Below are positions 1 to 64,000 of a DNA stretch of 64,000 bases, piece after piece. Made by a program: the position numbers and the translations under genes. This DNA comes from Candidatus Hadarchaeales archaeon (GTDB lineage Archaea; Hadarchaeota; Hadarchaeia; Hadarchaeales; WYZ-LMO6): assembly GCA_038736355.1 (NCBI GenBank), contig JAVYML010000001.1:180908-244907 (forward strand). Direction: 5' to 3'. Positions within the stretch are counted from its first letter, which is position 1. Each line of letters begins with the position of its first letter. The notes below the pieces were generated by a model, which saw only the letters and a program-made list of their open reading frames with translations, searched no databases and had not been told where the DNA came from.

Positions 1-755
1 ACCCTCAGGTAACCGTGCTCCCAGAGCCATCTCACCTTCTCTTCCATCATCTCCTTCAGGAGGGAGGAAAGGGGTGAGTATTCCTGCGGTAGGGGGAGCC
101 TGCATGGAACTACTTCCACAGGATAAACGTAAGGACTCACATCAGCATCCCATTCCGTCCTGTACTCCACATGCTCTATTCCGAGGGCCCTGCAAATGGC
201 CTCCATCCTCTCCGGAGTGGAGCCCGGGGAGGCGGTGAGACCCAGGATGAGAGGATGCGGACACTCCTCGAGATACCTCTGGGCCACCAGCGTGTAGGCG
301 TAATCCTTCACCGCCCTATGGCACTCATCGAAAACCAAGAGGATGAACTCCCTTAGCCTCAACCTTCCGGCCTCTACGTCGTTCCTCACCACTTCGGGAG
401 TGGCGAAGAATACCCTTCCCTCCTTCCAGGCCCTCTCCCTTCTCTCCGGTTCCACCCTTCCCGTGAGCACCCTGAGCTCGGAGGGAAGGAGGCGGACGGA
501 GAGGACGAAGCTGTGGGCATGCTGAATCACCAGGGGGCGGGTGGGAGCCATGATCAGGATCTTCCCCCTCCTATAGCGGTGAAGGAGGTGGACGGCCACC
601 AAGACGAAGATCACCGTCTTGCCCAGCCCCGTAGGTAGGACTACCAGCGTGTTCCTTTTCACCGCTTCCCCCACTATTTCCTCCTGGTACTTCCTGTACC
701 TGAGGACCCCGGGTCTGAGCAGGGGATGCTCGAAGAACTCCTTCACTTCCTGCAT
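1..755 (-). CDS. hef: Hef-like DEAD/DEAH-box helicase (XPF/ERCC4-associated helicase), N-terminal part; C-terminus runs off window start
   Basis: Minus-strand translation from ATG at 755: MQEVKEFFEHPLLRPGVLRYRKYQEEIVGEAVKRNTLVVLPTGLGKTVIFVL... (Walker A PTGLGKT), later VFFATPEVVRNDVEAGRLRLREFILLVFDECHRAV (DECH box). Not in ORF track because it has no stop inside window. Confidence 0.7.
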   Translation of the reverse strand, partial: MQEVKEFFEHPLLRPGVLRYRKYQEEIVGEAVKRNTLVVLPTGLGKTVIFVLVAVHLLHRYRRGKILIMAPTRPLVIQHAHSFVLSVRLLPSELRVLTGRVEPERRERAWKEGRVFFATPEVVRNDVEAGRLRLREFILLVFDECHRAVKDYAYTLVAQRYLEECPHPLILGLTASPGSTPERMEAICRALGIEHVEYRTEWDADVSPYVYPVEVVPCRLPLPQEYSPLSSLLKEMMEEKVRWLWEHGYLR

Positions 756-1135
756 TTTCCCTTCCTCTCTAGCCAGGTGTCGAGGGGTTCCCCATCCCCC
801 CGCTCCAGCCTGTAGCTCTCACCCCCACTCTTCCTGAGTTTCCCCAACTCACAAACCAGCGGGGAAGTCCTGCGGAAACCAAAACAGAGAAGGGGTTTGG
901 CCCCCATTCCTTTGGCCTCCCTCTTCAGTTCCTCCACCTCTCGCAGGGGGATGTAGAGACGATCCCCCATGGTCTTCTTGCACGATACCAGGAACACGGG
1001 TTTTCCCCCCTTCGTGATGAGCAGATCGTAAACACCCAAGGAACTCCCCGATCTCTTCCATTCGTAACCCCAACGCTCGAACCTGTGGGCCACCCTGTAC
1101 TCCCACCTCGTCCCCCTGCTCTTCGGGGTCACCAT
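743..1135 (-). CDS. hjc: Holliday junction resolvase Hjc (archaeal PD-(D/E)xK nuclease)
   Basis: 130 aa; aligns to Pfu/Sso Hjc over the catalytic core (E..D..xK; here WEYR, YDLLITKGGKPVFLVSCKK, LYIPLREVEEL). Stop lies 9 nt upstream of the hef ATG, so the two genes look operonic. Confidence 0.6.
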   Translation of the reverse strand: MVTPKSRGTRWEYRVAHRFERWGYEWKRSGSSLGVYDLLITKGGKPVFLVSCKKTMGDRLYIPLREVEELKREAKGMGAKPLLCFGFRRTSPLVCELGKLRKSGGESYRLERGDGEPLDTWLERKGKCRK

Positions 1136-1156
1136 CTCTCAGAGTTTTCTCTTCTT

Positions 1157-1894
1157 CTATAAAGAAGGAAGCATCTCCGACAGGGTCACGAACTCAGCCC
1201 TTCTTCCCAACCAGAGAAGGAGCTCCCTGAGCCTGCGCAGGGAAACCTTACCCGTCGAAAACTTCAGGTCCCACCTCACCCCCTCCACCTCCACCGCTTC
1301 CCAAACATGGTAATCGAGCACGGTGAGGGGGAAATGACGCACACACCATCCCACGATCCTCCTCGAGAGGGAAAGGGGAAGACGGAGAATGGAAGAAGGT
1401 AGGGTGTTGGGGAACTCGGGGAGCTCGGGGAGCCTGAGTCCTGGATAGAACTTGTAGATCGCGAGGGAGGAATCGTAGGAATAACCCAAGCCCTTCACCT
1501 CCTCCAGCACTTGGGTAGTGGGCTTGAAGTTGGGGGCCCTGAAGCCCTTGGGCCTCCATCCCAGCCTCCTCATTTCCTCCGTGGCCTTCCTCACCCTCTC
1601 CCTTCCCTCCTCGGGGGAAAGGTGGTCCAGCCTCTCGTGCGAGAAGCCATGACATCCCACCTCTTCCCCCCTCATCTCCTTCGGAAGTTTCCTGGCGGCC
1701 TCGGCAGTACAGAAGAAGGTGGCCTTTACCCCCACTTCTTCCAGGAGTTCCAGGAGAGAGGGAAGACCTTCCTCCATTCCCCTCCAAGTGCTGAGGAAGG
1801 GAGGGGCATCTCCCTCCACATCCACCGTAAAGGCCACTTTCCTCAAGCGATCTCCTCGTAAAGACGAAGGGTTAACTCGGCCGTTTTTTCCCAA
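1157..1894 (-). CDS. polysaccharide deacetylase (NodB/CE4 family)
   Basis: 245 aa; NodB-like motifs TVDVEGD, HGFSHERL, RAPNF. Confidence 0.65.
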   Translation of the reverse strand: MGKNGRVNPSSLRGDRLRKVAFTVDVEGDAPPFLSTWRGMEEGLPSLLELLEEVGVKATFFCTAEAARKLPKEMRGEEVGCHGFSHERLDHLSPEEGRERVRKATEEMRRLGWRPKGFRAPNFKPTTQVLEEVKGLGYSYDSSLAIYKFYPGLRLPELPEFPNTLPSSILRLPLSLSRRIVGWCVRHFPLTVLDYHVWEAVEVEGVRWDLKFSTGKVSLRRLRELLLWLGRRAEFVTLSEMLPSL

Positions 1895-2949
1895 GTGAAT
1901 TTCCTAGCCGTTTCCAAGCCACCACGGCGGAGGTTCTTGATCAGTGCACTATCGGAAAGGAGCTTGAGGAGGACCTCCTTCAGGGAGGAAGGGTTGCCGG
2001 GTTCGAAGAAGAGGCAGTTGTAGCCCTCCCTGGCGAACTCTAGGATACCGCCAGCCCTGGGACAGACCACTGGTGTTCCCACCGCCATGGCCTCCACCGC
2101 CGCCAGACCGAAGGCCTCCAAAGAAGAGGGAAGGACAAAAACATCCGCACCCGCCATGAGCTTGGCCACCTCCGGATAGGGAAGGCGGCCGAGCATCTTT
2201 ACCCTACCCTTCAATCCCTCCCTCTCCACCTCCCTCCTCAACCTCCCCTCCTCCGGTCCTTCCCCTGCTATCACCAGCTTGACTCCGGGCACTTCCCTGC
2301 TCACTTCCTCGAAGGCTTTGAGGAGCAAGTAAGGTCCCTTCCTCTTCACCAACCTTATAGCCGTGGCCACCAACCTCTCTCCATCTCCCACACCCACCCT
2401 CCGCCTGAACTCCCTACCGTCCACTCCCTCATGGAAGAGGGAGAGATCCACACCGTTGGGGATTACCCTTATCTTCTCCTCCGGAACACCCAAGGAAAGA
2501 CAGAACTCCTTGGAAGCCCCGCTCACCGCCACCACCCTGCTTGCCCGCTTGAGGAAGGAGGAGAGGGGTAGGTAGGCGGCCTTCCAGAATCCGGAGGAGG
2601 AATGGACGGAATGACAAGTGAGGACGGAAGGTATTCCTTTCCCCCGAGCAAAACGGGAAGCCGCCAAGGCAAGGGAGGAATACATGTCCACTCCATGCAC
2701 CACCGAGAAGTCCCCCGAACGCAGATACCTCCGGAGCTCGGCGAAGGTGAAGGGGGAGAGGAAGCGATTTTTCACGGAAAAACCCTTCAAACCCCTCACC
2801 TCCACCCCCTCCCTCTCCTCCGCTCCTTCCCTCGTGAAGACCACCACCTCCACCCCCAGCTTGGAAAGGAAGGAACTCAGTTCAGCCGCATAGGTAGCCA
2901 CCCCTCCTGTCAGGGGAGGGTATTCATCACCCACGAGCGCCACCCTCAT
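1843..2949 (-). CDS. glycosyltransferase family 4 (GT-B fold)
   Basis: 368 aa; GT4 hallmark EAMAVGTPVV, N-term GGVATYAAEL, C-term E-x7-E region. Confidence 0.8.
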   Translation of the reverse strand: MRVALVGDEYPPLTGGVATYAAELSSFLSKLGVEVVVFTREGAEEREGVEVRGLKGFSVKNRFLSPFTFAELRRYLRSGDFSVVHGVDMYSSLALAASRFARGKGIPSVLTCHSVHSSSGFWKAAYLPLSSFLKRASRVVAVSGASKEFCLSLGVPEEKIRVIPNGVDLSLFHEGVDGREFRRRVGVGDGERLVATAIRLVKRKGPYLLLKAFEEVSREVPGVKLVIAGEGPEEGRLRREVEREGLKGRVKMLGRLPYPEVAKLMAGADVFVLPSSLEAFGLAAVEAMAVGTPVVCPRAGGILEFAREGYNCLFFEPGNPSSLKEVLLKLLSDSALIKNLRRGGLETARKFTWEKTAELTLRLYEEIA

Positions 2950-2978
2950 CTTCCGCCTCCCGAAGAGGAGAGGTGAAT

Positions 2979-4031
2979 TTAGCCTTTTTGACGTTTAAAG
3001 GAAGAAGGTCCTGCCAGACCGAGATAGGAAAGGGCCCCCGCCCCCACCAGCGTGCTCAGGAGGAGGGAAATGGTTCTCTCGAGCACCGTGGCCGCCACGG
3101 CCGTAGGCAGCGGCACCCTGAAGAAGGTGAAGACGGAGAGCATGGTGGCCTCCACCAGCACCAGCCCTCCCGGTAGGAAGGGGACTAGACCGGCTATGGT
3201 GGGGAGGGTGGTGGCCAGGAGGAGCATGGGGAGAGAGGGGTAGTATCCTAGGGAAAGGAAGATCAGGTAGAGCCTGAGGAGGTCCAAGGACCAGATGAAA
3301 AGGGAGAAGAGGAATAGGGAAAAAACACATCTCCAGTTGGAGAGCACGGAACTGGAGCTCCGGTACATCTCCCTAATGGAGGAGAATAAGTCCTTTTTCT
3401 TCCCCACCAACCTGCCCAAGCGATTCATCCATCTCCCCAACATCCTTGCCCCCACCTCCTTTTTCACCATTCCAAAGACTAGGGAAGGGGGGAAGAGGAG
3501 GAGGAAGAGCCATAGGAGGAAGAACCAGGGAAAGGAAAAGGGAAGGGAAACCCCAAACCAAAACCCGAACAGAAGGAAGGAAATCACGACGGGAAAATCG
3601 AAGAGATGATCCACCATCGTGGTGGAGATGGCGAAGGAATAGGGAATCCCCTTGAGCTTACCCAGCAAATAAACCCTTCCAAGGGGATCTGCTCCCCCCC
3701 TCAAGAAGGGGGTGATGTTGTTGATGAAGATGCTCCCCGAAAGGATCAAGTAGAGCTCTTTCAGGGTCACCCCAAAACCAAGATAGGAGAGGGAGACCCT
3801 CCATCTAAGGGCCCACAAGAAGATGCTTCCGAAGTATAGGGCCACCGCTGCCACAAACCATCGAATCCTCACCCTCCTGAGCATCCAAATCGCGGAGTAA
3901 AGGTCTTCCCTCCACCAAAGGAAGAGAAGGGAGAGGACCAGGAAGAGCAACAGGAAGAGGAGAACCCTTTTCCAGCTTTTTTTCATCCTCTCCATATTTA
4001 TCTCATCCCTAAAAACTGAAGAGTATGGCAT
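2979..4031 (-). CDS. polytopic membrane protein, flippase-like (lysyl-PG synthase TM-domain / UPF0104 family)
   Basis: 350 aa, about 8 predicted TM helices, conserved RxRW motifs (RVRIRWFVAAVALYFG, WALRWRVSL). Sits next to the GT4 gene. Confidence 0.5.
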   Translation of the reverse strand: MPYSSVFRDEINMERMKKSWKRVLLFLLLFLVLSLLFLWWREDLYSAIWMLRRVRIRWFVAAVALYFGSIFLWALRWRVSLSYLGFGVTLKELYLILSGSIFINNITPFLRGGADPLGRVYLLGKLKGIPYSFAISTTMVDHLFDFPVVISFLLFGFWFGVSLPFSFPWFFLLWLFLLLFPPSLVFGMVKKEVGARMLGRWMNRLGRLVGKKKDLFSSIREMYRSSSSVLSNWRCVFSLFLFSLFIWSLDLLRLYLIFLSLGYYPSLPMLLLATTLPTIAGLVPFLPGGLVLVEATMLSVFTFFRVPLPTAVAATVLERTISLLLSTLVGAGALSYLGLAGPSSFKRQKG

Positions 4032-5413
4032 CCGTTCTTTTCATTTACCCCCCCATAAGCTTCGAGGAGAGGAGTGCCCTCTCCGCCTACGCTCCTCCCC
4101 TGGGAATCCTCTACTTGGCCTCCATTCTCCAAAGGGCTGGACACAGGGTACAGGTGATAGATGCCGAGGCCGAGCACCTTTCCCTAAAGGAGCTGGGGGA
4201 AAGGATCGAGGAAGCAAGACCGGATGTGGTGGGCCTAACCTGTTTGACCCTTACGCTGGATTCATGCAAGAAGATCGTGAGGGAGGTCAAGAAGAGGTCC
4301 AAGGCCTACGTGGTGGTGGGCGGACCCCACATTTCCGTTTCCCCTCCCGAATACCTGAAGGAGATAGGGGCGGATGCCTATGTGATGGGGGAGGCGGAGG
4401 AAGAGATCCTCAGGATCGTGGAGGAAAGGCCCTCCGGGATCCTGCAGGTGAAGGAGCCCCAGGACCTCGATTCCCTCCCCCTTCCGGCCAGGGAATTGGT
4501 GAAACACGTCGAGTACGGCCAATTCTACGGAATGAAGATGATGGGGAAGATCACGGGAATCCTGACCTCGAGGGGATGTAGATACGGTTGCACCTACTGC
4601 AACCGTCCCAAGAAGCTTGGCTTCCGCTCCCGCTCTCCCCAGCAGATCTTGGAGGAGCTGAAGGTACTGGATAGGGAAGGTTTCGATTCCATCTGGATTG
4701 CCGACGACAACTTCACCAACGATCCCAAGAGGGTGATCAAGCTGGCGGACCTCATGAAGAGGGAGGGTTTGAAGTTCCACTTCTTCGGTCAGGCGAGGGT
4801 GGACACACCCAGCAAGGCCCTCTACAAGGCCATGAGGGAGATGGGGGTGCTGGCCCTGAGCTACGGTGTGGAGTCGGTGGTGCCCAAGGTGGTGAAATGG
4901 TATGGCAAAACCCCCCATCCCGAGCGCTGGCCCTACTACGTGAGGCGCACCCTAGACCTCTGCAAGGAATACGACATCATCTTCCTGGGAAGCCTGATCT
5001 TCGGGGCTCCCGTAGAGACCAAGGAGGACATGATACGCTCGATCGAATTCTTGGAGAAGGGGGGGGCGGACTTCATCAACGGAAACATCCTTCTCTACAT
5101 GGTGGGCTCGGCCATCTGGAACTGGGCTAGGAGGGAAGGAAAGCTGCGTCCGGACCAGTTCGTGGCCACCGCTCCCGAGCTGGGTCTCACCCCCTACTCG
5201 AAGGAGGAACTTCAGGAACTCTGCAACCGTTGCGCCGATTTCTCCAAGAGGGAGGGATGGAAGAGCGCCTTCAGGAAAATCCTGAGAAGGAAGGAGTTCG
5301 GGCTGATATGGATGGGTCTGAAGAAGTACGTGGGGGACTATCTGAAGATCAGGAAGGTCAGGAGGGAAATCTACGGGTATGGGTACGGAAAGAGATATAC
5401 CACCAGGATATGA
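4025..5413 (+). CDS. B12-binding domain radical SAM protein
   Basis: 462 aa; N-terminal B12-binding Rossmann region (VLFIYPP...GILYLASIL..VQVIDAE), radical SAM cluster motif SRGCRYGCTYCNRP. Confidence 0.8.
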   Translation: MASVLFIYPPISFEERSALSAYAPPLGILYLASILQRAGHRVQVIDAEAEHLSLKELGERIEEARPDVVGLTCLTLTLDSCKKIVREVKKRSKAYVVVGGPHISVSPPEYLKEIGADAYVMGEAEEEILRIVEERPSGILQVKEPQDLDSLPLPARELVKHVEYGQFYGMKMMGKITGILTSRGCRYGCTYCNRPKKLGFRSRSPQQILEELKVLDREGFDSIWIADDNFTNDPKRVIKLADLMKREGLKFHFFGQARVDTPSKALYKAMREMGVLALSYGVESVVPKVVKWYGKTPHPERWPYYVRRTLDLCKEYDIIFLGSLIFGAPVETKEDMIRSIEFLEKGGADFINGNILLYMVGSAIWNWARREGKLRPDQFVATAPELGLTPYSKEELQELCNRCADFSKREGWKSAFRKILRRKEFGLIWMGLKKYVGDYLKIRKVRREIYGYGYGKRYTTRI

Positions 5414-5422
5414 GGGGAAAGG

Positions 5423-5617
5423 GTGCCGATCAGCAGGGAACTCTTGAAGATCCTGGCCTGTCCCCTCTGCAAGGGAGAACTGAAGCTGAAGGGGGAGGAG
5501 CTGGTATGCAAAAAGTGTTCCCAGAGGTACCCCATCGTGGACGACATTCCCTACCTCCTTCCCCCGGAACTCATGCCCAGGAAGTTCAAGAGATCTAAAA
5601 CTCCACCTCGATCGTGA
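5423..5617 (+). CDS. Trm112-like small zinc-finger methyltransferase activator
   Basis: 64 aa; ILACPLCKGEL...LVCKKCSQRYPIVDDIPYLLP matches the Trm112/UPF0434 pattern. Confidence 0.7.
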   Translation: MPISRELLKILACPLCKGELKLKGEELVCKKCSQRYPIVDDIPYLLPPELMPRKFKRSKTPPRS

Positions 5618-6014
5618 TTTCCAGGGGAAGGGCCTTCCTGAGGAGGTTTACGAACTCCCTCGAGAGGTGAAGGGCGGCCCTATCCGCCCTCACCGCCAAA
5701 GTCCTCCCGCAGAGGAAGGAGCTCCTCCTCACCACCATGTCCGTCGGATGATCCAGGGAGAGGGAGGGATGTCCCCAGGCATGGACCTCCTCCACCCATC
5801 CCTCCACCTCCATCCTCACCACCACCCTCCCTCCCCTCCTTATTCCCTCCTTCACCCCCTCGCTCAAATCCCGGACGGACTTGTCCGCTCCCACGGCCAC
5901 GATGCAGTCCCCCCTTGGCCCCACCTCCTCCTCCCTCGTGATCATCAGGGTGGTGGGATGGAGGGCGGTGAGGAGCGGGTGTCCCCTCGCCCTAACCCTC
6001 TCCCTTTTTTTCAT
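5595..6014 (-). CDS. conserved archaeal hypothetical protein (DUF371-like)
   Basis: 139 aa; ALHPTTLMITREEEVGPRGDCIVAVGADKS resembles DUF371 proteins. Convergent 23-nt overlap with Trm112. Confidence 0.45.
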   Translation of the reverse strand: MKKRERVRARGHPLLTALHPTTLMITREEEVGPRGDCIVAVGADKSVRDLSEGVKEGIRRGGRVVVRMEVEGWVEEVHAWGHPSLSLDHPTDMVVRRSSFLCGRTLAVRADRAALHLSREFVNLLRKALPLEITIEVEF

Positions 6015-6071
6015 TTCCCTCCCTCATTTCTTGGGGGGATATTTCTGGATTTCGAGAAGGAAAGGGAGAGG

Positions 6072-6698
6072 ATGGTGGAAGAGCTGATCAGATGGGGTTA
6101 CCTCCGCACCCCTTCCATCATAGAGGCTTTCAGAAAGGTTCCGAGGGAGGAGTTCGTTCCTCCCTCCTTCAGGAAGCACGCCTACGAGGACCATCCCCTT
6201 TCGATAGGTTATGGACAGACCATCTCCGCTCCCAGCATGATAGCCCTGATGCTCGAGTCCCTGAAGGTGGAAAGGGGACAAAGGGTGCTGGAGGTAGGAA
6301 CGGGCTCCGGATACAACGCCGCCCTGCTCGCGGAACTGGTGGGGAGGGAGGGGAAGGTGGTTTCGATCGAGCGCATCCCCGCCCTCGCCTCCTTCGGGAG
6401 GGAGAACCTCAGGAAGACGGGATACGAGTGGGTGGAGGTGGTGGTGGGGGATGGCACCTGCGGCTATCCTCCCGGAGCCCCCTGGGACCGGATCCTCATC
6501 ACGGCCTGTTCCCCAGGCTTCCCTCCCCCCCTCCTAGAACAGCTGAAGGTGGGTGGAAGGATGGGGGCGCCCGTGGGGCATTTCTATGCCAGCCAGGTGT
6601 GGAAGGTGGCGGAGAAGACGGAGAGGGGAATAGAGGTGGAGAATTATTCACCCTGTTCCTTCGTCCCCCTGCTGGGGAAGTATGGATGGAAGGAGTAA
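6072..6698 (+). CDS. pcm: protein-L-isoaspartate O-methyltransferase
   Basis: SAM-MT motif VLEVGTGSGYNAALLA; PIMT motifs GYGQTISAP, ELIRWGYL. The ORF track extends it to 5667 through His/Pro-rich low-complexity sequence; the ATG at 6072 with an upstream GGAGAGG is the likely start. Confidence 0.85.
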   Translation: MVEELIRWGYLRTPSIIEAFRKVPREEFVPPSFRKHAYEDHPLSIGYGQTISAPSMIALMLESLKVERGQRVLEVGTGSGYNAALLAELVGREGKVVSIERIPALASFGRENLRKTGYEWVEVVVGDGTCGYPPGAPWDRILITACSPGFPPPLLEQLKVGGRMGAPVGHFYASQVWKVAEKTERGIEVENYSPCSFVPLLGKYGWKE

Positions 6699-6837
6699 AG
6701 GTCTTGGATCGAAGGAAGGAGACCCCCCAGATGATGAGATTCGGTTGTGGAAGCAGCCCCCCCATCACTTAGGGGCTGGAAGAACCCGAACGGAGGGGTA
6801 AGGGGGAATGGCTTCGAAGAAAAAGCGGGGAAATGGA

Positions 6838-7845
6838 CTAAAACCACTTCTCCAGGGAGCTCTGCCTTCCCTCCCTCCCCCTCAGGAGCTTCTGAATGCC
6901 CGACTGGACCCTGTCCTCGGAGAAATCATGTTCCTCGCAGAGGAACTCCTTTATCCCTTCCACATCGGGTTGGCCCCACTCTATCCTGTAGGTATCCGAA
7001 ACTTCTGGCTCAAGGAAAATCTTTCTGATCTCCTCGAAGTCCTCCACCCTCACCTCCTCCATCCCCTCCAAAGAACCGTACTTCTTCACGAGTTCCAGCG
7101 CCCTCTTGGGTCCTATCCCCTTCACCCCCTCGTTGAAATCCGTGCCCACCAGGATCCCCACATCCACCAACTGCTCCCTCGTGATCCCCAGTTCGGATAA
7201 AACCCTCTTAAGTTCCACCACCTCTGGCTTCACCTCGACATAGACGTCCTTGCCCGGAAGCTTCCTCCTCCCCGTGATGGCCAGATTCCTGACCAGAACG
7301 GGGGAACCGAAGAGGAGGCTGTCGAAGTCCTGACTCGCCACCGCCCAGGCATCCCCCCTCCTCACCAAATGGGCAGCTTGGGCCTCTCCCTCGGCGGGAG
7401 CCTGGACGAAGGGAACCCCCATCAATCTCAGCAGGTGCTTGGCATCCTCCACCACCTGCTCCTCCACCGTCGCCGCTTGGGCCGCATACCTTCTGGCCTC
7501 CTCCAGCCTTCCCTCCTTCAGGGCTCTCTCCCATTCCTCTGCAGCCTTTTCCCTCAACAACCTCCTTTCCTCCAGCGTCCTCCTCTTCAACTCGGGGGGC
7601 TTCCCATCGAAAACGTAAATGGGGTAGATCTCGGTCTCCAAAAGGTTGGCAGTACGGTAAAAGAGTCCCGAGAGATGGGAGGTGATCCTCCCCTTGGAAT
7701 CCCTGAGGGGTTCTCCATCCCTCTGCCTGATGATGGCCAAAAACTGGTAGAGGAAGTTCAGGGCATCCACCGCCACCCTTTTCCCCCTGAGCTCCTCCAG
7801 CTCCACTTCCGCTTTGGGGATGATGGGCCCAAGCTGAACTCCCAT
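6838..7845 (-). CDS. fen: flap endonuclease FEN-1
   Basis: 335 aa; MGVQLGPIIPK...VAVDALNFLYQFL...YVFDGKPPELK, and an H3TH region. Confidence 0.9.
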   Translation of the reverse strand: MGVQLGPIIPKAEVELEELRGKRVAVDALNFLYQFLAIIRQRDGEPLRDSKGRITSHLSGLFYRTANLLETEIYPIYVFDGKPPELKRRTLEERRLLREKAAEEWERALKEGRLEEARRYAAQAATVEEQVVEDAKHLLRLMGVPFVQAPAEGEAQAAHLVRRGDAWAVASQDFDSLLFGSPVLVRNLAITGRRKLPGKDVYVEVKPEVVELKRVLSELGITREQLVDVGILVGTDFNEGVKGIGPKRALELVKKYGSLEGMEEVRVEDFEEIRKIFLEPEVSDTYRIEWGQPDVEGIKEFLCEEHDFSEDRVQSGIQKLLRGREGRQSSLEKWF

Positions 7846-7893
7846 CTCCGAAGATTCGGAGGGTGGAGTTAAAAGCCAAGAGGGCTAGAGACG

Positions 7894-8454
7894 GTGATGG
7901 AAAGGATCAAACTGGAGGAAGTGGCAGAAGAAGAGGAAAGGGAAGACCTGGTGGTGGAACACGAGCTGAAGGGTGTGGAGCCTGAAATGATCGATTGGTT
8001 CTGGATCTACCTAACGGAGGGGGCCATGCAGGGCAGGGAGGAAGCGACTAGGAGATACAAGCTGTGGCATCCCAGGGACCATCTTTCCTTCGAGGGGGAA
8101 GAAGGGTGGATGATCCACAGGGTGGTGGAGAGGATCGGGGAAACCCTTCCCGTGGAGATGAGGATGAGGGTGGAGAATCCGGACGAAACACCCATTCCCC
8201 GCTCCACTTCCTATACACATGCCGTGGCCAGTTGTATTCTGGGAAAGAACGACAGACCCATAGGATGGGTCCTCCACGAATACGATCGAATGCCGGGAGG
8301 AACCAAAATGCGCTCCACCTTCAGACTTCCCAGAACCCTCCTTTCCATGGTCGGGGAAAACCTGCGGCGCCATTGTCTGGAGGAGATGGGGGAGTTCACG
8401 CATTTTCTTCCCAAACTCTACGGGGAAAGAAGGGAGTCAGGATTCCCCGGGTAG
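7894..8454 (+). CDS. hypothetical protein (possible metal-dependent hydrolase; distant PhlG-like WHPxDH motif)
   Basis: 186 aa, codon usage like its neighbours; [11 protein letters not shown] motif. No confident family assignment. Confidence 0.4.
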
Positions 8455-8667
8455 TTCCCTGAGTACGGTGATGGGACAAACACCCTTCTCGAACTCGTAG
8501 AGGGCTATTTCTACCGAGCTTTTGAGGTGCTTGGGAACTTCCACCAGTACGGGTGCCCCCATGGAAATCTGGAGGGCACGGGCCCCTATGATCCTCGCCT
8601 TTTCAAACTTGGTATATTTTCTTACGGTGAAAATGCCCAACCCCCCCTTCAAACCAACGGTTTGCAT
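8437..8667 (-). CDS. rpoK: DNA-directed RNA polymerase subunit K (Rpb6 homolog)
   Basis: 76 aa; [24 protein letters not shown] is the RpoK/Rpb6 signature. Confidence 0.8.
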
Positions 8668-10329
8668 TCAGAATTCAGGGGAGGGGGGGGAGCTCTCTCC
8701 CTTCTTCTCCTTTCCTTCCTTCTCCTTCTCCTCCGTCTTCACGGCCGCGATAACGTCGTCAATCCTCAAAATCATTTCCGCGGCTTCGCTTGCAGACTTA
8801 ATGGCCTGGAGCTTAACCCTGAGCGGCTCCACCACTCCCTTTTCCATCATGTCCATGATCTGCCCACTCACCACCTCTATTCCCTTATACTTCCCATCGG
8901 GTTTCTCATGCTCTGCACGGAGTTTCACCAAGATGTCGATGGGATCGAGACCGGCATTCTCCGCCAACGTCCTTGGGATGATTTCCAAGGCCTCGGCGAA
9001 GGCGTTTACGGCCAGGGCTTCCCTTCCGCCCAGCTCCTTGGAGTAGTCACGGAGTTCCTTCGCCAGCTCCATCTCACAGGCCCCTCCTCCTGGCAGGATC
9101 CTCCCATCCTCGAGGGCCACACAGGCCACAGAAACACCATCGTGTACGGCTCTCTCCAGCTCATCCACCACGTGCTCCGTGCCTCCCCTCACGAGAATGG
9201 TCACGGCCTTCGGGTCCTTGCATCCCTCCACGAACACCATTTCCTCCCCAGCCACCTTCCTTTCCTCCACCAACTCCGCCGAACCCAAATCGGAGGGACT
9301 CAGGTCCTTGAGGCTCATCACCACCCTTCCACCGGTGGCCTCCGCCAGCTTCTGCATGTCGGATTCCTTAACCCTCCTCACGGCCAAGATACCAGCCTTG
9401 GCCAGATAGTGCTGGGCCACATCGTCTATACCCTTCTGGCAGAGGACCACGTTGGCGCCCACCCTCTTCACCTGTTCCACCATATCGGCGAGCATCTTCC
9501 TCTCCTCATCCAAGAAGCTCTTCAGCTGCTCGGGGTCGGTGATGTTGATCTTCGCATCCGTCTCCGTCTTCTCCACCTCGAAGGCGCTGGCGATGAGGGC
9601 TATCTTGGCATTCTTCACCCTCTTGGGCATGCCCGGATGGACCACCTCCTTGTCAAGCACTATACCCTTCACCAGCTGGGAGTCGGAGGAAGAACCACCT
9701 ATCTTCTTCTCCAGCTTGATCTTGTCCCTATCCGCCTTGATCTTTCCGTTCTCCTCACGGGCTATCTGCCTAGCCGCTTCCACGATGAGGTTCACCAGCT
9801 TGTCCCCTTTGATCTCGGATCCCTTGCTACTTATGGAAGTGGCCACGATCTTCTTCAGCGTCTCCACATCATCCTTGGAAATCGGGCGGGCGATTTTCTG
9901 CAGGACCTCCTGAGCCTTGGCCGCGGCCTTCCTATAACCGCTGGCAATGACCGTGGCATGGATATCCTGATCCAGGAGTTCCTCCGCCTTCTTCAGTAGT
10001 TCCCCCGCCAACACCACGGCCGTGGTGGTCCCATCCCCCGCCTCATCCTCCTGGGTTTTCGCGATCTCCACCATCATCTTGGCGGCGGGGTGCTCCACAT
10101 CCATCTCCTTCAGGATGGTAACACCATCGTTGGTGATCGTGATGTCCCCCAGACTGTCCACCAACATCTTGTCCATCCCCCGCGGACCTAGGGTGGTGCG
10201 AATGGCCTCAGCTATTACCCTGGCTGCCATGATGTTCATGTGCTGGGCATCACGCCCCAAGTACCTGATGGCCTTCTCTGGAAGGACCAGTACGGGAGTA
10301 CCACCTAGTTGGGCCACCGGCGCTGCCAT
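8668..10329 (-). CDS. ths: thermosome subunit (group II chaperonin)
   Basis: 553 aa; [34 protein letters not shown]-terminal GGM-less acidic tail. Confidence 0.95.
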
Positions 10330-10441
10330 CTCACCACCTCACAAATTCTTAGAATCAATTAGTGTAGTTAGGGTTTCCCTATAAAAGATTTTCCCCTCGC
10401 CCAACCCCTTTCTATTTAAATTTCGGGAGGAAAGATGAAAC
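10330..10441. promoter_or_regulatory. divergent promoter region with two TATA-like boxes
   Basis: CCCTATAAAAG (10377-10387; reads TTTTATAGGG about 45 nt upstream of the thermosome ATG on the minus strand) and TATTTAAATTT (10413-10423) about 25 nt upstream of the GTG start at 10442, with GGGAGG just before the start. Confidence 0.45.
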
Positions 10442-11128
10442 GTGGACCTCCAAGCCCTCAAAAAGCTTAGCTACGGGTTATATGTACTGACTTCGAAAGA
10501 CGGGGAAAAGCTCAACGGACAGATCGCTAACACCGTTTTCCAAGTTACCTCCGAGCCCCCACAGGTAGTGGTCTCCGTGAACAAGAAAAACCTCACCCAC
10601 GAGTTCATCAAGAAAAGCAGGATTTTCGCCGTCTCCATCCTCTCCAAGGAAACCCCTCTGAAGTTCATAGGGCACTTCGGCTTCAAGTCCGGAAGGGAGA
10701 AAGACAAGTTCGCCGAGGTGAGGTACAAGATGGGGAAAACGGGGGCACCTCTCATACTAGACCACGCCCTTGCCCACATAGAGGCGGAGGTGGTGGGGGA
10801 GATGGATGCGGGCACCCACACCCTCTTCGTGGGGAAGGTGGTGGAGGCGGAAGTGGTGAGGGAGGGAGAACCCATGACCTACGCCCACTACCAAGAGGTG
10901 AAGGGTGGGACCACCCCCAAGACCGCGCCATCCTACGTGGAGAAACCGCCCGAGGTGAAGAAGATGGACAAGTACCGGTGCTCCGTCTGCGGGTACCTGT
11001 ACGATCCGGAGAAGGGAGATCCCGAGGGTGGTATACCACCTGGCACACCTTTCGAGATGTTACCTGAAGGATGGGTCTGCCCCGTATGTGGGGCGGATAA
11101 GTCCCTCTTCAGGAAGGTGGAGGTTTGA
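10442..11128 (+). CDS. flavin reductase-like (FMN split-barrel) domain fused to C-terminal rubredoxin
   Basis: 228 aa, GTG start; N-terminal flavin reductase fold ([22 protein letters not shown]); C-terminus CSVCGY...WVCPVCG rubredoxin. Confidence 0.8.
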
Positions 11129-12315
11129 TTCCCAGGGAGATAGCCCCTGGCGTCTACGCCGTGGGGGCAGTGGACTGGGAAAGGAGGCTGTTCGACGGCC
11201 TCATTCCCCTGCCACAAGGAACGAGCTACAACTCCTACCTGGTGAGGGGAAAAGGTGGAACGGTACTCCTGGACACGGTGGACCCTTCCAAGCGGGAGGT
11301 GCTGCTGGAGAACCTCCGGGAGCTTGAGGTGAAGGAGTTGAACTATGTAGTGGTCCATCACGCCGAGCAGGACCACTCGGGTTCCCTACCGGCGGTGCTC
11401 GAGGAGTATCCCGAAGCCAAAGTGCTGGCCCACCCCAAGGGCAAGGAACTATTGCAGCTCCTCCTCCATGTCCCCGGTGAGAGGGTGAGGGAGGTGGGGG
11501 ACGGGGAAATCCTATCGCTGGGAGACAAGACCTTGCAGTTCTTCCACGCCCCCTGGGTCCACTGGCCCGACACCATGTTCACTTACCTGAAGGAGGAGAG
11601 GATCCTCTTCACATGTGACTTCCTTGGCTCCCACCTAGCCACCTCCGCGCTCCAGGCCGATGAAGTAGAGGTTTACCCGGCGGCCAAGAGGTACTACGCC
11701 GAAATCATGATGCCCTTCAGGAGCCAGGTGAGGAAGAACCTGGAGAGGGTCAGAGAGCTGGAGGTGAGGCTCATCGCCCCCAGCCATGGGCCCCTACATT
11801 TCAACCCGGAGTTCATCCTCAGGGCCTACGAGGACTGGAGCTCCGACGCCTTGAAGAATGAGGTGGTCCTCCCTTACCTTTCCATGCACGGGAGCGTGAA
11901 GAGAATGGTGAAACACCTGACGGAAGCTCTGGTGAGGAGAGGAATCACCGTGAAGCCCTTCGACCTCACCGTCACGGATGTGGGTGAGCTGGCCATGGCG
12001 CTGGTGGACGCGACCACGCTCCTCGTGGGTTGCCCCACCGTTCTGGGTGGTCCCCATCCCGTGGTCCTTTACGCCGCCCAGCTGGTGGCCGCCCTACGCC
12101 CCAAGCTCAGGTTCTTCGGGGTGGTGGGCTCCTACGGGTGGGGAGGCAGGACGTTAGAGGTGCTCTCGGAGGTTCTCTCCAGAACGGGGGCGGAAGCCCT
12201 TCCACCCGTCATGATCAAGGGGTATCCCTCGGAAAAGGACCTGAAGGCCTTGGAGGAGCTGGCTGAGCTCGTCGCCAGCAGGCACCGCGGACTGGGGCTG
12301 GAGGTGAGCCGATGA
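11125..12315 (+). CDS. fprA: flavodiiron protein (metallo-beta-lactamase + flavodoxin; O2/NO reductase)
   Basis: 396 aa; di-iron ligand motif [11 protein letters not shown]; C-terminal flavodoxin-like domain. 4-nt overlap with the upstream gene. Confidence 0.85.
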
Positions 12316-12779
12316 ACCTGGAGGAGTTCATGAGGGAGATGGTGAGGAGGGAAGAGGAAATCGTGATCTCCCTCAGGGAGAGCCTGGGAAAGATTTCCCA
12401 CCCTGCCGTGAAGGGGGTGCTGGAGGGGATTTCCCTGGACTCCGTGAAGCATGGGCGCATGTACGAGGCCGCCCTGAAGCTCCTGCATGGGATGAGGGAA
12501 GAGGTGAAGGAGGAACAGCTCAGGGAGCAGGAGGAGCTCCTGAGGAAGCACCTGAGATGGGAGGAGGAGCTGTTGGAAAAAATAGATTCCATGCTGCCAG
12601 AGGTAAAGGATGAAAAGGTGAGGATGCTCCTGCAGGCCATCCGCGAGGACGAGAGGAGGCATCACCTCCTCCTGAAAAGGGTGATGGAACTCCTCGTGAG
12701 GAGGGAAACCGTAACTAGCGAAGATCTCTGGGATCTCCTCTGGAAGAACGTTCCCTTCCACGGTACCCCAGGAGGATGA
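12312..12779 (+). CDS. hypothetical helical protein, possibly ferritin-like/diiron four-helix bundle
   Basis: 155 aa; overlaps the fprA stop (ATGA). ExxH-like pairs ([26 protein letters not shown]). Assignment is weak. Confidence 0.35.
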
Positions 12780-14902
12780 CTCCCCTGAGGGGAAGCCACG
12801 CACACCACGGTGCGGGACACGCACACCATCCCGGTGACTTCAAGCGCAGGCTGCTGGTCTCCGTTGCCCTGACCCTACCCGTCCTCCTCCTCTCGGAGAT
12901 GATCCAGGAATGGGCTGGCTTCAGCCTGAGGATACCCCTGCACGAGGGCGTCATGCTGGTGCTCTCCGGTGTCATCTACTTCTACGGGGGCTGGCCCTTC
13001 CTGAAGGGACTGGCGGAAGAGGTGAGGGGGAGAAGACCGGGGATGATGACGCTGGTGGGGACTGCCCTCTCCGTGGCCTTCTTCTATTCTTCCCTCACCC
13101 TCCTCAGAGGGGGGGAGGACTTTTTCTGGGAGCTCGCCACGCTGGTGGACCTCATGTTGCTGGGGCACTGGATGGAGGCAAAGAGCCTGCTGGGGGCCTC
13201 GAGGGCCCTGGAGAAGCTCGCCAAACTGATGCCCGTCCAGGCCCACCTCCTCGTAGGGGAGGAAATCAGGGAGGTAGCCGTCTCAGAGCTCAAGAAGGGA
13301 GACCTGGTACTGGTCAGACCTGGGGAAAAGGTGCCTTCGGATGGAAGGGTGGTGGATGGACTTTCTTCCGTGAACGAGGCCCTTCTCACCGGGGAGTCCA
13401 GGCCGGTGCCCAAGCGACCCGGAGACAGGGTAATAGGGGGATCCCTCAACCTGGAGGGCGCCCTGAAGGTGGAGATCGAGAAAACTGGGGAGGAGAGCTA
13501 CGTGGGCAGGGTCATGGAGATGGTGAGGAGGGCACAGGAGAGCAAGAGCAGAACGCAGGAGCTGGCGGACAGGGCTGCGGCCCTCCTCTTCTACGTCGCC
13601 CTAGGAGTGGCCCTGCTCAGCTCCCTCTACTGGTACCTCTCGGGCAGACCCTCCTTCGCTTTCGAGAGAGCGGTGACCGTGATGGTGGTGGCCTGCCCGC
13701 ACGCGCTCGGTCTGGCCATCCCCCTGGTGGTCTCCCTCTCCACCTCCCTTACCGCCAGGAGGGGAATCCTGGTGAGGGAGAGGAGGGCCTTCGAGAACCT
13801 AAGGAAGGTGGGGGTGGTGGTCTTCGACAAAACGGGGACCCTCACCTCTGGAACCCTGGAGGTCTCGGATTACCTTTCCCTCCTCCCGGAGGGAGAACTC
13901 CTCTCCCTAACCGCAGGAGTGGAGAAAAATTCCGAGCACCCGATAGCGAAGGCACTCGTGGAGTTCGCCGAGAGGAAAGGAGTGAAGGTGCCGGAGGCGG
14001 AGGACTTCCAGGCCCTGCCAGGAAGAGGGGCAAGGGCCAGAGTGCTGGAGAAGGAAGTGTGGGTGGGAGGAGCTACCCTCCTGAGGGAAAGGGGGGTGGA
14101 GCCCCCGGAGGAGAAGGAGGAATGGAGGGGCAAGACGGTGGTCCACGTGGTGGTGGAGGGAAAGCCTGCTGGATCCTTCGCCCTCTCCGACAGGGTGAGG
14201 GAGGAATCGAAGGAAGCAGTGGAAAGGCTGAAGGAAAAGGGAATGAAGGTCATGATGATCACGGGTGACGGGGAGGAGGCTGCAAGGGAGGTGGCCAGAG
14301 AACTGGGGATAGAGGAGTACCGGGCCCAGGCTTCGCCGGAGGAGAAGGCCGCGTGGATAGAGGAGCTGAGGAAAAGGGGAGAGACCGTCGCCATGGTAGG
14401 GGACGGGGTGAACGACGCCCCCGCGCTGGTGGCGGCGGATGTGGGCATAGCCATAGGGGCGGGAACGGACGTGGCCGTGGAGAGCGCGGACCTCGTGCTG
14501 GTGAGGAACGACCCGCGAGACGTAGCCTACCTGATGGAGTTCTCCCAAAGGAGCTACTCCAAGATGGTTCAGAACCTCTGGTGGGCGGCAGGGTACAACG
14601 CCCTCACCATCCCCCTCGCCTCCGGTATGTTCCAGGGATGGGGCCTCACCCTCAGCCCGGCCGTGGGTGCGCTTCTGATGTCCCTGAGCACCATCGTGGT
14701 GGCCTTAAACACCCAAACCCTCAGGAGATACGAGCAGGAGGGGGTGGAAGAGACGTTCGTGGACCCCGTCTGCGGAATGGAGGTGGAGCCCTCGAGCGCT
14801 GCCGGTAAAGTGGAGTACAAGGGCAGGATGTTCTATTTCTGCTCCAAGCGGTGCGAGGAAACCTTCAGGAAGGATCCGGAGAAATACGCGAAGGGCGGTT
14901 AG
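12776..14902 (+). CDS. heavy-metal (copper) translocating P1B-type ATPase with N-terminal His-rich segment and C-terminal TRASH/YHS domain
   Basis: 708 aa; CPH ([11 protein letters not shown]), [17 protein letters not shown]; N-terminal [16 protein letters not shown]; C-terminal DPVCGMEV...[11 protein letters not shown] (TRASH). Confidence 0.9.
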
Positions 14903-14939
14903 CTGCAACCTAAATTAGGCTGCGGGAGGAGGAGAGAGG

Positions 14940-15482
14940 ATGACGGTGCTCGGAACCTTCCTCTCCTCCGTCTGGTTCATCCTCCCAGCCTACGCCGCCA
15001 ACATGACACCCGTGGTGGCGGGGGGAGGGAGGCCCATCGACGGGGGGAGGAAGTTCGTGGATGGGAAACCACTGCTGGGCCCGGGCAAGACCGTTCGGGG
15101 GTTCTGCTGGGGTCTTCTCGTGGGGTTCTGCGTGGGACTGGTACAGGCCCTCCTCCATTCCCCTCTCGAAACCCACCTCACCCTCCTCTTCGGAAGTCCC
15201 CTGGAAACGGTGTTGGGGGGTCTCCTGCTCTCCCTCGGCGCCATGGTGGGGGACCTGGCGGGAAGTTTCTTCAAGAGGAGGGCCGGGGTGGAGAGGGGAG
15301 AACCCTTTCCCCTGCTAGACCAGCTGGACTTCGTGATCGGGGCCCTCCTCCTCTCCCTTCCGCTGGTCCTGTCACGCCTCACGTGGGAAATCCTAGCCGT
15401 CCTCTTCCTCCTCACTCCCCCCCTCCACCTCCTCACCAATTACGCCGGGTACAGGATGGGTCTCAAGAACAGACCCTACTGA
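14940..15482 (+). CDS. carS: CDP-archaeol synthase
   Basis: 180 aa; ILPAYAANMTPVV..GGGRPIDGGRKFVDGKPLLGPGKTVRG matches CarS (DUF46). Confidence 0.8.
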   Translation: MTVLGTFLSSVWFILPAYAANMTPVVAGGGRPIDGGRKFVDGKPLLGPGKTVRGFCWGLLVGFCVGLVQALLHSPLETHLTLLFGSPLETVLGGLLLSLGAMVGDLAGSFFKRRAGVERGEPFPLLDQLDFVIGALLLSLPLVLSRLTWEILAVLFLLTPPLHLLTNYAGYRMGLKNRPY

Positions 15483-15513
15483 CATCCTTTTTAGGGGAAA
15501 GGAGAGGTAGGAT

Positions 15514-16089
15514 GTGGAAGGGTTCCTCCATTTGAGTTGGGGGGAAGTCCAGCTCCTTTGTGAAAGACTTTCCAAGAAGATCGTTGAAGCGGGATACCGT
15601 CCAGACCTCATAGTGGCGGTGAGTAGAGGGGGCTTCCCGGTAGGCAGGATCCTTTGCGACCTGCTGGGAGTGGAGGAGCTGGCCTCAGTACAGGTGAAGT
15701 ACTATAGGGGGCCCGGGGAAACGGGGAAGAAACCCGAACTCCTACATCCTCCCAACGTCAAGATGGAAGGGAGGAAGGTGCTGGTGGTGGACGACGTGGC
15801 GGACACAGGACATTCTTTGGCCTTCATCCGCGACCTCTTCTCGGGAAAGGGTGAGGCGGGGTTCAGGGTAGCCACCCTTCACTACAAGCCCTGGAGTATC
15901 TTCAAACCCGACTTCTACGTGGAAGAGGTGAGGGAATGGGTGGTCTATCCCTGGGAGGTGAGGGAAACCATTCTGAAGCTGGTCCAGAGGCTCAGGGGGG
16001 AAGGAAAGGGGGAAGGGGAGATAATCTCGATCCTGGAGGGATGGGGCTTCGAAAGGGGTGAAGTGGAGGAGGTAGTGAAGGGTATTTAA
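15514..16089 (+). CDS. purine phosphoribosyltransferase (type I PRTase)
   Basis: 191 aa; PRPP-binding VLVVDDVADTGHSL. Confidence 0.8.
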   Translation: MEGFLHLSWGEVQLLCERLSKKIVEAGYRPDLIVAVSRGGFPVGRILCDLLGVEELASVQVKYYRGPGETGKKPELLHPPNVKMEGRKVLVVDDVADTGHSLAFIRDLFSGKGEAGFRVATLHYKPWSIFKPDFYVEEVREWVVYPWEVRETILKLVQRLRGEGKGEGEIISILEGWGFERGEVEEVVKGI

Positions 16090-16113
16090 CGGGGCACTGA
16101 ACACTTCTCAGGG

Positions 16114-16284
16114 ATGGGGAGGCTAACGGAAACTTGCGAACTCTGCGGGGGCACCACTTCCGAGCTCCGCCGCTGTCGCATCTGTGGCACGGCGGTATGC
16201 CTCAGGTGTTACTCCCCGGAAAGCGGGTTGTGCAAGAAATGCCTCTCCAAGGGATTGTGGGTGGAAAGGGAAGAAGAGGAGTGA
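16114..16284 (+). CDS. small double zinc-ribbon protein (8 Cys), unlisted in ORF track
   Basis: ATG at 16114; translation MGRLTETCELCGGTTSELRRCRICGTAVCLRCYSPESGLCKKCLSKGLWVEREEEE (56 aa), four CxxC pairs. Stop lies 6 nt before the Toprim gene. Confidence 0.5.
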   Translation: MGRLTETCELCGGTTSELRRCRICGTAVCLRCYSPESGLCKKCLSKGLWVEREEEE

Positions 16285-16290
16285 GCCGAA

Positions 16291-16680
16291 GTGAGGGAGG
16301 AAACCCTAGAAGAGCTCGAAGAAGTGTTACGGGAGCTCAGGATGGAAATTCGGGATGGAACACCCATACTGGTGGAGGGGAGGAGGGATAGGGAGGCCCT
16401 TCTCTCCCTGGGTATCGAAGGGAGGATTGTACACCTGAACAGGAACGGGAGTTTGTTGGAACGGCTGGAGGGGTTGGGAGGATACGAGAGGGTGGTGGTG
16501 CTCACGGACTTCGACCGAGAGGGGGAGGAACTCGCTCTGAGATGTTCCAAATACCTCAGGTTAATGGGGGTGGAGCCCCTCCTCGAACCTAGGGAGAAAC
16601 TGAAGAAACTGCTGAGGAAGGAAGTGAAGGATGTGGAGGGAATGGTCCATCTCCTCCGGTTCCTACGCGAAAAGGGATGA
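16291..16680 (+). CDS. small Toprim-domain protein
   Basis: 129 aa; ILVEGRRDREAL...VVVLTDFDREGEEL is the Toprim E / DxD signature. Confidence 0.6.
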   Translation: MREETLEELEEVLRELRMEIRDGTPILVEGRRDREALLSLGIEGRIVHLNRNGSLLERLEGLGGYERVVVLTDFDREGEELALRCSKYLRLMGVEPLLEPREKLKKLLRKEVKDVEGMVHLLRFLREKG

Positions 16681-16683
16681 ACC

Positions 16684-17118
16684 TTGCCCCCCCTCTGGCT
16701 CTTCCCCCTCCTCTCAGCCTTCCCCTTCTTCGAGGGCAGGTACGCCCTTCCCCTCGCCATCCTCTGGGGTCTCTCCCCCCTCACCGCCTACTTCCTCTGC
16801 ACCCTTCCCAACCTAGCCGTCATCCCGGCCATCCTGCTTGCCCTGGAGAGGATGGTACCTCCCCTGAGGAGGAGGTGGGAATGGGTGGACAACTTCTTCA
16901 GGCTGATGGTCAGGAAAAAACTCAGGAAAAAGCACTTCCTCGCCCTCTTCACCTTCGTCTCCCTACCCCTTCCAGGAACCGGGGCCTACACCGGAACGAT
17001 CCTAGCCTTCATGCTCGGGATGAGGGGATGGAAACCCGCTCTCACCGTGGCCCTGGGAGTGCTCACTGCCAATGCCCTAACCGCCCTCCCCGCCACCGGT
17101 CTCTCCCTCTGGCTTTAA
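16684..17118 (+). CDS. small multidrug-export-like membrane protein (Sm_multidrug_ex family)
   Basis: 144 aa, 4 TM; conserved LPLPGTGAYTG motif. Confidence 0.55.
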   Translation: MPPLWLFPLLSAFPFFEGRYALPLAILWGLSPLTAYFLCTLPNLAVIPAILLALERMVPPLRRRWEWVDNFFRLMVRKKLRKKHFLALFTFVSLPLPGTGAYTGTILAFMLGMRGWKPALTVALGVLTANALTALPATGLSLWL

Positions 17119-18195
17119 CCTGCCCCTCCCGTACTTGTACTCGATGGCACAGGAACCCTCCGAAGAAACCATGCACGGTCCCACCGGGCTCCTGGGTGTA
17201 CAGACCTTCCCGAAGAGGGGACAATCGGGGGGATCGAGGAGACCCCTCAGCACCCTGTCGCACCTGCAGGAGGGATGGGGCTTGAACTCCCTTCCCTCCA
17301 GCTCCTTCAGCTCGTCCTCGTACCTCTTCCTGGCATCATACTCTTCGAATTCCTCCTTGAGGGCCATGCCAGACTTCGGAATCACGGGAAAGCCCCTCCA
17401 GTCCAGATCGAAGGGCTCGAAAACTTCCTCCATTACCCTGAGTGCCTTCACATTGCCCTCCGGTCTCACCGAGCGTGTGTATTCATTTTTGACCCCCACT
17501 TCCCCCTTTTGGATCATCCTCGCCAGGAGGTAAACCCCCATCAACAGGTCGAGGGGTTCGAAACCCGCCACCACCTGGGGGATTCCGTACTTCTCCGCTA
17601 TCTCCTCGTAGGGCTTGGTACCTATCACGGTGGAAACATGCCCCGGTTCTATCAGCCCCTGAATCTTGGTCTCACCCATCTCCAGGAGGGCCTTGATAGC
17701 CGGGGGGATGTAACGATGACAGCAAAGGATGGAGAAGTTAGGGGGAGGTCTTCGGAGGAGGGTGACGGCCGTGGAAGGGGCGGTGGTTTCGAAACCTATG
17801 GCCAAGAAAACCACCTCCTTCTTCGTTTTCTCCGCAAGTCCCACCGCATCCCTGATGCTGTAAACCACTCTCACCTCTGCCCCCTCTCCCCTGAGCCCCG
17901 CGAGCGAACCACTTTCCCCCGGCACTCCCACCATATCCCCAAAAGTTGCCACCACCTTTCCCTTCCTTGCCAGCAAGAGGGCCTCCTCTATCTCCCTCTG
18001 GGTGGTCACACAAACGGGACATCCTGGTCCCTGCCTTATCTTGATCCCACAGGGTTCCAGAAGGCGATCCAAACCGTACCTCACGAGGGTATCCTGGTGG
18101 GTCCCGCACACGTGCATCAGGAAGAGGTTCAACCCCATCTTCCTGAGTTCCCCCACGATCCTGCTCGCGGTCTCCCTATCCCTGAACCTGAACAT
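17077..18195 (-). CDS. hypD: [NiFe]-hydrogenase maturation factor HypD
   Basis: 372 aa; CGTHQ, GPGCPVCVT, C-terminal CxxC...CPVC motifs. Confidence 0.9.
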   Translation of the reverse strand: MFRFRDRETASRIVGELRKMGLNLFLMHVCGTHQDTLVRYGLDRLLEPCGIKIRQGPGCPVCVTTQREIEEALLLARKGKVVATFGDMVGVPGESGSLAGLRGEGAEVRVVYSIRDAVGLAEKTKKEVVFLAIGFETTAPSTAVTLLRRPPPNFSILCCHRYIPPAIKALLEMGETKIQGLIEPGHVSTVIGTKPYEEIAEKYGIPQVVAGFEPLDLLMGVYLLARMIQKGEVGVKNEYTRSVRPEGNVKALRVMEEVFEPFDLDWRGFPVIPKSGMALKEEFEEYDARKRYEDELKELEGREFKPHPSCRCDRVLRGLLDPPDCPLFGKVCTPRSPVGPCMVSSEGSCAIEYKYGRGRLKPEGETGGGEGG

Positions 18196-18197
18196 GC

Positions 18198-18416
18198 TCA
18201 GCCCTGCGAGAGGAGTTCCTGCCAGAGCCTCAGGCTCTCCCTCGCCTCCTCCTCGTCTAAGACTTGGATGGCAAAACCGGCATGGACGATCACGTACTGC
18301 CCCACCTCCACCTCCACGAGGGAGATGTCCACTTCCCTCAGGGTGCCATCCCCGAAGTCCACCTTGGCGAGCTCACCCTTCTTCTCCACCACCCTCGCCG
18401 GAATGGCCAGACACAT
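18198..18416 (-). CDS. hypC: [NiFe]-hydrogenase maturation factor HypC
   Basis: 72 aa; starts MCLAIP. Confidence 0.9.
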   Translation of the reverse strand: MCLAIPARVVEKKGELAKVDFGDGTLREVDISLVEVEVGQYVIVHAGFAIQVLDEEEARESLRLWQELLSQG

Positions 18417-18917
18417 CTACCTTCCCTCCCCTTCCCCGCATAAATCCCTCAGCACGAGGGAGAGGGTATCGGCCAGCCTCTCGGCCGCCTCCTCCAGCTC
18501 CCTGGTCATTCCTTCCCCGAAATCCGTATCCCCGGGCTGGACACAGAGGAGGGCCACTTTGCATCCCACCACTTCCCTCACGTATTCGCAGAAGATCCTG
18601 AGGGGGAGGAGATGCGTGGAAACGGTTTCTACGGGTAGCTCTTCCGAAGTCAAGAACCTGCTTTCCCCCGGTCTCAGCCCCAAGAGGGCTGCGTCCACGA
18701 GGAGGAGATGGCTGGGCCTGACCCTCTCCACCTCCTCCAAGAAATTCTCCGCCACCGTTTCGCATTCCAGCAATTCCACCCCCTTTCCCACCCTTCCTTC
18801 CATCTTCCTCACAACCTCCAGTCCCACCGCGTCGTCCTTTCTGAGGGGATTACCTATTCCCATCACCATGGCCTTTCTGCAACCCGCAAACCATTCCCTG
18901 AGCTCCCTCTCCATCAT
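18417..18917 (-). CDS. hydrogenase maturation endopeptidase (HycI/HyaD family)
   Basis: 166 aa; MGIGNPLRKDDAVG motif. Confidence 0.85.
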   Translation of the reverse strand: MMERELREWFAGCRKAMVMGIGNPLRKDDAVGLEVVRKMEGRVGKGVELLECETVAENFLEEVERVRPSHLLLVDAALLGLRPGESRFLTSEELPVETVSTHLLPLRIFCEYVREVVGCKVALLCVQPGDTDFGEGMTRELEEAAERLADTLSLVLRDLCGEGEGR

Positions 18918-18947
18918 AGAAGGGGGTAGGAAGGAAGGAAAAGACTT

Positions 18948-20405
18948 TCAGGGTCTCTTGAGGGTGTAAAGGAGGTTGCGGTCCTTATCGTAGATCTTTA
19001 CCTCTAGGGGCATCTTGCCCAGGGCGAAGTGGGTGGCACAGGCGTAGCAGGGATCGTAGGCCCTGAAGGCCATTTCAATCATGTTCAAGATCCCATCCGT
19101 GACCTTCCCTCCAGAAATGAGGGCCTTGGCAGCATCCCTTATGGACATGCAGATGGGAGCCACATTGTTGGTGGTGGCCACGATGAGGTTGGCCTTCTTG
19201 ATCAAACCTTCCTCCGTGAGTTGGTAGTGATGGTACAGGGTCCCCCTGGCCGCCTCCACTACCCCCACACCTTCCCCTGGAGTCCCCACCGGATTCCTCA
19301 CTTCCTTGCTGGTGATCTCAGGATCCTGGGCAAGCTCCAGTGCCCTCTCGCAGGCATAGAGGAGCTCTATCAGCCTGGCCCAGTGGAAGGCCAGGGTGGA
19401 GTGTACGGGTTTTCCTCCCAGCGTTTCGTACATCCTCTCGTACTCCTGCTGGGCAAGGGGTGTGGCCATCCCATCGGCGGCATTTAACCTTGCCAGTGGA
19501 CCCACTCTGTAAATACCGCTGTCGGGACCGTCCACCAATCCCTTCCACCCCACCTTCTTCAAGTAGGTGAACTTCACGTAAGTCCACTCCTCCACGTGCT
19601 CCCCTATCACATCCAGGTACTGGGATGGTGCAAACTTTACAAACTCCCTGCCATTGGGATCCACCACCCTGATCTTCCCGTCGTAGAAGTTCACGCGGTT
19701 CTTCTCATCGACCAATCCCATGTAGTAGGTCCTCAGGGTGTAGGCATCACTCTTTATCAGCTCCACGTATTTCTGGTTCTTCAAAACGACCTGATCGAAG
19801 ATCTGGAGGGCCTTTTGGGCAAAGTCCACGCAGGACCTGGCCATCTTCTCTATTTCCTTCCTCTCTTCCTCGCTCAAGGGTTTGCTCACCCCTCCGGGCA
19901 AGCCGCACACGGGATGGGTGGCCTTTCCACCCAGGATGGCCGTAATCCTCTGACCATAGGCCCTGTGTTTGATCACTTCCTTCCCCACTTCCAGCCCCAC
20001 CTTCTTGATCACTCCCAGGATGTTCCTCTCGGCCGGTGGAGCATCCGGACCCACCACGAAGTCTGGTCCCCCTAGATAGAAGAAGTGCAGGGTGTGGTCG
20101 TAGATGTAATAACCCGAATAGATCAGCTCCCTGAGCTTCTTGGCCGCGGGCGGCGGATCCACGTGGAAGGCTGCATCCAGGGCCTTCGTGGAGGCCATGT
20201 GGTGGGCCACCGGACAGACACCACAGATCCTGGAGGTGATTTGTGGCATCAGTTCCGCCCTTCTTCCCTCACAGAAACGCTCGAAGCCCCTCAGCTCTGG
20301 AACCTGGAGGTAAGCGTTTGCCACGTCACCCTTCTCGTCCAAGAAAATCGAGATCTTTCCGTGGCCTTCGAGTCTGGTGATGGGATCTATGGTGATGACC
20401 TTCAT
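18948..20405 (-). CDS. [NiFe]-hydrogenase large subunit (cytoplasmic group 3-like)
   Basis: 485 aa; N-terminal RLEGHGKI...RICGVCPVAHH; C-terminal DPCYACATH followed by a cleavable tail. Confidence 0.9.
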   Translation of the reverse strand: MKVITIDPITRLEGHGKISIFLDEKGDVANAYLQVPELRGFERFCEGRRAELMPQITSRICGVCPVAHHMASTKALDAAFHVDPPPAAKKLRELIYSGYYIYDHTLHFFYLGGPDFVVGPDAPPAERNILGVIKKVGLEVGKEVIKHRAYGQRITAILGGKATHPVCGLPGGVSKPLSEEERKEIEKMARSCVDFAQKALQIFDQVVLKNQKYVELIKSDAYTLRTYYMGLVDEKNRVNFYDGKIRVVDPNGREFVKFAPSQYLDVIGEHVEEWTYVKFTYLKKVGWKGLVDGPDSGIYRVGPLARLNAADGMATPLAQQEYERMYETLGGKPVHSTLAFHWARLIELLYACERALELAQDPEITSKEVRNPVGTPGEGVGVVEAARGTLYHHYQLTEEGLIKKANLIVATTNNVAPICMSIRDAAKALISGGKVTDGILNMIEMAFRAYDPCYACATHFALGKMPLEVKIYDKDRNLLYTLKRP

Positions 20406-21394
20406 TTCTTCTTCACCCTCCTTCCCAGCACGGAAGCCGGTAGGGTATACATGTAGAAGGTTCCCACGGGATCCACTATCTGATCCACCAACTTCTGGGG
20501 ATCATACCCTGCCTCTCTTTCCCCCTCCACCCCGAGAATGGAGGAAAGGGCGCTGATCATGGCCGCCCCCTGGTCAACCTCATTGGGGCAGGGACCATGG
20601 CATCCGGTGCACGGCATGTTGCCGTTTAAGCACCTGGCCTCGCACCCACCCCTAGTAGCCGGACCCATGCAGATGATACCCTGGGCGAGGAAACACTTCT
20701 CCGGATCCAGCTCTACCTCGTAAGGTCTTTTCACCTGAGAAATCGAGAGTTTCTCGGGCTTCGTCTTGTTCCTAGGACACTCATCACATACAGACTTCAG
20801 GGGAGCCAGTACCGACCCCCTCGGTGGGAGTTCACCCTTGGCTATGGCCTCCACCGCCTTCAGGATGAGGTTGGGAGGAGGCGGGCAACCGGGGAGGTAG
20901 TAATCTACCTCCACCGTTTGATCCAGGGTTTTGACCGTGTCGTAAAACTCCGGAAGCTTCAGCTCACCCTCCTTTACCCTGGTGGAAGTCTTGGGGACTA
21001 TTCGCTGGGGATTCTCGGTGGAGGGGGATTCCAGATAGGCCCTCGCAAAGATCTCCTCCCTGTCCGCCAAGTTGGCGAGACCAGGGACTCCTCCGGTGTA
21101 GGAACAGGCCCCAAAGGCCACCAACACCTTTGACTTTTTCCTGAGGAGCTTCGCCAGGTGCTCCTGCTCTTCCGTCCTCACAGCTCCGTTGAAGAAGCAA
21201 ACGTCTATGAAGCCATCGGGCATGGCTTCTACATCCTTGTACTTCACATCGAGGGCCACAGGCCAAAAGACGATGTCGGCCAACTCCACCACATCAAGAA
21301 TTTTTTCATCGATATCCAGAACCCCTATCTCACAACCCCCACAACTGGCCGCCCAGTAGAAGGCAAACTTCAATTTCTGCTTCGGCTTGGCCAT
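20402..21394 (-). CDS. [NiFe]-hydrogenase small subunit with extra C-terminal [4Fe-4S] region, no Tat signal (MvhG-like)
   Basis: 330 aa; FYWAASCGGCEI proximal cluster motif; C-terminal Cys-rich CDECP.../CMGPATRGGCEARCLNGNMPCTGCHGPCP. Confidence 0.85.
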   Translation of the reverse strand: MAKPKQKLKFAFYWAASCGGCEIGVLDIDEKILDVVELADIVFWPVALDVKYKDVEAMPDGFIDVCFFNGAVRTEEQEHLAKLLRKKSKVLVAFGACSYTGGVPGLANLADREEIFARAYLESPSTENPQRIVPKTSTRVKEGELKLPEFYDTVKTLDQTVEVDYYLPGCPPPPNLILKAVEAIAKGELPPRGSVLAPLKSVCDECPRNKTKPEKLSISQVKRPYEVELDPEKCFLAQGIICMGPATRGGCEARCLNGNMPCTGCHGPCPNEVDQGAAMISALSSILGVEGEREAGYDPQKLVDQIVDPVGTFYMYTLPASVLGRRVKKK

Positions 21395-21457
21395 CCCTAT
21401 CCCCGTCCAATTTTAACGCAAATTTTTGCTAATCCTTCTTTTAAACTTTATGGTAGG

Positions 21458-22453
21458 TCAGGAGATGTCGTTCATGTAAAGCAGCTTGTTCTGGGGGAGG
21501 TAGGTAATGGTCATGGCATCCCCTATCACCAAGGGATCTTTCATCTCGAACTCCAGCACATCCCCAGGGGAGAAGTCGATCCACGTCTCTCCCCGTACCC
21601 ACATCCTGAGATTTCTGATCCTGTGCTCGGTGTTATCCCCACCCGCCCTAGCCCCCCAGCCGAAGAGACTCTTTCCCTTCCTGTTGGCCGCCTTGTAATC
21701 AATGTACCTAATCCTGTTATCCAAGCGGTTGTCCAGGTACATCTCTATGACCATTCCATCGAAAACGATCCTGGCTTCGTGCCACCGGTTATCATTGATG
21801 GAGTGCATGTTGTCCGCCGCCAGTCTTTCCCCTCCATACCAAACCTCCAGCTTATCGCTGTTTTCGTTGTAAGCGAACACGTACCCCCCGGCTGGGGGCC
21901 AATTCTCGTTCTCGGGAGTAACACCACAATAGGCGTAAAACCATGTCGAACCCTCTCCCCGACCTCCCCCTGCCCAGAATTGAAATTCCACCACGAAACT
22001 GGAGGGGGGTGGGGACAAAGTGTACTCCAGTTGTCCGTTCTCTCTGGCGGAAAGGGTGAGCCTAACCCATCGGTTCTCCGGAAGATAGAGGGCACTGCGC
22101 TTGAGGACCCCCAAAGGTGGGGAGTCCATGTCCTCGTAAATGAGATACTCAGCCCTTTTGCCATTGAGGCGTGGATAAAGGGCTTCCACTTCCCTTCCGC
22201 TCTTCTTCACCACCAAATCCCCCCAGTAGAAGGCCCCGTCCCTTATGAGGAAGGCGTTCCTTATGATGTCTCCCCCTAAGTGGTGGATGACCAGTCTTTG
22301 GCTTCTCCATTCAAATCCATCCACACCCAGCTTGGCATCTAGAGTCCTCACTGAAAAGCTCACCCCACCCAGAACCACGATGACCGCCGTTGCGATGGAA
22401 AAGACTATGGCGATGAGGATGATCTCCGCGATGAGGGGGGAGACTCCCTTCAC
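21458..22453 (-). CDS. type IV pilin-like (class III signal peptide) protein with ConA/LamG-like beta-sandwich domain
   Basis: 331 aa; N-terminus MKGVSPLIAEIILIAIVFSIATAVIVV is an archaeal prepilin-type signal; C-terminal WHEARIVFDGMVIEMYLDNRL-type lectin/LamG pattern. Confidence 0.55.
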   Translation of the reverse strand: MKGVSPLIAEIILIAIVFSIATAVIVVLGGVSFSVRTLDAKLGVDGFEWRSQRLVIHHLGGDIIRNAFLIRDGAFYWGDLVVKKSGREVEALYPRLNGKRAEYLIYEDMDSPPLGVLKRSALYLPENRWVRLTLSARENGQLEYTLSPPPSSFVVEFQFWAGGGRGEGSTWFYAYCGVTPENENWPPAGGYVFAYNENSDKLEVWYGGERLAADNMHSINDNRWHEARIVFDGMVIEMYLDNRLDNRIRYIDYKAANRKGKSLFGWGARAGGDNTEHRIRNLRMWVRGETWIDFSPGDVLEFEMKDPLVIGDAMTITYLPQNKLLYMNDIS

Positions 22454-22512
22454 ATTTATCCTTTCTCTCGCCCGATTAGAAGTTTTTTATAGGGGAAGTC
22501 TATATACAAACG

Positions 22513-24228
22513 ATGGTTACCTACAGTGACCGTCCATGGATTAAAATTTATGAGCAAATAGGTCTTCCCTATAAATTCGACTATCCCAAGATACCACTTT
22601 TCGAACTCATCGATCGGGCGGCTGCGGAGTATCCCGAAAGCAAAGCCATGGTGTACTTCGATAGGGAGTATACCTATGCCCAGTTGAAGTCCTACACGGA
22701 TCGGCTGGCCACGGCCCTTAGCAAGAAGATGGGGATAAAGAAGGGGGATGTGGTGGGAGTACAGCTCTTCAACTCTCCCCAGTTCATCATAGGAGTCTAC
22801 GGTTCCTTAAAGGCCGGGGCCATTGTAGCCCTCATGAGCCCCCTCCTCCCCACCCCGGAGTTGGAGTACGAGATCAGCACTTCTGGCGCTAGGGTGGTCA
22901 TTACCGACGAGTCCAGAGTGGAGGAAATAAAGGCCATGAAACACCGCACCAAGCTGGAACAAATCATTGTTACCTCCGTGAAGGATTTCTCTCCCTCGGA
23001 AGATCCCGTGCCTCCGAAGGTGGAAGGAGCCATCCAACTGCGCCAACTCCTCTCGGAAACGGAAGCGGACCCGCCCAAGCTGGAAATAGATCCGGTAGAA
23101 GATGTTGCCCTCCTCTTCTTCACCGGGGGTTCCACCGGCATTCCCAAGGGGGTGATGCTCACCCACTACAACCTCACCACCAACATCGTCCAAACCTTCG
23201 GTCCTACGGCGGCAGGTATGCTGGAACCGAACAAAGGAAACTTTTCGGTGATGGGATGTCTGCCCTTCTTCCACATTTATGGTTTCACTTGCGCCATGAA
23301 CGTGGCCCTTTATTGGGCGGGATGCCTCCTGCTCGTTCCCGATGCCAGAGATACGAAGATGATTTACGAGCTACTGGTAAAATACCGTCCCCTTTTGATG
23401 CCCGGGGTTCCTACCCAATTCATGAGGTTGCTCCAAGAAAAGAATGTGGACCTTTCCGAACTGAAGGGATGTGTACCCTATAGCGGTGCTGCTGCCCTTC
23501 CCCCAGAGGTTTCCAAACAATTTGAGGAGAAAGCGGGTGTATTGGTCAGCGAGGGTTATGGGCTTTCGGAAGCCAGTCCCGTCACCCATTCCAACTTCGT
23601 GGCCATCCTCAAGGGTGCGGGGATCGATCTTGGGTTACCGGTAAAGCTGGGATCCATAGGCATACCCGTGCCCGATACGGATGTTAAAATAGTGGACATA
23701 GAAACGGGGACGAAGGAAATGCCCGTGGGGGAGCCAGGGGAAATGATCATCAAAGGACCACAGATAATGAAGGGTTACTGGCCCACCCCGGGCAGTGGTT
23801 TAAGGGATGGATGGCTGTATACGGGGGATGTGGCGAAGATGGACGAAGATGGCTACTTCTACATCGTCGACCGCACGAAAGACATGATCAACGTCTCGGG
23901 TTTGAAGGTCTATGGAAGGGTGGTGGACGATGTTCTCTACGAACATCCGGCTGTGGCCAAGGCAGCTGCTGTGGGCATACCCGATCCCGAGCGCCCCGGA
24001 AGCGAAAGGGTGAAGGCCTTCATCGAACTAAAGGAAGGATACGAACCCAGCGAGGAGCTGAAGGAGGATATTCTCAGACATTGTAGGGAGAGGCTTCCGC
24101 CCTACGCCGTCCCCAAATTCATAGAATTCAGGAAGGAACTTCCCCTTACCGTTACAGAGAAGGTTTTCAAACGGAAGCTCAGGGAAGAAGAAATAGAGAA
24201 GATGAAGAAGGCTGGGCTCCTTAAGTAA
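22513..24228 (+). CDS. AMP-dependent acyl-CoA synthetase/ligase
   Basis: 571 aa; AMP-binding motif FFTGGSTGIPKGVMLTHYN, YGLSE, GWLYTGDV. TATA-like TTTTTTATAGGGG sits about 40 nt upstream. Confidence 0.9.
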   Translation: MVTYSDRPWIKIYEQIGLPYKFDYPKIPLFELIDRAAAEYPESKAMVYFDREYTYAQLKSYTDRLATALSKKMGIKKGDVVGVQLFNSPQFIIGVYGSLKAGAIVALMSPLLPTPELEYEISTSGARVVITDESRVEEIKAMKHRTKLEQIIVTSVKDFSPSEDPVPPKVEGAIQLRQLLSETEADPPKLEIDPVEDVALLFFTGGSTGIPKGVMLTHYNLTTNIVQTFGPTAAGMLEPNKGNFSVMGCLPFFHIYGFTCAMNVALYWAGCLLLVPDARDTKMIYELLVKYRPLLMPGVPTQFMRLLQEKNVDLSELKGCVPYSGAAALPPEVSKQFEEKAGVLVSEGYGLSEASPVTHSNFVAILKGAGIDLGLPVKLGSIGIPVPDTDVKIVDIETGTKEMPVGEPGEMIIKGPQIMKGYWPTPGSGLRDGWLYTGDVAKMDEDGYFYIVDRTKDMINVSGLKVYGRVVDDVLYEHPAVAKAAAVGIPDPERPGSERVKAFIELKEGYEPSEELKEDILRHCRERLPPYAVPKFIEFRKELPLTVTEKVFKRKLREEEIEKMKKAGLLK

Positions 24229-24246
24229 AAAAAGAAAGAAAAAAGT

Positions 24247-24818
24247 TCAAACGTATTCGTCCACGAAGATCGTTGGCACTTGTGAAGCGATCTTTCCCAT
24301 CTGTTGCGTCGCCTTGATGTACCTCATCACCTTGCTCATGTCTCCCTGGAGTTTCATCTTGCCAGTGAGCACCAGCTTGGTGGCATCGCTCTCGGCCTTC
24401 GCCAGCTTCTTCCAAGAATCGTAAGAACCTATCAGTTTGAAGCCCACCTGCACCTCGTTGGGATCCTTCAGCAGGCGCATACCCGTGCACTTCCCATCCT
24501 TGAGCCCGACGTACACATAGATGGTCTTCCCTTTCAGGTATTCCTTCATGACGGCCTTGAATTCCTCCTGGATTTTCTTGGCCTCCTCAAAGGTAATTCC
24601 TGCCTTTTCCGCGAGCTGCTTGATTTCCGCATCAGACATCGTTTCCGCCTTCTGCAACTTTTCCACGGGGACCTCGTCTATCTGGAAGATGAAATCTCCG
24701 TTCCATCCCACGCCCCATCCCTTGCCAGCCTCGGCCATTACCGGATCGCTGTTAAGTCTTTTGACATATTCCTCGTTCCAAGCTTGGGTTCCAAAAGCCA
24801 ACTTTGTCATTCTCATCC
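24247..24818 (-). CDS. SCP2 sterol-carrier-like domain protein (paralog A)
   Basis: Start taken at MRMTKLAFGTQAW (ATG 24818); the track ORF extends to 25077 through an unlikely His/Gly-rich extension. Shares GKGWGVGWNGDFIFQID...LTGKMKLQGDMSKVMRYIKATQ with paralog B. Confidence 0.6.
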
Positions 24819-24908
24819 CCCTTTTAGGCTTCCTACACCTCCATAAATACCCTTCGGGACTCCCCTCTGGAACTTCAAGGGAAAAAAGAAAAAAGGGAAA
24901 AACTATGT

Positions 24909-25406
24909 TTAGACCATCTCGTCCAAGAATTCCGTCGGAATCTGTGAAGCGATCTTTCCCATGAGCTGCGTCGCCTTGATGTACCTCATCACCTTGCTCA
25001 TGTCTCCCTGGAGTTTCATCTTGCCAGTGAGCACCAGCTTGGTGGCGTCTGCTTCTCCCTTCGCCAGCTTCTTCCAAGATTCATAGTCTCCTATTAGCTT
25101 GAAACCGGCTTGCACTTCGTTGGGATTCTTAATGACCTTCGCACCCGTACACTTCCCATCCTTCAGACCTATCCAAGTATATACCGTGGTACCAGAGACA
25201 TACTTCTCCATCATTTCCTTCATGTACTTCTTCAGATCCCCTTCGGGCAGTTGCTCTATTTTCTCCACTGGCACCTTGTCTATCTGGAAGATGAAATCTC
25301 CGTTCCATCCCACGCCCCATCCCTTGCCTGCTTCTTCCAGTTCTTTGCTCTCATTCAGTTTCTTGACATATTCCTCGAGCCATTCAGGTGTCGGAAAAGG
25401 TACCAT
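24909..25406 (-). CDS. SCP2 sterol-carrier-like domain protein (paralog B)
   Basis: 165 aa; two exactly identical DNA tracts of about 80 nt and 52 nt shared with paralog A (24305-24384 vs 24967-25046; 24676-24727 vs 25278-25328). Confidence 0.6.
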   Translation of the reverse strand: MVPFPTPEWLEEYVKKLNESKELEEAGKGWGVGWNGDFIFQIDKVPVEKIEQLPEGDLKKYMKEMMEKYVSGTTVYTWIGLKDGKCTGAKVIKNPNEVQAGFKLIGDYESWKKLAKGEADATKLVLTGKMKLQGDMSKVMRYIKATQLMGKIASQIPTEFLDEMV

Positions 25407-25469
25407 TCGTCCACCTCTTTTTTTGGTTTACACTTTTCTTTCAGTCCATCCTCTATAAAACCTTTCCCT

Positions 25470-26078
25470 TCAAACTTTCTCTTTAACCAAAAGTTTGGGA
25501 AGGAGTTTCATGAGGGGCGCAAGCCTCATCGCGTCTGCTACCTTACCTTCCACCTTGTATCTACCCATTAAAGCACCCCAGATGGGATCCACCTTTCCCG
25601 TCAGGAGCCCCATCAAATCCGCGGTAGAGGCAAAGACGGTGAGATCTGCCATCATCGCTCCCCTTCCACCCCCAGACAGTTTTCCCTCACTCACCTTGAA
25701 GTGACCAACCATGGGAGAATCCGTTGCTTTGAAGTTCACAATGAGAGTTTTCATTTCCTCTAGCTTTTTCCTGATCTCGGGATCCTCCTCAGCCAAAACC
25801 CCCAATCCTTCCCAAAGCACATCCAGAAATCTGGAGGAGGCTTGAGGTACTTCCCTCACAAAGCTCGCCAAATCCAGCGTTTCCATCTTCTCCACCATCT
25901 TGGAGAGGAGATCGGGAACGGCCCTCAGGAATTCCCTCACCCCTACGCTCTGAATGGTATCCATCAAAAAGGAAAGACTAGACTTCAGTTCTTCCTCTGA
26001 TAGAGTTAGGGCCCCTTCCACCACCGATCTGAGGTCCTCCCCCACTCTCTCCGATAGGATTAATTGGCGCCTCCTCAT
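25470..26078 (-). CDS. helical N-domain + C-terminal SCP2-like domain protein
   Basis: 202 aa; C-terminus GKLSGGGRGAMMADLTVFASTADLMGLLTGKVDPIWGALMGRYKVEGK is SCP2-like. Confidence 0.5.
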   Translation of the reverse strand: MRRRQLILSERVGEDLRSVVEGALTLSEEELKSSLSFLMDTIQSVGVREFLRAVPDLLSKMVEKMETLDLASFVREVPQASSRFLDVLWEGLGVLAEEDPEIRKKLEEMKTLIVNFKATDSPMVGHFKVSEGKLSGGGRGAMMADLTVFASTADLMGLLTGKVDPIWGALMGRYKVEGKVADAMRLAPLMKLLPKLLVKEKV

Positions 26079-27302
26079 TTTATCGTTGTGGAAAAAGGTA
26101 GATTGGGAGCCTCGCTGATGTATGCTGCCATCTTTGCCGGAGGGGGAATCATAGGTTCGCTTGCCTCCTCCTTTTTCCTCATGATGGAAGACCTAGGAAC
26201 CAATCCACTGGGAATGGGCTTTCTAGCCATCGCCCCCCTTTTGGGTCTTTCCCTGCTCGGTCTCTCCCTGATGCTCTGGTGGAAAAGACTCGTCACGAAA
26301 GAAGGTTTTGGAAGGATGGTGGCCTTGCTCATGGCTGGCACCGCCCTAGCTGGTCTCTCCTGCCCTCTAAAGAATTTCTGGCTCCTAGGAGCCTCCAGAA
26401 TCCTTCTCGGAACCTGCTCTATGGGACTCGTCCTCCTCCTCCTGGTGCTGAGCCTAGAGTGGTTCATGGAAAGACTCAACCTCATGGTACTCATGGGCAT
26501 CCTCTCCCTGCTCCTCGGCACACTCTTCTCATCCTTCTTTGGTTCCCTTATCACCCATCTGCTTGGAGGCTGGGAGAAACTCCCCCTCTTTTTGGGATTG
26601 CTCGCAGGGGGATGTTTTCTCCTCTGGCTCCTCCTCGGACCCTTCCTCCCTCCCCTCCCAGATGGGGGCCATACAACAACCGAAACCTTTCAAACCCTCA
26701 AGAATCCTTCCCTTTTCTATTCTTCCCTTATGCTCTACACCCTTCTGGCCTACCTGGGAGTCTTCTCCTTCATCTTCGTGAAACTTCCAGGGAGCTGGGA
26801 ACTGGCCCTTTTGAGTAAGGAGATGATCTTTTCCCTTCCCTTCTATTTGGCAGCGGCAGCCCACTCCCTTCTGGTGGTCCTCGCCTCTCCCCTCTTCCTC
26901 TCCCTCGCCTCCGAAAAGAAGAGGAGAAGATCCATGTGTCTGATCTCGGGCTTACTCTCACCCCTTTTCGGTCTCCTAACCTTCAACCTACCCTTTTCAG
27001 ATGGCTGGATGATCCTCATCCTAGAAAGCATAACGCTGGCCCTCCTCCAACTCTCCATCCTTCTCCCCCTCTGGATTCTCCTGTTGCAGGAACTGCCCGG
27101 CGTGAGTCTAGAAAACTTCATCCCCTCCATGGGCGGCATCCTTTTCCTTTCTGGAGCCATGGGGGGCTCAGCCACCCTAATCCTGGGATGGGCTCTTTTC
27201 CAAAGCTGGTCAACCTTTCGGATGGTGATCAACCTACTCGTCCTGAGCTGGGGGGCCAGCGCCCTAGGCGGATATTTCCTCACTAGGGAAGGAATAGAGT
27301 AA
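26064..27302 (+). CDS. polytopic membrane transporter (MFS-like)
   Basis: 412 aa, about 12 hydrophobic helices; the true start may be the internal MYAAIFAGGG. Confidence 0.5.
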   Translation: MAPPHFIVVEKGRLGASLMYAAIFAGGGIIGSLASSFFLMMEDLGTNPLGMGFLAIAPLLGLSLLGLSLMLWWKRLVTKEGFGRMVALLMAGTALAGLSCPLKNFWLLGASRILLGTCSMGLVLLLLVLSLEWFMERLNLMVLMGILSLLLGTLFSSFFGSLITHLLGGWEKLPLFLGLLAGGCFLLWLLLGPFLPPLPDGGHTTTETFQTLKNPSLFYSSLMLYTLLAYLGVFSFIFVKLPGSWELALLSKEMIFSLPFYLAAAAHSLLVVLASPLFLSLASEKKRRRSMCLISGLLSPLFGLLTFNLPFSDGWMILILESITLALLQLSILLPLWILLLQELPGVSLENFIPSMGGILFLSGAMGGSATLILGWALFQSWSTFRMVINLLVLSWGASALGGYFLTREGIE

Positions 27303-27334
27303 ACTTTTTTTTATCCCACCGCAAAGAAACTACG
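27303..27334 (+). promoter_or_regulatory. TATA-like box (TTTTTTTTTATCCC) immediately upstream of aor; the transcript is probably leaderless
   Basis: AT-rich hexamer run 20-30 nt before the ATG at 27335 in an otherwise GC-rich context. Confidence 0.4.
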
Positions 27335-29191
27335 TTGCCCGGATATATGGGGAAGCTCCTGAGGGTGGATCTCTCCCACGGAAAGATAGTGGAAGAAGAG
27401 GTCAAAGAAACTGAAGTGAGAAAGTTTTTGGGTTGCAGGGGTCTGGGGGCCCGCTATCTCTTCGAAGTCAGAAAGGGAGCAGATCCCCTGGGACCCGAGA
27501 ACAAACTCATTTTCATGACAGGTCTTCTCACGGGAACAGGCTTTCCTACCGCTGGAAGATACGATGTGGTTTCCAAATCTCCTCAGACGGGTTTTTACGG
27601 TCATGCCAACTCCGCCGGTTTTTGGGGAGTGGACTTCAAGCGCACGGGTTTCGATGGCATCATCTTTGAGGGGATTTCTCCTAACCCCGTCTACCTGTTC
27701 GTGGAGGACGGGAGGGCTGAACTGAGGGATGCCAAGCATCTTTGGGGCAAGGGTGTGCATGAAACCACCAGAATGTTGAAGGAGGAGCTGGGTGAGAGGG
27801 TCAACGTGGCAGCCATAGGGCCTGCGGGGGAGAACTTGGTCAGGTATGCTTCCATCCTCAACGATTACAACAGGGCCGCGGGGAGATGCGGCATGGGGAC
27901 AGTGATGGGCTCCAAAAAGCTCAAGGCCGTTGCCGTGAGGGGAACGAAAAAAGTGGAAGTGGCAGACCCAGACAGGTTGAAGGAGCTGACCAAGGAAGTC
28001 ATAGAGTTGGCCGGTCAAAACATGTTGAAGACCAGTCTGGAAACCTTTGGAACCAACTCGGGCTTCGATTTGGTAAACGCCATGGGTGGAATGCCCACGA
28101 GGAACTGGCAGGAAGGAGTCTTCCCCGCTGGGGAAAAGATCAACGGACCTGCCCTTTCCGACAAGGTCTTGGTGGGAACCAAAGGATGTTATGTCTGCCC
28201 CATCCATTGCGCCAGACTCTCGGAGGTGAAAAGTGGACCCTACGCCTGCAAGACGGAGGGACCGGAGTACGAATCGGTTGGGGCCTTGGGATCCATGTGC
28301 GGGGTGGATAGCATGGAAGCCATCACCTATGCCCACCACCTGTGCAACGATTATGGGATGGACACGATAAGCACGGGAAGCACGATCGCCTTCGCCATGG
28401 AATGTTTTGAGAAGGGCATCCTGACGAAGGAGGATACTGGCGGTTTGGAGCTGAGGTTCGGTGATGCCGATACCATGGTAAAACTGGTACACCTGATAGC
28501 CCGCAGGGAAGGAATAGGGAACCTTCTAGCCGAAGGAACGAAGAGGATGTCGGAGAAACTGGGGAAGGGATCGGAGAGGTTCGCCATGCACTCGAAGGGA
28601 CTGGAGTTCGCGGCCTATGATCCAAGGGCGGCCAAAATCGTGGGGCTCGCCTATGCCACCTCCAACAGGGGAGGATGCCACATCAATGCCTACGTCCAGC
28701 TTCAAGCCTTCATAGGAGCCCCACAGCCCCTGCTTCCCGAAGACATAAGAGAACCCTTCTTCGATCCCCTCTCGGAAGACCCCATTTTGGGAAGGGTGGT
28801 GAAGGAAACTGAGGATGCCTATGCCTTCGTGGAGGCACTTGGGATGTGCAAGTTTCTGGGCTGGATGATAACCGCCGACAAGGTGGTGGAAGCCGTGGTG
28901 GCTGCTACGGGATGGAAGGATTTCGATGAAAGGGAACTGAGGAGATGTGGGGAAAGGATCTACAACTTGGAGAGGATGTTCAACGTGAGGGAAGGTTTGA
29001 ACCGTTCCCACGATTCCCTACCCAAGCGGCTACTGGAAGAACCCCACCCCTCCGGACCGGCCGCTGGACAGGTGGTACATCTGGAGCCCATGCTCGATGC
29101 CTATTATCAATACCGTGGATGGGACAGGAACGGCATACCCACCAAGGAAAAGCTGGCGGAGCTCGACCTCCTAGACCTTCCGATGGCCTGA
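27335..29191 (+). CDS. aor: tungsten-containing aldehyde:ferredoxin oxidoreductase
   Basis: 618 aa; N-terminal MGKLLRVDLSHGKIVEEEV...FLGCRGLGARYLF, AOR_N plus catalytic domains with the pterin-binding motif region. Confidence 0.9.
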   Translation: MPGYMGKLLRVDLSHGKIVEEEVKETEVRKFLGCRGLGARYLFEVRKGADPLGPENKLIFMTGLLTGTGFPTAGRYDVVSKSPQTGFYGHANSAGFWGVDFKRTGFDGIIFEGISPNPVYLFVEDGRAELRDAKHLWGKGVHETTRMLKEELGERVNVAAIGPAGENLVRYASILNDYNRAAGRCGMGTVMGSKKLKAVAVRGTKKVEVADPDRLKELTKEVIELAGQNMLKTSLETFGTNSGFDLVNAMGGMPTRNWQEGVFPAGEKINGPALSDKVLVGTKGCYVCPIHCARLSEVKSGPYACKTEGPEYESVGALGSMCGVDSMEAITYAHHLCNDYGMDTISTGSTIAFAMECFEKGILTKEDTGGLELRFGDADTMVKLVHLIARREGIGNLLAEGTKRMSEKLGKGSERFAMHSKGLEFAAYDPRAAKIVGLAYATSNRGGCHINAYVQLQAFIGAPQPLLPEDIREPFFDPLSEDPILGRVVKETEDAYAFVEALGMCKFLGWMITADKVVEAVVAATGWKDFDERELRRCGERIYNLERMFNVREGLNRSHDSLPKRLLEEPHPSGPAAGQVVHLEPMLDAYYQYRGWDRNGIPTKEKLAELDLLDLPMA

Positions 29192-29200
29192 GGGAAGAGG

Positions 29201-31117
29201 ATGAATCCCTTTCCCGTTCTCTTTTCCCCTATTTCCATAGGTAGGATGGTGGTGAGGAATCGCATCGTGATGCCCGCCCTCACCACCGGCTATGCCTTTG
29301 GGGAGGTCACGGACCAGCTCAAGCACTATTTCGAGGCCAGGGCAAAGGGAGGAGCAGGTCTCATCGTGGTGGGAATAGCCGCCGTGGAAAAGGGAACGGA
29401 ATACGTGATCTCTGCCTCCGACGACTCCTACATCCCCGGTCTGAGGGAACTGGCGGAGACCATCCACGCCCACGGGGCCAAGACCGCCCTCCAGCTTTGG
29501 CATCCAGGAAGGTATGAGTTCGTGGAGATCACGGGGAGGGAACCCGTCTCTGCCTCCGACGTCCCTCCCCCCATCTTCAGTAGGGTGAAGCCCAGGGCCC
29601 TCACCGTTCCGGAAATCAAGAGGATAGAGGAGGAGTTCGCACAGGCGGCGGGGAGGGCGAAGGAAGCTGGCTTCGATGCGGTGGAATTCATAGGTTCAGC
29701 AGGCTATTTGATAAGCCAGTTCCTCTCCCCCGTCACCAACAGACGCACCGACGAATACGGTGGATCCTTGGAAAACAGGATGAGGTTCCTCCTCGAAATC
29801 GTGGAGCTGACCAAGGAAGTGGTGGGAAAGGACTTCCCGCTGATGTGCCGCCTCTCCGGGGACGAACTCATCCCGGGAGGGAATACGCTTTCCGAGATGA
29901 AAATAGTGGCCAGGAAGCTGGCGGAAGTGGGCATTTCCGCCATCAACGTTACCGCGGGATGGCATGAATCGAGGGTTCCCATGATCACCATGGAGGTCCC
30001 GAGGGGAGGATACGTGTACCTGGCGGAGGGTATCAAAGAAGCCCTGAAGGGAACGGAGGTGAGGGTGGCGGCCAGTAACCGCATCAACGAGCCCTTCCTA
30101 GCCGAAAGGATCCTGAGGGAGGGAAAGGCGGATTTGATCTCCATGGGAAGGGCACTGGTAGCCGATCCCGAGTTCCCCAGGAAGGCACAAGAGGGAAGGG
30201 TGGAGGACATCGTCACCTGCGTGGCCTGCTGTCAGGGTTGTTTCGACAGGCTCTTCGAGGGAAGGCCCCTAACGTGCATGGTCAACCCTGGTGTGGGAAG
30301 GGAGGCCGAAGTGAAGGTGGAACCGGCGGTCAAGAAGAAAAGGGTGCTGGTCGTGGGGGGAGGACCGGGAGGACTGAAGGTGGCGGAAATGGCCGCCCTC
30401 AGAGGCCATCAAGTCATCCTCTGCGAGGAAGATGGGGAGCTGGGAGGACAGCTCAACTTGGCTTCCATCACACCAGGAAGGGAGGAACTGGGAACGGTGG
30501 TAAGGGAACTGGCCCTCCATGCCAAGAAGGCTGGAGTGGAAATAAGGCTGAGAACGAAGGTGGATGCCGACATGGTGGAGGAAATAGAACCGGATGCCGT
30601 GGTATTGGCCACCGGTGCTCTGCCCATCGTTCCTTCTTTCCCCGGCGTTGACCTTCCCCACGTAGTACAGGCTTGGGAGGTTTTGAAGGGGAGGGAAGTG
30701 GGAAAGAGGGTGGTGGTAGTGGGAGGAGGAGGGGTGGGATGCTATACTGCCCATTACCTCTCTTCCAGGGGAAGGGAAGTGACTCTTCTGGAAATGCTGG
30801 AGAAAGTGGCTGGTGATGTTGGTATCACCACCCGTTGGATCCTGAGGGAGAACCTGAAGAAGGGAGGCGTGAGGATCTTCACTTCCACCAAAGTGAAGGA
30901 AATCCGCCCCGAAGGGGTGGTGGCCACGAGAGGGGAGGTGGAAGAGGTTTTCCCAGCGGACTCGGTGGTGCTGGCCGTGGGGTCCAGACCCAACTCGGGT
31001 TTGGTCGAGGAACTGAGGGACAAAGTGGAGGAACTTTACCTAGTGGGGGACTGCCTCCAACCCAGAAAGGCCTTGGATGCCATTCGCGAAGGGTGGGAGG
31101 TGGGTCTCAAGCTCTAG
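29201..31117 (+). CDS. Old-Yellow-Enzyme-like FMN oxidoreductase fused to FAD/NAD(P)-binding domain (2,4-dienoyl-CoA reductase / NADH oxidase family)
   Basis: 638 aa; OYE TIM-barrel N-terminus (FSPISIGRMVVRNRIVMPAL, HAHGAK..QLWHPGR); C-terminal dinucleotide motifs VLVVGGGPGGLKVAE and VVVVGGGGVGCYTA. Confidence 0.85.
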   Translation: MNPFPVLFSPISIGRMVVRNRIVMPALTTGYAFGEVTDQLKHYFEARAKGGAGLIVVGIAAVEKGTEYVISASDDSYIPGLRELAETIHAHGAKTALQLWHPGRYEFVEITGREPVSASDVPPPIFSRVKPRALTVPEIKRIEEEFAQAAGRAKEAGFDAVEFIGSAGYLISQFLSPVTNRRTDEYGGSLENRMRFLLEIVELTKEVVGKDFPLMCRLSGDELIPGGNTLSEMKIVARKLAEVGISAINVTAGWHESRVPMITMEVPRGGYVYLAEGIKEALKGTEVRVAASNRINEPFLAERILREGKADLISMGRALVADPEFPRKAQEGRVEDIVTCVACCQGCFDRLFEGRPLTCMVNPGVGREAEVKVEPAVKKKRVLVVGGGPGGLKVAEMAALRGHQVILCEEDGELGGQLNLASITPGREELGTVVRELALHAKKAGVEIRLRTKVDADMVEEIEPDAVVLATGALPIVPSFPGVDLPHVVQAWEVLKGREVGKRVVVVGGGGVGCYTAHYLSSRGREVTLLEMLEKVAGDVGITTRWILRENLKKGGVRIFTSTKVKEIRPEGVVATRGEVEEVFPADSVVLAVGSRPNSGLVEELRDKVEELYLVGDCLQPRKALDAIREGWEVGLKL

Positions 31118-32285
31118 CCCTCCCCACCTTCGAAAGAGCAGCGGAGAAAAGGGAAATCGCGCAGAAAATGGCTCCCAAGAAGAGGAAGGCTGGATCGTAA
31201 CCTCGCTTGGAAAGGGGACTGAAAAGGGCCACGGTGATCACGAGGCCTCCGAGGTTGCCCGAGGTGAGGATCACACCCGAAGCACCACCACTGTATTTGG
31301 GTCCTATCTCCGGCAGGAGGGGAGGATAGGCCAACAGGAGGGGAGGAACACCTCCCGCCATCACACCTCCCACGAACACCAGCAACCAAGTGGAAAAACC
31401 ATAGGCCTCAAGCCAAGCCAAGAAGAGGAGGGGGCCGGAGAGGAGGGAACAGAGAATGAGGAAGGCCCTGAACTTTCCCGTTCGGTCCGCCAGGGGAGGC
31501 CATATCAGGTTTCCCACCACCATTCCCACCACGGCAAGGGCGGAAAGGGCTCCTGCCTCCCCGGCCCCTACCCCAAAAACTTCCTGAACGGCGTGGGTCA
31601 AACCACCCGTGTAGGAAACGAAGGCTCCGAGGAAAAGGAACTGGGAAAAAGCGAGCAACCAGACGTTGCGACTCCTCATGGCGTGGGATAGGCTTTCCTT
31701 TAAAGGTACACCCCTATGCCCACCCGTGGGTGGTTCTCTCGCGAAGAAAAACCAGAAAAGGGAGGAGAAGAACATTCCCATTCCCGTACAGAAGAAGGCC
31801 CATCTCCAAGAGGGAAAGAGGGCACCCGTGAAGAGTCCCGCGGAGATTCCTAGCCCCATCGAACTCACGTATATTCCTGAGGCCGATCCCGTTTCCCCTT
31901 CGGGGAACCATTCCCCCACCATCTTGGGAAGGTTGGGTACCACCAAACCCATCGAAGCACCTACCAGAAAAGTTAGGAACCAGAGGAGGAGGAAACTCTG
32001 GGAAAGGGCCCTAGCCGTTGCCACCACCGAGCCCAGCAGGATGCCCGCGAGAACCGTTCTCCTCACCCCGAGCTTATCCCCCACTGCCCCTCCCGGTATG
32101 CTGCTCAAGGCTGCTGCCAGCGTAGGGGCGGTGAGGAGGAGGTAAAGGTGATCCGTGGAAAGGCCTAAGGAAGAGGAAAGCTCTTCCTCCAAGGGAGGAA
32201 GGATGTACCAGCTGTAGTTTACGAAGAAGATCAAAAGCCATGCCAGCGTTAGGATGACCCATCTGTATGGAGAGGCTTTCAACAT
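31107..32285 (-). CDS. MFS transporter
   Basis: 392 aa, 12 TM, MFS-like GDKLGVRR loop motif. Convergent 11-nt overlap with the upstream gene. Confidence 0.7.
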   Translation of the reverse strand: MLKASPYRWVILTLAWLLIFFVNYSWYILPPLEEELSSSLGLSTDHLYLLLTAPTLAAALSSIPGGAVGDKLGVRRTVLAGILLGSVVATARALSQSFLLLWFLTFLVGASMGLVVPNLPKMVGEWFPEGETGSASGIYVSSMGLGISAGLFTGALFPSWRWAFFCTGMGMFFSSLFWFFFAREPPTGGHRGVPLKESLSHAMRSRNVWLLAFSQFLFLGAFVSYTGGLTHAVQEVFGVGAGEAGALSALAVVGMVVGNLIWPPLADRTGKFRAFLILCSLLSGPLLFLAWLEAYGFSTWLLVFVGGVMAGGVPPLLLAYPPLLPEIGPKYSGGASGVILTSGNLGGLVITVALFSPLSKRGYDPAFLFLGAIFCAISLFSAALSKVGRARA

Positions 32286-32329
32286 TATCCGTGGATCTAC
32301 CTCCTTTTATCCCATGCCCCCGGAAGTAG

Positions 32330-32701
32330 TTGGGGATGAAATCCTTCAGGTACAAGCAAGTAATGGTCGTAAGGGAAGATCTGTCCATGAGTAGGGGAAA
32401 GCTTGCCGCCCAAGTAGCACATGGGGCCGTGCTTGGAGCGGAGGAATGTAGGAAAAAGAAGGAGGAATGGTTCAGGGGATGGATGGAGGAAGGACAGAAA
32501 AAGGTGGTGGTTTCGGTTCCTGGGGAAAACGAGTTGAGGGAACTCTTCAGGGAGGCAAAGGAGCTCGGATTGCCCGCGGGACTGGTGGAGGATGCCGGAC
32601 TTACCGAACTTCCTCCTGGAACGGTCACAGTGCTGGCCGTCGGACCGGCACCCTCCGAGTTGGTGGACAGGGTCACGGGAAAACTGCCCCTCTTGAGGTG
32701 A
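32330..32701 (+). CDS. pth2: peptidyl-tRNA hydrolase, archaeal type
   Basis: 123 aa; KQVMVVREDLSMSRGKLAAQVAHGAV. Confidence 0.9.
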   Translation: MGMKSFRYKQVMVVREDLSMSRGKLAAQVAHGAVLGAEECRKKKEEWFRGWMEEGQKKVVVSVPGENELRELFREAKELGLPAGLVEDAGLTELPPGTVTVLAVGPAPSELVDRVTGKLPLLR

Positions 32702-32704
32702 AGG

Positions 32705-33652
32705 ATGAAGCTGAGCGAAGTGGGGGAAAGGGAACTCCTCAAAGAGGTGAGGAGGCTCTTTCCCCAAGCCCCCTGGGTGGAGGTGGGGATAGGGGACGAT
32801 GGAGCCGTCCTCAAACCCATGAAGGAGAAACTGGTGGTCTGTTCCGACATGCTCACTTCCAGCAGTGACCTCCCCAAGGGGATCGACCTCTTCTATCTGG
32901 GCTGGAAGGCGGTGATTTCCAATCTCAGCGATTTGGCTGGCATGGGGGCTAGACCCATCGCCCTCCTCTTCTCCCTCGGTTTCCCCTCCGAGTTGGAAAG
33001 GAGGGAGGCGGAGAGGGTGCTGAGGGGAATAAAAGAGGCCTCTTCCCTTTACGGGGTACCCGTAGTGGGGGGGGATTTCAGTGGGTGCGAAGAGGTGGTG
33101 GTGAGTGGGACGGGAATAGGCGCCGTGAAAAGGGCCCTGCTGAGGAAGGGGGCTTCACCCGGTGACCTCCTCGCCCTAACGGGGGAGGTGGGAAAGGCGG
33201 CTGCCGGCCTGGAGATCCTACGAAAGCGGAAAAGGGGATATACCGAACTCGTGAGAAGCTTCCTCCAACCCAGGGCAAGGGTAAAGGAGGGGAGGGTGCT
33301 GGCAGAAGGAGGGGCGACCTCGGCCATCGATCTCTCGGATGGTCTGGCCCAAGCCCTCTGGAGGCTGGAGGAAGAGAGCAGGGTGAGGCTGGTGGTGGAC
33401 TCCCTCCCCCTCTCTCCCCTCCTGAAGGAATTCTGTGAGGAAGAAGGCCTTTCCCCCCTGGATTTCGCCCTCTATGGTGGAGAGGATTTCGAGCTCCTCT
33501 TCACCCTTCCCCCCGTGCGCTGGAGATCCGTGAGGAGGATGCTCGAAGGGATGGGGTGCCAGGCCCATCTACTCGGAAGGGTGGAAAGGGGGAGGGGGGT
33601 CTTCTTGGGAAAGGAAAAACTTCCCGACAGGGGATACGAGCACTACCGCTAA
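32705..33652 (+). CDS. thiL: thiamine-monophosphate kinase (AIR-synthase-related fold)
   Basis: 315 aa; ERELLKEV...GIGDDGAVL; PurM-like N- and C-domains. Confidence 0.8.
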   Translation: MKLSEVGERELLKEVRRLFPQAPWVEVGIGDDGAVLKPMKEKLVVCSDMLTSSSDLPKGIDLFYLGWKAVISNLSDLAGMGARPIALLFSLGFPSELERREAERVLRGIKEASSLYGVPVVGGDFSGCEEVVVSGTGIGAVKRALLRKGASPGDLLALTGEVGKAAAGLEILRKRKRGYTELVRSFLQPRARVKEGRVLAEGGATSAIDLSDGLAQALWRLEEESRVRLVVDSLPLSPLLKEFCEEEGLSPLDFALYGGEDFELLFTLPPVRWRSVRRMLEGMGCQAHLLGRVERGRGVFLGKEKLPDRGYEHYR

Positions 33653-34539
33653 AAGACCCGACGCCAGCTTTTCCTATAGACCGCCCTGTACTTTCCGTGC
33701 TTTCTGGGTCTGCCGCGAGGAGGGGTGAAGCCCCTCCTGCAATCCGGACAGAGGAGGATGGGTCCGTCCTCGAACTCGTAGAGGGAAATGAAGGGGGAAG
33801 AACATATGAAACACTCCCTTCCCAAGGAATCGAGCTCCTCCTGGAGCATCTTCAAAGCCCCAGGAACCTCACGGATGGAGGGAACCACCGCGTCCGCTTC
33901 CGCCTGTTTGGGGGTGTGTGGGCTCAGGAGGACGAAGCGCATTCCCACTCCCTTGGCCCCCTTTCCATCTATTTCTGGACGATCCCCCACATGCACGGCC
34001 CTTTCCGGAGGAACTTCTAGTTCCCTGAGGGCCCTGAGGAAGATCTCCGGATGGGGCTTGCGATAACCTACCTCACCCGAAACCAGGATGGTCCTGAAGT
34101 ATTTTCCCAGGCCCCTTTCCACCAAGAACTCCTTCGGAGCGGGACTCATGGAGTTGGAAATGGCTCCCAACCTGTAGGAGTTTGCCAGCTCCTCCACCAC
34201 CCTCTTCGCTCCCCTCTTCAGCCGACGGGGGAAGGAAGAGAGGTAGAGGGAAAGCATCCTTTCCAGCAACTCCTCCTCCGGTTTCACCCCCACCGCGAAG
34301 AGCTGGAGGGAGGAAAACTCTTGAAAGGACATCTCCAGGCCCTTCTCCCTCCTGAGCCTCAACTGGAGGAGGGCCTGGGAGGTGGCCCTTTTCCATTCCT
34401 CCTCCCTTACCGCGAAACCAAGGGAGGAGAGATGGGAAAGAACCCTCTTGGCATAAAGTCCGTGATCGGGTTTTCCTTCCGCCAGCGTTCCTCCCACGTC
34501 GAAGGTAATGGCCTCTATACCCCCTTCAGCCTTTTCCAT
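33649..34539 (-). CDS. HAD-superfamily hydrolase with C-terminal zinc-ribbon and basic tail
   Basis: Start taken at MEKAEGGIEAITFDVGGTL (HAD motif I) at 34539; the track's N-extension (MGVRNRG...) is Gly/Arg-rich and implausible. C-terminus CFICSS...CPDCRRG. Confidence 0.65.
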   Translation of the reverse strand: MEKAEGGIEAITFDVGGTLAEGKPDHGLYAKRVLSHLSSLGFAVREEEWKRATSQALLQLRLRREKGLEMSFQEFSSLQLFAVGVKPEEELLERMLSLYLSSFPRRLKRGAKRVVEELANSYRLGAISNSMSPAPKEFLVERGLGKYFRTILVSGEVGYRKPHPEIFLRALRELEVPPERAVHVGDRPEIDGKGAKGVGMRFVLLSPHTPKQAEADAVVPSIREVPGALKMLQEELDSLGRECFICSSPFISLYEFEDGPILLCPDCRRGFTPPRGRPRKHGKYRAVYRKSWRRVF

Positions 34540-35246
34540 AGCTCGTAGGCCCTCTCGTATCCCTTTTCGAGCACGAGGTCGACGAACCTCAGATGCTCCC
34601 TCACCAGTTCCCTCACTTCTTCCTCCTCCAGCTTTCTTCCCCCAAACATCTCCTCCCTCATCCTCCCCAGGAGGAGATCCAGGGGCCTGCAGGGGGGATC
34701 CACCGTTCTCACCTCGGTTTCGAACCCCCATTCCGAAAGGAGGCGGACGAGTTCGGGGGTAGCATCCAGGCAGGCGTTCTCTTCTCCAGCCTTCGAGGCT
34801 ATGAAATCGGCCTCGAGTTCAGCCACCTGAAGCCTGTTTTGTATTTCCCTCCTGAGCACCTCCTTCCATTCGGTCGTCGCTATCCTCCCCAGTTTCGCTC
34901 TGATGGTCAGACGCAGGAGGGCCAAGGCCGTTTCCCTTGAAAGCCTGTAGGAGGAGAGGTCCCTGTAACCGAAGACCTTGATCTTCCTTCCCCTCAAGAC
35001 CCCCAGCAACCCCTCAAGGGCCCTCAGTTCCTGGAGATCCTCGGGTATCATCACTTTTCCTCTCCTCTCCATTTCCTCCACCACCTTTTCAGGATCCTCC
35101 CCCCCGATCATCCTGCCCACGTACTCCGTGTGGTCCATCGGGAGATCGAGGAAGAGGCACTCGCAGGAAGGGGGGAGCATGAGCCCTGCCCTCCCCTTCG
35201 AGGAGCGCGTCTCGGCCGTTACCAGGACTTCCATCCTCCTGGCCAA
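34515..35246 (-). CDS. hypothetical protein
   Basis: 243 aa, protein-like composition and codon usage. Sits between the radical SAM gene and the HAD gene; no family recognised. Confidence 0.4.
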   Translation of the reverse strand: MARRMEVLVTAETRSSKGRAGLMLPPSCECLFLDLPMDHTEYVGRMIGGEDPEKVVEEMERRGKVMIPEDLQELRALEGLLGVLRGRKIKVFGYRDLSSYRLSRETALALLRLTIRAKLGRIATTEWKEVLRREIQNRLQVAELEADFIASKAGEENACLDATPELVRLLSEWGFETEVRTVDPPCRPLDLLLGRMREEMFGGRKLEEEEVRELVREHLRFVDLVLEKGYERAYELWKRLKGV

Positions 35247-35265
35247 GTTCTCCCCAATTTTTCTC

Positions 35266-36312
35266 TCACTTCCTTCCCAAAAAGGTTGGAAGCTTCCCCA
35301 CCAGGGGGATCTCCCTCCCGCAGCGCGGACACCTCCTTCCCTTCAGCCTGCATTCCTTCAGGGAAAGACCGAAACGCCTGAGGAGGAGCTCCCCGCAGGA
35401 AGGACAGTAGGTATTTTCGTACCTGTGTCCGGGAACGTTTCCCACATATACAAAATCCACCCCCTCCCTCACCGCCAGCTCCCGTGCCCTTTCCAGGGTG
35501 GAGACGGGTGTGGGTGGAACGGTGAACCTGAAGGAGGGATAGTAGGCGGTGAAATGCAGGGGTGTCTCCGGTCCTGCCTCCTTCAGGTGGCGACGGATTA
35601 AGGAAAGCAACTGGTCCTCCCCATCGTTCAGTCCCGGAATGATGAGGTTCACGACCTCCACGTGTAGGCCCAACCTCCTGGCCAAGCCCACATTCCTCCA
35701 GACCTTTTCCACATCCGCTCCGCAGTACTTTCTCACGACCTCTCCATCCCCCTTTACGTCTATGTTGATGGCGTCCAGTCCCGCATCCGCCAAGGCCCTC
35801 AGGGCCTCTTCGGTCATGTATCCGTTGCTCACAAAGGTGTTGTACAGTCCCCTTTTCCTCGCCAGCGGAAAGACCTCCAGGGCCCATTCGAAGAGGAGGG
35901 TAGGTTCGTTGAAGGAGAGGGAGGTTCCCTCGCATCCCTCCCTCAGGGTGAGTTCTACGAACTCCTCCGGACTCAGGTAGTTGGCCCTTTCAGGCTTGGG
36001 TTTACTCTTGGAAAGGGTCCAGTTCTGACACCATCCGCAGGTGAAGTTGCATCCCCAAGTTCCCACCGTGAGGGCCACGGACCCCGGCCAGAAGTGGTAG
36101 AAGGGTTTCTTCTCTATGGGATTGGCCGAAAGGGAAGAAATATCACCGTAGACGAGCGTCCTGAGTTCTCCATCCATGTTCTTCCTCGTCCCGCAAAAGC
36201 CCTCCTTTCCCTCCCCTATCTCGCACCTCCTCTCGCAAAGCCCGCACCTTACCCTGTTCCCTTCAAGCTTTTCCCAAAGGAGGGCCCTTCTTACGGTGGG
36301 AAGGGACTCCAT
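35266..36312 (-). CDS. AmmeMemoRadiSam-system-type radical SAM enzyme (PFL-activase-like) with C-terminal zinc ribbon
   Basis: Start taken at MESLPTVRRALLWEKLEGNRVRCGLCERRCEI; motifs GTWGCNFTCGWCQN and N-terminal CGLCERRC; C-terminal CPSCG...CPRCG. The start at 36375 in the ORF track would overlap the tRNA-Asp gene. Confidence 0.8.
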   Translation of the reverse strand: MESLPTVRRALLWEKLEGNRVRCGLCERRCEIGEGKEGFCGTRKNMDGELRTLVYGDISSLSANPIEKKPFYHFWPGSVALTVGTWGCNFTCGWCQNWTLSKSKPKPERANYLSPEEFVELTLREGCEGTSLSFNEPTLLFEWALEVFPLARKRGLYNTFVSNGYMTEEALRALADAGLDAINIDVKGDGEVVRKYCGADVEKVWRNVGLARRLGLHVEVVNLIIPGLNDGEDQLLSLIRRHLKEAGPETPLHFTAYYPSFRFTVPPTPVSTLERARELAVREGVDFVYVGNVPGHRYENTYCPSCGELLLRRFGLSLKECRLKGRRCPRCGREIPLVGKLPTFLGRK

Positions 36313-36342
36313 CCCCTTACTTGGAGGATGGAGTATAAGCAG

Positions 36343-36448
36343 TGGCGCCCTGGCCGGGATTTGAACCCGGGGCACAGGCTCGACAGGCCTGTATGTTTGG
36401 TCTCGGGAACTCCTCGCCCCCGATTAGACCGGGCTACACCACCAGGGC
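36343..36448 (-). tRNA. tRNA-Asp(GUC) with about 28-nt insertion (non-canonical intron) in the D-loop; CCA encoded
   Basis: Minus strand: GCCCTGG-TG-GTGT-[AGCCCGGTCTAATCGGGGGCGAGGAGTTCCCGAGACCAA]-ACAT-A-CAGGC-CTGTCGA-GCCTG-TGCC-CCGGG-TTCAAAT-CCCGG-CCAGGGC-G-CCA. All stems pair; the anticodon loop is CTGTCGA (GUC). The insertion folds as GGTCT/AGACC + CGGG/CCCG helices with an AAT bulge. Confidence 0.7.
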
Positions 36449-36512
36449 GCCAAACTTCCTTCCTCCACGCGATTAAAGAAATTTTCCCGCCCGGGATTGG
36501 CCTTTGGCCAAA

Positions 36513-36638
36513 GGTGGTTGGCGGCGTCCTGGAGTTCCCGTCCGCTTCCGCAGGACAGTACAGTCCAGATCGCTGGCGGGCTTAACTTCCGGGATCGAAC
36601 GAGACCGGGTGTTTCCCCGCCGCTATGGCCGCCAACCA
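36513..36638 (-). rRNA. rrf: 5S ribosomal RNA
   Basis: Minus strand GGTTGGCGGCCATAGCGGCGGGGAAACACCCGGTCTCGTTCGATCCCGGAAGTTAAGCCCGCCAGCG...GGACGCCGCCAACC; universal 5S loop-C/helix-III motif CCCGGAAGTTAAGCC and a complementary helix I. Confidence 0.85.
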
Positions 36639-36671
36639 AAAGGAAATGGGGGGAGAGTTATTTTAGCTTTG

Positions 36672-36923
36672 CTAAGGCTCCATCTCCACCTTCACGAGTT
36701 CCCTCAGCTTTTCCGGATGGTTGGAGCTGAGATGTCTTAGGGCGATGGAGAAGAGAACCAGATCCTTGGCGAAGGAGGGATCCTGCCAGCTCACCTCCCT
36801 GAGTAGCCCCAGTGCTTCCGAGAGTTGCCTTTTCACTTCCTCAGGCAACTCTTGGATCCAGGAAAGCTGGGAACCCCTGAAAAGCACCTCACCACAAATC
36901 CCACACTTCACGACCACTTCCAT
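36672..36923 (-). CDS. small hypothetical protein with N-terminal CxxC
   Basis: 83 aa; MEVVVKCGICGE...; sits directly upstream of 5S on the same strand. Coding status is uncertain. Confidence 0.3.
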   Translation of the reverse strand: MEVVVKCGICGEVLFRGSQLSWIQELPEEVKRQLSEALGLLREVSWQDPSFAKDLVLFSIALRHLSSNHPEKLRELVKVEMEP

Positions 36924-36971
36924 TCCTTTACCTTAGTTGACCCTCCTTTAATTACCCAGCTCAAACCATCG

Positions 36972-38087
36972 ATGTTGGTGAGACTCAAAATAACGAAAAT
37001 GGGGGAAGAAGGGGAAGGACTGGCGGAATGGGAGGGAAGGGAGATAAGGGTGCTCAACGCCCTCCCAGGAGAGGAGGTGGAGGCGGAGTTCCTCACGAGG
37101 GGGAAGACCCCCATAGCCGTGGCAAAGGAAATCCTCTCCCCCTCCCCCGATAGGAGAGAACCTCCCTGTCCCCTTTTTCCCCGTTGTGGGGGATGCCAGT
37201 TCCAGCACCTCAAGTATCCCAAACAACTCGAGCTCAAGAGGAGAAGGATCGAAAAAGTCCTGGGGGAAAGGGTGGAACCACCCATAAGCAGGGGTGAACT
37301 GGGCTACAGAAACCATGCCAGACTAACGGCTAGAAGGGGGGAAGTGGGCTTCGTGAACAAGTTCACCCACGAGTTCGTAAGGGTGGACCGCTGTCTCCTC
37401 ATGTCCCCTCTCATAAACGAGTTGCTTTCCAAAGTGCAGGGGAGGTGCTTCAGCACCATGGCTTCCATCAGGGTAGGAATAAGGACGGGAGAATACCTCA
37501 TCCAGCCCGACCTCTTCTTACAGGATCTGCCCACCGGACAGTCCTTTTATCACGAGATCCTGCTGGGAAGGAGGTTCAGGATTTCGGCTTCTTCCTTTTT
37601 CCAGACCAACACTGAAGGTGCGGAGGAGATGGTGAGGATGGTGAGGGAATGGGTGGGAAGCGCCGGAAAAGTGGTGGATGCTTATGCCGGGGTCGGGGTT
37701 TTCGCCGCCCTCCTTTCGGACCTCGCCTCGGAGGTCTTGGCAATAGAGGTCTCATCCTCCGCCGAAAAGGATGCGCTGCACAACCTAGGAGGATTACCCA
37801 ATGTGAAGTTCGTGAAGGGAAGAGTGGAGGAGATACTTCCGCTGGAAAACGTGGATGTTCTCCTTTTGGACCCTCCCAGGGAGGGATGCTCCGGGAGGGT
37901 CATAGAAGCCATCAACCTCTCTCCCCCCAGGAGAATCGTTTACGTCTCCTGTAACCCCACGACCCTGGGGAGGGATCTGGCCAAATTGAAGGGCTTCATC
38001 CTCGAGAAGGTCCAGCCCATAGACCTCTTTGCCCAGACCAAACATGTGGAATGCTTGGCCCTCTTGAGGAGGGAGGACCTACCCTAG
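36972..38087 (+). CDS. TRAM-domain RNA (uracil-5)-methyltransferase (RlmD/TrmA family)
   Basis: ATG at 36972 (MLVRLKITKMGEEGEG is the TRAM start); Cys cluster CPLFPRCGGCQFQH; SAM motifs VVDAYAGVGVFA, DVLLLDPPREG. The track start at 36825 is a TTG. Confidence 0.8.
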   Translation: MLVRLKITKMGEEGEGLAEWEGREIRVLNALPGEEVEAEFLTRGKTPIAVAKEILSPSPDRREPPCPLFPRCGGCQFQHLKYPKQLELKRRRIEKVLGERVEPPISRGELGYRNHARLTARRGEVGFVNKFTHEFVRVDRCLLMSPLINELLSKVQGRCFSTMASIRVGIRTGEYLIQPDLFLQDLPTGQSFYHEILLGRRFRISASSFFQTNTEGAEEMVRMVREWVGSAGKVVDAYAGVGVFAALLSDLASEVLAIEVSSSAEKDALHNLGGLPNVKFVKGRVEEILPLENVDVLLLDPPREGCSGRVIEAINLSPPRRIVYVSCNPTTLGRDLAKLKGFILEKVQPIDLFAQTKHVECLALLRREDLP

Positions 38088-38169
38088 CGGATCGGCTACT
38101 CCTCCCAAGACCAGACTAGAAAATGGCTTTGGGAGAAGGACCTTTCCATCTGGCTCCGAAACCTTTGAT

Positions 38170-38260
38170 TGGTCCCGCGGGGGAGATTTGAACTCCCGAC
38201 TTGCCGGTCTCGGCCTTGGGTCTACAGCCGGCCGCTCTAACCAGGCTGAGCTACCGCGGG
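38170..38260 (-). tRNA. tRNA-Tyr(GUA) with 13-nt canonical (37/38) intron; C1:G72; CCA encoded
   Basis: Minus strand CCCGCGG-TA-GCTC-AGCCTGGTTA-GAGC-G-GCCGG-CTGTAG[ACCCAAGGCCGAG]A-CCGGC-AAGTC-GGGAG-TTCAAAT-CTCCC-CCGCGGG-A-CCA. The C1:G72 pair is the archaeal/eukaryal Tyr identity element. Confidence 0.8.
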
Positions 38261-38294
38261 ACCTATTTTTCCTTGGACCTTTCCAGATAAATCC

Positions 38295-39401
38295 CTAACC
38301 CACCAAACCCGCCAATCTCCTGAGGGCCTTCAACTTTTCCTCCCTGTCCACCTTGGCCTCTTGGAGGGTGAGCTGCAGGAACTCCACCACCTCATCGTAA
38401 TGCTTTCTGTTGATGGGATAGGGCACACCATCCTTTCCACCCACGGTAAAGGAATACCTCACGGGATCCTTCCAGGAGGGTGGTTTACCATAAATGAGGG
38501 TGGAAAGGAGGGCCAAGGCCCTGACGGTCTTAGGTCCCACTCCCCTGATGGCTACCAGTTCTTCGTAATCCTTGGGATCCACCTCCCTAACCCTCCTCAG
38601 CACGGAGAGGGTCTCCCTCGTAAGCCTCGAGATGCCATGTTCTCGGGGCATGATGAGCCTCGCCCTTTGGGGAAGACCGAGGTATTCGTCCAGGGAAGAC
38701 TGTTCCGCTTCCCTGCTCAGGGCGAGGAGATCCTGGGGATCCTGTTTTGCCAGCTCCAAACTCCCTTTCCTTGCCCCCTCGCTCTCCCTCGCCGTCATGT
38801 CGAGTACCACCTCCTCCCTCTTCTCCCCCGCTATTCCCGAGTGGGGTTCCTCCACGAAGCTCTTCACCACCTCCGAGACCCAGTGGTACCTACGGGCCCA
38901 TCTCTCCCTCATCCCCTGCTGGACCACCGCCCAGTCTCCGTCCTCCGTGAGGATGAAGCTGTGATGGTAGAGCTGATAGCCATCCTGCACGCAGGCGTTG
39001 TCCACTTTAGCCGCCATCTTACTGGCGTACTTGAGTCTTTGGACTCGGTCCGAACTCAAAGAGAAGAGTTCGGAAGCCCTTTCGATCTCCTCTGGTGTTT
39101 TGCGAGAAACTTTGCCCTTCCCCCCACAGACCAGGATACCAAGCTCCCCCGTTTTCAGGGCCTCTTTCAGCGCCCCTGTGAGGGTGGTAGTCAGACCGGA
39201 GGAGTGGTAGTCGAATCCCACCGCACAACCGAAGGATTGGAAGAAAAAAGGATCGGCCATCCTCCTCAAGAACTCCCTCTTCCCGTACTCCATCAGGATG
39301 ACTTCCGTCACCGCCCTGGAGAGTTTGACCATCCTTTTGAAAAGCCAAGCTGGACACTCTCCGGAATGTAGGGGCAACTCGGTGATTCCAACCCTTTTCA
39401 T
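38295..39401 (-). CDS. DUF763-family protein with helix-hairpin-helix motif
   Basis: 368 aa; N-terminal GITELPLHSGECPAWLF (DUF763-like); HhH AIRGVGPKTVRALALL. An AT-rich TTTATTTTTTTAAAG box lies upstream. Confidence 0.55.
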   Translation of the reverse strand: MKRVGITELPLHSGECPAWLFKRMVKLSRAVTEVILMEYGKREFLRRMADPFFFQSFGCAVGFDYHSSGLTTTLTGALKEALKTGELGILVCGGKGKVSRKTPEEIERASELFSLSSDRVQRLKYASKMAAKVDNACVQDGYQLYHHSFILTEDGDWAVVQQGMRERWARRYHWVSEVVKSFVEEPHSGIAGEKREEVVLDMTARESEGARKGSLELAKQDPQDLLALSREAEQSSLDEYLGLPQRARLIMPREHGISRLTRETLSVLRRVREVDPKDYEELVAIRGVGPKTVRALALLSTLIYGKPPSWKDPVRYSFTVGGKDGVPYPINRKHYDEVVEFLQLTLQEAKVDREEKLKALRRLAGLVG

Positions 39402-39505
39402 CCCATGAGGTTTCGGGCTCTTTCCTTATTATGGTACCATCTTTAAAAAAATAAAAACAGGAACCGCTAACCCAGCAGGAAGAAAAGCCTCCTTTCCCGG
39501 AGCCT

Positions 39506-39721
39506 TCACTTGAGTAGGTAATACCCGGCGGCCTTCTCCCTCGCCACCCTCTTGGCATATCCCTTGTTCACGAGCTCCATCAGGGAATTGTTAACCATCC
39601 CCTTCGGAAGCTTCGCCGCTCTCATCACGTCGTCGGCAGTCTTCAGGGTGTTGGGAGAAGTGGCGCCGAGTTTTTTGAGCGCCTCATACACCTTCTGGGC
39701 ATTCGCTGACAGTCCCTCCAA
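39506..39721 (-). CDS. small winged-helix DNA-binding protein
   Basis: 71 aa; helix-turn-helix pattern KLPKGMVNNSLMELVNKGYAKR. Confidence 0.5.
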   Translation of the reverse strand: MEGLSANAQKVYEALKKLGATSPNTLKTADDVMRAAKLPKGMVNNSLMELVNKGYAKRVAREKAAGYYLLK

Positions 39722-39761
39722 ATTTTCACCCTTTTAGGATGTTCACCCTTTCCTTTTTAAC

Positions 39762-40637
39762 CTATCGTTCTATCTCCAGACTCATGTCCACGGCCAGCGC
39801 CCTAAAGGTCATGTAGCTGGAGGAAAGAACATCCACCCCCGTTCTGGCATATTCCTGCAGGTTTTCGGGGGTAATTCCACCCGAAACCTCCACGATAACC
39901 CTTTCCCTCAACCCGGCCTTCTTCAACTCCTCCACCGCCCTCTTCACCTCGGAGGGGGAAACGTTGTCCAACATCACGATGTCCGCTCCCGCCTTGGCCG
40001 CTTCCAGGGCCTGCTCCGCCGTCGTGACCTCCACTTCTACTTTTTTCGTAAAGCTCGCCCCTTCCCTAACCTTCCTTACCGCCTCCGTTATGGAATCCAC
40101 TAACTGGAGGTGGTCCTTCTTCACCAGCACCCCATCGTCCAGTCTCCACCTATGGGGGTCCCCACCACCCACCACCACTGCCCTCTTGTCGAAATAAGTG
40201 AGGAGGGGAAGGGTTTTCCTGGTGGCTGCTACCCTCACCTTTGGTGCCACCCGCCTTGCCAGCTCTACCATTTTCCTGGCCGCAGTGGCCACCCCACTCA
40301 TGCGCATGAGGAGGTTGAGGGCGATTCTCTCGGCCTTCAGCACCCCTTGGGCCGGGCCCTCCACTTCCATCACCACATCTCCCGGTTCCAGTTCCTCACC
40401 ATCTTCCTTCGACTTCAGCGTCCTCACCCCCATTTCCTCGAAGGCTATCCTCGCCTCCTGAACCCCTGCCAAGATCCCCTTCTCCTTACATACTATCCTT
40501 GCCCTGATCACCTTCTTCGGGTCAACCAAGATTTCGGTGGTGAGATCCCCAAAGCTCAGGTCCTCCGCCAGCATCTGTCTGATCTTTTCCCTCACGTACG
40601 GATTGAGACCCGAACCCTTTGGAAGGGCGTTCAACAC
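39762..40637 (-). CDS. nadC: nicotinate-nucleotide pyrophosphorylase (quinolinate PRTase)
   Basis: 291 aa; QPRTase N- and C-domains (DLTTEIL..., ATRKTLPLL, GADIVMLDN). Confidence 0.85.
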   Translation of the reverse strand: MLNALPKGSGLNPYVREKIRQMLAEDLSFGDLTTEILVDPKKVIRARIVCKEKGILAGVQEARIAFEEMGVRTLKSKEDGEELEPGDVVMEVEGPAQGVLKAERIALNLLMRMSGVATAARKMVELARRVAPKVRVAATRKTLPLLTYFDKRAVVVGGGDPHRWRLDDGVLVKKDHLQLVDSITEAVRKVREGASFTKKVEVEVTTAEQALEAAKAGADIVMLDNVSPSEVKRAVEELKKAGLRERVIVEVSGGITPENLQEYARTGVDVLSSSYMTFRALAVDMSLEIER

Positions 40638-40664
40638 CCGCTTTTCTTCCCTCTGGATTTAATT

Positions 40665-41429
40665 TTACCGTTGTTCCTCCAGCCACTCCTCTATGGGGGA
40701 GGGCCAAGGGGAAGGAGAGGGCAGCCTCTTCCCCTCCAGCAGTTGGAGGGGGGGAAGCCTTCCCATTGCCCCCACCTTCCCACCGTAAAGGATCAGGCAG
40801 CCCCTTATCCCCTCTATTTCCTTCGCCTTCTCCAGTCCCTTCCCTATTCCTTCCTCCGCTTCCCCCTTCACCTCGTTACAAATGGAGGTGGCTGCTGCAT
40901 CCGAAAGGGAGGCTTCATCCGAAACCACCGTTACCGCTTCCGCCCATCCCAAACTGAGGGAAGGTCCCACCTTCCCCGAACTCGTGCAAACACCAGCTGG
41001 AAGCTCCCCGGGACCCAGGGCAAGGGCTATCCTGCCCGAGAGGGGATGCCCCCCTGCGAAAATCCCCACCAGGAACCTCCTCCTCCCGTCGAGCGCTATA
41101 TCCCCTCCGTTTTCCACCACCACGTTGATCCCTCCCGCTTCCTTCGCCCCCTCCAAAGCCAGCTGGGCTATTGCCCCCGCCACCGAGGCGAAAGGACCAA
41201 CACCCGCCGCTTCTCCCGCCCTCACCATCAACTCCACCACCCTTGGCAGCTTCTCACCCGGGAAGGAAAGGGGCTCAAGGGAATACCTGAACTCGGGATG
41301 AGTTATCATGAACCTCTCTATGTCCCTCCTCGCCCTGAAGGCGGCGTGCACGGCGGCCTTGGCCACCTCGTGGGTATCGGCCTTCACCAGAAGCCTAGTT
41401 TCCTTATAGGACCAAGTGAGGGAAATCAT
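40665..41429 (-). CDS. conserved archaeal protein (UPF0280 / ApbE-related fold?)
   Basis: 254 aa; Gly/Ala-rich core GVGPFASVAGAIAQLALEGAKEAG. Family call is tentative. Confidence 0.45.
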   Translation of the reverse strand: MISLTWSYKETRLLVKADTHEVAKAAVHAAFRARRDIERFMITHPEFRYSLEPLSFPGEKLPRVVELMVRAGEAAGVGPFASVAGAIAQLALEGAKEAGGINVVVENGGDIALDGRRRFLVGIFAGGHPLSGRIALALGPGELPAGVCTSSGKVGPSLSLGWAEAVTVVSDEASLSDAAATSICNEVKGEAEEGIGKGLEKAKEIEGIRGCLILYGGKVGAMGRLPPLQLLEGKRLPSPSPWPSPIEEWLEEQR

Positions 41430-41836
41430 TCGAAGCTCCTTACCGTGATAGCCCTCACCGGACAGGCAGGAACGCAGACCTCACAGCAAACACACTTCTC
41501 CTCTTCCACCTGAAGGGAGTAGTCCTTTCCCAACCTGAGGGCCTGCGTAGGACAGAGGGAAATGCAGGCCCCACAGTCAAAACATTTTTCCCTATCCACC
41601 CTGATCGCCTTCCTCACCTCCACCGCTTCCACTCCCTTCTTCCTGAAGAGGGCCATCATCCTCTCCACCTGCTCCGGAGGAGCATCCACCCCTATGAGGA
41701 TCTCCCCTCCCCTCGCCCCTATGCTGGAGTAAAGGATGTTGGCCAGAATCCCCGTCTCCAGAAGAACGGAGGCGAAGACGGGCTCCTCCGCCATCTCCGC
41801 TGGGTACCTCAAAAGGATCTTTTTCTTCATCACCAC
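41426..41836 (-). CDS. NIL-domain + 2x[4Fe-4S] ferredoxin-domain protein
   Basis: 136 aa; NIL-like N-terminus (VFASVLLETGILANILYSSIG); CFDCGACISLCP and CVCCEVCVPACP. Confidence 0.7.
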   Translation of the reverse strand: MVMKKKILLRYPAEMAEEPVFASVLLETGILANILYSSIGARGGEILIGVDAPPEQVERMMALFRKKGVEAVEVRKAIRVDREKCFDCGACISLCPTQALRLGKDYSLQVEEEKCVCCEVCVPACPVRAITVRSFE

Positions 41837-41880
41837 ACTCTTTCCCTCTGGTTAAATATTTCCCCCTCCCGAGTAGGGGG

Positions 41881-43089
41881 ATGGGAGCCCCTGCTCCGGA
41901 GCGTCTCTCCCGATACAGGAAGCTCGAAAGGGAGTTCGGGAGGGAGGGAATCATCAACCTGAACCCCATTCAGAGGGGAGGCATCCTCACCCCCGAAGCC
42001 AGAAGGGCCTTGATGGAGTTCGGTGACGGATACTCTGTCTGCGACTGGTGCCCACCCAAGACCCCAAGGCTGGATCGAATCGAAAAACCACCCATTGCAG
42101 ACTTCCTCGAGGACCTGGCGGAGTTTCTCCACTTGAAGGTGGCAAGGGTGGTTACGAGGTGCAGGGAAGGAAAATTCATCGCCTTTTCCTCCCTGGCCTC
42201 ACCGGGGGACTGGGTGGTGGTGGACAGTCTTGCCCACTACTCCACTTACCTCGCCGCCGAACTCGCCCATCTGAAGGTGAGGGAGGTTCCCCATTCGGGC
42301 CCTCCGGAGTTCAGGATTTCCCCCGAAGCCTACGGGGAGACAATAGAGAGGATAAAAAGGGAAACGGGAAAGCCCCCCGCCCTCGTCCTCCTCACCCATG
42401 TGGATTCCTTCTATGGCAACCTAGCACCGGCGGAAGAGGTGGGAAAGCTCTGCCAAGAACAGGGTATCCCCTTTCTCCTGAATGCCGCCTACACCGCAGG
42501 GGTGATGCCCGTGGATGGGGAGAAGTTGGGGGCGGATGTCCTGGTGAGTAGTGGACACAAAAGTTGGGCTGCCAGCGCACCCACGGGTATCCTGGCCCTA
42601 GGGGAAGGAGTAGCGGAGAGGGTCCTTCGAAGATCCGAGATCAAGGGGGACTGGAGCGGCAGGTCCTTCCCGGAGAAGGAGCTGGCCCTTTTGGGATGTA
42701 CGGTAATGGGAGCACCCCTCGTTACTCTCATGGCCTCTTTTCCCCATGTGGTGGAAAGGGTGAGGGGCTGGGAGGAGGAGGTGAAGAAGGCAAGGTATCT
42801 CGTGGGGGAGCTGGAAAGGATAGAGGGAACAAGACAACTGGGAGAAAGACCCAAGAGGCACACACTGGTACAAATGGAATCTGAGGGTTTCTACAAAGTT
42901 TCCCAGAAGCATCGCAGAAGGGGTTTCTTCCTCTACGAGGAGCTGAGGGAAAGGGGAATCGTGGGAATCCAACCGGGGCTCACGAGGCACTTCAAGCTCA
43001 ACACGTACGGGCTCAAATGGGAAGAGGTGAAGTTCGTGGCGGAAAGCTTCTTGGAAATAGCCAAAAAATATGGCCTTGCCATCACCTAA
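41881..43089 (+). CDS. PLP-dependent fold-type-I enzyme, probable Sep-tRNA:Cys-tRNA synthase (SepCysS)
   Basis: 402 aa; INLNPIQRGGILTPEA N-terminal motif and SSGHKSWAASAPTGIL (PLP-Lys) resemble SepCysS. A cysteine-desulfurase-like alternative is not excluded. Confidence 0.55.
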   Translation: MGAPAPERLSRYRKLEREFGREGIINLNPIQRGGILTPEARRALMEFGDGYSVCDWCPPKTPRLDRIEKPPIADFLEDLAEFLHLKVARVVTRCREGKFIAFSSLASPGDWVVVDSLAHYSTYLAAELAHLKVREVPHSGPPEFRISPEAYGETIERIKRETGKPPALVLLTHVDSFYGNLAPAEEVGKLCQEQGIPFLLNAAYTAGVMPVDGEKLGADVLVSSGHKSWAASAPTGILALGEGVAERVLRRSEIKGDWSGRSFPEKELALLGCTVMGAPLVTLMASFPHVVERVRGWEEEVKKARYLVGELERIEGTRQLGERPKRHTLVQMESEGFYKVSQKHRRRGFFLYEELRERGIVGIQPGLTRHFKLNTYGLKWEEVKFVAESFLEIAKKYGLAIT

Positions 43090-43919
43090 GTGCCCACGAG
43101 GAGGATTTCTACAAGGTCCCTGAGCCTCATGATGGCGGAAAGGGCGGCGAGATAGCTCGTCTTCGGGTTGCCGGGGGAGGGGATGTTCCTCGCTATCGTT
43201 ATCATTTCTCCTGCCTCCCCCACCACCCTCAACTCGTGCACGTTCTTGTCCAAAGAGGGATCCGCTATGATCTTCACCTTCAATTTGTCGAAGCCTATTC
43301 CTGCCAAAGCCAGGGTGGCGGCGATGTTCACGCTTTCCGGAAAGGCCTTGACTGCCTCCCTCGCCGTCCCCTCGAAGACCACCGTTGGTTCCCTCACCCT
43401 CGAGAGATCCATTCCCCTTTCCCTCAGATAGGGACTGTAGGAGAGGGCAACGGGTGGTTTCCTCGTGATGAGCTGTGCCTCCTTAATACCCACGAGCTGT
43501 GCGGCCTTAACCCCATCCACCCCCAAGATGGATCCGGAAGGAAGATGGATCCTGCTTCCCCCCTTCCTCGCTGCTTCCAGTAGTCTTTTGAGCAACCCCT
43601 CATCGGCAAGGGCACCCACGCTCATCACCATTAAATCCTTTCCCGCTTCTAGGATGCGCTCTCCGTATTCAGCCACGGCGGCTTGGGAGGCTGCTTCCAC
43701 TACCACGTTGGTCCCGGGATCGGAAAGGATCTCCTGCAGGTCTCCCGCCACCCTGAACCCCAGCTCTGAAGCCAACTTCCTGCTTTTCTCCCCATCCCTG
43801 TCGAAAAGGAATCTCAATTCCACCCTTCCCGCCCTTCCTTCCTTGATTGCCCTAGCCAAGACACTCCCTATTTCCCCACATCCTATGAGGGAAACTCCAA
43901 GGTACTTAGAAGAGACCAA
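43086..43919 (-). CDS. nadX: L-aspartate dehydrogenase
   Basis: 277 aa; Rossmann N-terminus VSLIGCGEIGS, DUF108 core. Confidence 0.8.
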   Translation of the reverse strand: MVSSKYLGVSLIGCGEIGSVLARAIKEGRAGRVELRFLFDRDGEKSRKLASELGFRVAGDLQEILSDPGTNVVVEAASQAAVAEYGERILEAGKDLMVMSVGALADEGLLKRLLEAARKGGSRIHLPSGSILGVDGVKAAQLVGIKEAQLITRKPPVALSYSPYLRERGMDLSRVREPTVVFEGTAREAVKAFPESVNIAATLALAGIGFDKLKVKIIADPSLDKNVHELRVVGEAGEMITIARNIPSPGNPKTSYLAALSAIMRLRDLVEILLVGT

Positions 43920-44647
43920 AGCCCCTCACCTTCATCCTTCTATCTATCCTTCTTTAATCCTACCGTTTTGAAGGAAACGGGCTTTTCTAGGAAAAAGCGC
44001 CGAGAGAGCAGGGGTAAGGAAGGGATCCTCTTGCACCCCAGTACCACAAAACCCGACATGGACGAAACCGGAGAATATAAGGGCAATCTTCAGGATAGCC
44101 GAAACCTTCTAAGATTTCTGGCGAGAAGGATTGAGCCCCTTCTCCAACCGGAGTTTTCTTCGGTGGACTCCAAAGGGATCCCGACGAACTCCTACGGCAG
44201 GAAGAGGAGGGTCCTGGGGTAGAGAGGAAGAAGGTTTTCAAGCTCTGCGCTCGTCGGCTGCTCTCTTGAAGAGCCCTTTTCATCAAGCCTCTGTAACGGG
44301 AGAAAGTTGGCAAGACCTCACGCAGGTCGGATGCTGCTCGAAGCGACGGAAGACCACTTCTTGCGGACTCCACTTACGATCATCTCTCTCCCAGGCTTGC
44401 CAAGGACCGCGCGGGCTTGGGGATGGTTGGAAGCTTAGACCTGAACTTATAGACTGAAAAAGGTTGCGGAGGGGCTTTGCAACCAGATACCTTCCAAGGA
44501 TAAGATACCAGGCTCCTCACGCTCAGGAGTGCTCCATTCTCCTGATGGCCGTTGGGGGCTGCCAAGAACAAAATTAGAGGCTTGCTCAAACTAGCCCTAA
44601 ACTAATTTTTCGACAGACCTTTAAATTTAAATACCCCTGAAAGAGTT

Positions 44648-47600
44648 TTGTTTGTGCAAGCAAGAATTAAAAATGATAAGCTGAGCATCCTTTTTGCATT
44701 ACTTTTAATATCGCTTCTCTCCCTCTCTTCTCTGTTCTTGACTCTGTCCTCTGTGAGAACGGTTTCCGCATCTCCGGACCCACATGCTCCGATATACATA
44801 GAGGGGGATGGAAATTTCAAACCGGCAAACGGCGTTCGCAGTGGTTCTGGAACCAAAACCGATCCCTACATCATCGAGAACTGGGAAATCGATGCTTCCA
44901 ACGCCCACGGGATCCACATTAAAAACACCACCGCGTATTTCGTGATCAGAAATGTGCTGGTTGAGAACGGGAAGACTACTTACCATGGGATTTTTCTGGA
45001 AAATGTGGTCAACGGCAGGATCGAAAACGTGGTGAGCCGGAAAAACTCTAGAGGCATCTTTCTCTCTTACTCCAACAACATCCGCCTCTCAACCAACACC
45101 GTGGAGAACAACAAATACGGCATCTATCTCTACTGCTCCTCCAGAAACGAACTCTGGAACAATATCGTGAGGTACAACGAAAATGGCAACATCTATCTCC
45201 TCTCCTCCAACAACAACACCTTCTTCTCCCCCAACACCGCGGGAAACGGCAGATACGGCATCTACCTCCACTCCTCCGACAACAACACCTTCCTCGGCAG
45301 CACCGTGGAGAACAACAGATACGGCATCTATCTCTACCACTCCTCCAGAAACGAACTCTTGAACAATATCGTGAGGTACAACGAAAATGGCAACATCTAC
45401 CTCATCTCCTCCAACAACAACACCTTCTCCCACAACACGGTGAGGAATGGCGGGAGCATTTATCTCGACTTCTCCGACAACAACACCTTCTCAACCAATA
45501 CCGTGGAGAACACCTTCATAGGTATCCACCTCCACTCCTCCGACAACAACACCTTCTCAACCAATACCGTGGAGAACAACACCTACGGCATCTATCTAGA
45601 CAATTCCGGCAACAACACCCTCGCTAATAACACCGTGAAAAACAACCGGGGACATGGCATCCGTCTCGACTCCTCCGACAACAACATCCTCACCAACAAC
45701 ACCGTGGAGAACAGCGAGGAGGGCATCTACTTCCGCTCCTCCGACAACAACACCCTCACCAACAACACCATGAAAAACAACTGGTCGGAGGGCATCTATC
45801 TATACAACTCCGACAACAACACCCTCACCAACAACACCGTGGGAAACAACGGGTCGAAGGGAATCTATCTCAACTCCTCCGACAACAACACCTTCTCAAC
45901 CAATACCGTGGAGAACAACGCCCGTGGCATTTATCTCTATTACTCCTACAGAAACACCCTCTCAAACAACAAGGTGGAGAATAACTCTACAGGTATCTAT
46001 CTCGACTCCTCTGACAACAACACCCTCACCAACAACACCGTGGGAAACAACGGATCGGAGGGCATCTACCTCCGCTCCTCCGACAACAATACCCTCACCA
46101 ACAACAGGGTGGAGAACAACTTTATGGGTGTCTACCTCGTAGGCTCCTCTAATATCACAATGGACAACAACGTAATGAGGTCCAATCGCTGTAACTTCCT
46201 GGTATTCGGTGATAAGCTCTCGCACTTCATCCACGACATCGACAATACTAACACCGTGAACGGGAAGCCAGTCCTCTACTTAACCGGGACCGAGAACAAC
46301 CTCGTGATAAATCAGGATAACCGGGTAGGCTGGCTGGGTGTGGTAAATTCCAACAACATACAGGTGGAGAACCTCGTGGTCGAGACTGTTATGCTTGCGT
46401 TCACGCACAACACCAGGGTAGAGAATGTGATCGTCGAGAACTCATTAGTTGGCATCTATCTCTTCTCCTCCTCCAACAACTTCCTCTTAAATAACACCGT
46501 GGGGAACAACATGGAGGAAGGCATCCATCTCCACTCCTCCCACAACAACATCCTCTCAAACAACATCGTGAGGAACAACCAGTTGGGAATTGGAGTTGAG
46601 AATGGCAATCTGTTGGTTATTTCCCACAACGTTATTGAGAACAACTTGATCCGGGATATCGAATTTGATGGAAAAAATTCGGTTTTTGAGGCCAACGTCT
46701 ATACAACAGCAAGAGGCATTCCCCATATACATTCAGTTTGTGTTACAGACATCACGCAGACATCCGCAACGATAACCTGGGCTACCGATAAGAACTCAAC
46801 AAGTGTTGTCGAATACGGCCCAACAGCGGCATACGGATACACGGCCACGGACGGTGTGACGACCAACCATCGGGTGGACCTCTCCAACCTTTCACCCGGA
46901 ACCTATCACTTCCGCGTCCTTTCAACCGACAGCGAAAACAACCTCGAGATATCGGGGGACTTCACCTTCACGACGATTTCCCTACCAACATCCATAACGC
47001 TCGAACCATCCTCCTTCTCCCTGGTCTCAGGAGGTTCCAGGGAGATAACGGCCATCCTGAGGGACAACGGGGGAAACCCACTTTCCGGAAAGACGATATC
47101 GTGGAGCACAACCGCTGGAACAATAACCCAGACAAGCATGACGGACAATCTTGGGAGGGCAACCGCAACCTTCACGGCTCCCGTCGTCACGCAAATGGAG
47201 AATGTGACGATTACGGCAACCTTCGCGGGGGATGCCGGCTACGGGGGGAGTCAGGAAAATGCCTTATGTACGGTCTCTCCCGTTCCCTCCACCCCAACAA
47301 CCTTGACGGTTTCACCGTCAAGTTTCACCGTCAGAGTTGGCGGAAGGATAACCCTAACCGCAATCCTCTTGGATAACGCTGGAAATCCGCTCCCAGGAAA
47401 GCAGATAGTTTGGAGCACGACTTCCGGTTCGATTGAACCTATGATAGGTCTCACGGACAACCACGGGAGGATGGAGGTAACGTTTTTCGCACCATCGGTC
47501 AGCGGGTCCGTTGAAATCGGAGTTATTTTCCAGGGAGATTCAGTGCATGCCAGAAGCCAGGCGATAGGTGTGGGTACCGTGTCCCAGCCTCGACCGGGGA

Positions 47601-47680
47601 CCAGGCCATGGATTCCGGTAGCTGTGATCGTCATCATAGTCCTCCCCACTGTTTTCTTTTTCCTCAGGAGAAAGAGGTAA
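44648..47680 (+). CDS. large secreted/membrane-anchored surface protein: signal peptide, about 20 parallel beta-helix (PbH1) repeats rich in N-x-S/T sequons, FN3 domain, two Big-like Ig domains, C-terminal TM anchor + RRKR
   Basis: 1010 aa; N-terminus MFVQARIKNDKLSILFALLLISLLSL...; 22-aa repeats SSDNNTFSTNTVENNxxGIYLxx; FN3 SATITWATDKNSTSVVEYGPT; Ig-like LTVSPSSFTVRVGGRITLTAILLDNAGNPLPGKQIVWSTT; C-terminus PRPGTRPWIPVAVIVIIVLPTVFFFLRRKR. Lower GC than its neighbours; TTG/GTG start. Confidence 0.85.
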   Translation: MFVQARIKNDKLSILFALLLISLLSLSSLFLTLSSVRTVSASPDPHAPIYIEGDGNFKPANGVRSGSGTKTDPYIIENWEIDASNAHGIHIKNTTAYFVIRNVLVENGKTTYHGIFLENVVNGRIENVVSRKNSRGIFLSYSNNIRLSTNTVENNKYGIYLYCSSRNELWNNIVRYNENGNIYLLSSNNNTFFSPNTAGNGRYGIYLHSSDNNTFLGSTVENNRYGIYLYHSSRNELLNNIVRYNENGNIYLISSNNNTFSHNTVRNGGSIYLDFSDNNTFSTNTVENTFIGIHLHSSDNNTFSTNTVENNTYGIYLDNSGNNTLANNTVKNNRGHGIRLDSSDNNILTNNTVENSEEGIYFRSSDNNTLTNNTMKNNWSEGIYLYNSDNNTLTNNTVGNNGSKGIYLNSSDNNTFSTNTVENNARGIYLYYSYRNTLSNNKVENNSTGIYLDSSDNNTLTNNTVGNNGSEGIYLRSSDNNTLTNNRVENNFMGVYLVGSSNITMDNNVMRSNRCNFLVFGDKLSHFIHDIDNTNTVNGKPVLYLTGTENNLVINQDNRVGWLGVVNSNNIQVENLVVETVMLAFTHNTRVENVIVENSLVGIYLFSSSNNFLLNNTVGNNMEEGIHLHSSHNNILSNNIVRNNQLGIGVENGNLLVISHNVIENNLIRDIEFDGKNSVFEANVYTTARGIPHIHSVCVTDITQTSATITWATDKNSTSVVEYGPTAAYGYTATDGVTTNHRVDLSNLSPGTYHFRVLSTDSENNLEISGDFTFTTISLPTSITLEPSSFSLVSGGSREITAILRDNGGNPLSGKTISWSTTAGTITQTSMTDNLGRATATFTAPVVTQMENVTITATFAGDAGYGGSQENALCTVSPVPSTPTTLTVSPSSFTVRVGGRITLTAILLDNAGNPLPGKQIVWSTTSGSIEPMIGLTDNHGRMEVTFFAPSVSGSVEIGVIFQGDSVHARSQAIGVGTVSQPRPGTRPWIPVAVIVIIVLPTVFFFLRRKR
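45060..46150 (+). repeat. in-frame tandem 66-nt coding repeats (beta-helix rungs), several copies near-identical at the DNA level
   Basis: Recurrent ctcctccgacaacaacaccttctcaaccaataccgtggagaacaac and ...ccctcaccaacaacaccgtgg... units. Confidence 0.75.
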
Positions 47681-48186
47681 GGATGAAAATTGAAAGACCT
47701 CAAAAACAGTTTTTAACACTGACTGGATGATGGACTGAAGAGAATTACACGAAAAGGGAAATGATAAAAACACATTCGAGTCTGGCGTGACGATTTTTTA
47801 CGAAATTCATTTTGACAAAATCCGAAGAGGCTGAAGCTTTTATAAGGGCGATACCCCTCGATACAGAAGCGGAGCTTGAAAGGAGGTCTATTTTGAGGTA
47901 CCGTTTCGGGTAGCTTTTGAAAATTTAGACGAAAGGGTGAATTGGGTGATGTTGCTAGGCTGTATACTAAAATCCAAGGGAGGGACCGTGGGCTCAAAAG
48001 GGGGAAGTGGGACTCAACCTGAGGATCTGTGCTGAGATTGATGGCAGGGCAGGATACGGGAGCGAGTTAGCCGTTCTACCTCTCAAAATACGTCCTTTTT
48101 TCCTGAGAATCGAGGCGGAAAGTCTGAGCTCGAAGGAAACGAATAAAAAAAGCTGATTCAAAATAGGAAGGGTACAGAGGGAAAAG

Positions 48187-50502
48187 ATGGGTCTGTACAT
48201 CCAAAGGCTGGAGGAACTGGGAAAGGAAGACTTGCCCAAAGTAGGGGGAAAGGCCGCCAACCTGGGGGAAATGTATAACGCGGGACTACCCGTTCCCTAC
48301 GCCTTCGTGATAAACACCAGGGCCTACCAGGAGTTCGTGGAGAAAAACGGCCTCTGGAAGAAGATCAGGGAAATCCTCACGAATACGGACGTGGACAATC
48401 CCTCGGAACTGGAGAAGAACACCGAAAGGCTCCGTTCCATGATAGAGAGTTCGCCCATTCCTCCCGAGATAAAGGAGGAAATCCTTGAGGAGTACAGAGA
48501 ACTCTCGAAGAGGTTCGGGAAGGAAGAAGAATACGTGGCGGTGAGGAGCTCCGCCACGGCTGAGGATGTCCCAGATGCCTCCTTTGCCGGGCAGCAACTT
48601 ACCCTCCTCAACATCAAAGGGGAAGAGGAACTGCTGGAAGCCGTGAAGAAGTGTTGGGCTTCCCTCTTCACCTCCCGAGCAACCTTCTATAGGGCCAAGA
48701 AGGGTTTCGAACACGAAAAGGTGCTCATCGCCCTCGTGGTGCAAAAACAGCTGGGGATGCTGCGGGAAGAGGAATACCTACAGGGAAAGTACAAGGCCGG
48801 AGTGGGTTTCACCCTCCACCCCTCGACTGGGGATAGGAACAAAATCGTGGTGGAGGCCTCTTGGGGTCAGGGAGAAGCCGTGGTTTCAGGATTGGTGACA
48901 CCCGATACCTACGTTTTGGATAAAAAAACGGGGAAGGTGGTGGAGAAGCACATCTCCTTCAAATCCAGAATGGCCGTGGTCTCCCCCGATGGTGGCCTGA
49001 GGAAGAGGGAGGTACCGGAGGGGATGGCCGAAGGGGAATGTCTGACTGAGGAGGAACTCAAGCAACTCTGGGAACTCGCCCTAAAGTTGGAGAACCACTA
49101 TCGCACCCCCCAGGACTTCGAATGGGCGAGTGAGAACGGCAGGGTTTTCCTGCTCCAAACCAGGCCCGTGACCGTCTTCTACGAGGAGAGGGCGATGGAG
49201 GTGGAAGTAAAGCATCCTCCCCTCCTGAAGGGCCTTCCCGCTTCACCCGGGGCGGCCATAGGAACCGTGAGGATCGTGAGGAGTCCGAGGGAGGCCTCCG
49301 AGAAACTCAAGAGGGGAGAAATCTTGGTCACGGAAATGACTTCTCCGGACTGGGTACCTTACATGAAGATAGCCTCCGGCATCATCACCTCCGAGGGAGG
49401 GATTACCTCCCATGCCGCCATCGTCTCGAGGGAACTGGGGATCCCATGCATCGTGGGGGCAAAGGATGCCCTGAAGGTCCTCTCCGATGGAATGGTGATC
49501 ACGCTCGATTCCAGGAAGGGGCTAGTCTATGCGGGTGAAATCCCCGAACTGATCGCGAGGGAAAAGGCCCTAGAAGTATCACCGGAGGAAGTGAGGGGAC
49601 TCAAGACCAAGACCAAGATCCTGATGAACTTGGGCGAACCGGACGAGATAGGGAGGTACAAGGACCTCCCCTTCGAAGGCATAGGACTGATGAGGGTAGA
49701 GTTCATCATAGCCAGCTGGGTGGGAAAACATCCCAATTATCTGTTGGAAGAGGGTAAGGGGGAGGTCTACACCGAAAAGCTGGCCGAGGGAATAGCGAGG
49801 GTGGCGGAGGCCATCTATCCCAGGTTCGTGGTGGTCAGGTTCTCCGATTTCAAAACCAACGAATACAGGGAACTGGAGGGTGGGGAGAAGTACGAACCCA
49901 TGGAGGCCAACCCCATGCTCGGCTGGAGGGGGGTTTCCCGCTACATCAGTCCCCAGTTCGAACAGTCCTTCAGGCTGGAGTGCAGGGCCATCAAGAAAGT
50001 GAGGGAAAGGGGACTGGACAACGTTTGGGTAATGCTTCCCTTCGTGCGCACCGTTTGGGAAGTGGAGAGGTGTTTGCAAATCATGAGGGAGGAAGGACTG
50101 GAAAGGGGGGAGAACTTCAAGGTCTGGTTGATGGCGGAGGTTCCAAGCATCGTCTTCCTGGCGGAGGAATTCTCCAAGTTGTGTGATGGCTTCAGCATAG
50201 GGAGCAACGATCTAACCCAGCTGGTCTTGGGTGTGGATAGGGACTCCGGGATCTTGGCCAACATGGGATATTTCGACGAGAGGAACGAGGCCGTGAAGAG
50301 GGCGATCGAGGAACTGATAAGGAAGGCCCATGCAAATGGGGTGACGGTCTCCATCTGTGGTCAGGCCCCCAGTGTTTATCCGGAGTTCACGGAATTCCTG
50401 GTGAGGTGTGGAATAGACAGCATTTCCGTCAACCCAGATACCGTGGCCAAAACCAAGCTCCTGGTATATCAGGTGGAAGAGAAGTTGAAGTCCGAAAAAT
50501 GA
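48187..50502 (+). CDS. ppsA: phosphoenolpyruvate synthase (pyruvate, water dikinase)
   Basis: 771 aa; N-terminal ATP-grasp KVGGKAANLGEM; phospho-His domain ITSEGGITSHAAIVSRELGIPCIVG; C-terminal PEP-utilising TIM barrel. Confidence 0.9.
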   Translation: MGLYIQRLEELGKEDLPKVGGKAANLGEMYNAGLPVPYAFVINTRAYQEFVEKNGLWKKIREILTNTDVDNPSELEKNTERLRSMIESSPIPPEIKEEILEEYRELSKRFGKEEEYVAVRSSATAEDVPDASFAGQQLTLLNIKGEEELLEAVKKCWASLFTSRATFYRAKKGFEHEKVLIALVVQKQLGMLREEEYLQGKYKAGVGFTLHPSTGDRNKIVVEASWGQGEAVVSGLVTPDTYVLDKKTGKVVEKHISFKSRMAVVSPDGGLRKREVPEGMAEGECLTEEELKQLWELALKLENHYRTPQDFEWASENGRVFLLQTRPVTVFYEERAMEVEVKHPPLLKGLPASPGAAIGTVRIVRSPREASEKLKRGEILVTEMTSPDWVPYMKIASGIITSEGGITSHAAIVSRELGIPCIVGAKDALKVLSDGMVITLDSRKGLVYAGEIPELIAREKALEVSPEEVRGLKTKTKILMNLGEPDEIGRYKDLPFEGIGLMRVEFIIASWVGKHPNYLLEEGKGEVYTEKLAEGIARVAEAIYPRFVVVRFSDFKTNEYRELEGGEKYEPMEANPMLGWRGVSRYISPQFEQSFRLECRAIKKVRERGLDNVWVMLPFVRTVWEVERCLQIMREEGLERGENFKVWLMAEVPSIVFLAEEFSKLCDGFSIGSNDLTQLVLGVDRDSGILANMGYFDERNEAVKRAIEELIRKAHANGVTVSICGQAPSVYPEFTEFLVRCGIDSISVNPDTVAKTKLLVYQVEEKLKSEK

Positions 50503-51362
50503 GCCCGGAATACCTCAGCGTAAAACCAGGCTTCGGGGGCTTAGAGGGGACCTATGAGGAGGCTAAGGTCGTCTTCCTCGGTATTCCCCTCGATTCCACC
50601 TCTTCCTATAGGAGCGGAGCCCGTTTTGGACCTTCGAGGATAAGGGAGGCCTCCCTCAACCTGGAGACCCATTTGATGTCCTTGGGGGTGGAGCTGGCCG
50701 AAAAGGGGGGGATAGCCGATCTGGGGGACCTCCTCCTCTCCTCCGAACTCCAAGAGGACGGGAAAAGGATAAAGGAAGCCGTGGAAGAGCTGGTGGAGGA
50801 GGGAAAAATACCCGCCCTCCTAGGAGGGGAACATACCCTCACCCTCTTTTCCCTGCAGGCCTTTGGGGACGTGTACGTCCTGCAGCTGGACGCCCACCGC
50901 GACCTCAGGGAAGAGTACCTGGGCAGCAGGATCAACCATGCCACGGTGATGAGGAGGGTACTGGATCATCTTAGTCCCAAGAAGTTGATCCAGCTGGGAG
51001 TGAGGTCCTCCTCCTCGGAGGAGGCGGAATTCGGGAAAAGGGAAGGAATAAGGTATTACACTTCCGAAAGGCTCATGGAGGGGGGCAGGGAGGTCCTGGA
51101 GGAGGTGAGGAAAGAGGTTGGATCTTCCCCCGTTTATCTAACCCTCGATATGGATGTTCTCGATCCTGCCTTCGCCCCCGCCGTCTCCACACCCGAACCG
51201 GGAGGCTTGACCACCATCGACCTCCTGAGGATCCTCAGGGGGCTGAAGGGATTGGACATAAGGGGTTTCGACGTGGTGGAGGTAGTCCCACCCTTCGACT
51301 CCGGTCAGACGGCCTTTGCGGCCGCCAGGGCCATCTACGAGCTGCTCGGAATCCTCCTCTAG
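50499..51362 (+). CDS. speB: agmatinase / arginase-family ureohydrolase
   Basis: ATG at 50499 overlaps the ppsA stop (ATGA); Mn-binding motifs [25 protein letters not shown]. The track start at 50406 is an N-extension. Confidence 0.85.
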
Positions 51363-51865
51363 CCCGTCTTCTCAACCACCATTCTCCACCTGAGGGGGAG
51401 CTTGCTCTTGGCCCTCTCGAGGGCCTCCTTGGCCAGGGGAAGGAACTGTTCCGGGACCCTAACCGTCATCAACTTCTGCTCCGGTTTGACCCTAGCTGCC
51501 GTACCTATCGGCCTTCCGAAGGCCAGGCGCATGCCCTCGGAGACCCTGTCCGCCCCCGCCCCCAAAGCCATCGGATGATCCCTCAGGATCTGGTGGGGGT
51601 AGAGGCGGATCTTGAAATGATAGTTGTTCCTTCCCACCTTCGTTTCCAGTAGACGGTTGGCGGCCATCCTGGCCGCCTCCAAGGCATTGTGCCTGATTTG
51701 CCCCTGTTCCTGGGCCACCAACGAGACCTCCACGGGGAAGTTACCGTTCGGATTCCCCATGTCGAAGAAGGTGATACGTGAGCCCGGTACGCCGTCCACG
51801 AACTCTCTCCTCGTGTAGGCCGGACCGCTAAAGTACCTGTAGCACTTTCCAGGCTTGAGGGGCAT
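51359..51865 (-). CDS. rpl10e: 50S ribosomal protein L10e (uL16)
   Basis: 168 aa; [22 protein letters not shown].... Confidence 0.9.
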
Positions 51866-51900
51866 GTTCTCTCCTCACTTTTCTCCGAATCGCTTAAAGC

Positions 51901-52014
51901 TTATCCCCCGATCTTCCTCTGCCTGAGTCTCCTGAGCTTCCTCCTCATGCGCTTCCTTACCCATTTCCAGCGCATTCTTCCCTTTTTCTTCCACTTCCTG
52001 GGTCTTTTCCCCAT
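51901..52014 (-). CDS. rpl41e: 50S ribosomal protein L41e (unlisted small ORF)
   Basis: Minus-strand ATG at 52014: [37 protein letters not shown] (37 aa). Close match to the archaeal L41e pattern [24 protein letters not shown].... Confidence 0.7.
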
Positions 52015-52044
52015 GGAGATCCTCCCCTTTTTCTCCTTCAGAAA

Positions 52045-53160
52045 TTAAAAAGTAGGATAAATCTCATGCAGGAGTCTCTCCACCTTGGACCTTACCTCCT
52101 TCCTCCTTTCCTCCAGCTCCCTCAAAAAGTCCTTGGCCCTCTCCACCATTCCCTCCTTGCATTCTCCACAGATGATTTCCCCCTTCTCGCACCTTTCCTT
52201 CAACTCCAAGAGCTCCTTGTCCTCAGGCATGAAGTGGTACATACAGAGCTCGTATACCAGACACTTGGAAGGTTCCCCCCCCTTCTCCCTCTGCTCCCTG
52301 GCGGTCGGTCTTCCCCCCGTAAGGGCATCCCAAATCTTTCTCTCCCAAACCTCTGGGGGATCGGTGAGGAAAAGGGCCGAGTCCGGCCTACTGCTGGACA
52401 TCTTTCCCCCGAAGAGATCCCTCATCAACCTATGATAGGTGGAGGAAGGGGGAAGGAAACCATATTCTTCGGAAAATTTGGCCGCCACATCCCTCGCCAA
52501 TCTCAGATGCGGATCCTGATCCACACCCACGGGAACCACCGTGGGTCTGGGACCCCCAAACTTCTCCAGCTGGGGATGGAGGATGTCCGCCACATCTATC
52601 ATGGGATAGTAGAGATGGGAGAGATGTGTCTCTCCAGAAAAGCCGTAGATGGCCCTCACTTCGCTGAAGTTCACCTTCCTGGCCAGGCTGTAGGCCAAAC
52701 CCTGCACTTCCTGGCTCCTGGACTGGAAGTACACCCTGCACCTCTCCAATTCTAGGCCCAAAGCCTCGCAGTTCAACAAATATTCCTCAAACGCTATCTC
52801 CCTACCCTTCTCGTACGGGATGCCCCTAGCGGAGAAGGCCTCCATATCCGCTATGCAAAGGAAGATCTCCCCTCCCTTCCTTTGATACCAGACGAGCTGA
52901 TCCACCACCATCTTGTGCCCCAGATGCATCTTTCCACTCGGCATGAGCCCCGTCATGACCGCATACCTTCCGTTTCCAATCATCCTCTCGAGGACCCTTT
53001 CGAAGTCCCGATGTCCGAAGATTACTCCCCTCCTCATCAGGTGGAGGGGATCGGGGATTCTAGGGAGGAGTTCCTCCAAGGGTCTTATCCCGAATTCCTG
53101 CATGAGTCTGGAGTAGTCTTCGGGTAATCCCGTTCCCCAAGGATCCAGTTTCTCTGGCAT
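52045..53160 (-). CDS. trpS: tryptophanyl-tRNA synthetase (archaeal type)
   Basis: 371 aa; HIGH-type SGKMHLGH; KMSSS variant of KMSKS (typical of archaeal TrpRS). Confidence 0.85.
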   Translation of the reverse strand: MPEKLDPWGTGLPEDYSRLMQEFGIRPLEELLPRIPDPLHLMRRGVIFGHRDFERVLERMIGNGRYAVMTGLMPSGKMHLGHKMVVDQLVWYQRKGGEIFLCIADMEAFSARGIPYEKGREIAFEEYLLNCEALGLELERCRVYFQSRSQEVQGLAYSLARKVNFSEVRAIYGFSGETHLSHLYYPMIDVADILHPQLEKFGGPRPTVVPVGVDQDPHLRLARDVAAKFSEEYGFLPPSSTYHRLMRDLFGGKMSSSRPDSALFLTDPPEVWERKIWDALTGGRPTAREQREKGGEPSKCLVYELCMYHFMPEDKELLELKERCEKGEIICGECKEGMVERAKDFLRELEERRKEVRSKVERLLHEIYPTF

Positions 53161-53693
53161 TACGGTTTTTCCCTCCTGAGGGAGTAATAGGTCACATCCC
53201 CCTCATCGTCCACCACTGCAAAGAGCATGGTCTTCCTAACGGAGTGGGCCAGCCTCACCGCCCTCGCCAGCTCCGGGGGGGAGAGTCTTATTCCTTCCTT
53301 AATGGCATGCACCAAATACTTCGAATGGGCTTCCCCAGGTCTCTCCCCCCTATCGTAAACCCTGAAGTGGGCCCCAAACTTGAGCCCCGTTTTTACCACG
53401 TATCCCCTCGAGCGCAGGTCGGAATAAACGGCATACTTCAGCACCAGTTCCGGATCCAGTTTCGAGAACCTCTTACAAAGCTCCTCCCAGCCCAGCGGTT
53501 TCCCCGACTTTCCATCCACCGCTTCCGCCTTTCCATTCTCCACCAGATAGAGGACTTCCAGAGGGGAGAGCTGTAACTTGCCTCCGCTCAGGGGCTTTCC
53601 AAAGGCCCCCTTTTGGTAAAGCTGGTTGGCCTGGGCTTCCTCGAACACCATCCCCCTATCCCTGTATATTTTTACCTTCACCGGGGGCTCCAT
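53160..53693 (-). CDS. endA: tRNA-splicing endonuclease catalytic subunit
   Basis: 177 aa; YSDLRSRGYVVKTGLKFGAHFRVY...HSKYLVH catalytic motif region. Confidence 0.9.
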   Translation of the reverse strand: MEPPVKVKIYRDRGMVFEEAQANQLYQKGAFGKPLSGGKLQLSPLEVLYLVENGKAEAVDGKSGKPLGWEELCKRFSKLDPELVLKYAVYSDLRSRGYVVKTGLKFGAHFRVYDRGERPGEAHSKYLVHAIKEGIRLSPPELARAVRLAHSVRKTMLFAVVDDEGDVTYYSLRREKP

Positions 53694-53734
53694 CCCATCC
53701 CACCTGGAGCCTCATCTAAAAAAAAGGAGGATGC

Positions 53735-55927
53735 TCAATCCATGAATTCCTCCGGTTTAGGCACCTCCAGCTTCAGACCCTTCCTCTTCCTAGTATTGGC
53801 TATAACCTGGGCCTGGAGTTCTGGGGATAACCTTTCAAAGCGCTCGAATTCCGTAGCCCAAATCGCCCTTCCCTCCGTCTCCGAACGCATCTCGGCCGCC
53901 AGACCAAAGGAATTGGCCACGGGAAGGAGGGCCCTTATGACGGTTACCGCTTCCCCTTCCGGCTCCATGGCGATGATCCTCCCCCTCCTCCCCTGGATCA
54001 CCTTGATCGCCCCTCCCATGAACTCCGTTGGAACGCGCACCTCCAGCCTGAAGAGGGGTTCAAGGATCACGGGATTCGCCATGAGGATGCAGGCTTGGAT
54101 GGGTCGCCTCACCGCGGGTATGATCTGGGCTGGACCCCTATGTACGGAGTCCTCGTGGAGCATGGCATCGTTCACTATCACCTTGACCCCTCTCAGGGGT
54201 TCCCTCATGACTGGACCCTCGTTACAAACCTGCGTGAAGGCCTCCCTGATGTAGTCCTCCACCTCCCCCATGTACTGGACCCCTTTCGTCATGTCCACGA
54301 GGATGTTCCCCCCAACGACCGCCATTACCCCCTTGGCCGCATCGGCGCTCCATCCCAGCTTCCTGAGGATGGAAGCCCTCTCCTTCGGATCCTGCTTGTC
54401 CGTGACCTTCTTCTCGTCTATGGCCTTCAGTACCTCCGGCTCCAAGGGTTCCACACTGATTTGGAACCTGTTGTGCTTGTTGGGCGACTTCCCCTCCACC
54501 GGTCCTGCCTTCCCCGTGATGGTTTCCCTGTAAACTACCAGGGGCTCTGAGGTCTTGACCTCCAAGCCTGCCTCCTTCAACTTGTACTGGACGATTTCCA
54601 AGTGTACCTCCCCCATTCCCGAGATGAGGTATTCACCCGTCTCCTCGTTGATCTTGACCCTCACGTTGGGATCTTCCCTAGCTATCTTGTTGAGTTGGTT
54701 GACCAGCTTGGGAAGATCCTGGAAGTTCTTGGGTTCAATGGCCAAGGTAACCACGGGCTCGCTTATGTATCTAAGTTCCTCAAAACCCGCTGCCCCCTCC
54801 GCCCCCGTCTCCACGAGGGTCTCACCCACTACTGCCTCCTTCATCCCTATCACGGCCGCTATGTTTCCAGCCGGCACCTTTTCCACAATTTCCCTCTTCG
54901 GACCGATGTAGATCCCCACCTGTTGGATGCGCGCCTCCTGCTTAGCACCCACCAGCCTCACGGTCTTACCCTTCTCCACCGTCCCGGAAAAGACCCTTCC
55001 CGTGGAGATCACGCCTGCCTGTTCATCCACGATGATGTCGGTGATGACCATGCAGATCTTTCCATTGGGATCGCAAGAGAGCATGGCCCTTCCCAACTCG
55101 CTGTTCAAATCCCCTTTCCAAAGGATGGGGATGCGGAGCTTCTGAGCCTCGATGGGATTGGGAAGGTGCCTCACCACCATGTCCAAAACCACCTCATAAA
55201 CGGGTGTGCGCTTGGCAAGCTCCTCCCTCTTGCCCTCCTTCGAGGCCTCCAACACATCCTTGAAGGTGATGTTCTTCTTCTTCATCTGGGGAACGGAGAG
55301 AGCCCATTTCTCCTTTGCCGAACCAAAGGCCACCGACCCCTCCTCCACCCTCACCTGCCATTTTTCGGCAAGCTCCTTTGGGGCATACTTCCTTATGAGC
55401 TCGTTGAACTGGGCGATGAGTTTTGCCAGTCTAGCCTGGATGGCCTCTGGAGGTAGTTTGAGCTCGTCTATCAGCCTGTCCACTTTGTTTATGAAGAGAA
55501 CGGGTTTGGTGTACTCCTGCAGGGCCTGCCTGACCACCGTCTCCGTCTGGGGCATGATTCCCTCCACCGCGTCCATTACCACGATCACACCATCGATGGC
55601 CCTGAGGGCCCTGGTAACGTCGCCCGTGAAGTCCACATGACCGGGGGTATCCAAGAGGTTGATCAGGTATTCCCCATCCTCCAGCTCATGTACCAAGCTC
55701 ACGGCAGAGGTTTGTACGGTGATACCCCTCTGCTGCTCTATTTCCAAGAAATCGGTGAAGAGCTGCTCCCCTGCCAGTTCGAAGCTTATGATACCCGAAG
55801 CCGCCACCAGGGAATCGGTAAGGGTGGTTTTTCCGTGATCGACATGAGCCACTATCCCAATGTTCCTCACCCTGGTGGTTTCCCACATGAGCTTTTCCAC
55901 TTCTGAGACGTGCTTGTACCTGTGCAT
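53735..55927 (-). CDS. fusA: translation elongation factor 2 (aEF-2)
   Basis: 730 aa; G1 AHVDHGKTTL; domains II-V; diphthamide-loop region. Confidence 0.95.
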   Translation of the reverse strand: MHRYKHVSEVEKLMWETTRVRNIGIVAHVDHGKTTLTDSLVAASGIISFELAGEQLFTDFLEIEQQRGITVQTSAVSLVHELEDGEYLINLLDTPGHVDFTGDVTRALRAIDGVIVVMDAVEGIMPQTETVVRQALQEYTKPVLFINKVDRLIDELKLPPEAIQARLAKLIAQFNELIRKYAPKELAEKWQVRVEEGSVAFGSAKEKWALSVPQMKKKNITFKDVLEASKEGKREELAKRTPVYEVVLDMVVRHLPNPIEAQKLRIPILWKGDLNSELGRAMLSCDPNGKICMVITDIIVDEQAGVISTGRVFSGTVEKGKTVRLVGAKQEARIQQVGIYIGPKREIVEKVPAGNIAAVIGMKEAVVGETLVETGAEGAAGFEELRYISEPVVTLAIEPKNFQDLPKLVNQLNKIAREDPNVRVKINEETGEYLISGMGEVHLEIVQYKLKEAGLEVKTSEPLVVYRETITGKAGPVEGKSPNKHNRFQISVEPLEPEVLKAIDEKKVTDKQDPKERASILRKLGWSADAAKGVMAVVGGNILVDMTKGVQYMGEVEDYIREAFTQVCNEGPVMREPLRGVKVIVNDAMLHEDSVHRGPAQIIPAVRRPIQACILMANPVILEPLFRLEVRVPTEFMGGAIKVIQGRRGRIIAMEPEGEAVTVIRALLPVANSFGLAAEMRSETEGRAIWATEFERFERLSPELQAQVIANTRKRKGLKLEVPKPEEFMD

Positions 55928-55951
55928 GTTTCCACCTTTGCAACCTTACCC

Positions 55952-57133
55952 CTAGACGGGAATAAATAACTTGTTTGACTCTATTTCCTCCTCCTTTGTG
56001 GGGGGAGGGAAGTCCTTGGGAAGGTCCTTTCCCTGCCCTATCCCTATCGTGTTGCCTATTCCGGCCACTATCACCCAATCCCCAGGCTTGGTCCTCTCCC
56101 TCACGGCCCTCTTCACCCTCTCCACCGTCTCATCCGCGGCCTTGGCAATCCTGCTGTTCATCTGGGTGATGGCCTCCCTGAAGGATTCCTTGATCACGAT
56201 CGCATCCAGCGGGATGCGGTGCTTCACGGCCACCTGTTCTATCTTGTACTTTTCGGTGGGAGGTCCCCCTATGGCTGCACCCACCCCCTCGATCACCTCC
56301 CCGCTCTTCTCCCCCTCTAGCTTCAGAGCAGCATCCACCATGATGATCCTAGCTATCTTCCTCTTCTTGACCAGCTTGCTTATGAGCTCCCCGGGCTTAC
56401 CCACCCTCCCACCGGGTCCTTTGGCCTTCACCACCAATAGCTTTCTTCCCTCGAACTCCACCTCACCCACCACCGTATCCTCCACCAGCTCCTTCACCTT
56501 GGCCCCATCGAAGAGTTTGGCCGCCACCAGGGCTCCCACCCCGTCCCCGATGGGCTTTCCCTCGGAAAACACCTTGGTGGCATCCCTGTAGGCCTTCGCG
56601 TACTCCTTGAAGATGGGCATATACATCTGGATGGCCATCGCCAACTGATAGCTCCTCGTCTTTTCGGCAAGGAGGAGGAAGTGCCTGACTATCCTGTAGA
56701 GGTAGTGGGTGGCCATCGCCCCCTCTATCACCATCTCCAGCGTGGCCGCCTCCTCGGGATCGGCCTTGGGAGCGAAACGGGCCACCGCATCCTCGAACCT
56801 TTTCTTCCTAACATCCAAGATGTGATCGAGTCTCTGGATGACCCCCACGGGATCCTCGGATACGGGCTCTATCGCGAAGAACTCCAGGAAGTTTCCCAGT
56901 TCCTCCTCCAAATCCCTCTTGGTCCTTCCATGCTTCTGGAGGGAAAGAAGGGCTATCCTCTTGGTCTCCTTTGCCCACTCCTCCAGCTCCTTCACCGATT
57001 TCCTCACCTTGGAGAGGAGGAGGCTGGATTGCATGGACATGAGCTGGGGAGTCAGATAGCTCCACAGGACCCCGAAGATGAAGAACATCAACATCCAGAG
57101 CAGCAGGCTATCCACTCCCGCATCCCAAGGCAT
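55952..57133 (-). CDS. conserved archaeal membrane-anchored protein (DUF1512-like?)
   Basis: Likely start MPWDAGVDSLLLWMLMFFIFGVLW (one N-terminal TM), which avoids overlap with nrdJ; the track extends to 57211. Family call is tentative. Confidence 0.45.
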   Translation of the reverse strand: MPWDAGVDSLLLWMLMFFIFGVLWSYLTPQLMSMQSSLLLSKVRKSVKELEEWAKETKRIALLSLQKHGRTKRDLEEELGNFLEFFAIEPVSEDPVGVIQRLDHILDVRKKRFEDAVARFAPKADPEEAATLEMVIEGAMATHYLYRIVRHFLLLAEKTRSYQLAMAIQMYMPIFKEYAKAYRDATKVFSEGKPIGDGVGALVAAKLFDGAKVKELVEDTVVGEVEFEGRKLLVVKAKGPGGRVGKPGELISKLVKKRKIARIIMVDAALKLEGEKSGEVIEGVGAAIGGPPTEKYKIEQVAVKHRIPLDAIVIKESFREAITQMNSRIAKAADETVERVKRAVRERTKPGDWVIVAGIGNTIGIGQGKDLPKDFPPPTKEEEIESNKLFIPV

Positions 57134-57167
57134 CTTCTCTTTTTCTCCTTCCACCCCTAAAACCTTG

Positions 57168-60100
57168 CTAGCCGGGGAAAGGACAGGTCCTCGTGGGGCA
57201 TCCCCCCGCATACTCCGCTTCGGCCGCCACGAACTTCGCCTCCCTTCCTATGTAAAGCACCTGCTCCGGTTTGCTCCCATAGCGGAAAATCGTTACCCCC
57301 TTGCACTTGAGTCTCCAAGCTAGCTCGTAAACCCTTTCCACCTCCTCCACGGTGGCTTCAGAAGGAAGGTTGACGGTCTTCGAAACAGCGTTGTCGGTGT
57401 ATTTCTGGAAGGCGGCCTGCATCCTCACATGCCACTCGGGGGGGATGTCCAAGGCAGTGACAAAGATCCTCCTGAGGTCCTCCGGAACCCCTTCCACCCC
57501 GCGGAGGGATCCGGTCTTGGCTATTTCTTCGAGAAGCTTCGCACTGTAAAAACCCCTTTCCTTGGCCATGAGCTCGAAGAGGGGATGGATTTCGAAGAGC
57601 TTCCTTCCCCCCAGCACCTTCCTAATGAAAGAGAGGGCGAAGATGGGTTCTATCCCGGAAGAACATCCGGCGATGATGCTTATGCTCCCCGTCGGGGCTA
57701 TGGTGGTCACGGTGGCGTTCCGCATGGCCCCATACCTATCCTTCCAGATGCTCCTTTCGAAGTTGGGGAAGGAACCGCGCTTTTCGGCCAATTCCACCGA
57801 CTTCTTGCGTGCTTCTTCCGAGATGAAGCGCATCAATTTCTCCGCCAGCCTCAGTGCCTCCTCCGAATTGTAGGGGATACCCAATTTGATCAGCATATCG
57901 GCAAAACCCATGACCCCCAATCCTATCTTCCTGTTGGCCTTGGTGATTTCCTCTATCTCCCTGAGCGGGTACCTGTTGGCATCTATGACGTTGTCCAGGA
58001 AGTGAACGGCGCTTCTCACCGTCTTTCCCAGTTTCTCCCAGTTCACTTCTTTCCCCTCCACCATCCTCGAAAGGTTGATGGAGCCCAGGTTGCAGGATTC
58101 GTAGGGCAGGAGGGGCTGTTCCCCACAGTTATGCACACAGAAGCCGTTGGCATCGAAGAGGTTCACACCCGGGACCCTAACATCGAAGACCTCTTCTCGA
58201 CCCTTGAAGACAAGGCTTTCTACGGTGGCCAGGAAGCGTCCCCCCTCCATCCCCCCCTTGTAAAGGCTGAGAAGACGTTCCAAGCGTTCCCTTTTCTTCG
58301 GGTCTCCAAAGCCTATTTTCCGGGCGAAAACGAGGAGATCTTCCCCGGAAATAACCAGCTCGCGCACCCTTCCTTTGCGGATTTTCGAATATATCCCGAA
58401 CCTGAGGAGAATGCGCTGTACTGCCCTCAAAATCTCCAAGTTGCTCTGCACCAATCTCACACTAACACCCTTCCGTTTACTTCCCCGAACCGAACCATTG
58501 ACATCGAACAGTCCCCTAACCAAGCCCCTACAGAAGGCCGAAGAGGCCTTTTCCATCGGAACGGTGATCCTCCTTTCTCCTGGCCTCAGCCCCATTTCCC
58601 TCGCAAGTTTCTCCAAGGAATCTGATCCGTTGGGCAGTTTCTTCATACGGGCGTGGGTAAGGTCCTCCACCCTTCCCTCCTTCCCGTCGCCCAAGAAGAG
58701 ACCCACCAAATAGCCTTCCTCGAAGGTGAATTTTCCCTCCCAAGAAGTCACAACCCGGTTGCGGTTCAAAAGTACCTTATCCCCCCTCTCCAGTTTTCCC
58801 GCCGGTACCCACTCCATTTCCCTCGCGCATCCCGTCCTTCCCTTGACCCTGAGAACGGGATGATCCCATGTAAGACAAACCTCGAACCCTTCCCTCGTAA
58901 TCAGCCTGTAAACCGGCCTCACTCCAGTCCTGAAGAATCCCTCCTCCGTAGTTTCCCACTTCCCCCCATTCGCCACGACCACGAACTTTTTCCCGATGAG
59001 GTCCCTTACCTGTCTAGGTCCCTCTTCTGTCATGACCCAAGTGTAGACGGGCACACATGGGTTGGTAGCCTCTATCCTACCCACTCCAGGCGTGGGGTTG
59101 TGGCGGTTGATTTCGTCTATGAAGATCACTCCGGGATCTCCGCTCGCCCAGGCGGACTCTGCCATCAACTTCCAAACGCTCCTAGCCCTCAGTTTCTCCA
59201 CCCTCTCCCCGTTCCTGGGATTGATGAGCCAGTATTCCCCGTCCTCTTCCACCTTTTCCATGAACTCGTCCGTGACGGAGACGGAGAGGTTGAAGTTCTG
59301 TAGAAAGGTGTAATCCCTCTTACAGGTGATGAACTCCAGGATATCTGGATGGTCCACCCTAAGAATCCCCATCATGGCACCCCTTCTCCTCCCTCCCGCC
59401 TTGATGACCTCAGTTGTGATGTCGAAGATCCTCATGAAGCTTACCGGTCCCGAGGCCACACCCATCGTCGATTTCACCAGGTCCCCTTTGGGTCTGAGCC
59501 TGGAGAAGTCGAACCCCACACCCCCACCGCTCTTCTCTATGATGGCCATGTTCCTCACGGCCGTGAGAATACTTTCGAGGGAGTCTTCCACAGGAAGGAC
59601 GAAACAGGCGGAGAGCTGCCCCATTTCTGTCCCTGCGTTGAAGAGGGTAGGGGAATTGGGAAGGAACTCCAAACGCGCCATCATTCCGTAAAAGATTCGC
59701 TCGCTCTCCTCAGGATCCTCACCGTAGTTTCTATCTACCCCAGCTACGGCCTTCGCCACCCTTGAAAACATCTGCTGGGGTGTCTCGACGACTCTTCCCG
59801 TCTCATCCCTCAAAAGGTATCTACTGCGGAGGACCTCCAGGGCATTGACCGTAAGCTTGGGCTCGGGAATCCCGAGGCTCTGTCTCAACCTCCTTATCTC
59901 CTCTTTCTTCTCCCTGTACGATTGATATTCCTCCGCCACCCTTTCATAACCCCTCCTCCTCAGAACCTCCACAACCGCATCTTGGGCATCCTCCACGGAG
60001 GGTATCCTTTCCCTGAACCTCTCCTCCAGCATCCTTACCACCTCCCTGGTAACCTCCTCTGCTTTTTCCCCATCCTCCTGCTCCACGGCTATGAAGGCCC

Positions 60101-60191
60101 TATGAACGGCGTCCCTGATTTTGCTGGGATCGAAATCTACCAGCCTTCCGTCCCTCTTTTTTATCTTCTGAATTGGCATATCCAAAATCAT
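57168..60191 (-). CDS. nrdJ: ribonucleotide reductase, class II (adenosylcobalamin-dependent, NrdJ-like) with N-terminal ATP-cone and one intein
   Basis: 1007 aa; ATP-cone [16 protein letters not shown]; catalytic ATNP^[intein]^[19 protein letters not shown]; C-terminal Cys pair. Confidence 0.9.
58128..59057 (-). mobile_element. intein (310 aa) with LAGLIDADG homing-endonuclease domain inserted in the RNR active-site motif
   Basis: Begins Cys (NP|CVPVYT...), ends ...FCVHN|CGEQ; the C at +1 is the RNR cysteine of the NPCGEQ motif. LAGLIDADG blocks [13 protein letters not shown] and [12 protein letters not shown]. Boundary codons were verified on the sequence. Confidence 0.85.
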
Positions 60192-60246
60192 TCGTTCAGG
60201 TAACCCTAAAAACTGATGTACAGCTTTTTTTTTGTCCCCCTTCCAG

Positions 60247-60769
60247 GTTGAAAGGGTTGGGAAAGGTTTACCTCTTCACGGGAACGGGGCCGGGGAAAAC
60301 CACGAGTGCCCTGGGGCTGGCCCTGAGGGCGGTAGGCCAGGGGAAGAAGGTCGTGATCGTCCAGTTCCTCAAATGGTGGAAGAACACAGGGGAGTATAAG
60401 ATAAGGGAGAGGCTTTCCCCCCACTATGAGATCTACCAATTCGGAAGGAAAGGTTGGATGAAGAAGGAAGAGCTTGGTGAAGAGGACAGAGAACTTGTGA
60501 GGAAGGGACTGGAGTTCGCAGAAAGAATCGCCAAGGAAAAAAAGCCCGATCTCCTCATCCTCGATGAGCTGAACTTAGTGGCTGGATGGAAACTGGTGGG
60601 GATGGAAGAAATACTCAAGCTCCTGGATAACCTGCCCAAGAAAACGGATGTGGTCCTCACGGGAAGGTACGCACCCAAAGGGCTGAGGGAGAAGGCGGAT
60701 GTGGTGGTGGAAATAAGGGAAATCAAAATCCCCGAGCCCTTCCAAGCAAAGAAGGGTATCCAGTACTGA
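60247..60769 (+). CDS. cobA: cob(I)yrinic acid a,c-diamide / cob(I)alamin adenosyltransferase (CobA/CobO family)
   Basis: P-loop FTGTGPGKTTSALGLALRAVGQG, VVIVQFLK. The track start at 60173 is a TTG that would overlap nrdJ; the probable start is the TTG at 60247 (LKGLGKVY). Confidence 0.7.
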
Positions 60770-60777
60770 AAGGCTGG

Positions 60778-60987
60778 TTACTTCAACAGGCCCAATTCCT
60801 TCAACTGCTTTACCAATAAGTAGAGAACGCAGGTATTGGTCTTGACCTCCGAGTTCCTAGCCAATTCCTCCAGAAGTTCCTTTATGGTGGGAGGAAGGTA
60901 CACCACCAGTTTTTGGTTCTTGGGCTCTAGAAAAACCTCTTCGATCGAAACGGGCTGACGTTTAGAGGGTTTCTTGAACCTCATCAC
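60778..60987 (-). CDS. small ribbon-helix-helix (CopG-like) DNA-binding protein
   Basis: 69 aa; beta-strand KLVVYLPPTIKELLEELA followed by two helices. Confidence 0.45.
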   Translation of the reverse strand: MMRFKKPSKRQPVSIEEVFLEPKNQKLVVYLPPTIKELLEELARNSEVKTNTCVLYLLVKQLKELGLLK

Positions 60988-61097
60988 TTAGACTGGAGTT
61001 CCCCTCATAAAACATTCTTCCAACCAACAACGGATACGTTTTCGACTATATCTTCGTTCCAGGATGGTATTTTACCAACTAAAAGGGGAAGAAAGAT

Positions 61098-62960
61098 GTG
61101 GCCGAGGATTACCGAAGATGGGAAAGAAGGGTGAAGGGCAAATTTGGACCCATCAAGACCGGCGCCGTTTTAATCCTCTTTATCCTCCTCACAATCTCCT
61201 CGGGTTGGCTCTGGCTTCGCAGTCCTGGAAGGGAGGTACCCGCTCAGGGATTGATTAAGTTTTCCTCCGAAGCTGAATTTTTCCAGTACCTCTCCAAGTC
61301 ACAGGAATGGCTCAGCGGCTACTGGAGGATGGGGGGGTATCTCTTGGGGAAAACTCCTCTCTCACCCATCAGGGTCCTCGAAGGTAGTGGGGAGAGGGAG
61401 GAGGCCTCCAGAATCTCCGAAACCACGATACAAGTGAAGGGCATAGACGAGCCCGACATCGTGAAGACCAACGGTAGACACCTCTACTTCTCTGGCTACT
61501 GGAGCACGAAAATCATAAGGGCCTTTCCTCCCTCTGAACTTTCGGTGGTCTCCAGACTGGAGAGGAATGGAGAACTGCTCCTTCTGGAGAACCTGTTGAT
61601 CCTCCTCTCCCACGAGGGAATCACCGGCTACGACGTGTCCGATCCCTCCTCCCCAAGAGAACTCTGGAACGTGGAATTGAAAGCTGACCTAGTCTCAGCA
61701 CGTCTTTACCGGGGTAGGATTTATCTAGTCACCAGTACTCCGCTGGGAAGTCCAGTGTCCCTTCCCCTGCAGCCCCTTAAAGCCAAAGATACCGAGGTGC
61801 TGGTGAAAGCCACCGACATCTACCATCCACCCATTCCCATACCCGTGGACTCAGTCTACACGGCCTTTATCTTGAATCCGAGGGAGGGTAGAGTGGAGAA
61901 GAGCGTGAGCTTTGTGGGATACTCAGGCGCCTCGGTGGTCTACATGTCAAGGACTTCCCTCTACCTCGCCTACACTTCCTCTGCCTCGCTCGTCGAGACG
62001 TACTATCACTTCCTCTCCGGATGCCCAGACCTTGTTCCCGCGAACCTCATGAGGAAGGTGGAAAGGCTCATGGGTTACGATCTCAGCGATGCTGCCAAGA
62101 TGGTGGAGCTCGAGGTCCTGCTCTCCTCAGTAGACCTTCCCTGGGAAGAGCTGTGGAAAAGATGGGAAGGATATGTGGCTGAGAGGAAGAGGGAGCTCGA
62201 GACCACCCACATAGTGAAGATAGCGCTGGAAAACTTTGAAATCGTGGCCCAGGCCGAAGTTCCTGGAAGGCTGCTCAACCAGTTCTCTCTGGACGAGGAG
62301 GGCGGGTACCTGCGCCTCGCCACCACCGTGGAACCCTGGATGTTCCGATGGAAGGGGGAAAGCACCAACGACGTGTATGTCTTAGACCATGAACTGAAGG
62401 TGGTTGGCTCCCTTACGGATCTAGGTTCGGGGGAAGAAATCTATGCCGTGAGGTTCATAGGGGATAAGGGATACGTAGTAACCTTTAGGGAAACTGATCC
62501 CCTGCATGTGATCGACCTCTCCCATCCCTCCAAACCGGAAGTGGTGGGTGAGCTGAAGGTGCCTGGCTATTCTTCTTATCTACACCCCATAAACGATAAC
62601 CTCCTACTGGGAATAGGAAGGGAAAACTGGAAGGTGAAGGTCTCCCTCTTCGACCTCTCCTCCCCCTCCCAACCCATAGAGCTAGACAAGCTCCTCTTGG
62701 AGGAGTACTGGTCAGAGATCCTTGAAACGCACCACGCCTTCCTCCTAGACCCCGACCATGAGGTCTTCTTTCTACCGGCCTTTGGAAAGGGGTATGTGAT
62801 TTCCTATGGAGAAAAAGATTTGGAAGTGGTGAGGGTGGTGGAAAACCGTGCCGTGAGGAGAGCCGTCTATCTAGAGGACTACCTTTACGTGATTTCCGAA
62901 GAGAACCTAACCGTACTCAACGAGAGGACCTGGGAAATCGTGAACGAAATCGAGCTCTGA
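61098..62960 (+). CDS. membrane-anchored secreted beta-propeller protein (Beta_propel / PF09826-like)
   Basis: 620 aa, GTG start, N-terminal TM (AVLILFILLTISSGWLWL); C-terminal signature ETDPLHVIDLSHPSKPEVVGELKVPGYSSYLHPINDNLLLGIG. Confidence 0.65.
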   Translation: MAEDYRRWERRVKGKFGPIKTGAVLILFILLTISSGWLWLRSPGREVPAQGLIKFSSEAEFFQYLSKSQEWLSGYWRMGGYLLGKTPLSPIRVLEGSGEREEASRISETTIQVKGIDEPDIVKTNGRHLYFSGYWSTKIIRAFPPSELSVVSRLERNGELLLLENLLILLSHEGITGYDVSDPSSPRELWNVELKADLVSARLYRGRIYLVTSTPLGSPVSLPLQPLKAKDTEVLVKATDIYHPPIPIPVDSVYTAFILNPREGRVEKSVSFVGYSGASVVYMSRTSLYLAYTSSASLVETYYHFLSGCPDLVPANLMRKVERLMGYDLSDAAKMVELEVLLSSVDLPWEELWKRWEGYVAERKRELETTHIVKIALENFEIVAQAEVPGRLLNQFSLDEEGGYLRLATTVEPWMFRWKGESTNDVYVLDHELKVVGSLTDLGSGEEIYAVRFIGDKGYVVTFRETDPLHVIDLSHPSKPEVVGELKVPGYSSYLHPINDNLLLGIGRENWKVKVSLFDLSSPSQPIELDKLLLEEYWSEILETHHAFLLDPDHEVFFLPAFGKGYVISYGEKDLEVVRVVENRAVRRAVYLEDYLYVISEENLTVLNERTWEIVNEIEL

Positions 62961-62966
62961 TTCGAA

Positions 62967-63821
62967 CTACTCGAAGACGATGGTCTTGTTCTCGTAAACC
63001 AGCAGTCTCCTCTCACAGTAAAGCCTCACCGCCTCGCTCAGGAGAATCTTCTCCAAGTTCTCGCTCTTCCTCACCAAGTCGGAAAGGGAATCCTTGTGGG
63101 AAATCCTGACCACATCCTGCTGAATGATGGGGCCCTCGTCCACTTCTTCGTTCACGAAATGAACCGTGGCACCTATGAGCTTCACCCCCCGTTTATAGGC
63201 CTGGGTGAAGGGATCCTTTCCAGGAAAGGCGGGAAGGAAGGAGGGATGCACGCTTATGATCTTGTTCCTGAATTCCTGTACGAAAAGAGGGGAAAGGATT
63301 TTTCCATAGCGAGCCAGCACTACCAGCTCCACTCCCTTTTCTTTGAGGAGGGCTATCTGCTTCCTTTCCCCTTCCTCCCTCTTGTTCAAATCGACAGGAA
63401 TGTACTGGAAGGGAACACCGAACATCCTAGCCACTTCCTCTCCATCTGGTTTGTCCCCTATGACGATGGGGATATCGCACTTCAACCTTCCCTCCTTCCA
63501 CCTCGCCAGCAGGTCGTAGAGACAATGCAGGTATCGGGAGACCATGATCCCCACCCTCGGCCTCTCCGAGCTGAAATGGACCTCCCATTCTGCTTTCAGC
63601 TCCGAAGCCAGTGGATGGAGGGCTTCCCTTATCTTCTCCTTGGGAAGGGCGAAATCCTCGAGCGTCCACTCCACCCTGGCGAAATACCTCCCGAATCCCT
63701 CATCCACATGCTGATCGAAATGAACGATGTTTCCACCGTTCTTCCAGATGAAGGTGGAAATCTTGGCGTCTATCCCCTTGGCATCCGGACAGGAGAGGAG
63801 GAGGATGGCAGTTTCCATCAC
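62967..63821 (-). CDS. purU: formyltetrahydrofolate deformylase
   Basis: 284 aa; N-terminal ACT domain, formyl-transferase core (ISVHPSFLPAFPG, HFVNEEVDEGPII). Confidence 0.9.
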   Translation of the reverse strand: MMETAILLLSCPDAKGIDAKISTFIWKNGGNIVHFDQHVDEGFGRYFARVEWTLEDFALPKEKIREALHPLASELKAEWEVHFSSERPRVGIMVSRYLHCLYDLLARWKEGRLKCDIPIVIGDKPDGEEVARMFGVPFQYIPVDLNKREEGERKQIALLKEKGVELVVLARYGKILSPLFVQEFRNKIISVHPSFLPAFPGKDPFTQAYKRGVKLIGATVHFVNEEVDEGPIIQQDVVRISHKDSLSDLVRKSENLEKILLSEAVRLYCERRLLVYENKTIVFE

Positions 63822-63930
63822 CCTAACTGAGGACCCACGATTAAACCCCTTTCGGTTTCAGAACTCAGTTCATCCCGTCAATCTACCATGTGATAACTCC
63901 GTGATTGAAAGGCTCTATGACTTTGTCCTC

Positions 63931-64000
63931 TTAGGAGGGCTTTAGATTCAAAAGCTTTCCAACCCTTTCGAACTCCTCCAACACCCTTTTATCCCCCCTC
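63931..64000 (-). CDS. 3' end of an unidentified CDS (runs off window end)
   Basis: Minus-strand frame reads ...GDKRVLEEFERVGKLLNLKPS* with the stop at 63931-63933. Confidence 0.3.
   Translation of the reverse strand, partial: RGDKRVLEEFERVGKLLNLKPS

Follow-up and report, generated by a model that had tools for sequence, protein, structure and literature searches.

A surface-protein gene lies between decayed IS5-type insertion sequences in the nadX-ppsA spacer of a Hadarchaeales archaeon and was probably gained by IS-mediated insertion

Two long gaps flank an adhesin-like surface-protein gene in the 64-kb stretch of Candidatus Hadarchaeales DNA analysed here (the window), and both contain remnants of one family of insertion sequences (IS). 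We consider it probable that the gene was gained through IS activity: an IS-bounded unit of 4,153 bp entered the spacer between nadX and ppsA, and its IS parts decayed afterwards, so that the gaps are now mostly dead transposon DNA. Such a route would be an ordinary one for gaining a gene, and the gaps are unlikely to conceal an RNA gene. An earlier note on this DNA had named scars of horizontal acquisition among the candidate contents of the gaps, and that proposal agrees with the IS5-family remnants, the 9-bp target duplication and the empty sites in relatives described below.

The order nadX, gap, adhesin, gap, ppsA was borne out by Pfam searches and translation (Table 1). The left gap (43920-44647) measures 728 nt and the right gap (47681-48186) 506 nt, with the surface-protein gene between them; according to gene calls on conspecific contigs, they are the biggest spacers of the neighbourhood that are free of RNA genes. 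Further big gaps in the crude list of open reading frames (ORFs) are artefacts; for example, 20402-21394 on the minus strand is a real gene. The region had been described as a low-GC island, and it is indeed the lowest-GC 4.15-kb stretch in the window (0.497 vs 0.561). GC contents of 0.511 (left gap), 0.500 (adhesin gene) and 0.437 (right gap) compare with 0.560 for the window. The value of the 4,152-nt block is the minimum for its size across the window (mean 0.561, sd 0.027); 1.5% of such blocks have a GC content as low, and every one of them overlaps it. Codon usage of the adhesin gene is atypical as well, and the low GC of the island reflects its foreign origin. The island and both junctions are present in at least eight independent assemblies of the same species, which rules out an assembly artefact. 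Neither gap contains an intact ORF with host-like codon usage or a Pfam match. The earlier view that the gaps hold no convincing ORFs, only junk, is right as to intact ORFs, but the reading frames taken for junk in the left gap come from a disrupted transposase gene.

Table 1. Features of the nadX-ppsA region (positions in the window)
Feature	Position	Strand	Basis or remark
nadX (aspartate dehydrogenase), left neighbour	43086..43919	-	Pfam Asp_DH_C and NAD_binding_3
Ancestral spacer, left part (nadX promoter side, conserved TTTAA motif)	43920..43969	.	Alignment (see text)
Left copy of target-site duplication, 9 bp, GAAGGAAAC	43970..43978	+	10 bp long if the G at 43979 is counted
IS-A, decayed IS5-family (ISH1-like) element	43979..44619	+	nhmmer; IRL begins GGGCTTTTC, right end ...TTCGACAGACC
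DDE transposase (PF01609) pseudogene in IS-A	44100..44582	+	Protein homology search, tblastn, family profile
TATA-like box TTTAAATTTAAATA, putative adhesin promoter	44620..44633	+	Read from sequence; abuts IS end
Adhesin-like surface protein, 1010 aa	44648..47680	+	Pfam and translation
AT-rich stretch after adhesin stop, GC ~0.42	47681..47976	.	Without assigned origin
IS-B, 3'-terminal fragment, same IS family, orientation of IS-A	48006..48131	+	nhmmer, blastn, Smith-Waterman
Right copy of target-site duplication, 9 bp, GAAGGAAAC	48132..48140	+	Aligned to AAGAAAAC(G) at the empty sites in L002 and L008
Ancestral spacer, right part	48141..48186	.	Aligns with L002, L008, L003 and L010
ppsA (PEP synthase), right neighbour	48187..50502	+	Pfam PPDK_N, PEP-utilizers, PEP-utilizers_C

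The ends of the reference IS were set by comparison of the copies in L087, L090 and L092. Intact copies of the family (L096/L097 and L102) are 1036-1044 bp long, carry 18-nt terminal inverted repeats (TIRs; GGGGTTGTCGAATAATTC) and are flanked by perfect 9-bp target-site duplications (TSDs), CCGTGAGCC in L096/L097 and GATGTTTTA in L102. The family comprises 62 proteins and is essentially restricted to Hadesarchaea/Hadarchaeales metagenome bins. Its transposase has transpos_IS5_2 as the best NCBIfam match (72.4 bits, E 4e-20), below the cut-off of 140 bits, and the nearest annotated relative, found by tblastn, is ISTth7, a member of the ISH1 group of the IS5 family (900-1150 bp, 8-bp DR; PMC6352166). 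With the ISH1-group IS5 elements of Thermus and haloarchaea it shares a single ORF for a PF01609 DDE transposase of ~305-320 aa with an IATRY-type C-terminal motif, a size of ~1.04 kb and short TIRs, and the TSDs measure 9 bp in the Hadarchaeales members and 8 bp in the ISH1 group (PMC6352166 Table 2). It differs from them in an amino-acid identity of only ~30% and in that the copies in the window are dead.

The element in the left gap, IS-A, was found by nhmmer with two different queries: the L087 IS matched 43985-44109 (E 1.7e-16) and 44107-44586 (E 3.5e-66), and the L093 IS matched 43977-44109 (E 1.5e-13, extending to the IRL) and 44105-44555 (E 1e-65). IS-A is of the ~1.04-kb type; 216 nt of the reference are missing, and both ends are recognisable. 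Its terminal inverted repeats are retained in degenerate form (IRL, GGGCTTTTCTAGGAAAAA; IRR, ...TTTTTCGACAGACC): the IRL is identical to that of L093 at ~13/18 positions, with small deletions just inside it, and the right end can be aligned with the IRRs of the family. A protein homology search with the left gap returned P0122, a Ca. Hadarchaeales transposase (Pfam PF01609), and P0121. Its DDE transposase (PF01609, DDE_Tnp_1) survives as a pseudogene only, disrupted by the 216-nt deletion and by frameshifts; it is spread across three frames, with an in-frame TAG at 44220-44222 and the N-terminal ~70 aa gone. The tblastn segments show 58-62% identity across 60 aa, the D, D and E motif residues are visible in SVDSKGI, LLADSTYD and KVAEG, and the family profile (37 members) matches the gap in frames +2 and +0. 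Among strains, indels of 1, 2, 4, 4, 5 and 59 nt occur inside IS-A, none of them a multiple of 3, and one conspecific strain has CAG in place of the TAG; these changes are neutral decay. What had been read as GC-rich hairpins in this gap (44198-44221 and 44259-44278) is transposase coding sequence (YGRKRRVLG and VGCSLEEP). Judged from these alignments, the IS accounts for the whole of the left gap.

The second remnant, IS-B, covers ~125 nt at the end of the right gap, ahead of the repeat and the ancestral spacer, and may begin near 47977. With the L093 IS as the nhmmer query, 48006-48131 corresponded to IS positions 894-1014 (E 1.3e-8); a blastn comparison with L093/L094 gave E 4e-9, and the Smith-Waterman score was 45, the best of 268 other window segments reaching 34. 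The homology was missed by nhmmer with the L087 copy as the sole query. The outer boundaries of the unit are the IRL of IS-A on the left and, on the right, IS-derived DNA in which no IRR is recognisable; because IS-B ends at 48131 (...GTCTGAGCTC) in this way, a canonical transposase-competent right end is at best putative. IS-A and IS-B are only ~60-65% alike over their overlap; they either represent separate lineages or are copies of great age. The ~300 nt between the adhesin stop and IS-B (47681-47976) gave no protein-profile match and no Pfam match, differ between strains by a single 4-nt indel, and may represent a 3' UTR or flanking DNA from the donor.

A comparison with relatives, suggested in the earlier note, showed nadX and ppsA directly adjacent, without an insert, in three other Hadarchaeales species (L002, L008 and L010); in a fourth, L003, an unrelated gene occupies the spacer. 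Homology of the window to L002, L008 and L010 stops at 43965-43979 and restarts at about 48132-48180. On the nadX side, DNA identity to L002, L008 and L003 is 75-77% as far as about 43965-43968, and ppsA is 78-89% identical to its Hadarchaeales orthologues (85-89% for Hadarchaeales MAGs, 78% for the more distant L010). On the left, what remains of the ancestral spacer can be aligned with the spacer in L002 and L008 (~80 nt) and also with that of L010; the right part holds a conserved TATA-like sequence of ppsA, AATAAAAAAAG, at 48143-48153. In the spacers of L002, L008 and L010, the target site is empty and the duplicated sequence is present in a single copy.

The perfect repeat GAAGGAAAC(G) brackets the 4,153-bp unit (43979-48131) between the two divergent promoters. 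In its 10-bp form, GAAGGAAACG, it has just two occurrences on both strands of the 64 kb (expected 0.22), at 43970-43979 and 48132-48141, and each copy lies where homology to the empty sites breaks off. The length of the repeat is that of the 9-bp TSD made by intact family members. IS-A alone has no TSD: TTTAAATTT follows its right end, and the second copy of the repeat is met only after IS-B.

The passenger protein, a putative adhesin, contains a beta-helix (NosD), a Pur_ac_phosph_N-like domain and two Big_1 domains, and its signal peptide and C-terminal TM predict a secreted, membrane-anchored surface protein. The gene is intact in every strain, with a 66-nt repeat-unit indel among strains. 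Outside the species, the nearest homologues are ~40% identical and have other genomic surroundings, and a search among 5.8 billion proteins gave no such orthologue with more than ~43% identity. The TATA-like box lies 14-28 nt upstream of the start codon (TTG 44648 or GTG 44654) and, by its sequence and position, may serve as the adhesin promoter. It comes right after the IS end, and the 640 nt upstream are therefore IS DNA and not a leader. The suggestion of long structured 5' and 3' UTRs is accordingly not borne out for the left gap, while the right gap may hold a 3' UTR within the ~300 nt that follow the adhesin stop. In the protein, plasmid and phage collections searched, the 4.15-kb unit was found at no second locus and in no other organism.

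The gain of the adhesin cassette probably proceeded as follows. In the ancestor, nadX and ppsA would have been divergent neighbours, with about 40-80 nt between them carrying both promoters. In the lineage of this species, the 4,153-bp unit would have inserted exactly between the two promoters, duplicating 9 bp of the target (GAAGGAAAC). The unit, which appears to have moved as one piece, would have consisted of IS-A (of the ~1.04-kb type), the adhesin gene with its own TATA box, ~300 nt of flank and the 3' end of IS-B. Either the whole unit transposed, as a composite or one-ended element, via the left end of IS-A and the distal end of IS-B, or an IS-carrying circle recombined into a resident IS. 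Later, the IS parts would have decayed by deletion, by frameshift and by the gain of a stop codon, whereas the adhesin gene remained intact. Because IS-A and IS-B are dissimilar, the composite-transposon variant loses weight, as does that of homologous recombination.

The unit resembles the composite transposons Tn5, Tn10 and Tn903 in having IS-derived DNA at both ends of the passenger gene and in that one duplication of IS-typical length surrounds the whole unit, not a single IS, with the site empty in relatives. Unlike in those transposons, the IS copies of the window are direct-oriented and differ from each other, only ~125 nt from the 3' side of the distal copy are left and show no recognisable IRR, the unit has no known second copy, and the passenger is a surface adhesin of an uncultivated archaeon rather than a resistance gene. 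In one-ended units of the ISEcp1/ISCR1 type, the IS bypasses its own end and uses a surrogate end downstream (PMC3316993). Similarly, the IS in the window still has its own right end, followed by passenger DNA, and the partner of the duplication is found only beyond the distal, poorly matching end. ISEcp1 belongs to the IS1380 family, whereas the window element is IS5/ISH1-like, and one-ended mobilisation is here what we infer from the layout. That an ISH1-like IS5-family element moved the adhesin gene as one 4.15-kb unit, passing over its right end in favour of a surrogate end farther out in the manner of ISEcp1, is a tentative and rather unlikely reading of our analysis. If true, it would be the first documented one-ended, IS-driven passenger-gene capture in Archaea, and an IS end would now provide the context of the adhesin promoter; as an addition to this reading, the 300-nt AT-rich stretch would encode a new regulatory RNA.

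A stepwise history, to which we give a minor chance, would start with a lone IS whose insertion made the 9-bp duplication; the adhesin gene and another IS would have entered this resident IS later, through recombination, whether homologous or illegitimate, or through nested transposition, and deletions would have followed. Same-orientation IS at both ends would be expected if an IS-bearing circle had integrated into a resident IS, and the dissimilarity of IS-A and IS-B is what different origins predict. Nested or tandem IS ends of the family, in the form of IRR-spacer-IRL junctions, occur elsewhere (L090 and L093), and partial IS copies act as recombination targets in the ISTth7-rich megaplasmids of Thermus (PMC6352166). 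However, this history needs more events than a single transposition, as well as the subsequent loss of most of one IS, and a hybrid IS junction is not recognisable. On the present data it is indistinguishable from the one-step model.

Very improbable, in our view, is that the gaps lack ORFs because they hold an unannotated structured RNA (SRP RNA, RNase P RNA, a C/D box sRNA or a new sRNA), as the earlier note had considered. The lack of intact ORFs and the ~300 nt of the right gap without assigned origin would fit such an RNA, but the Rfam scan proposed along with it was negative: at gathering thresholds only a 5S rRNA and one tRNA were found in the whole window, both away from the gaps, and a permissive scan (E<=10) of 43700-48400 gave chance-level matches only. 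Folding energies in the gaps were no better than those of shuffled sequences (MFE z-scores of -1.09, -0.62, +0.44 and +0.72, the last two for 47681-47976). The reported GTGACGA...CTGA boxes do form a C/D-like arrangement at 47787-47834 (GTGACGA-12nt-TTCA-3nt-TGACAAA-11nt-CTGA), but one that requires 1+2+3 box mismatches; at this threshold there are 3 matches in the window and 0-3 per strand in shuffled sequence, which is the chance level. Moreover, the left gap is accounted for by the IS, and the gap sequences are missing in sister species, where essential RNAs would be conserved.

It is also hardly credible that the island is ancestral and was lost in L002, L008 and L010, the gaps being old, decaying local DNA. 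A deletion between 9-10-bp direct repeats would leave one copy, as is seen in these relatives. Against this stand the empty site in three distinct species, one of them the more distant L010, and the different insert in L003; moreover, the repeat abuts the IS terminal repeat and has the TSD length of the family, the GC content and codon usage of the island are foreign, and other Hadarchaeales have no orthologue of the adhesin. An integrase-type island or provirus remnant, with the 10-bp repeat as the att core of site-specific recombination, could draw on the short perfect direct repeat on both sides and on an open frame across the circularised junction, but is largely refuted and extremely unlikely, with no viral gene present, no integrase homology in a six-frame Pfam scan, no nearby tRNA by ARAGORN or Rfam, no match in phage or plasmid collections, and a junction frame whose left-gap part (84-aa ORF, 43968-44222) has transposase homology and whose right-gap part has no homologue.

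For gain by way of an IS, a parallel is offered by the megaplasmids of Thermus, in which a nitrate respiration island lies beside ISTth7 (PMC6352166). In both cases the IS belong to related families, IS copies, whether complete or partial, serve as places where new traits land or recombine, and the setting is that of a thermophile; the Thermus island is a multi-gene megaplasmid island transferred by conjugation, whereas the window holds a single-gene cassette in a chromosomal spacer.

The 4,153-bp block between nadX and ppsA (43979-48131) is best explained as an IS-mediated acquisition of a surface-protein gene. The two long gaps described in the earlier note on either side of this adhesin gene are indeed present, and gene calls on conspecific contigs showed that they are the largest nearby spacers without an RNA gene; further big "gaps" in the window were artefacts of crude ORF calling. 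The GC content of the left gap is 0.511, that of the adhesin gene 0.500 and that of the right gap 0.437, compared with 0.560 for the window, and the lowest-GC stretch of 4.15 kb in the window is this block, in keeping with the low-GC island noted previously. A second low-GC stretch (0.49), at 24001-26000, holds two SCP2-domain ORFs, 24247-25077 (-) and 25470-26078 (-), beside an AMP-binding enzyme. A codon-usage log-odds scan found a host-like frame nowhere in the island, and foreign pseudogenes are not excludable in this way, as the adhesin itself scores near 0 (foreign).

Features of the nadX-ppsA region, with positions in the window
Feature	Position	Strand	Length
nadX (aspartate dehydrogenase)	43086-43919	(-)	
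Left gap	between nadX and adhesin gene		728 nt
Adhesin: signal peptide, NosD/beta-helix repeats, Pur_ac_phosph_N-like domain, two Big_1, C-terminal membrane anchor	44648-47680	(+)	1010 aa
Right gap	between adhesin gene and ppsA		506 nt
ppsA	48187-50502	(+)	

ppsA is 85-89% identical to its orthologues in Candidatus Hadarchaeales and Hadesarchaea MAGs. In the nearest other species (loci L002 and L008), nadX and ppsA are directly divergent with a spacer of ~80 nt, and homology of the window to these loci ends at ~43965-43979 and restarts at ~48132-48180. The spacer is also empty in the more distant locus L010 (ppsA identity 78%); these three loci answer the question, raised in the earlier note, whether the two genes are adjacent in relatives. 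In a further species (L003; QNVD01000152, 3159-4669), the spacer contains another gene, a 347-aa ORF (3221-4264, minus strand) with a weak pectinacetylesterase-like match (24.2 bits, below the cut-off), and a four-copy IS profile in nhmmer detected no IS remnant at this place. The adjoining 101-aa ORF (4261-4566) has a start that looks like a signal peptide, which suggests a frameshifted secreted protein. Since the spacer is empty in L002, L008 and L010 and holds a different gene in L003, the block was gained in the lineage of the window, and inserts have landed repeatedly in the nadX-ppsA promoter spacer. An identical nadX protein was found on 14 contigs (NCBI MAGs and Logan assemblies), and the island is carried at ~99.4% identity by all eight of the places retrieved from them, and therefore is real and fixed in the species. 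Compared with conspecific loci, the window lacks a 66-nt (22-aa) beta-helix repeat unit after 46057, present in L077 and L079, and 59 nt after 44561, near the 3' end of the left-gap IS, present in L077-L080, L082 and L084; seemingly large differences in L079 are a run of N.

The left gap carries a decayed, probably IS5-family (ISH1-like) element, IS-A (43979-44619). A Pfam scan covering the gaps' ten longest frames gave no match and missed the transposase pseudogene, and comparing the translated gaps with every ORF of 76 related loci gave nothing. The longest reading frame, extended by conspecific strain L083 and the circularised junction, was used as the query against 5.8 billion proteins and matched two, one of them annotated "transposase [Candidatus Hadarchaeales archaeon]" (PF01609). 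In tblastn, the transposases mapped to 44100-44582 across three frames, with an in-frame TAG and with the neighbourhoods of the DDE motif still recognisable. The limits of the reference IS (L087, about 228-1279) were set from a comparison of copies in different flanks; nhmmer with this element or the L093 copy matched the left gap at E 1e-13 to 1e-66, the alignment spanning from the terminal repeat at ~43977/43979 to 44586. A 216-nt internal deletion has removed the transposase N-terminus, and the repeat at the right terminus (...TTTTTCGACAGACC) extends to 44619. Conspecific strains differ in IS-A by indels of 1, 2, 4, 4, 5 and 59 nt, and the stop codon is CAG in one of them, differences that read as a pattern of neutral decay. 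The two GC-rich hairpins that the earlier note saw in this gap turned out to be transposase coding sequence. An SSV-type split integrase, rejoined by circularising the island, was rejected, as the 137-aa frame crossing the junction has transposases, not integrases, as homologues.

At E<1e-5, 62 proteins belong to the transposase family; almost all of them come from Hadesarchaea/Hadarchaeales bins or from metagenome contigs of ~1.1 kb. The family's best NCBIfam match is the IS5 family, with a score below the cut-off, and among the annotated elements of the plasmid collection Thermus ISTth7 (~30% identity) comes closest, followed by haloarchaeal copies. ISTth7 is assigned to the ISH1 group of the IS5 family (900-1150 bp, 8-bp direct repeats; PMC6352166). 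L096/L097 and L102, intact copies of 1036 and 1044 bp for which both flanks could be read, are bounded by terminal repeats of 18 nt (GGGGTTGTCGAATAATTC) and by perfect duplications of 9 bp (CCGTGAGCC and GATGTTTTA). The rule for the target-site duplication (TSD) was read from L096 and L102, the copies in L087, L090, L092 and L093 being nested, truncated or at a contig end. The ends may resemble those of IS903, which has a 9-bp TSD. A full-text literature search on Hadesarchaea transposases gave a single, unrelated paper and no description of this Hadarchaeota IS family. At L090 ~2393-2425 and L093 ~2395-2440, sequence resembling the IS right end is followed by a 5-7-nt spacer and an IS left end; these are insertions of the family nested in, or in tandem with, one another, or possibly circle junctions. 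Two metagenome contigs have 1,379 identical nt in common (L091 1-1379 and L092 722-2100); this stretch ends in a solo 190-nt IS 3' fragment, adjoining a GHMP-kinase-like gene (read from sequence) and a second host ORF. Immediately past the IS end the two contigs differ, an arrangement suggesting either a solitary remnant of an IS end or a break of the assembly at the repeat.

In the right gap, 48006-48131 (~125 nt, perhaps from 47977) is homologous to IS positions ~894-1014, the 3' part, in the same orientation. Its Smith-Waterman score was 45, compared with a maximum of 34 in 268 other window segments; blastn against L093/L094 gave E 4e-9, and nhmmer in a whole-window search E 1.3e-8. It escaped nhmmer when the query was the L087 IS by itself or the four-copy profile. 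Since it was found only by the L093 copy in nhmmer, blastn and Smith-Waterman, we rate this putative IS 3' fragment (IS-B) as probable, not certain. IS-B is nearer to the L087/L093 type than to IS-A, and it ends at the same IS coordinate where the L093 copy loses homology, with no recognisable terminal repeat. L087 has two tandem stretches resembling the right terminal repeat (IRR) at ~1237-1279, AGAAGTTTGGGCCCC then ATTTATTCGACAAGCCCC, the inner of which is the stopping point of both the L093 copy and IS-B. At the protein level, the family profile HMM found no second transposase remnant in six-frame translations of the right gap; recurring minus-strand tblastn matches at 47737-47943 are weak and were treated as noise. 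An inverted match between the gaps, TTCT(C)AGGAAAAA(A)G, was dropped, because the segment in the right gap proved to derive from the IS 3' part and to be directly oriented.

Searched on both strands, the 64 kb contain just two copies of the 10-mer GAAGGAAACG (0.22 expected), at 43970-43979 and 48132-48141, which are both homology breakpoints, and once one copy is removed the sequence aligns with the uninterrupted spacers of L002, L008 and L010. Outside the insert, TTTAA on the nadX side and (G/A)ATAAAAAA on the ppsA side are conserved, so both housekeeping promoters were spared. Read by the 9-bp rule, the left boundary is GAAGGAAAC followed by GGGCTTTTC... (the left terminal repeat, IRL) and the right boundary is ...GAGCTC followed by GAAGGAAAC; the tenth base of the repeat is the first G of the IS. 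IS-A alone is without a duplication, its right flank reading TTTAAATTT. A repeat search found no convincing terminal inverted repeats across the island.

The simplest reading is a single insertion of the 4,153-bp IS-bounded unit, followed by IS decay. IS-A, the adhesin cassette and the IS-B end would have inserted together between the two promoters, making the 9-bp duplication typical for the family, and the IS parts would have decayed afterwards. The unit could have moved as a compound transposon, or as a one-ended unit whose transposase used a distal surrogate end, in analogy to ISEcp1/ISCR1 (PMC3316993). Against unit transposition, the IRR is missing at 48131, IS-A and IS-B are dissimilar, and no second copy of the unit was found by the protein search or in the phage and plasmid DNA collections, which gave no match to the island. 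A possible alternative is stepwise, a resident IS recombining with an IS-bearing circle; its end product would be identical, nested IS ends of the same family exist (L090 and L093), and adjacent rearrangements have been described for IS903-type relatives (PMC11708052). As to the donor, the closest relatives of the adhesin outside the species are ~40% identical and adjoin MoxR/DUF58/transglutaminase genes on unrelated contigs.

The earlier note had offered an ncRNA, long UTRs or scars of horizontal acquisition as contents of the gaps; the last was right and is now made precise as IS remnants. Rfam gave no match in the region at gathering or permissive thresholds, and neither gap had a significant MFE z-score on either strand. 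The GTGACGA...CTGA element fits the C/D sRNA layout only at 1+2+3 box mismatches, where the scan gave 3 matches in the window versus 0-3 per strand in shuffles; its two putative guides are UUUUUUACGAAA and AUCCGAAGAGG. The ncRNA and long-UTR readings are unsupported, apart from the residual ~300 nt past the adhesin stop, which have a GC content of 0.42, no match in protein-profile or Rfam searches and no excess of structure (z +0.44 and +0.72). The adhesin start lies only 28 nt from the IS-A end, and TTTAAATTTAAATA within these 28 nt is plausibly an archaeal TATA box of a leaderless or short-leader mRNA. Elsewhere in the window, Rfam reports an 88-nt tRNA at 38173-38260 (-), which is probably an intron-bearing archaeal tRNA; ARAGORN found no tRNA anywhere in the window.

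The process is familiar and changes no general principle; its setting is an archaeal phylum of which little is known, with an apparently undescribed IS5/ISH1-like family. An apparently "dark" non-coding region becomes a readable history, that of a dated and polarised gene gain in an uncultivated lineage of archaea from the subsurface or hot springs, and the trait exchanged is the cell-surface repertoire. The Hadarchaeota-restricted IS family is now defined by its ends, size and 9-bp TSD. The pseudogene also calls for caution in annotation, being invisible to Pfam frame scans and revealed only by close unannotated relatives. Outside the island, the 1007-aa ribonucleotide reductase large subunit at 57168-60191 (-) probably contains an intein, because it has intein-splicing and LAGLIDADG Pfam matches (gene table of locus L001).

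What the first reader, a model, noticed from the sequence alone, without database searches (positions are those of the whole stretch)
44648..47680. Giant N-glycosylation-sequon-dense parallel-beta-helix surface adhesin with C-terminal TM+RRKR anchor
Domain architecture:
- A 1010-aa protein with a Sec-type signal.
- About 20 consecutive PbH1-type beta-helix rungs of 22 aa, almost every one carrying NNT/NNS sequons (more than 40 N-x-S/T sites).
- A purple-acid-phosphatase-type FN3 domain.
- Two Big-like Ig domains.
- A C-terminal hydrophobic helix followed by RRKR, resembling archaeosortase/PGF-CTERM-type sorting signals without the canonical PGF.

Context and significance:
- This matches the 'adhesin-like protein' architecture known from methanogen cell surfaces.
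- Here it sits alone in a low-GC island of an otherwise GC-rich genome.
- It is likely a heavily N-glycosylated, strain-variable cell-surface or S-layer-associated adhesin.
- It could be a receptor for viruses or a mediator of cell-cell attachment.
Basis: partly seen in the sequence, partly recalled or inferred. Interest (0 to 1): 0.8.

Follow-up and report, generated by a model that had tools for sequence, protein, structure and literature searches.

The report
Membrane-anchored beta-helix surface protein, Hadarchaeales
This is an intact gene for an ordinary archaeal "adhesin-like" surface protein (a beta-helix rod on an Ig-domain stalk with a membrane anchor) from an uncultured Hadarchaeales archaeon; it is native to the genome, not a foreign island, and it has thousands of relatives.

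Summary
**Confirmed.** The ORF is real: 44648-47680(+), 1010 aa, uninterrupted.
- N-terminal signal-like helix
- right-handed beta-helix of 19 consecutive rungs of 22-23 aa, a conserved insert, then about 6 more rungs
- one purple-acid-phosphatase-N-type FN3 domain
- two Big_1 Ig domains
- a C-terminal TM helix ending in RRKR

Pfam, NCBIfam and an AlphaFold model (pLDDT 88.8) agree.

**Corrections.**
- There are 29 N-x-S/T sequons, not more than 40. This matches composition-preserving shuffles (30±5).
- The "low-GC island" is a composition effect. GC3 is 0.69, like the neighbours. Host codon usage predicts 0.511 GC for this protein; 0.501 is observed.
- The organism is a Candidatus Hadarchaeales archaeon, not a methanogen.
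- An identical protein is already in NCBI as "NosD domain-containing protein", with a start codon that removes the signal peptide.
- No PGF-, PEF- or Heimdall-CTERM model reaches its cutoff.
- At 1010 aa it is shorter than its relatives (median 1364 aa).

**Partly supported.** Strain variability: a second MAG shows 10/540 substitutions here against 1/1501 in ppsA plus EF-2, and a different rung sequence at the end of the repeat array.

**Verdict.** A new member of a known kind, probably a membrane-anchored adhesin or envelope protein. Glycosylation and function are untested. Low interest.

The parts
44620..44633 (+). TATA-box-like element TTTAAATTTAAATA, 15-28 nt upstream of the TTG start. This implies a leaderless or very short-leader mRNA.
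   Evidence: Sequence read and motif scan. The promoter function is inferred, not shown.
44648..47680 (+). Complete CDS, 1010 aa plus stop. Start is TTG 44648, or GTG 44654 two codons later.
   Evidence: In-frame stop at 44603. The NCBI copy P0001 starts at GTG 44753 and lacks the signal peptide.
44648..44770 (+). Signal peptide or signal anchor, aa 1-41. Basic n-region (R6, K8, K11), h-region L12-L33, V-S-A at positions -3 to -1 before S42.
   Evidence: Hydropathy. AF2 helix 5-33. 90 of 120 homologues have an N-terminal hydrophobic segment. P0006 has a signal peptide directly before the same conserved cap. Cleavage is inferred.
44771..44908 (+). N-terminal cap of the beta-helix, aa 42-87 (PIYIEGDGNF..GSGTKTDPYIIENWEIDAS), conserved in homologues.
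44909..46192 (+). Right-handed parallel beta-helix, block 1, aa 88-515. 19 rungs of 22-23 aa with consensus GIYLxSSDNNTLTNNTVxNNxx. Carries 25 of the 29 sequons.
45190..46120 (+). DNA-level tandem array inside block 1. Period 66 nt x 13.9 copies, with a 135-nt two-rung super-repeat. The best internal duplicate is 87% identical (45053-45224 vs 45257-45428).
   Evidence: Other assemblies break inside it.
46193..46330 (+). Conserved insert, aa 516-561 (..FGDKLSHFIHDIDNTNTVNGKPVLYLTGTENNLVINQDN..), a family hallmark between the two helix blocks.
   Evidence: Consensus IDxxNxVNxxPxxY in alignment A1. Present once or twice in homologues. AF2 short helix 524-527 plus hairpin.
46331..46717 (+). Beta-helix block 2, aa 562-690, about 6 rungs.
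46718..46981 (+). FN3-like domain of the purple-acid-phosphatase N-terminal type, aa 691-778. No phosphatase catalytic domain follows.
   Evidence: Pfam PF16656 at 30.8 bits (cutoff 30) and fn3 at 17.5 bits. AF2 beta-sandwich 694-775.
46982..47287 (+). Big_1 (intimin/invasin-type) Ig-like domain 1, aa 779-880.
   Evidence: Pfam Big_1 and Invasin_D3. AF2. Foldseek matches to intimin D0-D1, FdeC, SiiE and LigA.
47288..47587 (+). Big_1 Ig-like domain 2, aa 881-980.
47588..47677 (+). Linker SQPRPGTRPW, TM helix IPVAVIVIIVLPTVFFFL, and cytoplasmic RRKR at the extreme C-terminus, aa 981-1010.
   Evidence: Hydropathy peak 2.74 at aa 988. AF2 helix 992-1008. CTERM HMMs fall below their cutoffs. Tail comparison.
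47710..47714 (+). T5 tract 30 nt after the stop codon, a possible archaeal oligo-T terminator.
   Evidence: Sequence read. Function is inferred.

Best explanation
The gene encodes a native, monocistronic cell-surface protein of a probably hyperthermophilic Candidatus Hadarchaeales archaeon.

**Proposed mechanism** (shown or inferred marked at each step)
1. Transcription starts from a TATA-like box just upstream, giving a leaderless-type mRNA (inferred).
2. The N-terminal signal sequence drives Sec-dependent export (inferred from sequence).
3. The last 25 residues form a single TM helix. Its RRKR cluster stays in the cytoplasm under the positive-inside rule, so the protein is a type-I membrane protein (predicted helix shown, topology inferred).
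4. Outside the cell, two Big_1 Ig domains and one FN3 domain form a membrane-proximal stalk. They hold out a rod of about 25 beta-helix rungs, roughly 12 nm long, with an N-terminal cap (fold shown by HMMs and the AF2 model; geometry inferred).
5. The rod has no conserved catalytic residues. It most likely acts as a binding or structural surface: an adhesin-like or envelope protein that contacts glycans, other cells or surfaces.
6. Each rung carries up to two NNT motifs. The second Asn is the structural Asn also present in bacterial NosD. The first Asn and the Thr would alternate outward. Two ladders of potential AglB N-glycosylation sites therefore run along the rod. Whether they are used is unknown.
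7. The rung array evolves by tandem duplication and differs between strains.
For: - **Intact ORF and start context:**
- **Domain HMMs far above cutoff:** Beta_helix 318.8 bits against a cutoff of 25.9; NosD 288 against 23.6; Big_1 69.1 against 34.9. TIGR03804 hits in 13 stretches.
- **AF2 model:** pLDDT 88.8, with the order helix, 3-strand rungs, FN3, two Ig domains, terminal helix.
- **Hydrophobic segments:** only two, one at each terminus.
- **Homologues:** 90 of 120 have an N-terminal hydrophobic segment and 50 of 120 pass a C-terminal hydrophobic-segment test.
- **No conserved catalytic residues:** the 30 invariant or near-invariant columns in a 30-sequence alignment are all G, I, N, S or L. 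No DPH[DE], NTD or W[IV]DH signatures occur. The single G[DH]G, RIK and DPH matches lie in the N-terminal cap, the signal peptide or one lone rung.
- **Native origin:** GC3 and codon usage match the host. Neighbours are housekeeping genes, and the gene keeps its position upstream of ppsA in a second MAG.
- **Sequon positions:** the acceptor Asn sits at fixed rung offsets, 8 (12 sites) and 13 (6 sites). NosD keeps only the second Asn (GNHL, DNRI, GNVI).
- **Strain divergence:** 10/540 substitutions against 1/1501 in the neighbours, Fisher p = 1.3e-5. The rungs at aa 426-470 also differ.
- **Architecture precedent:** PMC11532034 describes beta-helix plus Big domains plus a terminal TM helix.
Against: - There are no experimental data for expression, localisation, glycosylation or binding.
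- The fold is shared by many polysaccharide lyases, hydrolases and epimerases. Alignments of repeat proteins are unreliable, so a catalytic site could be missed.
- The h-region of the signal peptide is long (about 22 aa). It might be an uncleaved signal anchor.
- A tail that ends exactly at the basic cluster is also the geometry of sortase-type sorting signals.
- The repeat copy number may be an assembly artefact. One rung (aa 428-443) is looped out with low confidence in the model.
Confidence: 0.6

Rival explanations
1. The C-terminal tail is a sorting signal of the archaeosortase type (signature motif, TM helix, Arg cluster). A membrane-embedded protease would remove the helix and replace it with a lipid anchor. 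The mature protein would then be a lipid-anchored, glycosylated S-layer or S-layer-associated protein.
For: - The tail has the tripartite geometry and ends exactly at RRKR. This is the defining layout described by Haft (bioRxiv 10.1101/2023.06.07.544157).
- Methanosarcinales homologues of the same family carry genuine PGF-CTERM tails: P0036, P0055, P0094, P0116 and P0120.
- The closest clade shares a W-x-P motif abutting the TM helix: RPWIP, TAWSP, TPWAP, RWTP.
- PEF-CTERM and Heimdall-CTERM give weak hits.
Against: - All CTERM models fall below their cutoffs, and they match only the TM-plus-basic part of the profile.
- Several close homologues continue 5-28 residues past the basic cluster: P0003, P0006, P0007, P0031 and P0209. 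That fits a plain TM anchor.
- The Hadarchaeales homologue P0031 has an unrelated tail.
- No other protein in the window carries such a tail.
- No archaeosortase appears in the window or in 10 kb beyond its left end. This is a weak test, because most of the genome was unseen.
Confidence: 0.12
2. The beta-helix is a catalytic domain (polysaccharide lyase, glycoside hydrolase or epimerase) displayed on the cell surface. It would degrade or remodel extracellular polysaccharide for a heterotrophic archaeon.
For: - There are weak sequence hits to AlgG and to Pect-lyase_RHGA_epim.
Against: - AlgG NF038177 scores 30 bits against a cutoff of 700. PF12708 scores 25.6 against 27.
- No DPH[DE], NTD or W[IV]DH motifs occur, and the single G[DH]G and RIK matches lie outside the rung array or in one lone rung.
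- The conserved columns are only G, I, N, S and L.
- The rungs are highly idealised and recently duplicated, which is typical of structural or binding rods.
- No sugar-uptake or CAZyme genes are adjacent.
Confidence: 0.12
3. The locus is a horizontally acquired low-GC island or a prophage remnant (a tailspike-like receptor-binding protein).
For: - GC dips to 0.49-0.50.
- More distant homologues sit in unrelated gene contexts.
Against: - GC3 is 0.69 and per-codon usage matches the host. The expected GC for this protein under host codon usage is 0.511, against 0.501 observed.
- The flanks are nadC-like, SepCysS-like, Asp dehydrogenase, ppsA, ribosomal protein and EF-2 genes.
- There are no integrase, tRNA-flank or phage genes.
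- The same position upstream of ppsA is kept in a second MAG.
Confidence: 0.03
4. It is a true NosD, the periplasmic component of the NosDFY system that matures nitrous-oxide reductase.
For: - The NCBI name is "NosD domain-containing protein".
- Pfam NosD scores 4.9e-86.
- The best solved-structure sequence hit is NosD 7o0y.
Against: - TIGR04247 NosD_copper_fam scores 167 bits against a cutoff of 300.
- At 1010 aa with an Ig stalk and a TM anchor, the protein is unlike the roughly 400-aa NosD.
- No nosZ, nosF or nosY genes lie nearby.
Confidence: 0.01

Closest known systems
Archaeal adhesin-like proteins (ALPs) of Methanobrevibacter and Methanosphaera (right-handed beta-helix plus archaeal Big domains plus membrane-anchoring helix; PMC11532034, PMC2812497)
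   Same: - N-terminal right-handed beta-helix repeats followed by Big/Ig-like domains, with a terminal TM helix.
- Asn-rich, idealised rungs.
- Multi-rung expansion by duplication.
- Function inferred rather than shown for nearly all members.
   Different: - The host is a Hadarchaeales archaeon, not a gut or rumen methanogen.
- The anchor is C-terminal. In the methanogen set it is N-terminal in most members.
- An FN3 domain of the purple-acid-phosphatase N-terminal type sits between the helix and the Ig domains.
- Only a single copy is seen in 64 kb. The published methanogen genomes hold dozens.
Pfam PF13229 Beta_helix / PF05048 NosD / TIGR03804 parallel beta-helix repeat proteins of archaea (at least 3041 hits, from Thermoplasmata, Methanosarcinales, Helarchaeota and Hadarchaeales)
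   Same: - The same rung consensus (GIxLxxSxNNTLxNNTxxNN).
- The same N-cap and the same IDxxNxVNGKPxxYL insert.
- The closest full-length relatives are 37-42% identical and have the same FN3 plus Big_1 module.
   Different: - It is shorter than most relatives.
- It lacks the extra roughly 200-aa domain that P0003-P0011 carry between the Ig domains and the TM helix.
- The tail motif is RPWIP rather than PGF.
PGF-CTERM / archaeosortase A substrates (for example the Haloferax volcanii S-layer glycoprotein)
   Same: - Secreted and probably glycosylated surface protein.
- The extreme C-terminus is a hydrophobic helix followed by an Arg/Lys cluster.
   Different: - There is no PGF motif and no TIGR04126 hit.
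- The PEF-CTERM and Heimdall-CTERM scores fall below cutoff.
- No archaeosortase has been identified.
Bacterial beta-helix adhesins and Ig-stalk adhesins (PfbA, pertactin/autotransporter passengers, intimin/invasin, FdeC)
   Same: - The Big_1 Ig tandem resembles the intimin, invasin and FdeC stalks.
   Different: - Sequence identity is only 11-18%.
- The anchoring mode differs: a TM helix rather than LPXTG, a beta-barrel or an inverse autotransporter.
- Here the beta-helix is distal and the Ig domains are proximal to the membrane.

Membership tests
Right-handed parallel beta-helix repeat proteins (PF13229 / TIGR03804) | Repeated PbH1-type rungs scoring above the curated cutoffs | tested here: met
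   PF13229 scores 318.8 bits (cutoff 25.9) in 6 stretches. TIGR03804 scores 317.7 bits (cutoff 19.45) in 13 stretches.
Right-handed parallel beta-helix repeat proteins (PF13229 / TIGR03804) | Three-stranded right-handed beta-helix fold | tested here: met
   [not shown]
NosD proper (TIGR04247, N2O-reductase maturation) | Score above the subfamily cutoff (300 bits) | tested here: not met
   167.3 bits.
NosD proper (TIGR04247, N2O-reductase maturation) | Genomic association with nosZ, nosF and nosY | tested here: not met
   Neighbours within about 10 kb on each side are housekeeping genes.
Archaeal adhesin-like proteins (ALP architecture, PMC11532034) | Beta-helix domain followed by Big/Ig-like domains, with a terminal membrane-anchoring helix | tested here: met
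   The anchor here is C-terminal, which is the minority arrangement in the published set.
Archaeal adhesin-like proteins (ALP architecture, PMC11532034) | Demonstrated adhesion to a partner cell or substrate | not testable with these tools
   This needs binding assays with the recombinant ectodomain.
PGF-CTERM / archaeosortase A substrates | PGF signature motif abutting the TM helix (TIGR04126 hit) | tested here: not met
   No TIGR04126 hit even at E <= 10 on the isolated tail. The sequence reads RPWIP, not PGF.
PEF-CTERM (ArtC) and Heimdall-CTERM sorting domains | Score above the curated cutoff, including the signature motif | tested here: not met
   PEF-CTERM scores 14.2 against 23 (profile positions 8-24 only). 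Heimdall-CTERM scores 12.5 against 24 (positions 8-25 only).
Generic tripartite C-terminal sorting signals (Haft criteria) | Location at the extreme C-terminus, with a TM helix and then an Arg-rich cluster | tested here: met
   ...IPVAVIVIIVLPTVFFFLRRKR followed by the stop codon.
Generic tripartite C-terminal sorting signals (Haft criteria) | Multiple occurrences per proteome and co-occurrence with a dedicated processing enzyme | tested here: inconclusive
   Only one such tail occurs among about 55 window ORFs. No sortase-like gene appears in the window or in 10 kb beyond its left end. The rest of the 460-kb contig and the genome were not available.
Purple acid phosphatase | N-terminal FN3-like domain together with a metallophosphatase catalytic domain | tested here: not met
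   Only PF16656 is present, at 30.8 bits (cutoff 30). No Metallophos domain is found.
Alginate C5-epimerase AlgG/AlgE | Equivalog score and the DPH[DE] catalytic motif | tested here: not met
   NF038177 scores 30.3 bits against a cutoff of 700. No DPH[DE] motif occurs. The similarity is at fold level only.
N-glycoprotein (AglB substrate) | Occupied N-x-S/T sequons | not testable with these tools
   29 sequons are present. Occupancy needs glycoproteomics. No AglB gene was seen in the 64-kb window or its left flank.

The most novel reading that the evidence does not exclude
The W-x-P motif, TM helix and Arg cluster shared by this protein and its closest clade (RPWIP, TAWSP, TPWAP, RWTP) could be an undescribed C-terminal sorting signal. 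It would be processed by an unrecognised archaeosortase-like or intramembrane protease in Hadarchaeales-related archaea.

The two in-register ladders of outward-facing NNT sequons could also be fully glycosylated. That would sheathe and stabilise a 15%-Asn rod at a growth temperature of about 85-90 °C, in a proteome that otherwise holds only 1.9% Asn.
Probability: 0.08. Interest if true: 0.5.

Novelty: new member of a known kind. Interest (0 to 1): 0.2.

Why it matters
No cell-envelope protein of the uncultured Hadarchaeales has been characterised. Searches for Hadarchaeota with S-layer or archaeosortase found no relevant study. This protein is therefore a reasonable candidate surface marker or adhesin for that lineage.

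Two practical points follow:
- The public record starts 35 codons too late and hides the signal peptide.
- The GC dip is a worked example of a composition artefact that mimics a genomic island.

Beyond that, the architecture is common (at least 3041 relatives) and teaches nothing new about mechanism.

Tried and rejected
- **Genome-contig scan** with aa 500-1010: 38 pattern matches, none confirmed by tblastn.
- **Exact-sequence lookup of P0001:** not on record. The last window gene is also not on record.
- **Second word-indexed protein search** with the C-terminal 321 aa: only 17 short hits and none of the true relatives.
- **Exhaustive representative search** with the same query: swamped by giant proteins with many copies of the FN3 domain. 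It was useful only for a tail survey.
- **Walk 10 kb beyond the left end of the window:** no archaeosortase or AglB.
- **Pre-TM domain of the longer homologues:** tested as a possible PGF-pre-PGF domain, with no NCBIfam hit.
- **Rfam and tRNA scans:** nothing in the long flanking intergenic regions.
- **Contexts of the 40%-identical homologues P0004 and P0006:** unrelated to this locus, with no conserved partner genes.
- **Haft 2012 (PMC3256604):** not held in the library.
- **Ideas considered and dropped:** an ice-binding TxT/TxN surface (the organism looks hyperthermophilic), a prophage tailspike (housekeeping context), and NosD function (no nos genes).


Full report

The ORF at 44648-47680(+) is open for 1010 codons. 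An in-frame TAA lies at 44603. The first possible starts after it are TTG 44648 and GTG 44654. A TATA-like TTTAAATTTAAATA lies at 44620-44633, 15-28 nt upstream, which fits a leaderless archaeal mRNA.

Hydropathy finds only two hydrophobic segments, aa 10-37 and aa 984-1009. The N-terminus has a basic n-region, a 22-aa h-region and V-S-A before S42. The C-terminus reads ...RPWIPVAVIVIIVLPTVFFFLRRKR followed by the stop codon.

Domain searches give:
- Pfam Beta_helix 6.4e-96, NosD 4.9e-86, Big_1 in two stretches (3.7e-19), and Pur_ac_phosph_N just above its cutoff (30.8 against 30 bits).
- NCBIfam TIGR03804 parallel-beta-helix repeats in 13 stretches.

Laying out the rungs gives 19 consecutive units of 22-23 aa (aa 88-515), then a roughly 45-aa insert, then about 6 further rungs.

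**2.

*Sequons.* There are 29 N-x-S/T sites, not more than 40. Shuffles of the same composition give 30.3 ± 4.7. The reversed motif occurs 42 times. The density (28.7 per 1000 aa) is about 16 times that of the other window ORFs (1.8 per 1000). It is below the median of 120 homologues (34.3 per 1000). The sequons come from the repeat consensus SxNNTLxNNT, which is shared across the family.

*Low-GC island.* The GC dip is real (0.50 against 0.56 for the window), but several results explain it:
- GC3 of the gene is 0.69, the same as the neighbours (0.68-0.73). Only GC1 is low, at 0.41.
- Per-codon usage matches the rest of the window. Encoding this amino-acid sequence with the host's codon usage predicts 0.511 GC, against 0.501 observed.
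- The dip is therefore a consequence of 15% Asn plus abundant Ser, Thr, Ile and Tyr, not of foreign origin.
- The flanks are core genes: nadC-like, a SepSecS/SepCysS-family protein, aspartate dehydrogenase, PEP synthase, an arginase-fold protein, a ribosomal protein, an aminoacyl-tRNA synthetase, EndA, EF-2 and RNR.
- A second MAG (GCA_038863995.1) has the gene at the same position upstream of PEP synthase. Its contig starts inside the gene, so the upstream side is not seen.

*Organism.* An identical protein is in NCBI as [quoted passage not shown]. This is not a methanogen record. That record starts at GTG 44753 (975 aa) and so omits the signal peptide. Three observations favour the upstream start: homologues such as P0006 carry a signal peptide directly before the same conserved cap, 90 of 120 homologues have an N-terminal hydrophobic segment, and the TATA-like box is correctly placed.

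*Giant.* Homologues have a median length of 1364 aa.

**3. Structure**

An AlphaFold2 model built on a 30-sequence alignment has mean pLDDT 88.8 and pTM 0.69. From N- to C-terminus it shows:
- helix 5-33
- three short strands per rung from about aa 44 to 690
- a short helix and hairpin in the insert
- an FN3-like sandwich (aa 694-775)
- two Ig-like sandwiches (aa 781-877 and 884-979)
- a terminal helix (aa 992-1008)

One rung (aa 428-443) is looped out at low confidence, probably an alignment artefact.

**4. Enzyme or binding/structural rod?**

- The 30 invariant or near-invariant alignment columns are all G, I, N, S or L, that is, repeat-structural residues. None is D, E, H, K, R or Y.
- The motifs of AlgE/AlgG (DPH[DE]), GH28 (NTD) and PL1 (W[IV]DH) are absent. 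Single matches to G[DH]G, RIK and DPH lie in the N-terminal cap, in the signal peptide or in one lone rung.
- Equivalog-level models fail: AlgG 30 against 700 bits, NosD subfamily 167 against 300, and PF12708 25.6 against 27.
- No nos genes, CAZymes or sugar transporters are adjacent.
- More distant homologues sit in unrelated contexts with no conserved partner.

I therefore favour a non-catalytic surface rod. The alignment of a repeat protein is weak evidence, so I give the enzyme reading 0.12.

**5. The NNT motifs**

In each rung (G-I-Y-L-x-S-S-D-N-N-T-L-T-N-N-T-V-x-N-N-x-x), the sequon acceptor is the first Asn of each NN pair. It sits at offset 8 (12 sites) or offset 13 (6 sites) from the rung Gly.

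Aligned to bacterial NosD (7o0y), only the second Asn is conserved (GNHL, DNRI, GNVI, GNAF). The first Asn and the Thr are not. From strand alternation, the second Asn would point inward as an Asn ladder, and the first Asn and the Thr would point outward. This is an inference: I could not read the model coordinates.

Two in-register ladders of potentially accessible sequons therefore run along the rod. Glycosylation is plausible but unproven.

Context: the other window proteins contain 1.9% Asn. Their IVYWREL fraction (0.452) gives a rough optimal growth temperature of about 88 °C by the Zeldovich relation (the relation is cited from my own knowledge). A 15%-Asn surface protein is compositionally extreme for this organism, although it is normal for its family.

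**6. The C-terminal tail**

No PGF-CTERM hit is found. On the isolated tail at E <= 10, PEF-CTERM scores 14.2 (cutoff 23) and Heimdall-CTERM 12.5 (cutoff 24). Both match only the TM-plus-basic part of the profile.

The generic tripartite layout (motif, TM helix, Arg cluster at the very end) defined by Haft is met in geometry. Some Methanosarcinales homologues have true PGF-CTERM tails. The nearest clade shares a W-x-P motif next to the helix (RPWIP, TAWSP, TPWAP, RWTP).

Against a sorting signal:
- Several close homologues extend 5-28 residues beyond the basic cluster.
- The other Hadarchaeales homologue (P0031) has an unrelated tail.
- No other window protein has such a tail.
- No archaeosortase was seen in the window or its left flank.

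A plain type-I TM anchor is the best reading. Sortase-like processing gets 0.12.

**7. Variability**

The helix contains a DNA-level tandem array: 66-nt period x 13.9 copies, with a 135-nt two-rung super-repeat. The most recent internal duplicate is 87% identical over 172 nt.

Against GCA_038863995.1, PEP synthase is 770/771 identical and EF-2 is 730/730 identical. The surface protein has 10 substitutions in aa 471-1010 (Fisher p = 1.3e-5). One of them, N716D, removes a sequon. The rung sequence at aa 426-470 also differs. This supports faster evolution and repeat turnover.

Both that MAG and an independent Logan assembly of SRR27730027 break inside the array. The Logan contig is 100% identical to the window from 46024 onward. 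The rung count in the window is therefore unverified.

**8. Comparison with known systems and verdict**

The architecture (beta-helix, then Big/Ig domains, then a terminal membrane helix) is the most common one described for archaeal adhesin-like proteins (PMC11532034). The sequence family has at least 3041 members across Thermoplasmata, Methanosarcinales, Asgard archaea and Hadarchaeales.

Differences here:
- the Hadarchaeales host
- a C-terminal rather than N-terminal anchor
- an intercalated FN3 domain of the purple-acid-phosphatase N-terminal type
- the absence of the extra pre-TM domain found in the closest full-length relatives

The protein is not NosD, not a PGF- or PEF-CTERM protein, not a purple acid phosphatase and not an alginate epimerase, each by a failed defining test.

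It is a new member of a known kind. Interest is low (0.2). The useful by-products are the corrected start codon and the demonstration that the "island" is a composition artefact.

Noticed in passing
window 44648-44753: The public NCBI record of this protein (P0001, 975 aa) starts at GTG 44753. It therefore lacks the 35 N-terminal residues that form the signal peptide. TTG 44648 or GTG 44654, preceded by a TATA-like box, is the more plausible start.
   Followed up: yes
window 38173-38260 (-): Rfam calls a tRNA here (56.6 bits) that spans 88 nt for a 71-position model, while ARAGORN finds no tRNA anywhere in the window. It is probably an intron-containing archaeal tRNA. The tRNA-splicing endonuclease gene lies at 53160-53693(-).
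   Followed up: no
window 36516-36636 (-): A stand-alone 5S rRNA gene (98 bits), not adjacent to 16S or 23S rRNA genes within the window.
   Followed up: no
window 57168-60191 (-): The ribonucleotide reductase large subunit (1007 aa) carries intein-splicing and LAGLIDADG homing-endonuclease Pfam hits.
   Followed up: no
window 61098-62960 (+): A second predicted envelope protein: 620 aa, Beta_propel PF09826 at 3e-105, with an N-terminal hydrophobic anchor or signal and no C-terminal TM tail.
   Followed up: partly
L003 16579-21107 (about 3.6-8 kb beyond the left end of the window): Two adjacent ORFs have N-termini of the form ...GVAFAHW(T/S).. and one gives a BACON_2 hit. They are followed by a 632-aa hydrophobic protein and a DUF5305 protein. 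This looks like a TasA/camelysin-style secreted-fibre cluster.
   Followed up: no
window 1157-5413: A cluster of a GT4 glycosyltransferase (1843-2949), a polysaccharide deacetylase, an LPG_synthase_TM-family membrane protein (2979-4031) and a B12-binding radical SAM enzyme (4025-5413). It may be glycan or lipid modification machinery. No link to the surface protein was tested.
   Followed up: no
window ORFs overall: The proteome composition of the window (IVYWREL 0.452, Asn 1.9%, Glu+Lys+Arg 22%) suggests a hyperthermophile. The rough optimal growth temperature estimate is about 88 °C.
   Followed up: partly
window 46024 and about 45925: Two independent assemblies of this locus (Logan SRR27730027 and GCA_038863995.1) both end inside the 66-nt repeat array. 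The rung count in the window's assembly is therefore unverified.
   Followed up: partly

Follow-up and report, generated by a model that had tools for sequence, protein, structure and literature searches.

The question raised by this locus is whether a tandem repeat within the gene of a predicted archaeal surface protein gains and loses units without disturbing the reading frame. The gene lies at 44648..47680 of a 64,000-nucleotide stretch of contig JAVYML010000001.1 (assembly GCA_038736355.1, from a Candidatus Hadarchaeales archaeon), hereafter the window; like all features described below, it is read on the forward (+) strand. The original prediction held that several beta-helix rungs of an adhesin are encoded here by near-identical, in-frame DNA units with a period of 66 nt, that slippage or recombination among them would alter the length of the stalk without a frameshift, as a classic mechanism of surface-protein variation, and that the repeats put the assembly at risk of collapse.

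According to the list of open reading frames and the translation, the gene has 1010 codons from a TTG at 44648, with a GTG at 44654 as an alternative start. The NCBI gene models begin later, P0001 at 44753 and P0124 at the position corresponding to 44738, and because of these later start codons an exact look-up of the 1010-aa protein returned no match; the gene was recovered by homology search, in which P0001, named 'NosD domain-containing protein, Candidatus Hadarchaeales', was found to be 100% identical. An A/T-rich box, TTTAAATTTAAATAC (44620..44634), is situated ~15-35 nt 5' of both candidate start codons, is identical in the sister strain described below, and may serve as an archaeal TATA-type promoter element, a candidate function suggested by its sequence. 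A scan for bacterial (sigma-70) promoters and terminators, a model not applicable to archaea, gave nothing exceeding shuffled sequences. The neighbouring genes within ~10 kb encode radical SAM, tRNA methyltransferase, QPRTase, SepCysS-like, Asp dehydrogenase, PEP synthase, arginase-family, L16-family, TrpRS and EF-2 proteins, and no paralogue of the surface-protein gene occurs elsewhere in the 64-kb window.

The translated protein starts with a predicted Sec-type signal peptide (44648..44770), recognized by its basic n-region, the hydrophobic stretch LSILFALLLISLLSLSSLFLTL and the ...VSA preceding SPD, and kept in the sister strain with a single I>M change. An N-terminal cap with two degenerate beta-helix rungs follows (44771..45052; translation, unit parsing and AF2 strands), which is not repetitive at the DNA level; the entire 44648-45052 segment shows 1 difference from the sister strain. 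The repeat array proper (45053..46192) encodes 17 PbH1 rungs of 21-24 aa, as defined by TRF, unit parsing, profiles and AF2, with one rung per DNA unit, a consensus of GIYLxSSDNNTLxNNTVENNxx and 24 of the 29 N-X-S/T sequons of the protein. Profile scores are high for PF13229 (318.8 bits, E=6e-96, above the curated cut-off of 25.9), TIGR03804 (317.7 bits, cut-off 19.45, with 12 matched stretches of two rungs each) and PF05048 (NosD; 288 bits, E=5e-86). In the AF2 model, with a mean pLDDT of 90.6, DSSP assigns strands of 6, 3 and 3 residues every 22-23 residues, and this regular three-strand pattern spans model residues ~100-485. The stalk is predicted to be a right-handed parallel beta-helix, NosD-like, with one rung per unit. 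When the whole model was compared with the PDB by Foldseek, tandem Ig and fn3 structures made up the bulk of the matches, and nothing specific on the helix emerged.

Beyond the array, the helix is broken by a non-repetitive conserved module, NFLVFGDKLSHFIHDIDNTNTVNGKP...NLVINQDN...VENLV (46193..46450), delimited by homologue matches and AF2; it is 52-63% identical to other Hadarchaeal beta-helix proteins and is modelled as a short helix with irregular strands. It is followed by a second mini-array found by TRF, consisting of two 69-nt units that are 83% identical (46451..46579), by an fn3-like/purple-acid-phosphatase-N-like domain (46718..46984; PF16656 E=4.5e-7, fn3 E=0.0048, a beta-sandwich in AF2) and by two Ig-like Big_1/Invasin_D3 domains (46985..47599; PF02369 E=3.7e-19 over 2 stretches, and PF09134), a region for which Foldseek matched the Ig-like domains of FdeC, intimin and InvE. 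The hydrophobic C-terminal helix WIPVAVIVIIVLPTVFFFL and the subsequent RRKR (47609..47677), seen in the sequence and as a C-terminal helix in AF2, form a predicted membrane anchor. No NCBIfam match at E<=0.01 was obtained for the PGF-CTERM sorting signal of archaeosortase-processed surface proteins; the C-terminal sequence, PGTRPW...RRKR, contains a plain hydrophobic helix. Signal peptide, beta-helix, Ig-like domains and membrane anchor, as identified from sequence, Pfam, AF2 and Foldseek, together make up the architecture of an archaeal adhesin-like protein (ALP), which points to a secreted, C-terminally anchored protein probably displayed on the surface of this Hadarchaeales archaeon. The predicted adhesin fits this architecture, and the label is one of domain architecture only.

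At the DNA level, the array can be parsed by hand into 17 units of 63, 66, 69 or 72 nt (mode 66), all of them in frame with the ORF. TRF independently recovered a period of 66 at 45190-46120 (13.9 copies, 69% matches, 4% indels, score 579) and again at 45087-45447, as well as a two-unit super-period of 135 nt at 45524-46120 (73% matches), so that the in-frame period of 66 nt is confirmed. The longest exact repeat in the gene, 47 nt, contains the string quoted in the original prediction and is shared by unit 9 (45534-45580) and unit 14 (45873..45919). Three exact repeats of 41 nt were found at 45472/45538 (spacing 66), 45472/45877 (405) and 45812/46013 (201); the first of these is common to the adjacent units 8 and 9 (45472..45580) and is the longest exact tract between any adjacent units. 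A 39-nt exact repeat at 45157 and 45361 belongs to a three-unit higher-order duplication, 45053-45224 versus 45257-45428, which is 87% identical at a spacing of 204 nt and includes further exact repeats of 24 and 20 nt. The spacings of all exact repeats are multiples of 3. Pairwise identity of the units, measured on a 60-nt core, is 46-95%, and is highest for units 3 and 6 (95%), units 8, 9 and 14 (89-93%) and units 13 and 16 (90%). Near-identity therefore holds for some pairs (89-95%) and for conserved stretches of 40-47 nt, but not for whole units, whose mean identity is 71%.

Such similarity might simply reflect a static structural repeat, in which protein constraint and codon bias keep the units alike and no expansion, contraction or conversion is under way. 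Among 1526 comparisons of units at positions with a shared amino acid, the codon was shared as well in 79%. A value of 69% already follows from the array's own codon usage, as a static repeat would have it, but that expectation is circular; on the codon usage of the gene outside its repeats, 42% would be expected. Moreover, four control homologues with the same motif and many PbH1 rungs (L004, L005, L006 and L009) contain no exact repeat of at least 20 nt and no TRF array. The similarity of the units thus resides in the DNA, beyond what the protein requires. In one other homologue (L003), the rungs are likewise still DNA repeats, of up to 34 nt.

The array also differs between strains. The alleles compared were two full-length ones, from the window and from MAG GCA_038868455.1 (L002), and a partial one from the independent assembly GCA_038863995.1 (L001), all of them MAG assemblies. 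The L002 orthologue is syntenic and conspecific, with flanks 99.3% identical to the window. DNA and protein alignments place a one-unit, in-frame length polymorphism of 66 nt (22 codons) at 46057..46058, where an extra clean unit, GIYLYNSDNNTLTNNTVENNDE, is present in L002 and in L001, whose allele is identical to that of L002 at the indel. The array at 45053-46192 accordingly has 17 units in the window and 18 in L002 (13.9 and 14.9 copies by TRF), or 18 and 19 rungs before the conserved module if the GIFLENVV rung at 44987, just upstream of the array, is added. A whole-unit difference between close strains, seen in two full and one partial MAG alleles, makes this a variable-number intragenic tandem repeat. 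Over 60 nt, the extra unit matches L002 unit 13', 270 nt upstream, at 97% identity, and it is surrounded in L002 by exact repeats of 60 and 63 nt. No microhomology was found at the indel junction besides the neighbouring AGGGCATCTA (~10 nt), and the window allele could not be derived from that of L002 by any simple single crossover of two units; the indel is therefore not the product of a textbook unequal crossover.

Substitutions are also concentrated in the array. Between the window and L002, it carries 44 differences in 1140 nt (3.86%), as opposed to 0.25-0.57% in the remaining gene, an approximately 7-fold excess; 18 of these differences are synonymous and 26 non-synonymous. The same C>T change occurs at unit offset 44 in five units, and parallel changes occur at offset 20 in four; pairs of array changes at the same offset are significantly enriched (permutation test, P=0.005). 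A mutational hotspot in the repeated sequence context could contribute in part to the parallel C>T changes. In addition, unit 6' of L002 resembles window unit 3 more than its own positional orthologue, which, like the similarity of the extra unit to unit 13', speaks for copying between units. A static array would account for the positional orthology of all other common units, and for the identical lengths within the homologue pairs L003/L008 and L009/L010; L003 and L008 (99.5% identity) also show no excess of array divergence, despite DNA repeats of up to 34 nt. It does not, however, account for a one-unit indel together with a 7-fold excess of differences, synonymous ones included, between near-identical strains, and we regard it as very improbable. 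The in-frame expansion and contraction originally proposed are supported: the similarity is not confined to the protein, and copy number is not the same in all related strains.

Attempts to add further alleles were not productive. A search with the N-terminal 271 aa found only relatives of <=52% identity; it also missed the self-match P0001, which makes this absence uninformative. Scans of genome and metagenome contigs with the non-repeat module returned only distant family members (52-63% identity), none of which shares the four neighbours (SepCysS-like, Asp dehydrogenase, an 84-aa ORF and PEP synthase) in the fetched flanks; these relatives were used as controls and not counted as alleles.

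As every allele comes from short metagenome-assembled contigs of MAGs, the length difference and the cluster of SNPs might be an assembly artefact, with the array collapsed, expanded or mis-phased from mixed-strain reads into a strain-chimeric consensus or a local misassembly. The locus is indeed difficult to assemble. Only 2 of the 7 assemblies of the species span the array, while 5 of the 7 are broken in it or just after it, with contigs that begin within the gene at window positions 45926, 46306, 46330, 46434 (L011 and L012) and 46544 (L015). The window allele is backed by a single assembly (the P0001 cluster has one member), and the differences cluster at the very places that carry exact repeats of 30-63 nt. 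On the other hand, two independent assemblies yielded an identical 19-unit allele; a de Bruijn collapse would require a k-mer in common at the junction, but only the ~10 nt of AGGGCATCTA are shared; the longest exact repeats (47 nt for the window, 63 nt for L002) are below typical read size; and the window contig is 460 kb long, with some of the differences being unit-specific and outside the repeated tracts. An artefact thus appears unlikely, although it deserves some weight. Of the assembly risk that had been foreseen, contig breakage was observed, and collapse is not proven.

The same data bear on whether the array works as a dedicated contingency locus, that is, a high-frequency, programmed and reversible source of length or antigenic variation, selected because it helps the cell to evade viruses or to change its attachment. 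The predicted surface location, the in-frame repeats, the inter-strain length polymorphism, the raised divergence of the array and the 26 non-synonymous changes among its 44 differences would all suit such a locus. Yet the mean unit identity and the 41-nt limit on identical tracts between adjacent units speak against that class, the strains differ by one unit only with unit order conserved, a crude ratio of non-synonymous to synonymous changes does not point to positive selection, and neither a recombinase nor a diversity-generating or silent-cassette element was seen beside the gene. We therefore consider a contingency locus highly unlikely. Of the predicted gain and loss of rungs, a difference of one in-frame unit is observed; a high-frequency switch of the 'classic' kind is not indicated.

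We think it probable that the array undergoes slow concerted evolution as an intragenic tandem repeat of a beta-helix surface gene, through misalignment or recombination between units and not by a programmed switch. The rungs may have arisen, or been homogenised, recently in this lineage, so that the units still have identical tracts of 30-47 nt in common. These tracts, which reach 63 nt in the sister strain, would be substrates for misaligned replication or inter-unit recombination, leading both to whole-unit gains or losses that preserve the frame and to short gene-conversion patches that carry variants over from unit to unit. Since all rungs conform to one consensus, an added or lost rung would keep the helix in register and the allele viable; by textbook beta-helix geometry, one rung alters the helix length by only ~0.5 nm. 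The difference of a single unit, with ~4% divergence in the array against ~0.7% elsewhere, indicates that turnover is slow, as does the positional orthology of all units but L002 unit 6', which also argues against high-frequency phase or antigenic switching. Either slippage or RadA-type recombination could drive this process; here, as for the polarity of the indel, the surface location, the adhesive role and the selective value of the variation, we infer rather than observe.

A stronger version of concerted evolution, which we find rather doubtful, is that the array is a lineage-specific hotspot maintained by selection to diversify the exposed face of a major Hadarchaeales surface protein. Conversion patches and rung turnover would then be favoured, for example, in virus or partner-cell recognition or in N-glycan display, while the N-terminal cap, the central module and the Ig-like stalk would remain fixed. 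If true, the uncultured phylum would thereby gain its first documented variable locus for a surface protein. A literature search combining Hadesarchaea and beta-helix returned nothing. As it stands, the variation in repeat number is real but ordinary and of a known type, and its practical weight exceeds its biological weight. The locus fragments 5 of the 7 assemblies of the species, rung counts from MAGs are not trustworthy without long reads, and database gene models of the locus are truncated or begin 3' of the signal peptide. The locus could be used as a strain-typing marker for this population.

Comparison with known systems places the protein in a large family. The homology search gave over 2,200 relatives from archaea and metagenomes at E<=1e-20, many of them named 'parallel beta-helix repeat protein'. 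With the PbH1 proteins (PF13229, PF05048 and TIGR03804 'para_beta_helix'), it shares a 22-aa Asn-rich rung with three predicted strands; most of the relatives examined have diverged at the DNA level, whereas the window gene and L003 are still DNA-repetitive. NosD, the periplasmic component of NosDFY in nitrous-oxide-reductase maturation (PDB 7o0y), is of the same fold family (match E=4.5e-7). Orthology to NosD was rejected: TIGR04247 scores 167.3 bits against a cut-off of 300, and nosZ, nosF and nosY are absent from the neighbours within ~10 kb. Compared with NosD, the window protein is >2x longer, possesses fn3, Big_1 and anchor domains, and is encoded next to SepCysS-like, Asp dehydrogenase and PEP synthase genes. 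A similar architecture is found in the repeat-rich ALPs of Methanobacteriales, which combine a beta-helix (often auto-annotated as NosD, AIDA or FhaB) with Big domains and a membrane anchor (bioRxiv 10.64898/2026.08.03.742440). The likeness is one of shared building blocks, with adhesion predicted in both; the phylum differs (Hadarchaeota), and the beta-helix dominates here, whereas Big-domain repeats dominate in the ALPs (bioRxiv 10.64898/2026.08.03.742440).

In bacterial ice-nucleation proteins, each repeat forms one beta-solenoid coil and the length of the array sets that of a surface rod (PMC9418140, PMC10727499). The window array similarly has one short tandem repeat per coil, but the ice-nucleation proteins belong to another fold class and have another motif (coils of 16 residues), with no sequence relationship and no ice function to be expected here. 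Finally, copy-number variation of intragenic repeats is known from the B repeats of S. aureus SasG, from Yersinia ruckeri Ilm and from yeast flocculins (PMC6868369), which resemble the present gene in their in-frame units, strain-variable unit number, surface location and broken or unreliable assemblies (PMC6868369). Their units, however, are ~300-400 nt long, identical or nearly so, and change at high frequency, while those described here are of 66 nt, average 71% identity and differ by one unit between strains. The biology is thus modest: a beta-helix surface protein of an uncultured archaeal phylum appears to evolve by whole-rung indels and inter-rung conversion, in the same manner as the repeat-containing surface proteins of bacteria and yeasts.

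The repeat array, predicted from the sequence to consist of near-identical, in-frame 66-nt units, is enclosed in full by a plus-strand ORF of 1010 codons (44648-47680). Parsing of the translation gives 17 consecutive units of 63, 66, 69 or 72 nt (45053-46192) with a motif of the type GIYLxSSDNNTLxNNTVENNxx, and TRF bears out the 66-nt period in its main row at 45190-46120 (13.9 copies, 69% matches, 4% indels, score 579), together with a further row of the same period at 45087-45447 and a two-unit super-period of 135 nt at 45524-46120 (73% matches). Exact repeats comprise one of 47 nt (45534 and 45873), which encloses the string quoted in the original prediction, three of 41 nt (45472 and 45538, spacing 66; 45472 and 45877, spacing 405; 45812 and 46013, spacing 201), one of 39 nt (45157 and 45361) and one of 31 nt at a spacing of 69. 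Every spacing is divisible by three, as are the unit lengths, and the repeats are indeed in frame. A three-unit block, 45053-45224, recurs at 45257-45428 with 87% identity. "Near-identical" describes some pairs of units but not the array overall, in which identity over the 60-nt core ranges from 46 to 95%, with a mean of 71%.

The similarity resides in the DNA and not in the protein motif alone. The codon is identical in 79% of 1526 same-amino-acid comparisons between units, against the 42% expected from codon usage outside the repeats of this gene; a circular estimate, taken from the array itself, is 69%. In four family relatives (L004, L005, L006 and L009), neither exact repeats of at least 20 nt nor a TRF array were found, although these genes encode at least as many such rungs (beta-helix turns). 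DNA-level repeats are present in the window gene, in its orthologue L002 from the conspecific MAG GCA_038868455.1 and in one other relative, L003. Given this codon agreement and the four repeat-free relatives, homogeneity is not forced by encoding the rung motif; it is a recent, lineage-specific property of the array.

The number of units is polymorphic. Six conspecific proteins fall in the 90% cluster of the close relative P0002; one of them, the L002 protein P0124, is full length and fully syntenic, and its locus has flanks 99.3% identical to the window. Aligned, the two genes show one clean gap of 66 nt on the window side, at 46057/46058, where L002 carries the extra unit GIYLYNSDNNTLTNNTVENNDE; no further indel was found in the gene alignment, and TRF counts one copy more in L002 (14.9) than in the window (13.9). 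L001, the same locus in the independent assembly GCA_038863995.1, starts inside the array and matches L002 exactly wherever the two overlap, extra unit included. Rung number thus differs by one whole unit between conspecific genomes without a frameshift, as had been proposed, through either a gain in L002/L001 or a loss in the window. The main rival explanation, an assembly artefact, seems unlikely: the 19-unit allele (18 array units plus one rung just upstream) was obtained twice, independently, and the junction holds no k-mer able to mediate collapse. Two pairs of alleles of other family members show equal lengths, L003 with L008 (99.5% identical, with DNA-level repeats and no excess array divergence) and L009 with L010 (99.98% identical). 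Across the family, the stretch from the conserved N-terminal cap to the conserved central module contains ~3 to ~19 rungs, so over longer times their number can clearly vary.

The array was also expected to endanger assembly, which holds for breakage; for collapse, no positive evidence was found. Each of the five truncated conspecific proteins sits at the end of a contig: L001 begins at window position 45926, inside the array, L014 at 46306, L013 at 46330, L011 and L012 at 46434 and L015 at 46544. Only the window contig and L002 cross the array; none of the truncated contigs does. At their longest, exact repeats measure 47 nt in the window and 63 nt in L002, below the usual read length and above many assembler k-mers. 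The assembly problem posed by repeats has been described (PMC6868369). With the N-terminal 271 aa as query, homology search missed even the identical database protein P0001, so that a lack of hits there does not mean that N-terminal fragments are absent from other strains.

The array diverges far more than its surroundings. Over 1140 nt, window and L002 differ at 44 positions (3.86%), compared with 0.25% in the N-terminal part of the gene, 0.57% in the post-array helix, 0.52% in the C-terminal part and ~0.7% in the flanks. Since 18 of the 44 differences are synonymous, this excess does not simply reflect relaxed or diversifying selection on the protein. A synonymous C>T change (AAC>AAT) at unit offset 44 recurs in five different units, offset 20 is changed in four, and same-offset pairs of changes are significant in a permutation test (P=0.005); for L002 unit 6', window unit 3 is a better match than the unit at the same position. 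Such patterning is what gene conversion among repeats (concerted evolution) is expected to leave, and a repeated mutational hotspot could have contributed. Over 60 nt, the extra unit of L002 has 97% identity to that gene's own unit 13', which lies 270 nt upstream, hence the exact repeats of 60 and 63 nt in L002, and this points to copying between non-adjacent units. No single crossover between two L002 units was found that reproduces the window allele, and the sequence common to the indel junction is only ~10 nt (AGGGCATCTA). Units sharing identical tracts of 30-63 nt may misalign in replication or recombine homologously (RadA-type), which would yield rung gains or losses as well as conversion patches; with one consensus common to all rungs, the helix register would be kept. 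By the textbook geometry of parallel beta-helices, each added rung would contribute ~0.48 nm. A programmed locus of high-frequency contingency is unlikely, as units average only 71% identity and their order is conserved: for every L002 unit except 6' and the extra one, the best window match is the positional orthologue, and turnover is therefore slow. Overall, the repeats are confirmed and their interpretation as a substrate for in-frame length variation is supported.

The gene product has a 100% identical NCBI entry, MEM0358578.1 ([quoted passage not shown], 460-kb MAG contig). The protein matches Beta_helix PF13229 (E=6e-96), NosD PF05048 (E=5e-86) and, 12 times, the 44-aa two-rung model TIGR03804 "para_beta_helix", whose span fits the 135-nt super-period; domain search adds a Pur_ac_phosph_N/fn3-like domain and two Big_1/Invasin_D3 domains. 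An AlphaFold2 model (10-sequence alignment, mean pLDDT 90.6) repeats a pattern of 6-, 3- and 3-residue strands every 22-23 residues along the array, so that one DNA unit corresponds to one rung; beyond the array come an irregular inserted module, 3-4 further rungs, a set of three beta-sandwich domains and a terminal helix. Among solved structures, NosD 7o0y (E=4.5e-7) and AlgG epimerase match the sequence weakly, and Foldseek with the whole model matched mainly the Ig-like part (FdeC, intimin, InvE). A NosD orthologue was considered and rejected (TIGR04247 score 167, cut-off 300; nos genes absent nearby). Asparagine makes up 24% of the array, in which 24 of the 29 N-X-S/T sequons of the protein are located, and the count of potential N-glycosylation sites is thus also set by how many rungs there are. 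The module interrupting the helix (46193-46450; NFxVFG..HFIHDIDNTN.VNGKP..YL.G.NNLVINQ.N..G.LG.V...N..VENLV) is non-repetitive, is 52-63% identical in other Hadarchaeal beta-helix proteins (L003-L010) and occurs twice in the L009/L010 protein. In L005, a non-syntenic family member from another metagenome, the N-terminal cap (2440-2764) is 87% identical at the DNA level to L002 9958-10282, while the rest of the protein is ~44% identical and without DNA repeats, a likeness that suggests mosaic evolution or N-terminal segment exchange.

The N-terminus reads as a predicted Sec-type signal peptide ending ...VSA ahead of SPD, and the C-terminus as a hydrophobic helix followed by RRKR; the PGF-CTERM model found no match in the product. 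Both public gene models, P0001 from GTG 44753 and P0124 from the TTG equivalent to 44738, omit the well-formed signal peptide (44648-44770; L002 9911-10000) of the longer ORF (TTG 44648 or GTG 44654). An A/T-rich TATA-like box at 44620-44634 suggests that the mRNA may have little or no leader. Further upstream, a 59-nt intergenic segment (L002 9766-9824) is absent at window 44561/44562, with 4-nt and 1-nt indels nearby in sequence otherwise 99% identical. The neighbours are archaeal housekeeping genes (SepCysS-like, aspartate dehydrogenase, PEP synthase, TrpRS, tRNA-splicing endonuclease, EF-2). The gene (G+C 0.50; array 0.496) is poorer in G+C than its flanks (0.57); a second dip (24001-26000, 0.49 vs ~0.57) is not a paralogue of the beta-helix gene, as tblastn found none in the window. 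A neighbouring ribonucleotide reductase gene (~57200-57700 and beyond; 1003 aa in sister MAGs) matches intein-splicing and LAGLIDADG homing-endonuclease domains, the related region lying at L001 11251-11760 and L002 22500-23009.

These observations are mainly of practical use, in assembly, annotation and strain typing, and provide a first documented example for Hadarchaeales. The phenomenon itself, intragenic tandem-repeat variation in a predicted surface protein built from repeats, is of a well-known type, and PbH1 beta-helix proteins are very common in archaea (>2,200 matches at E<=1e-20). "Adhesin" is here a label by analogy with the "adhesin-like proteins" of Methanobacteriales, which are described as joining a beta-helix domain to archaeal Big domains and a membrane anchor, an architecture that this product matches.
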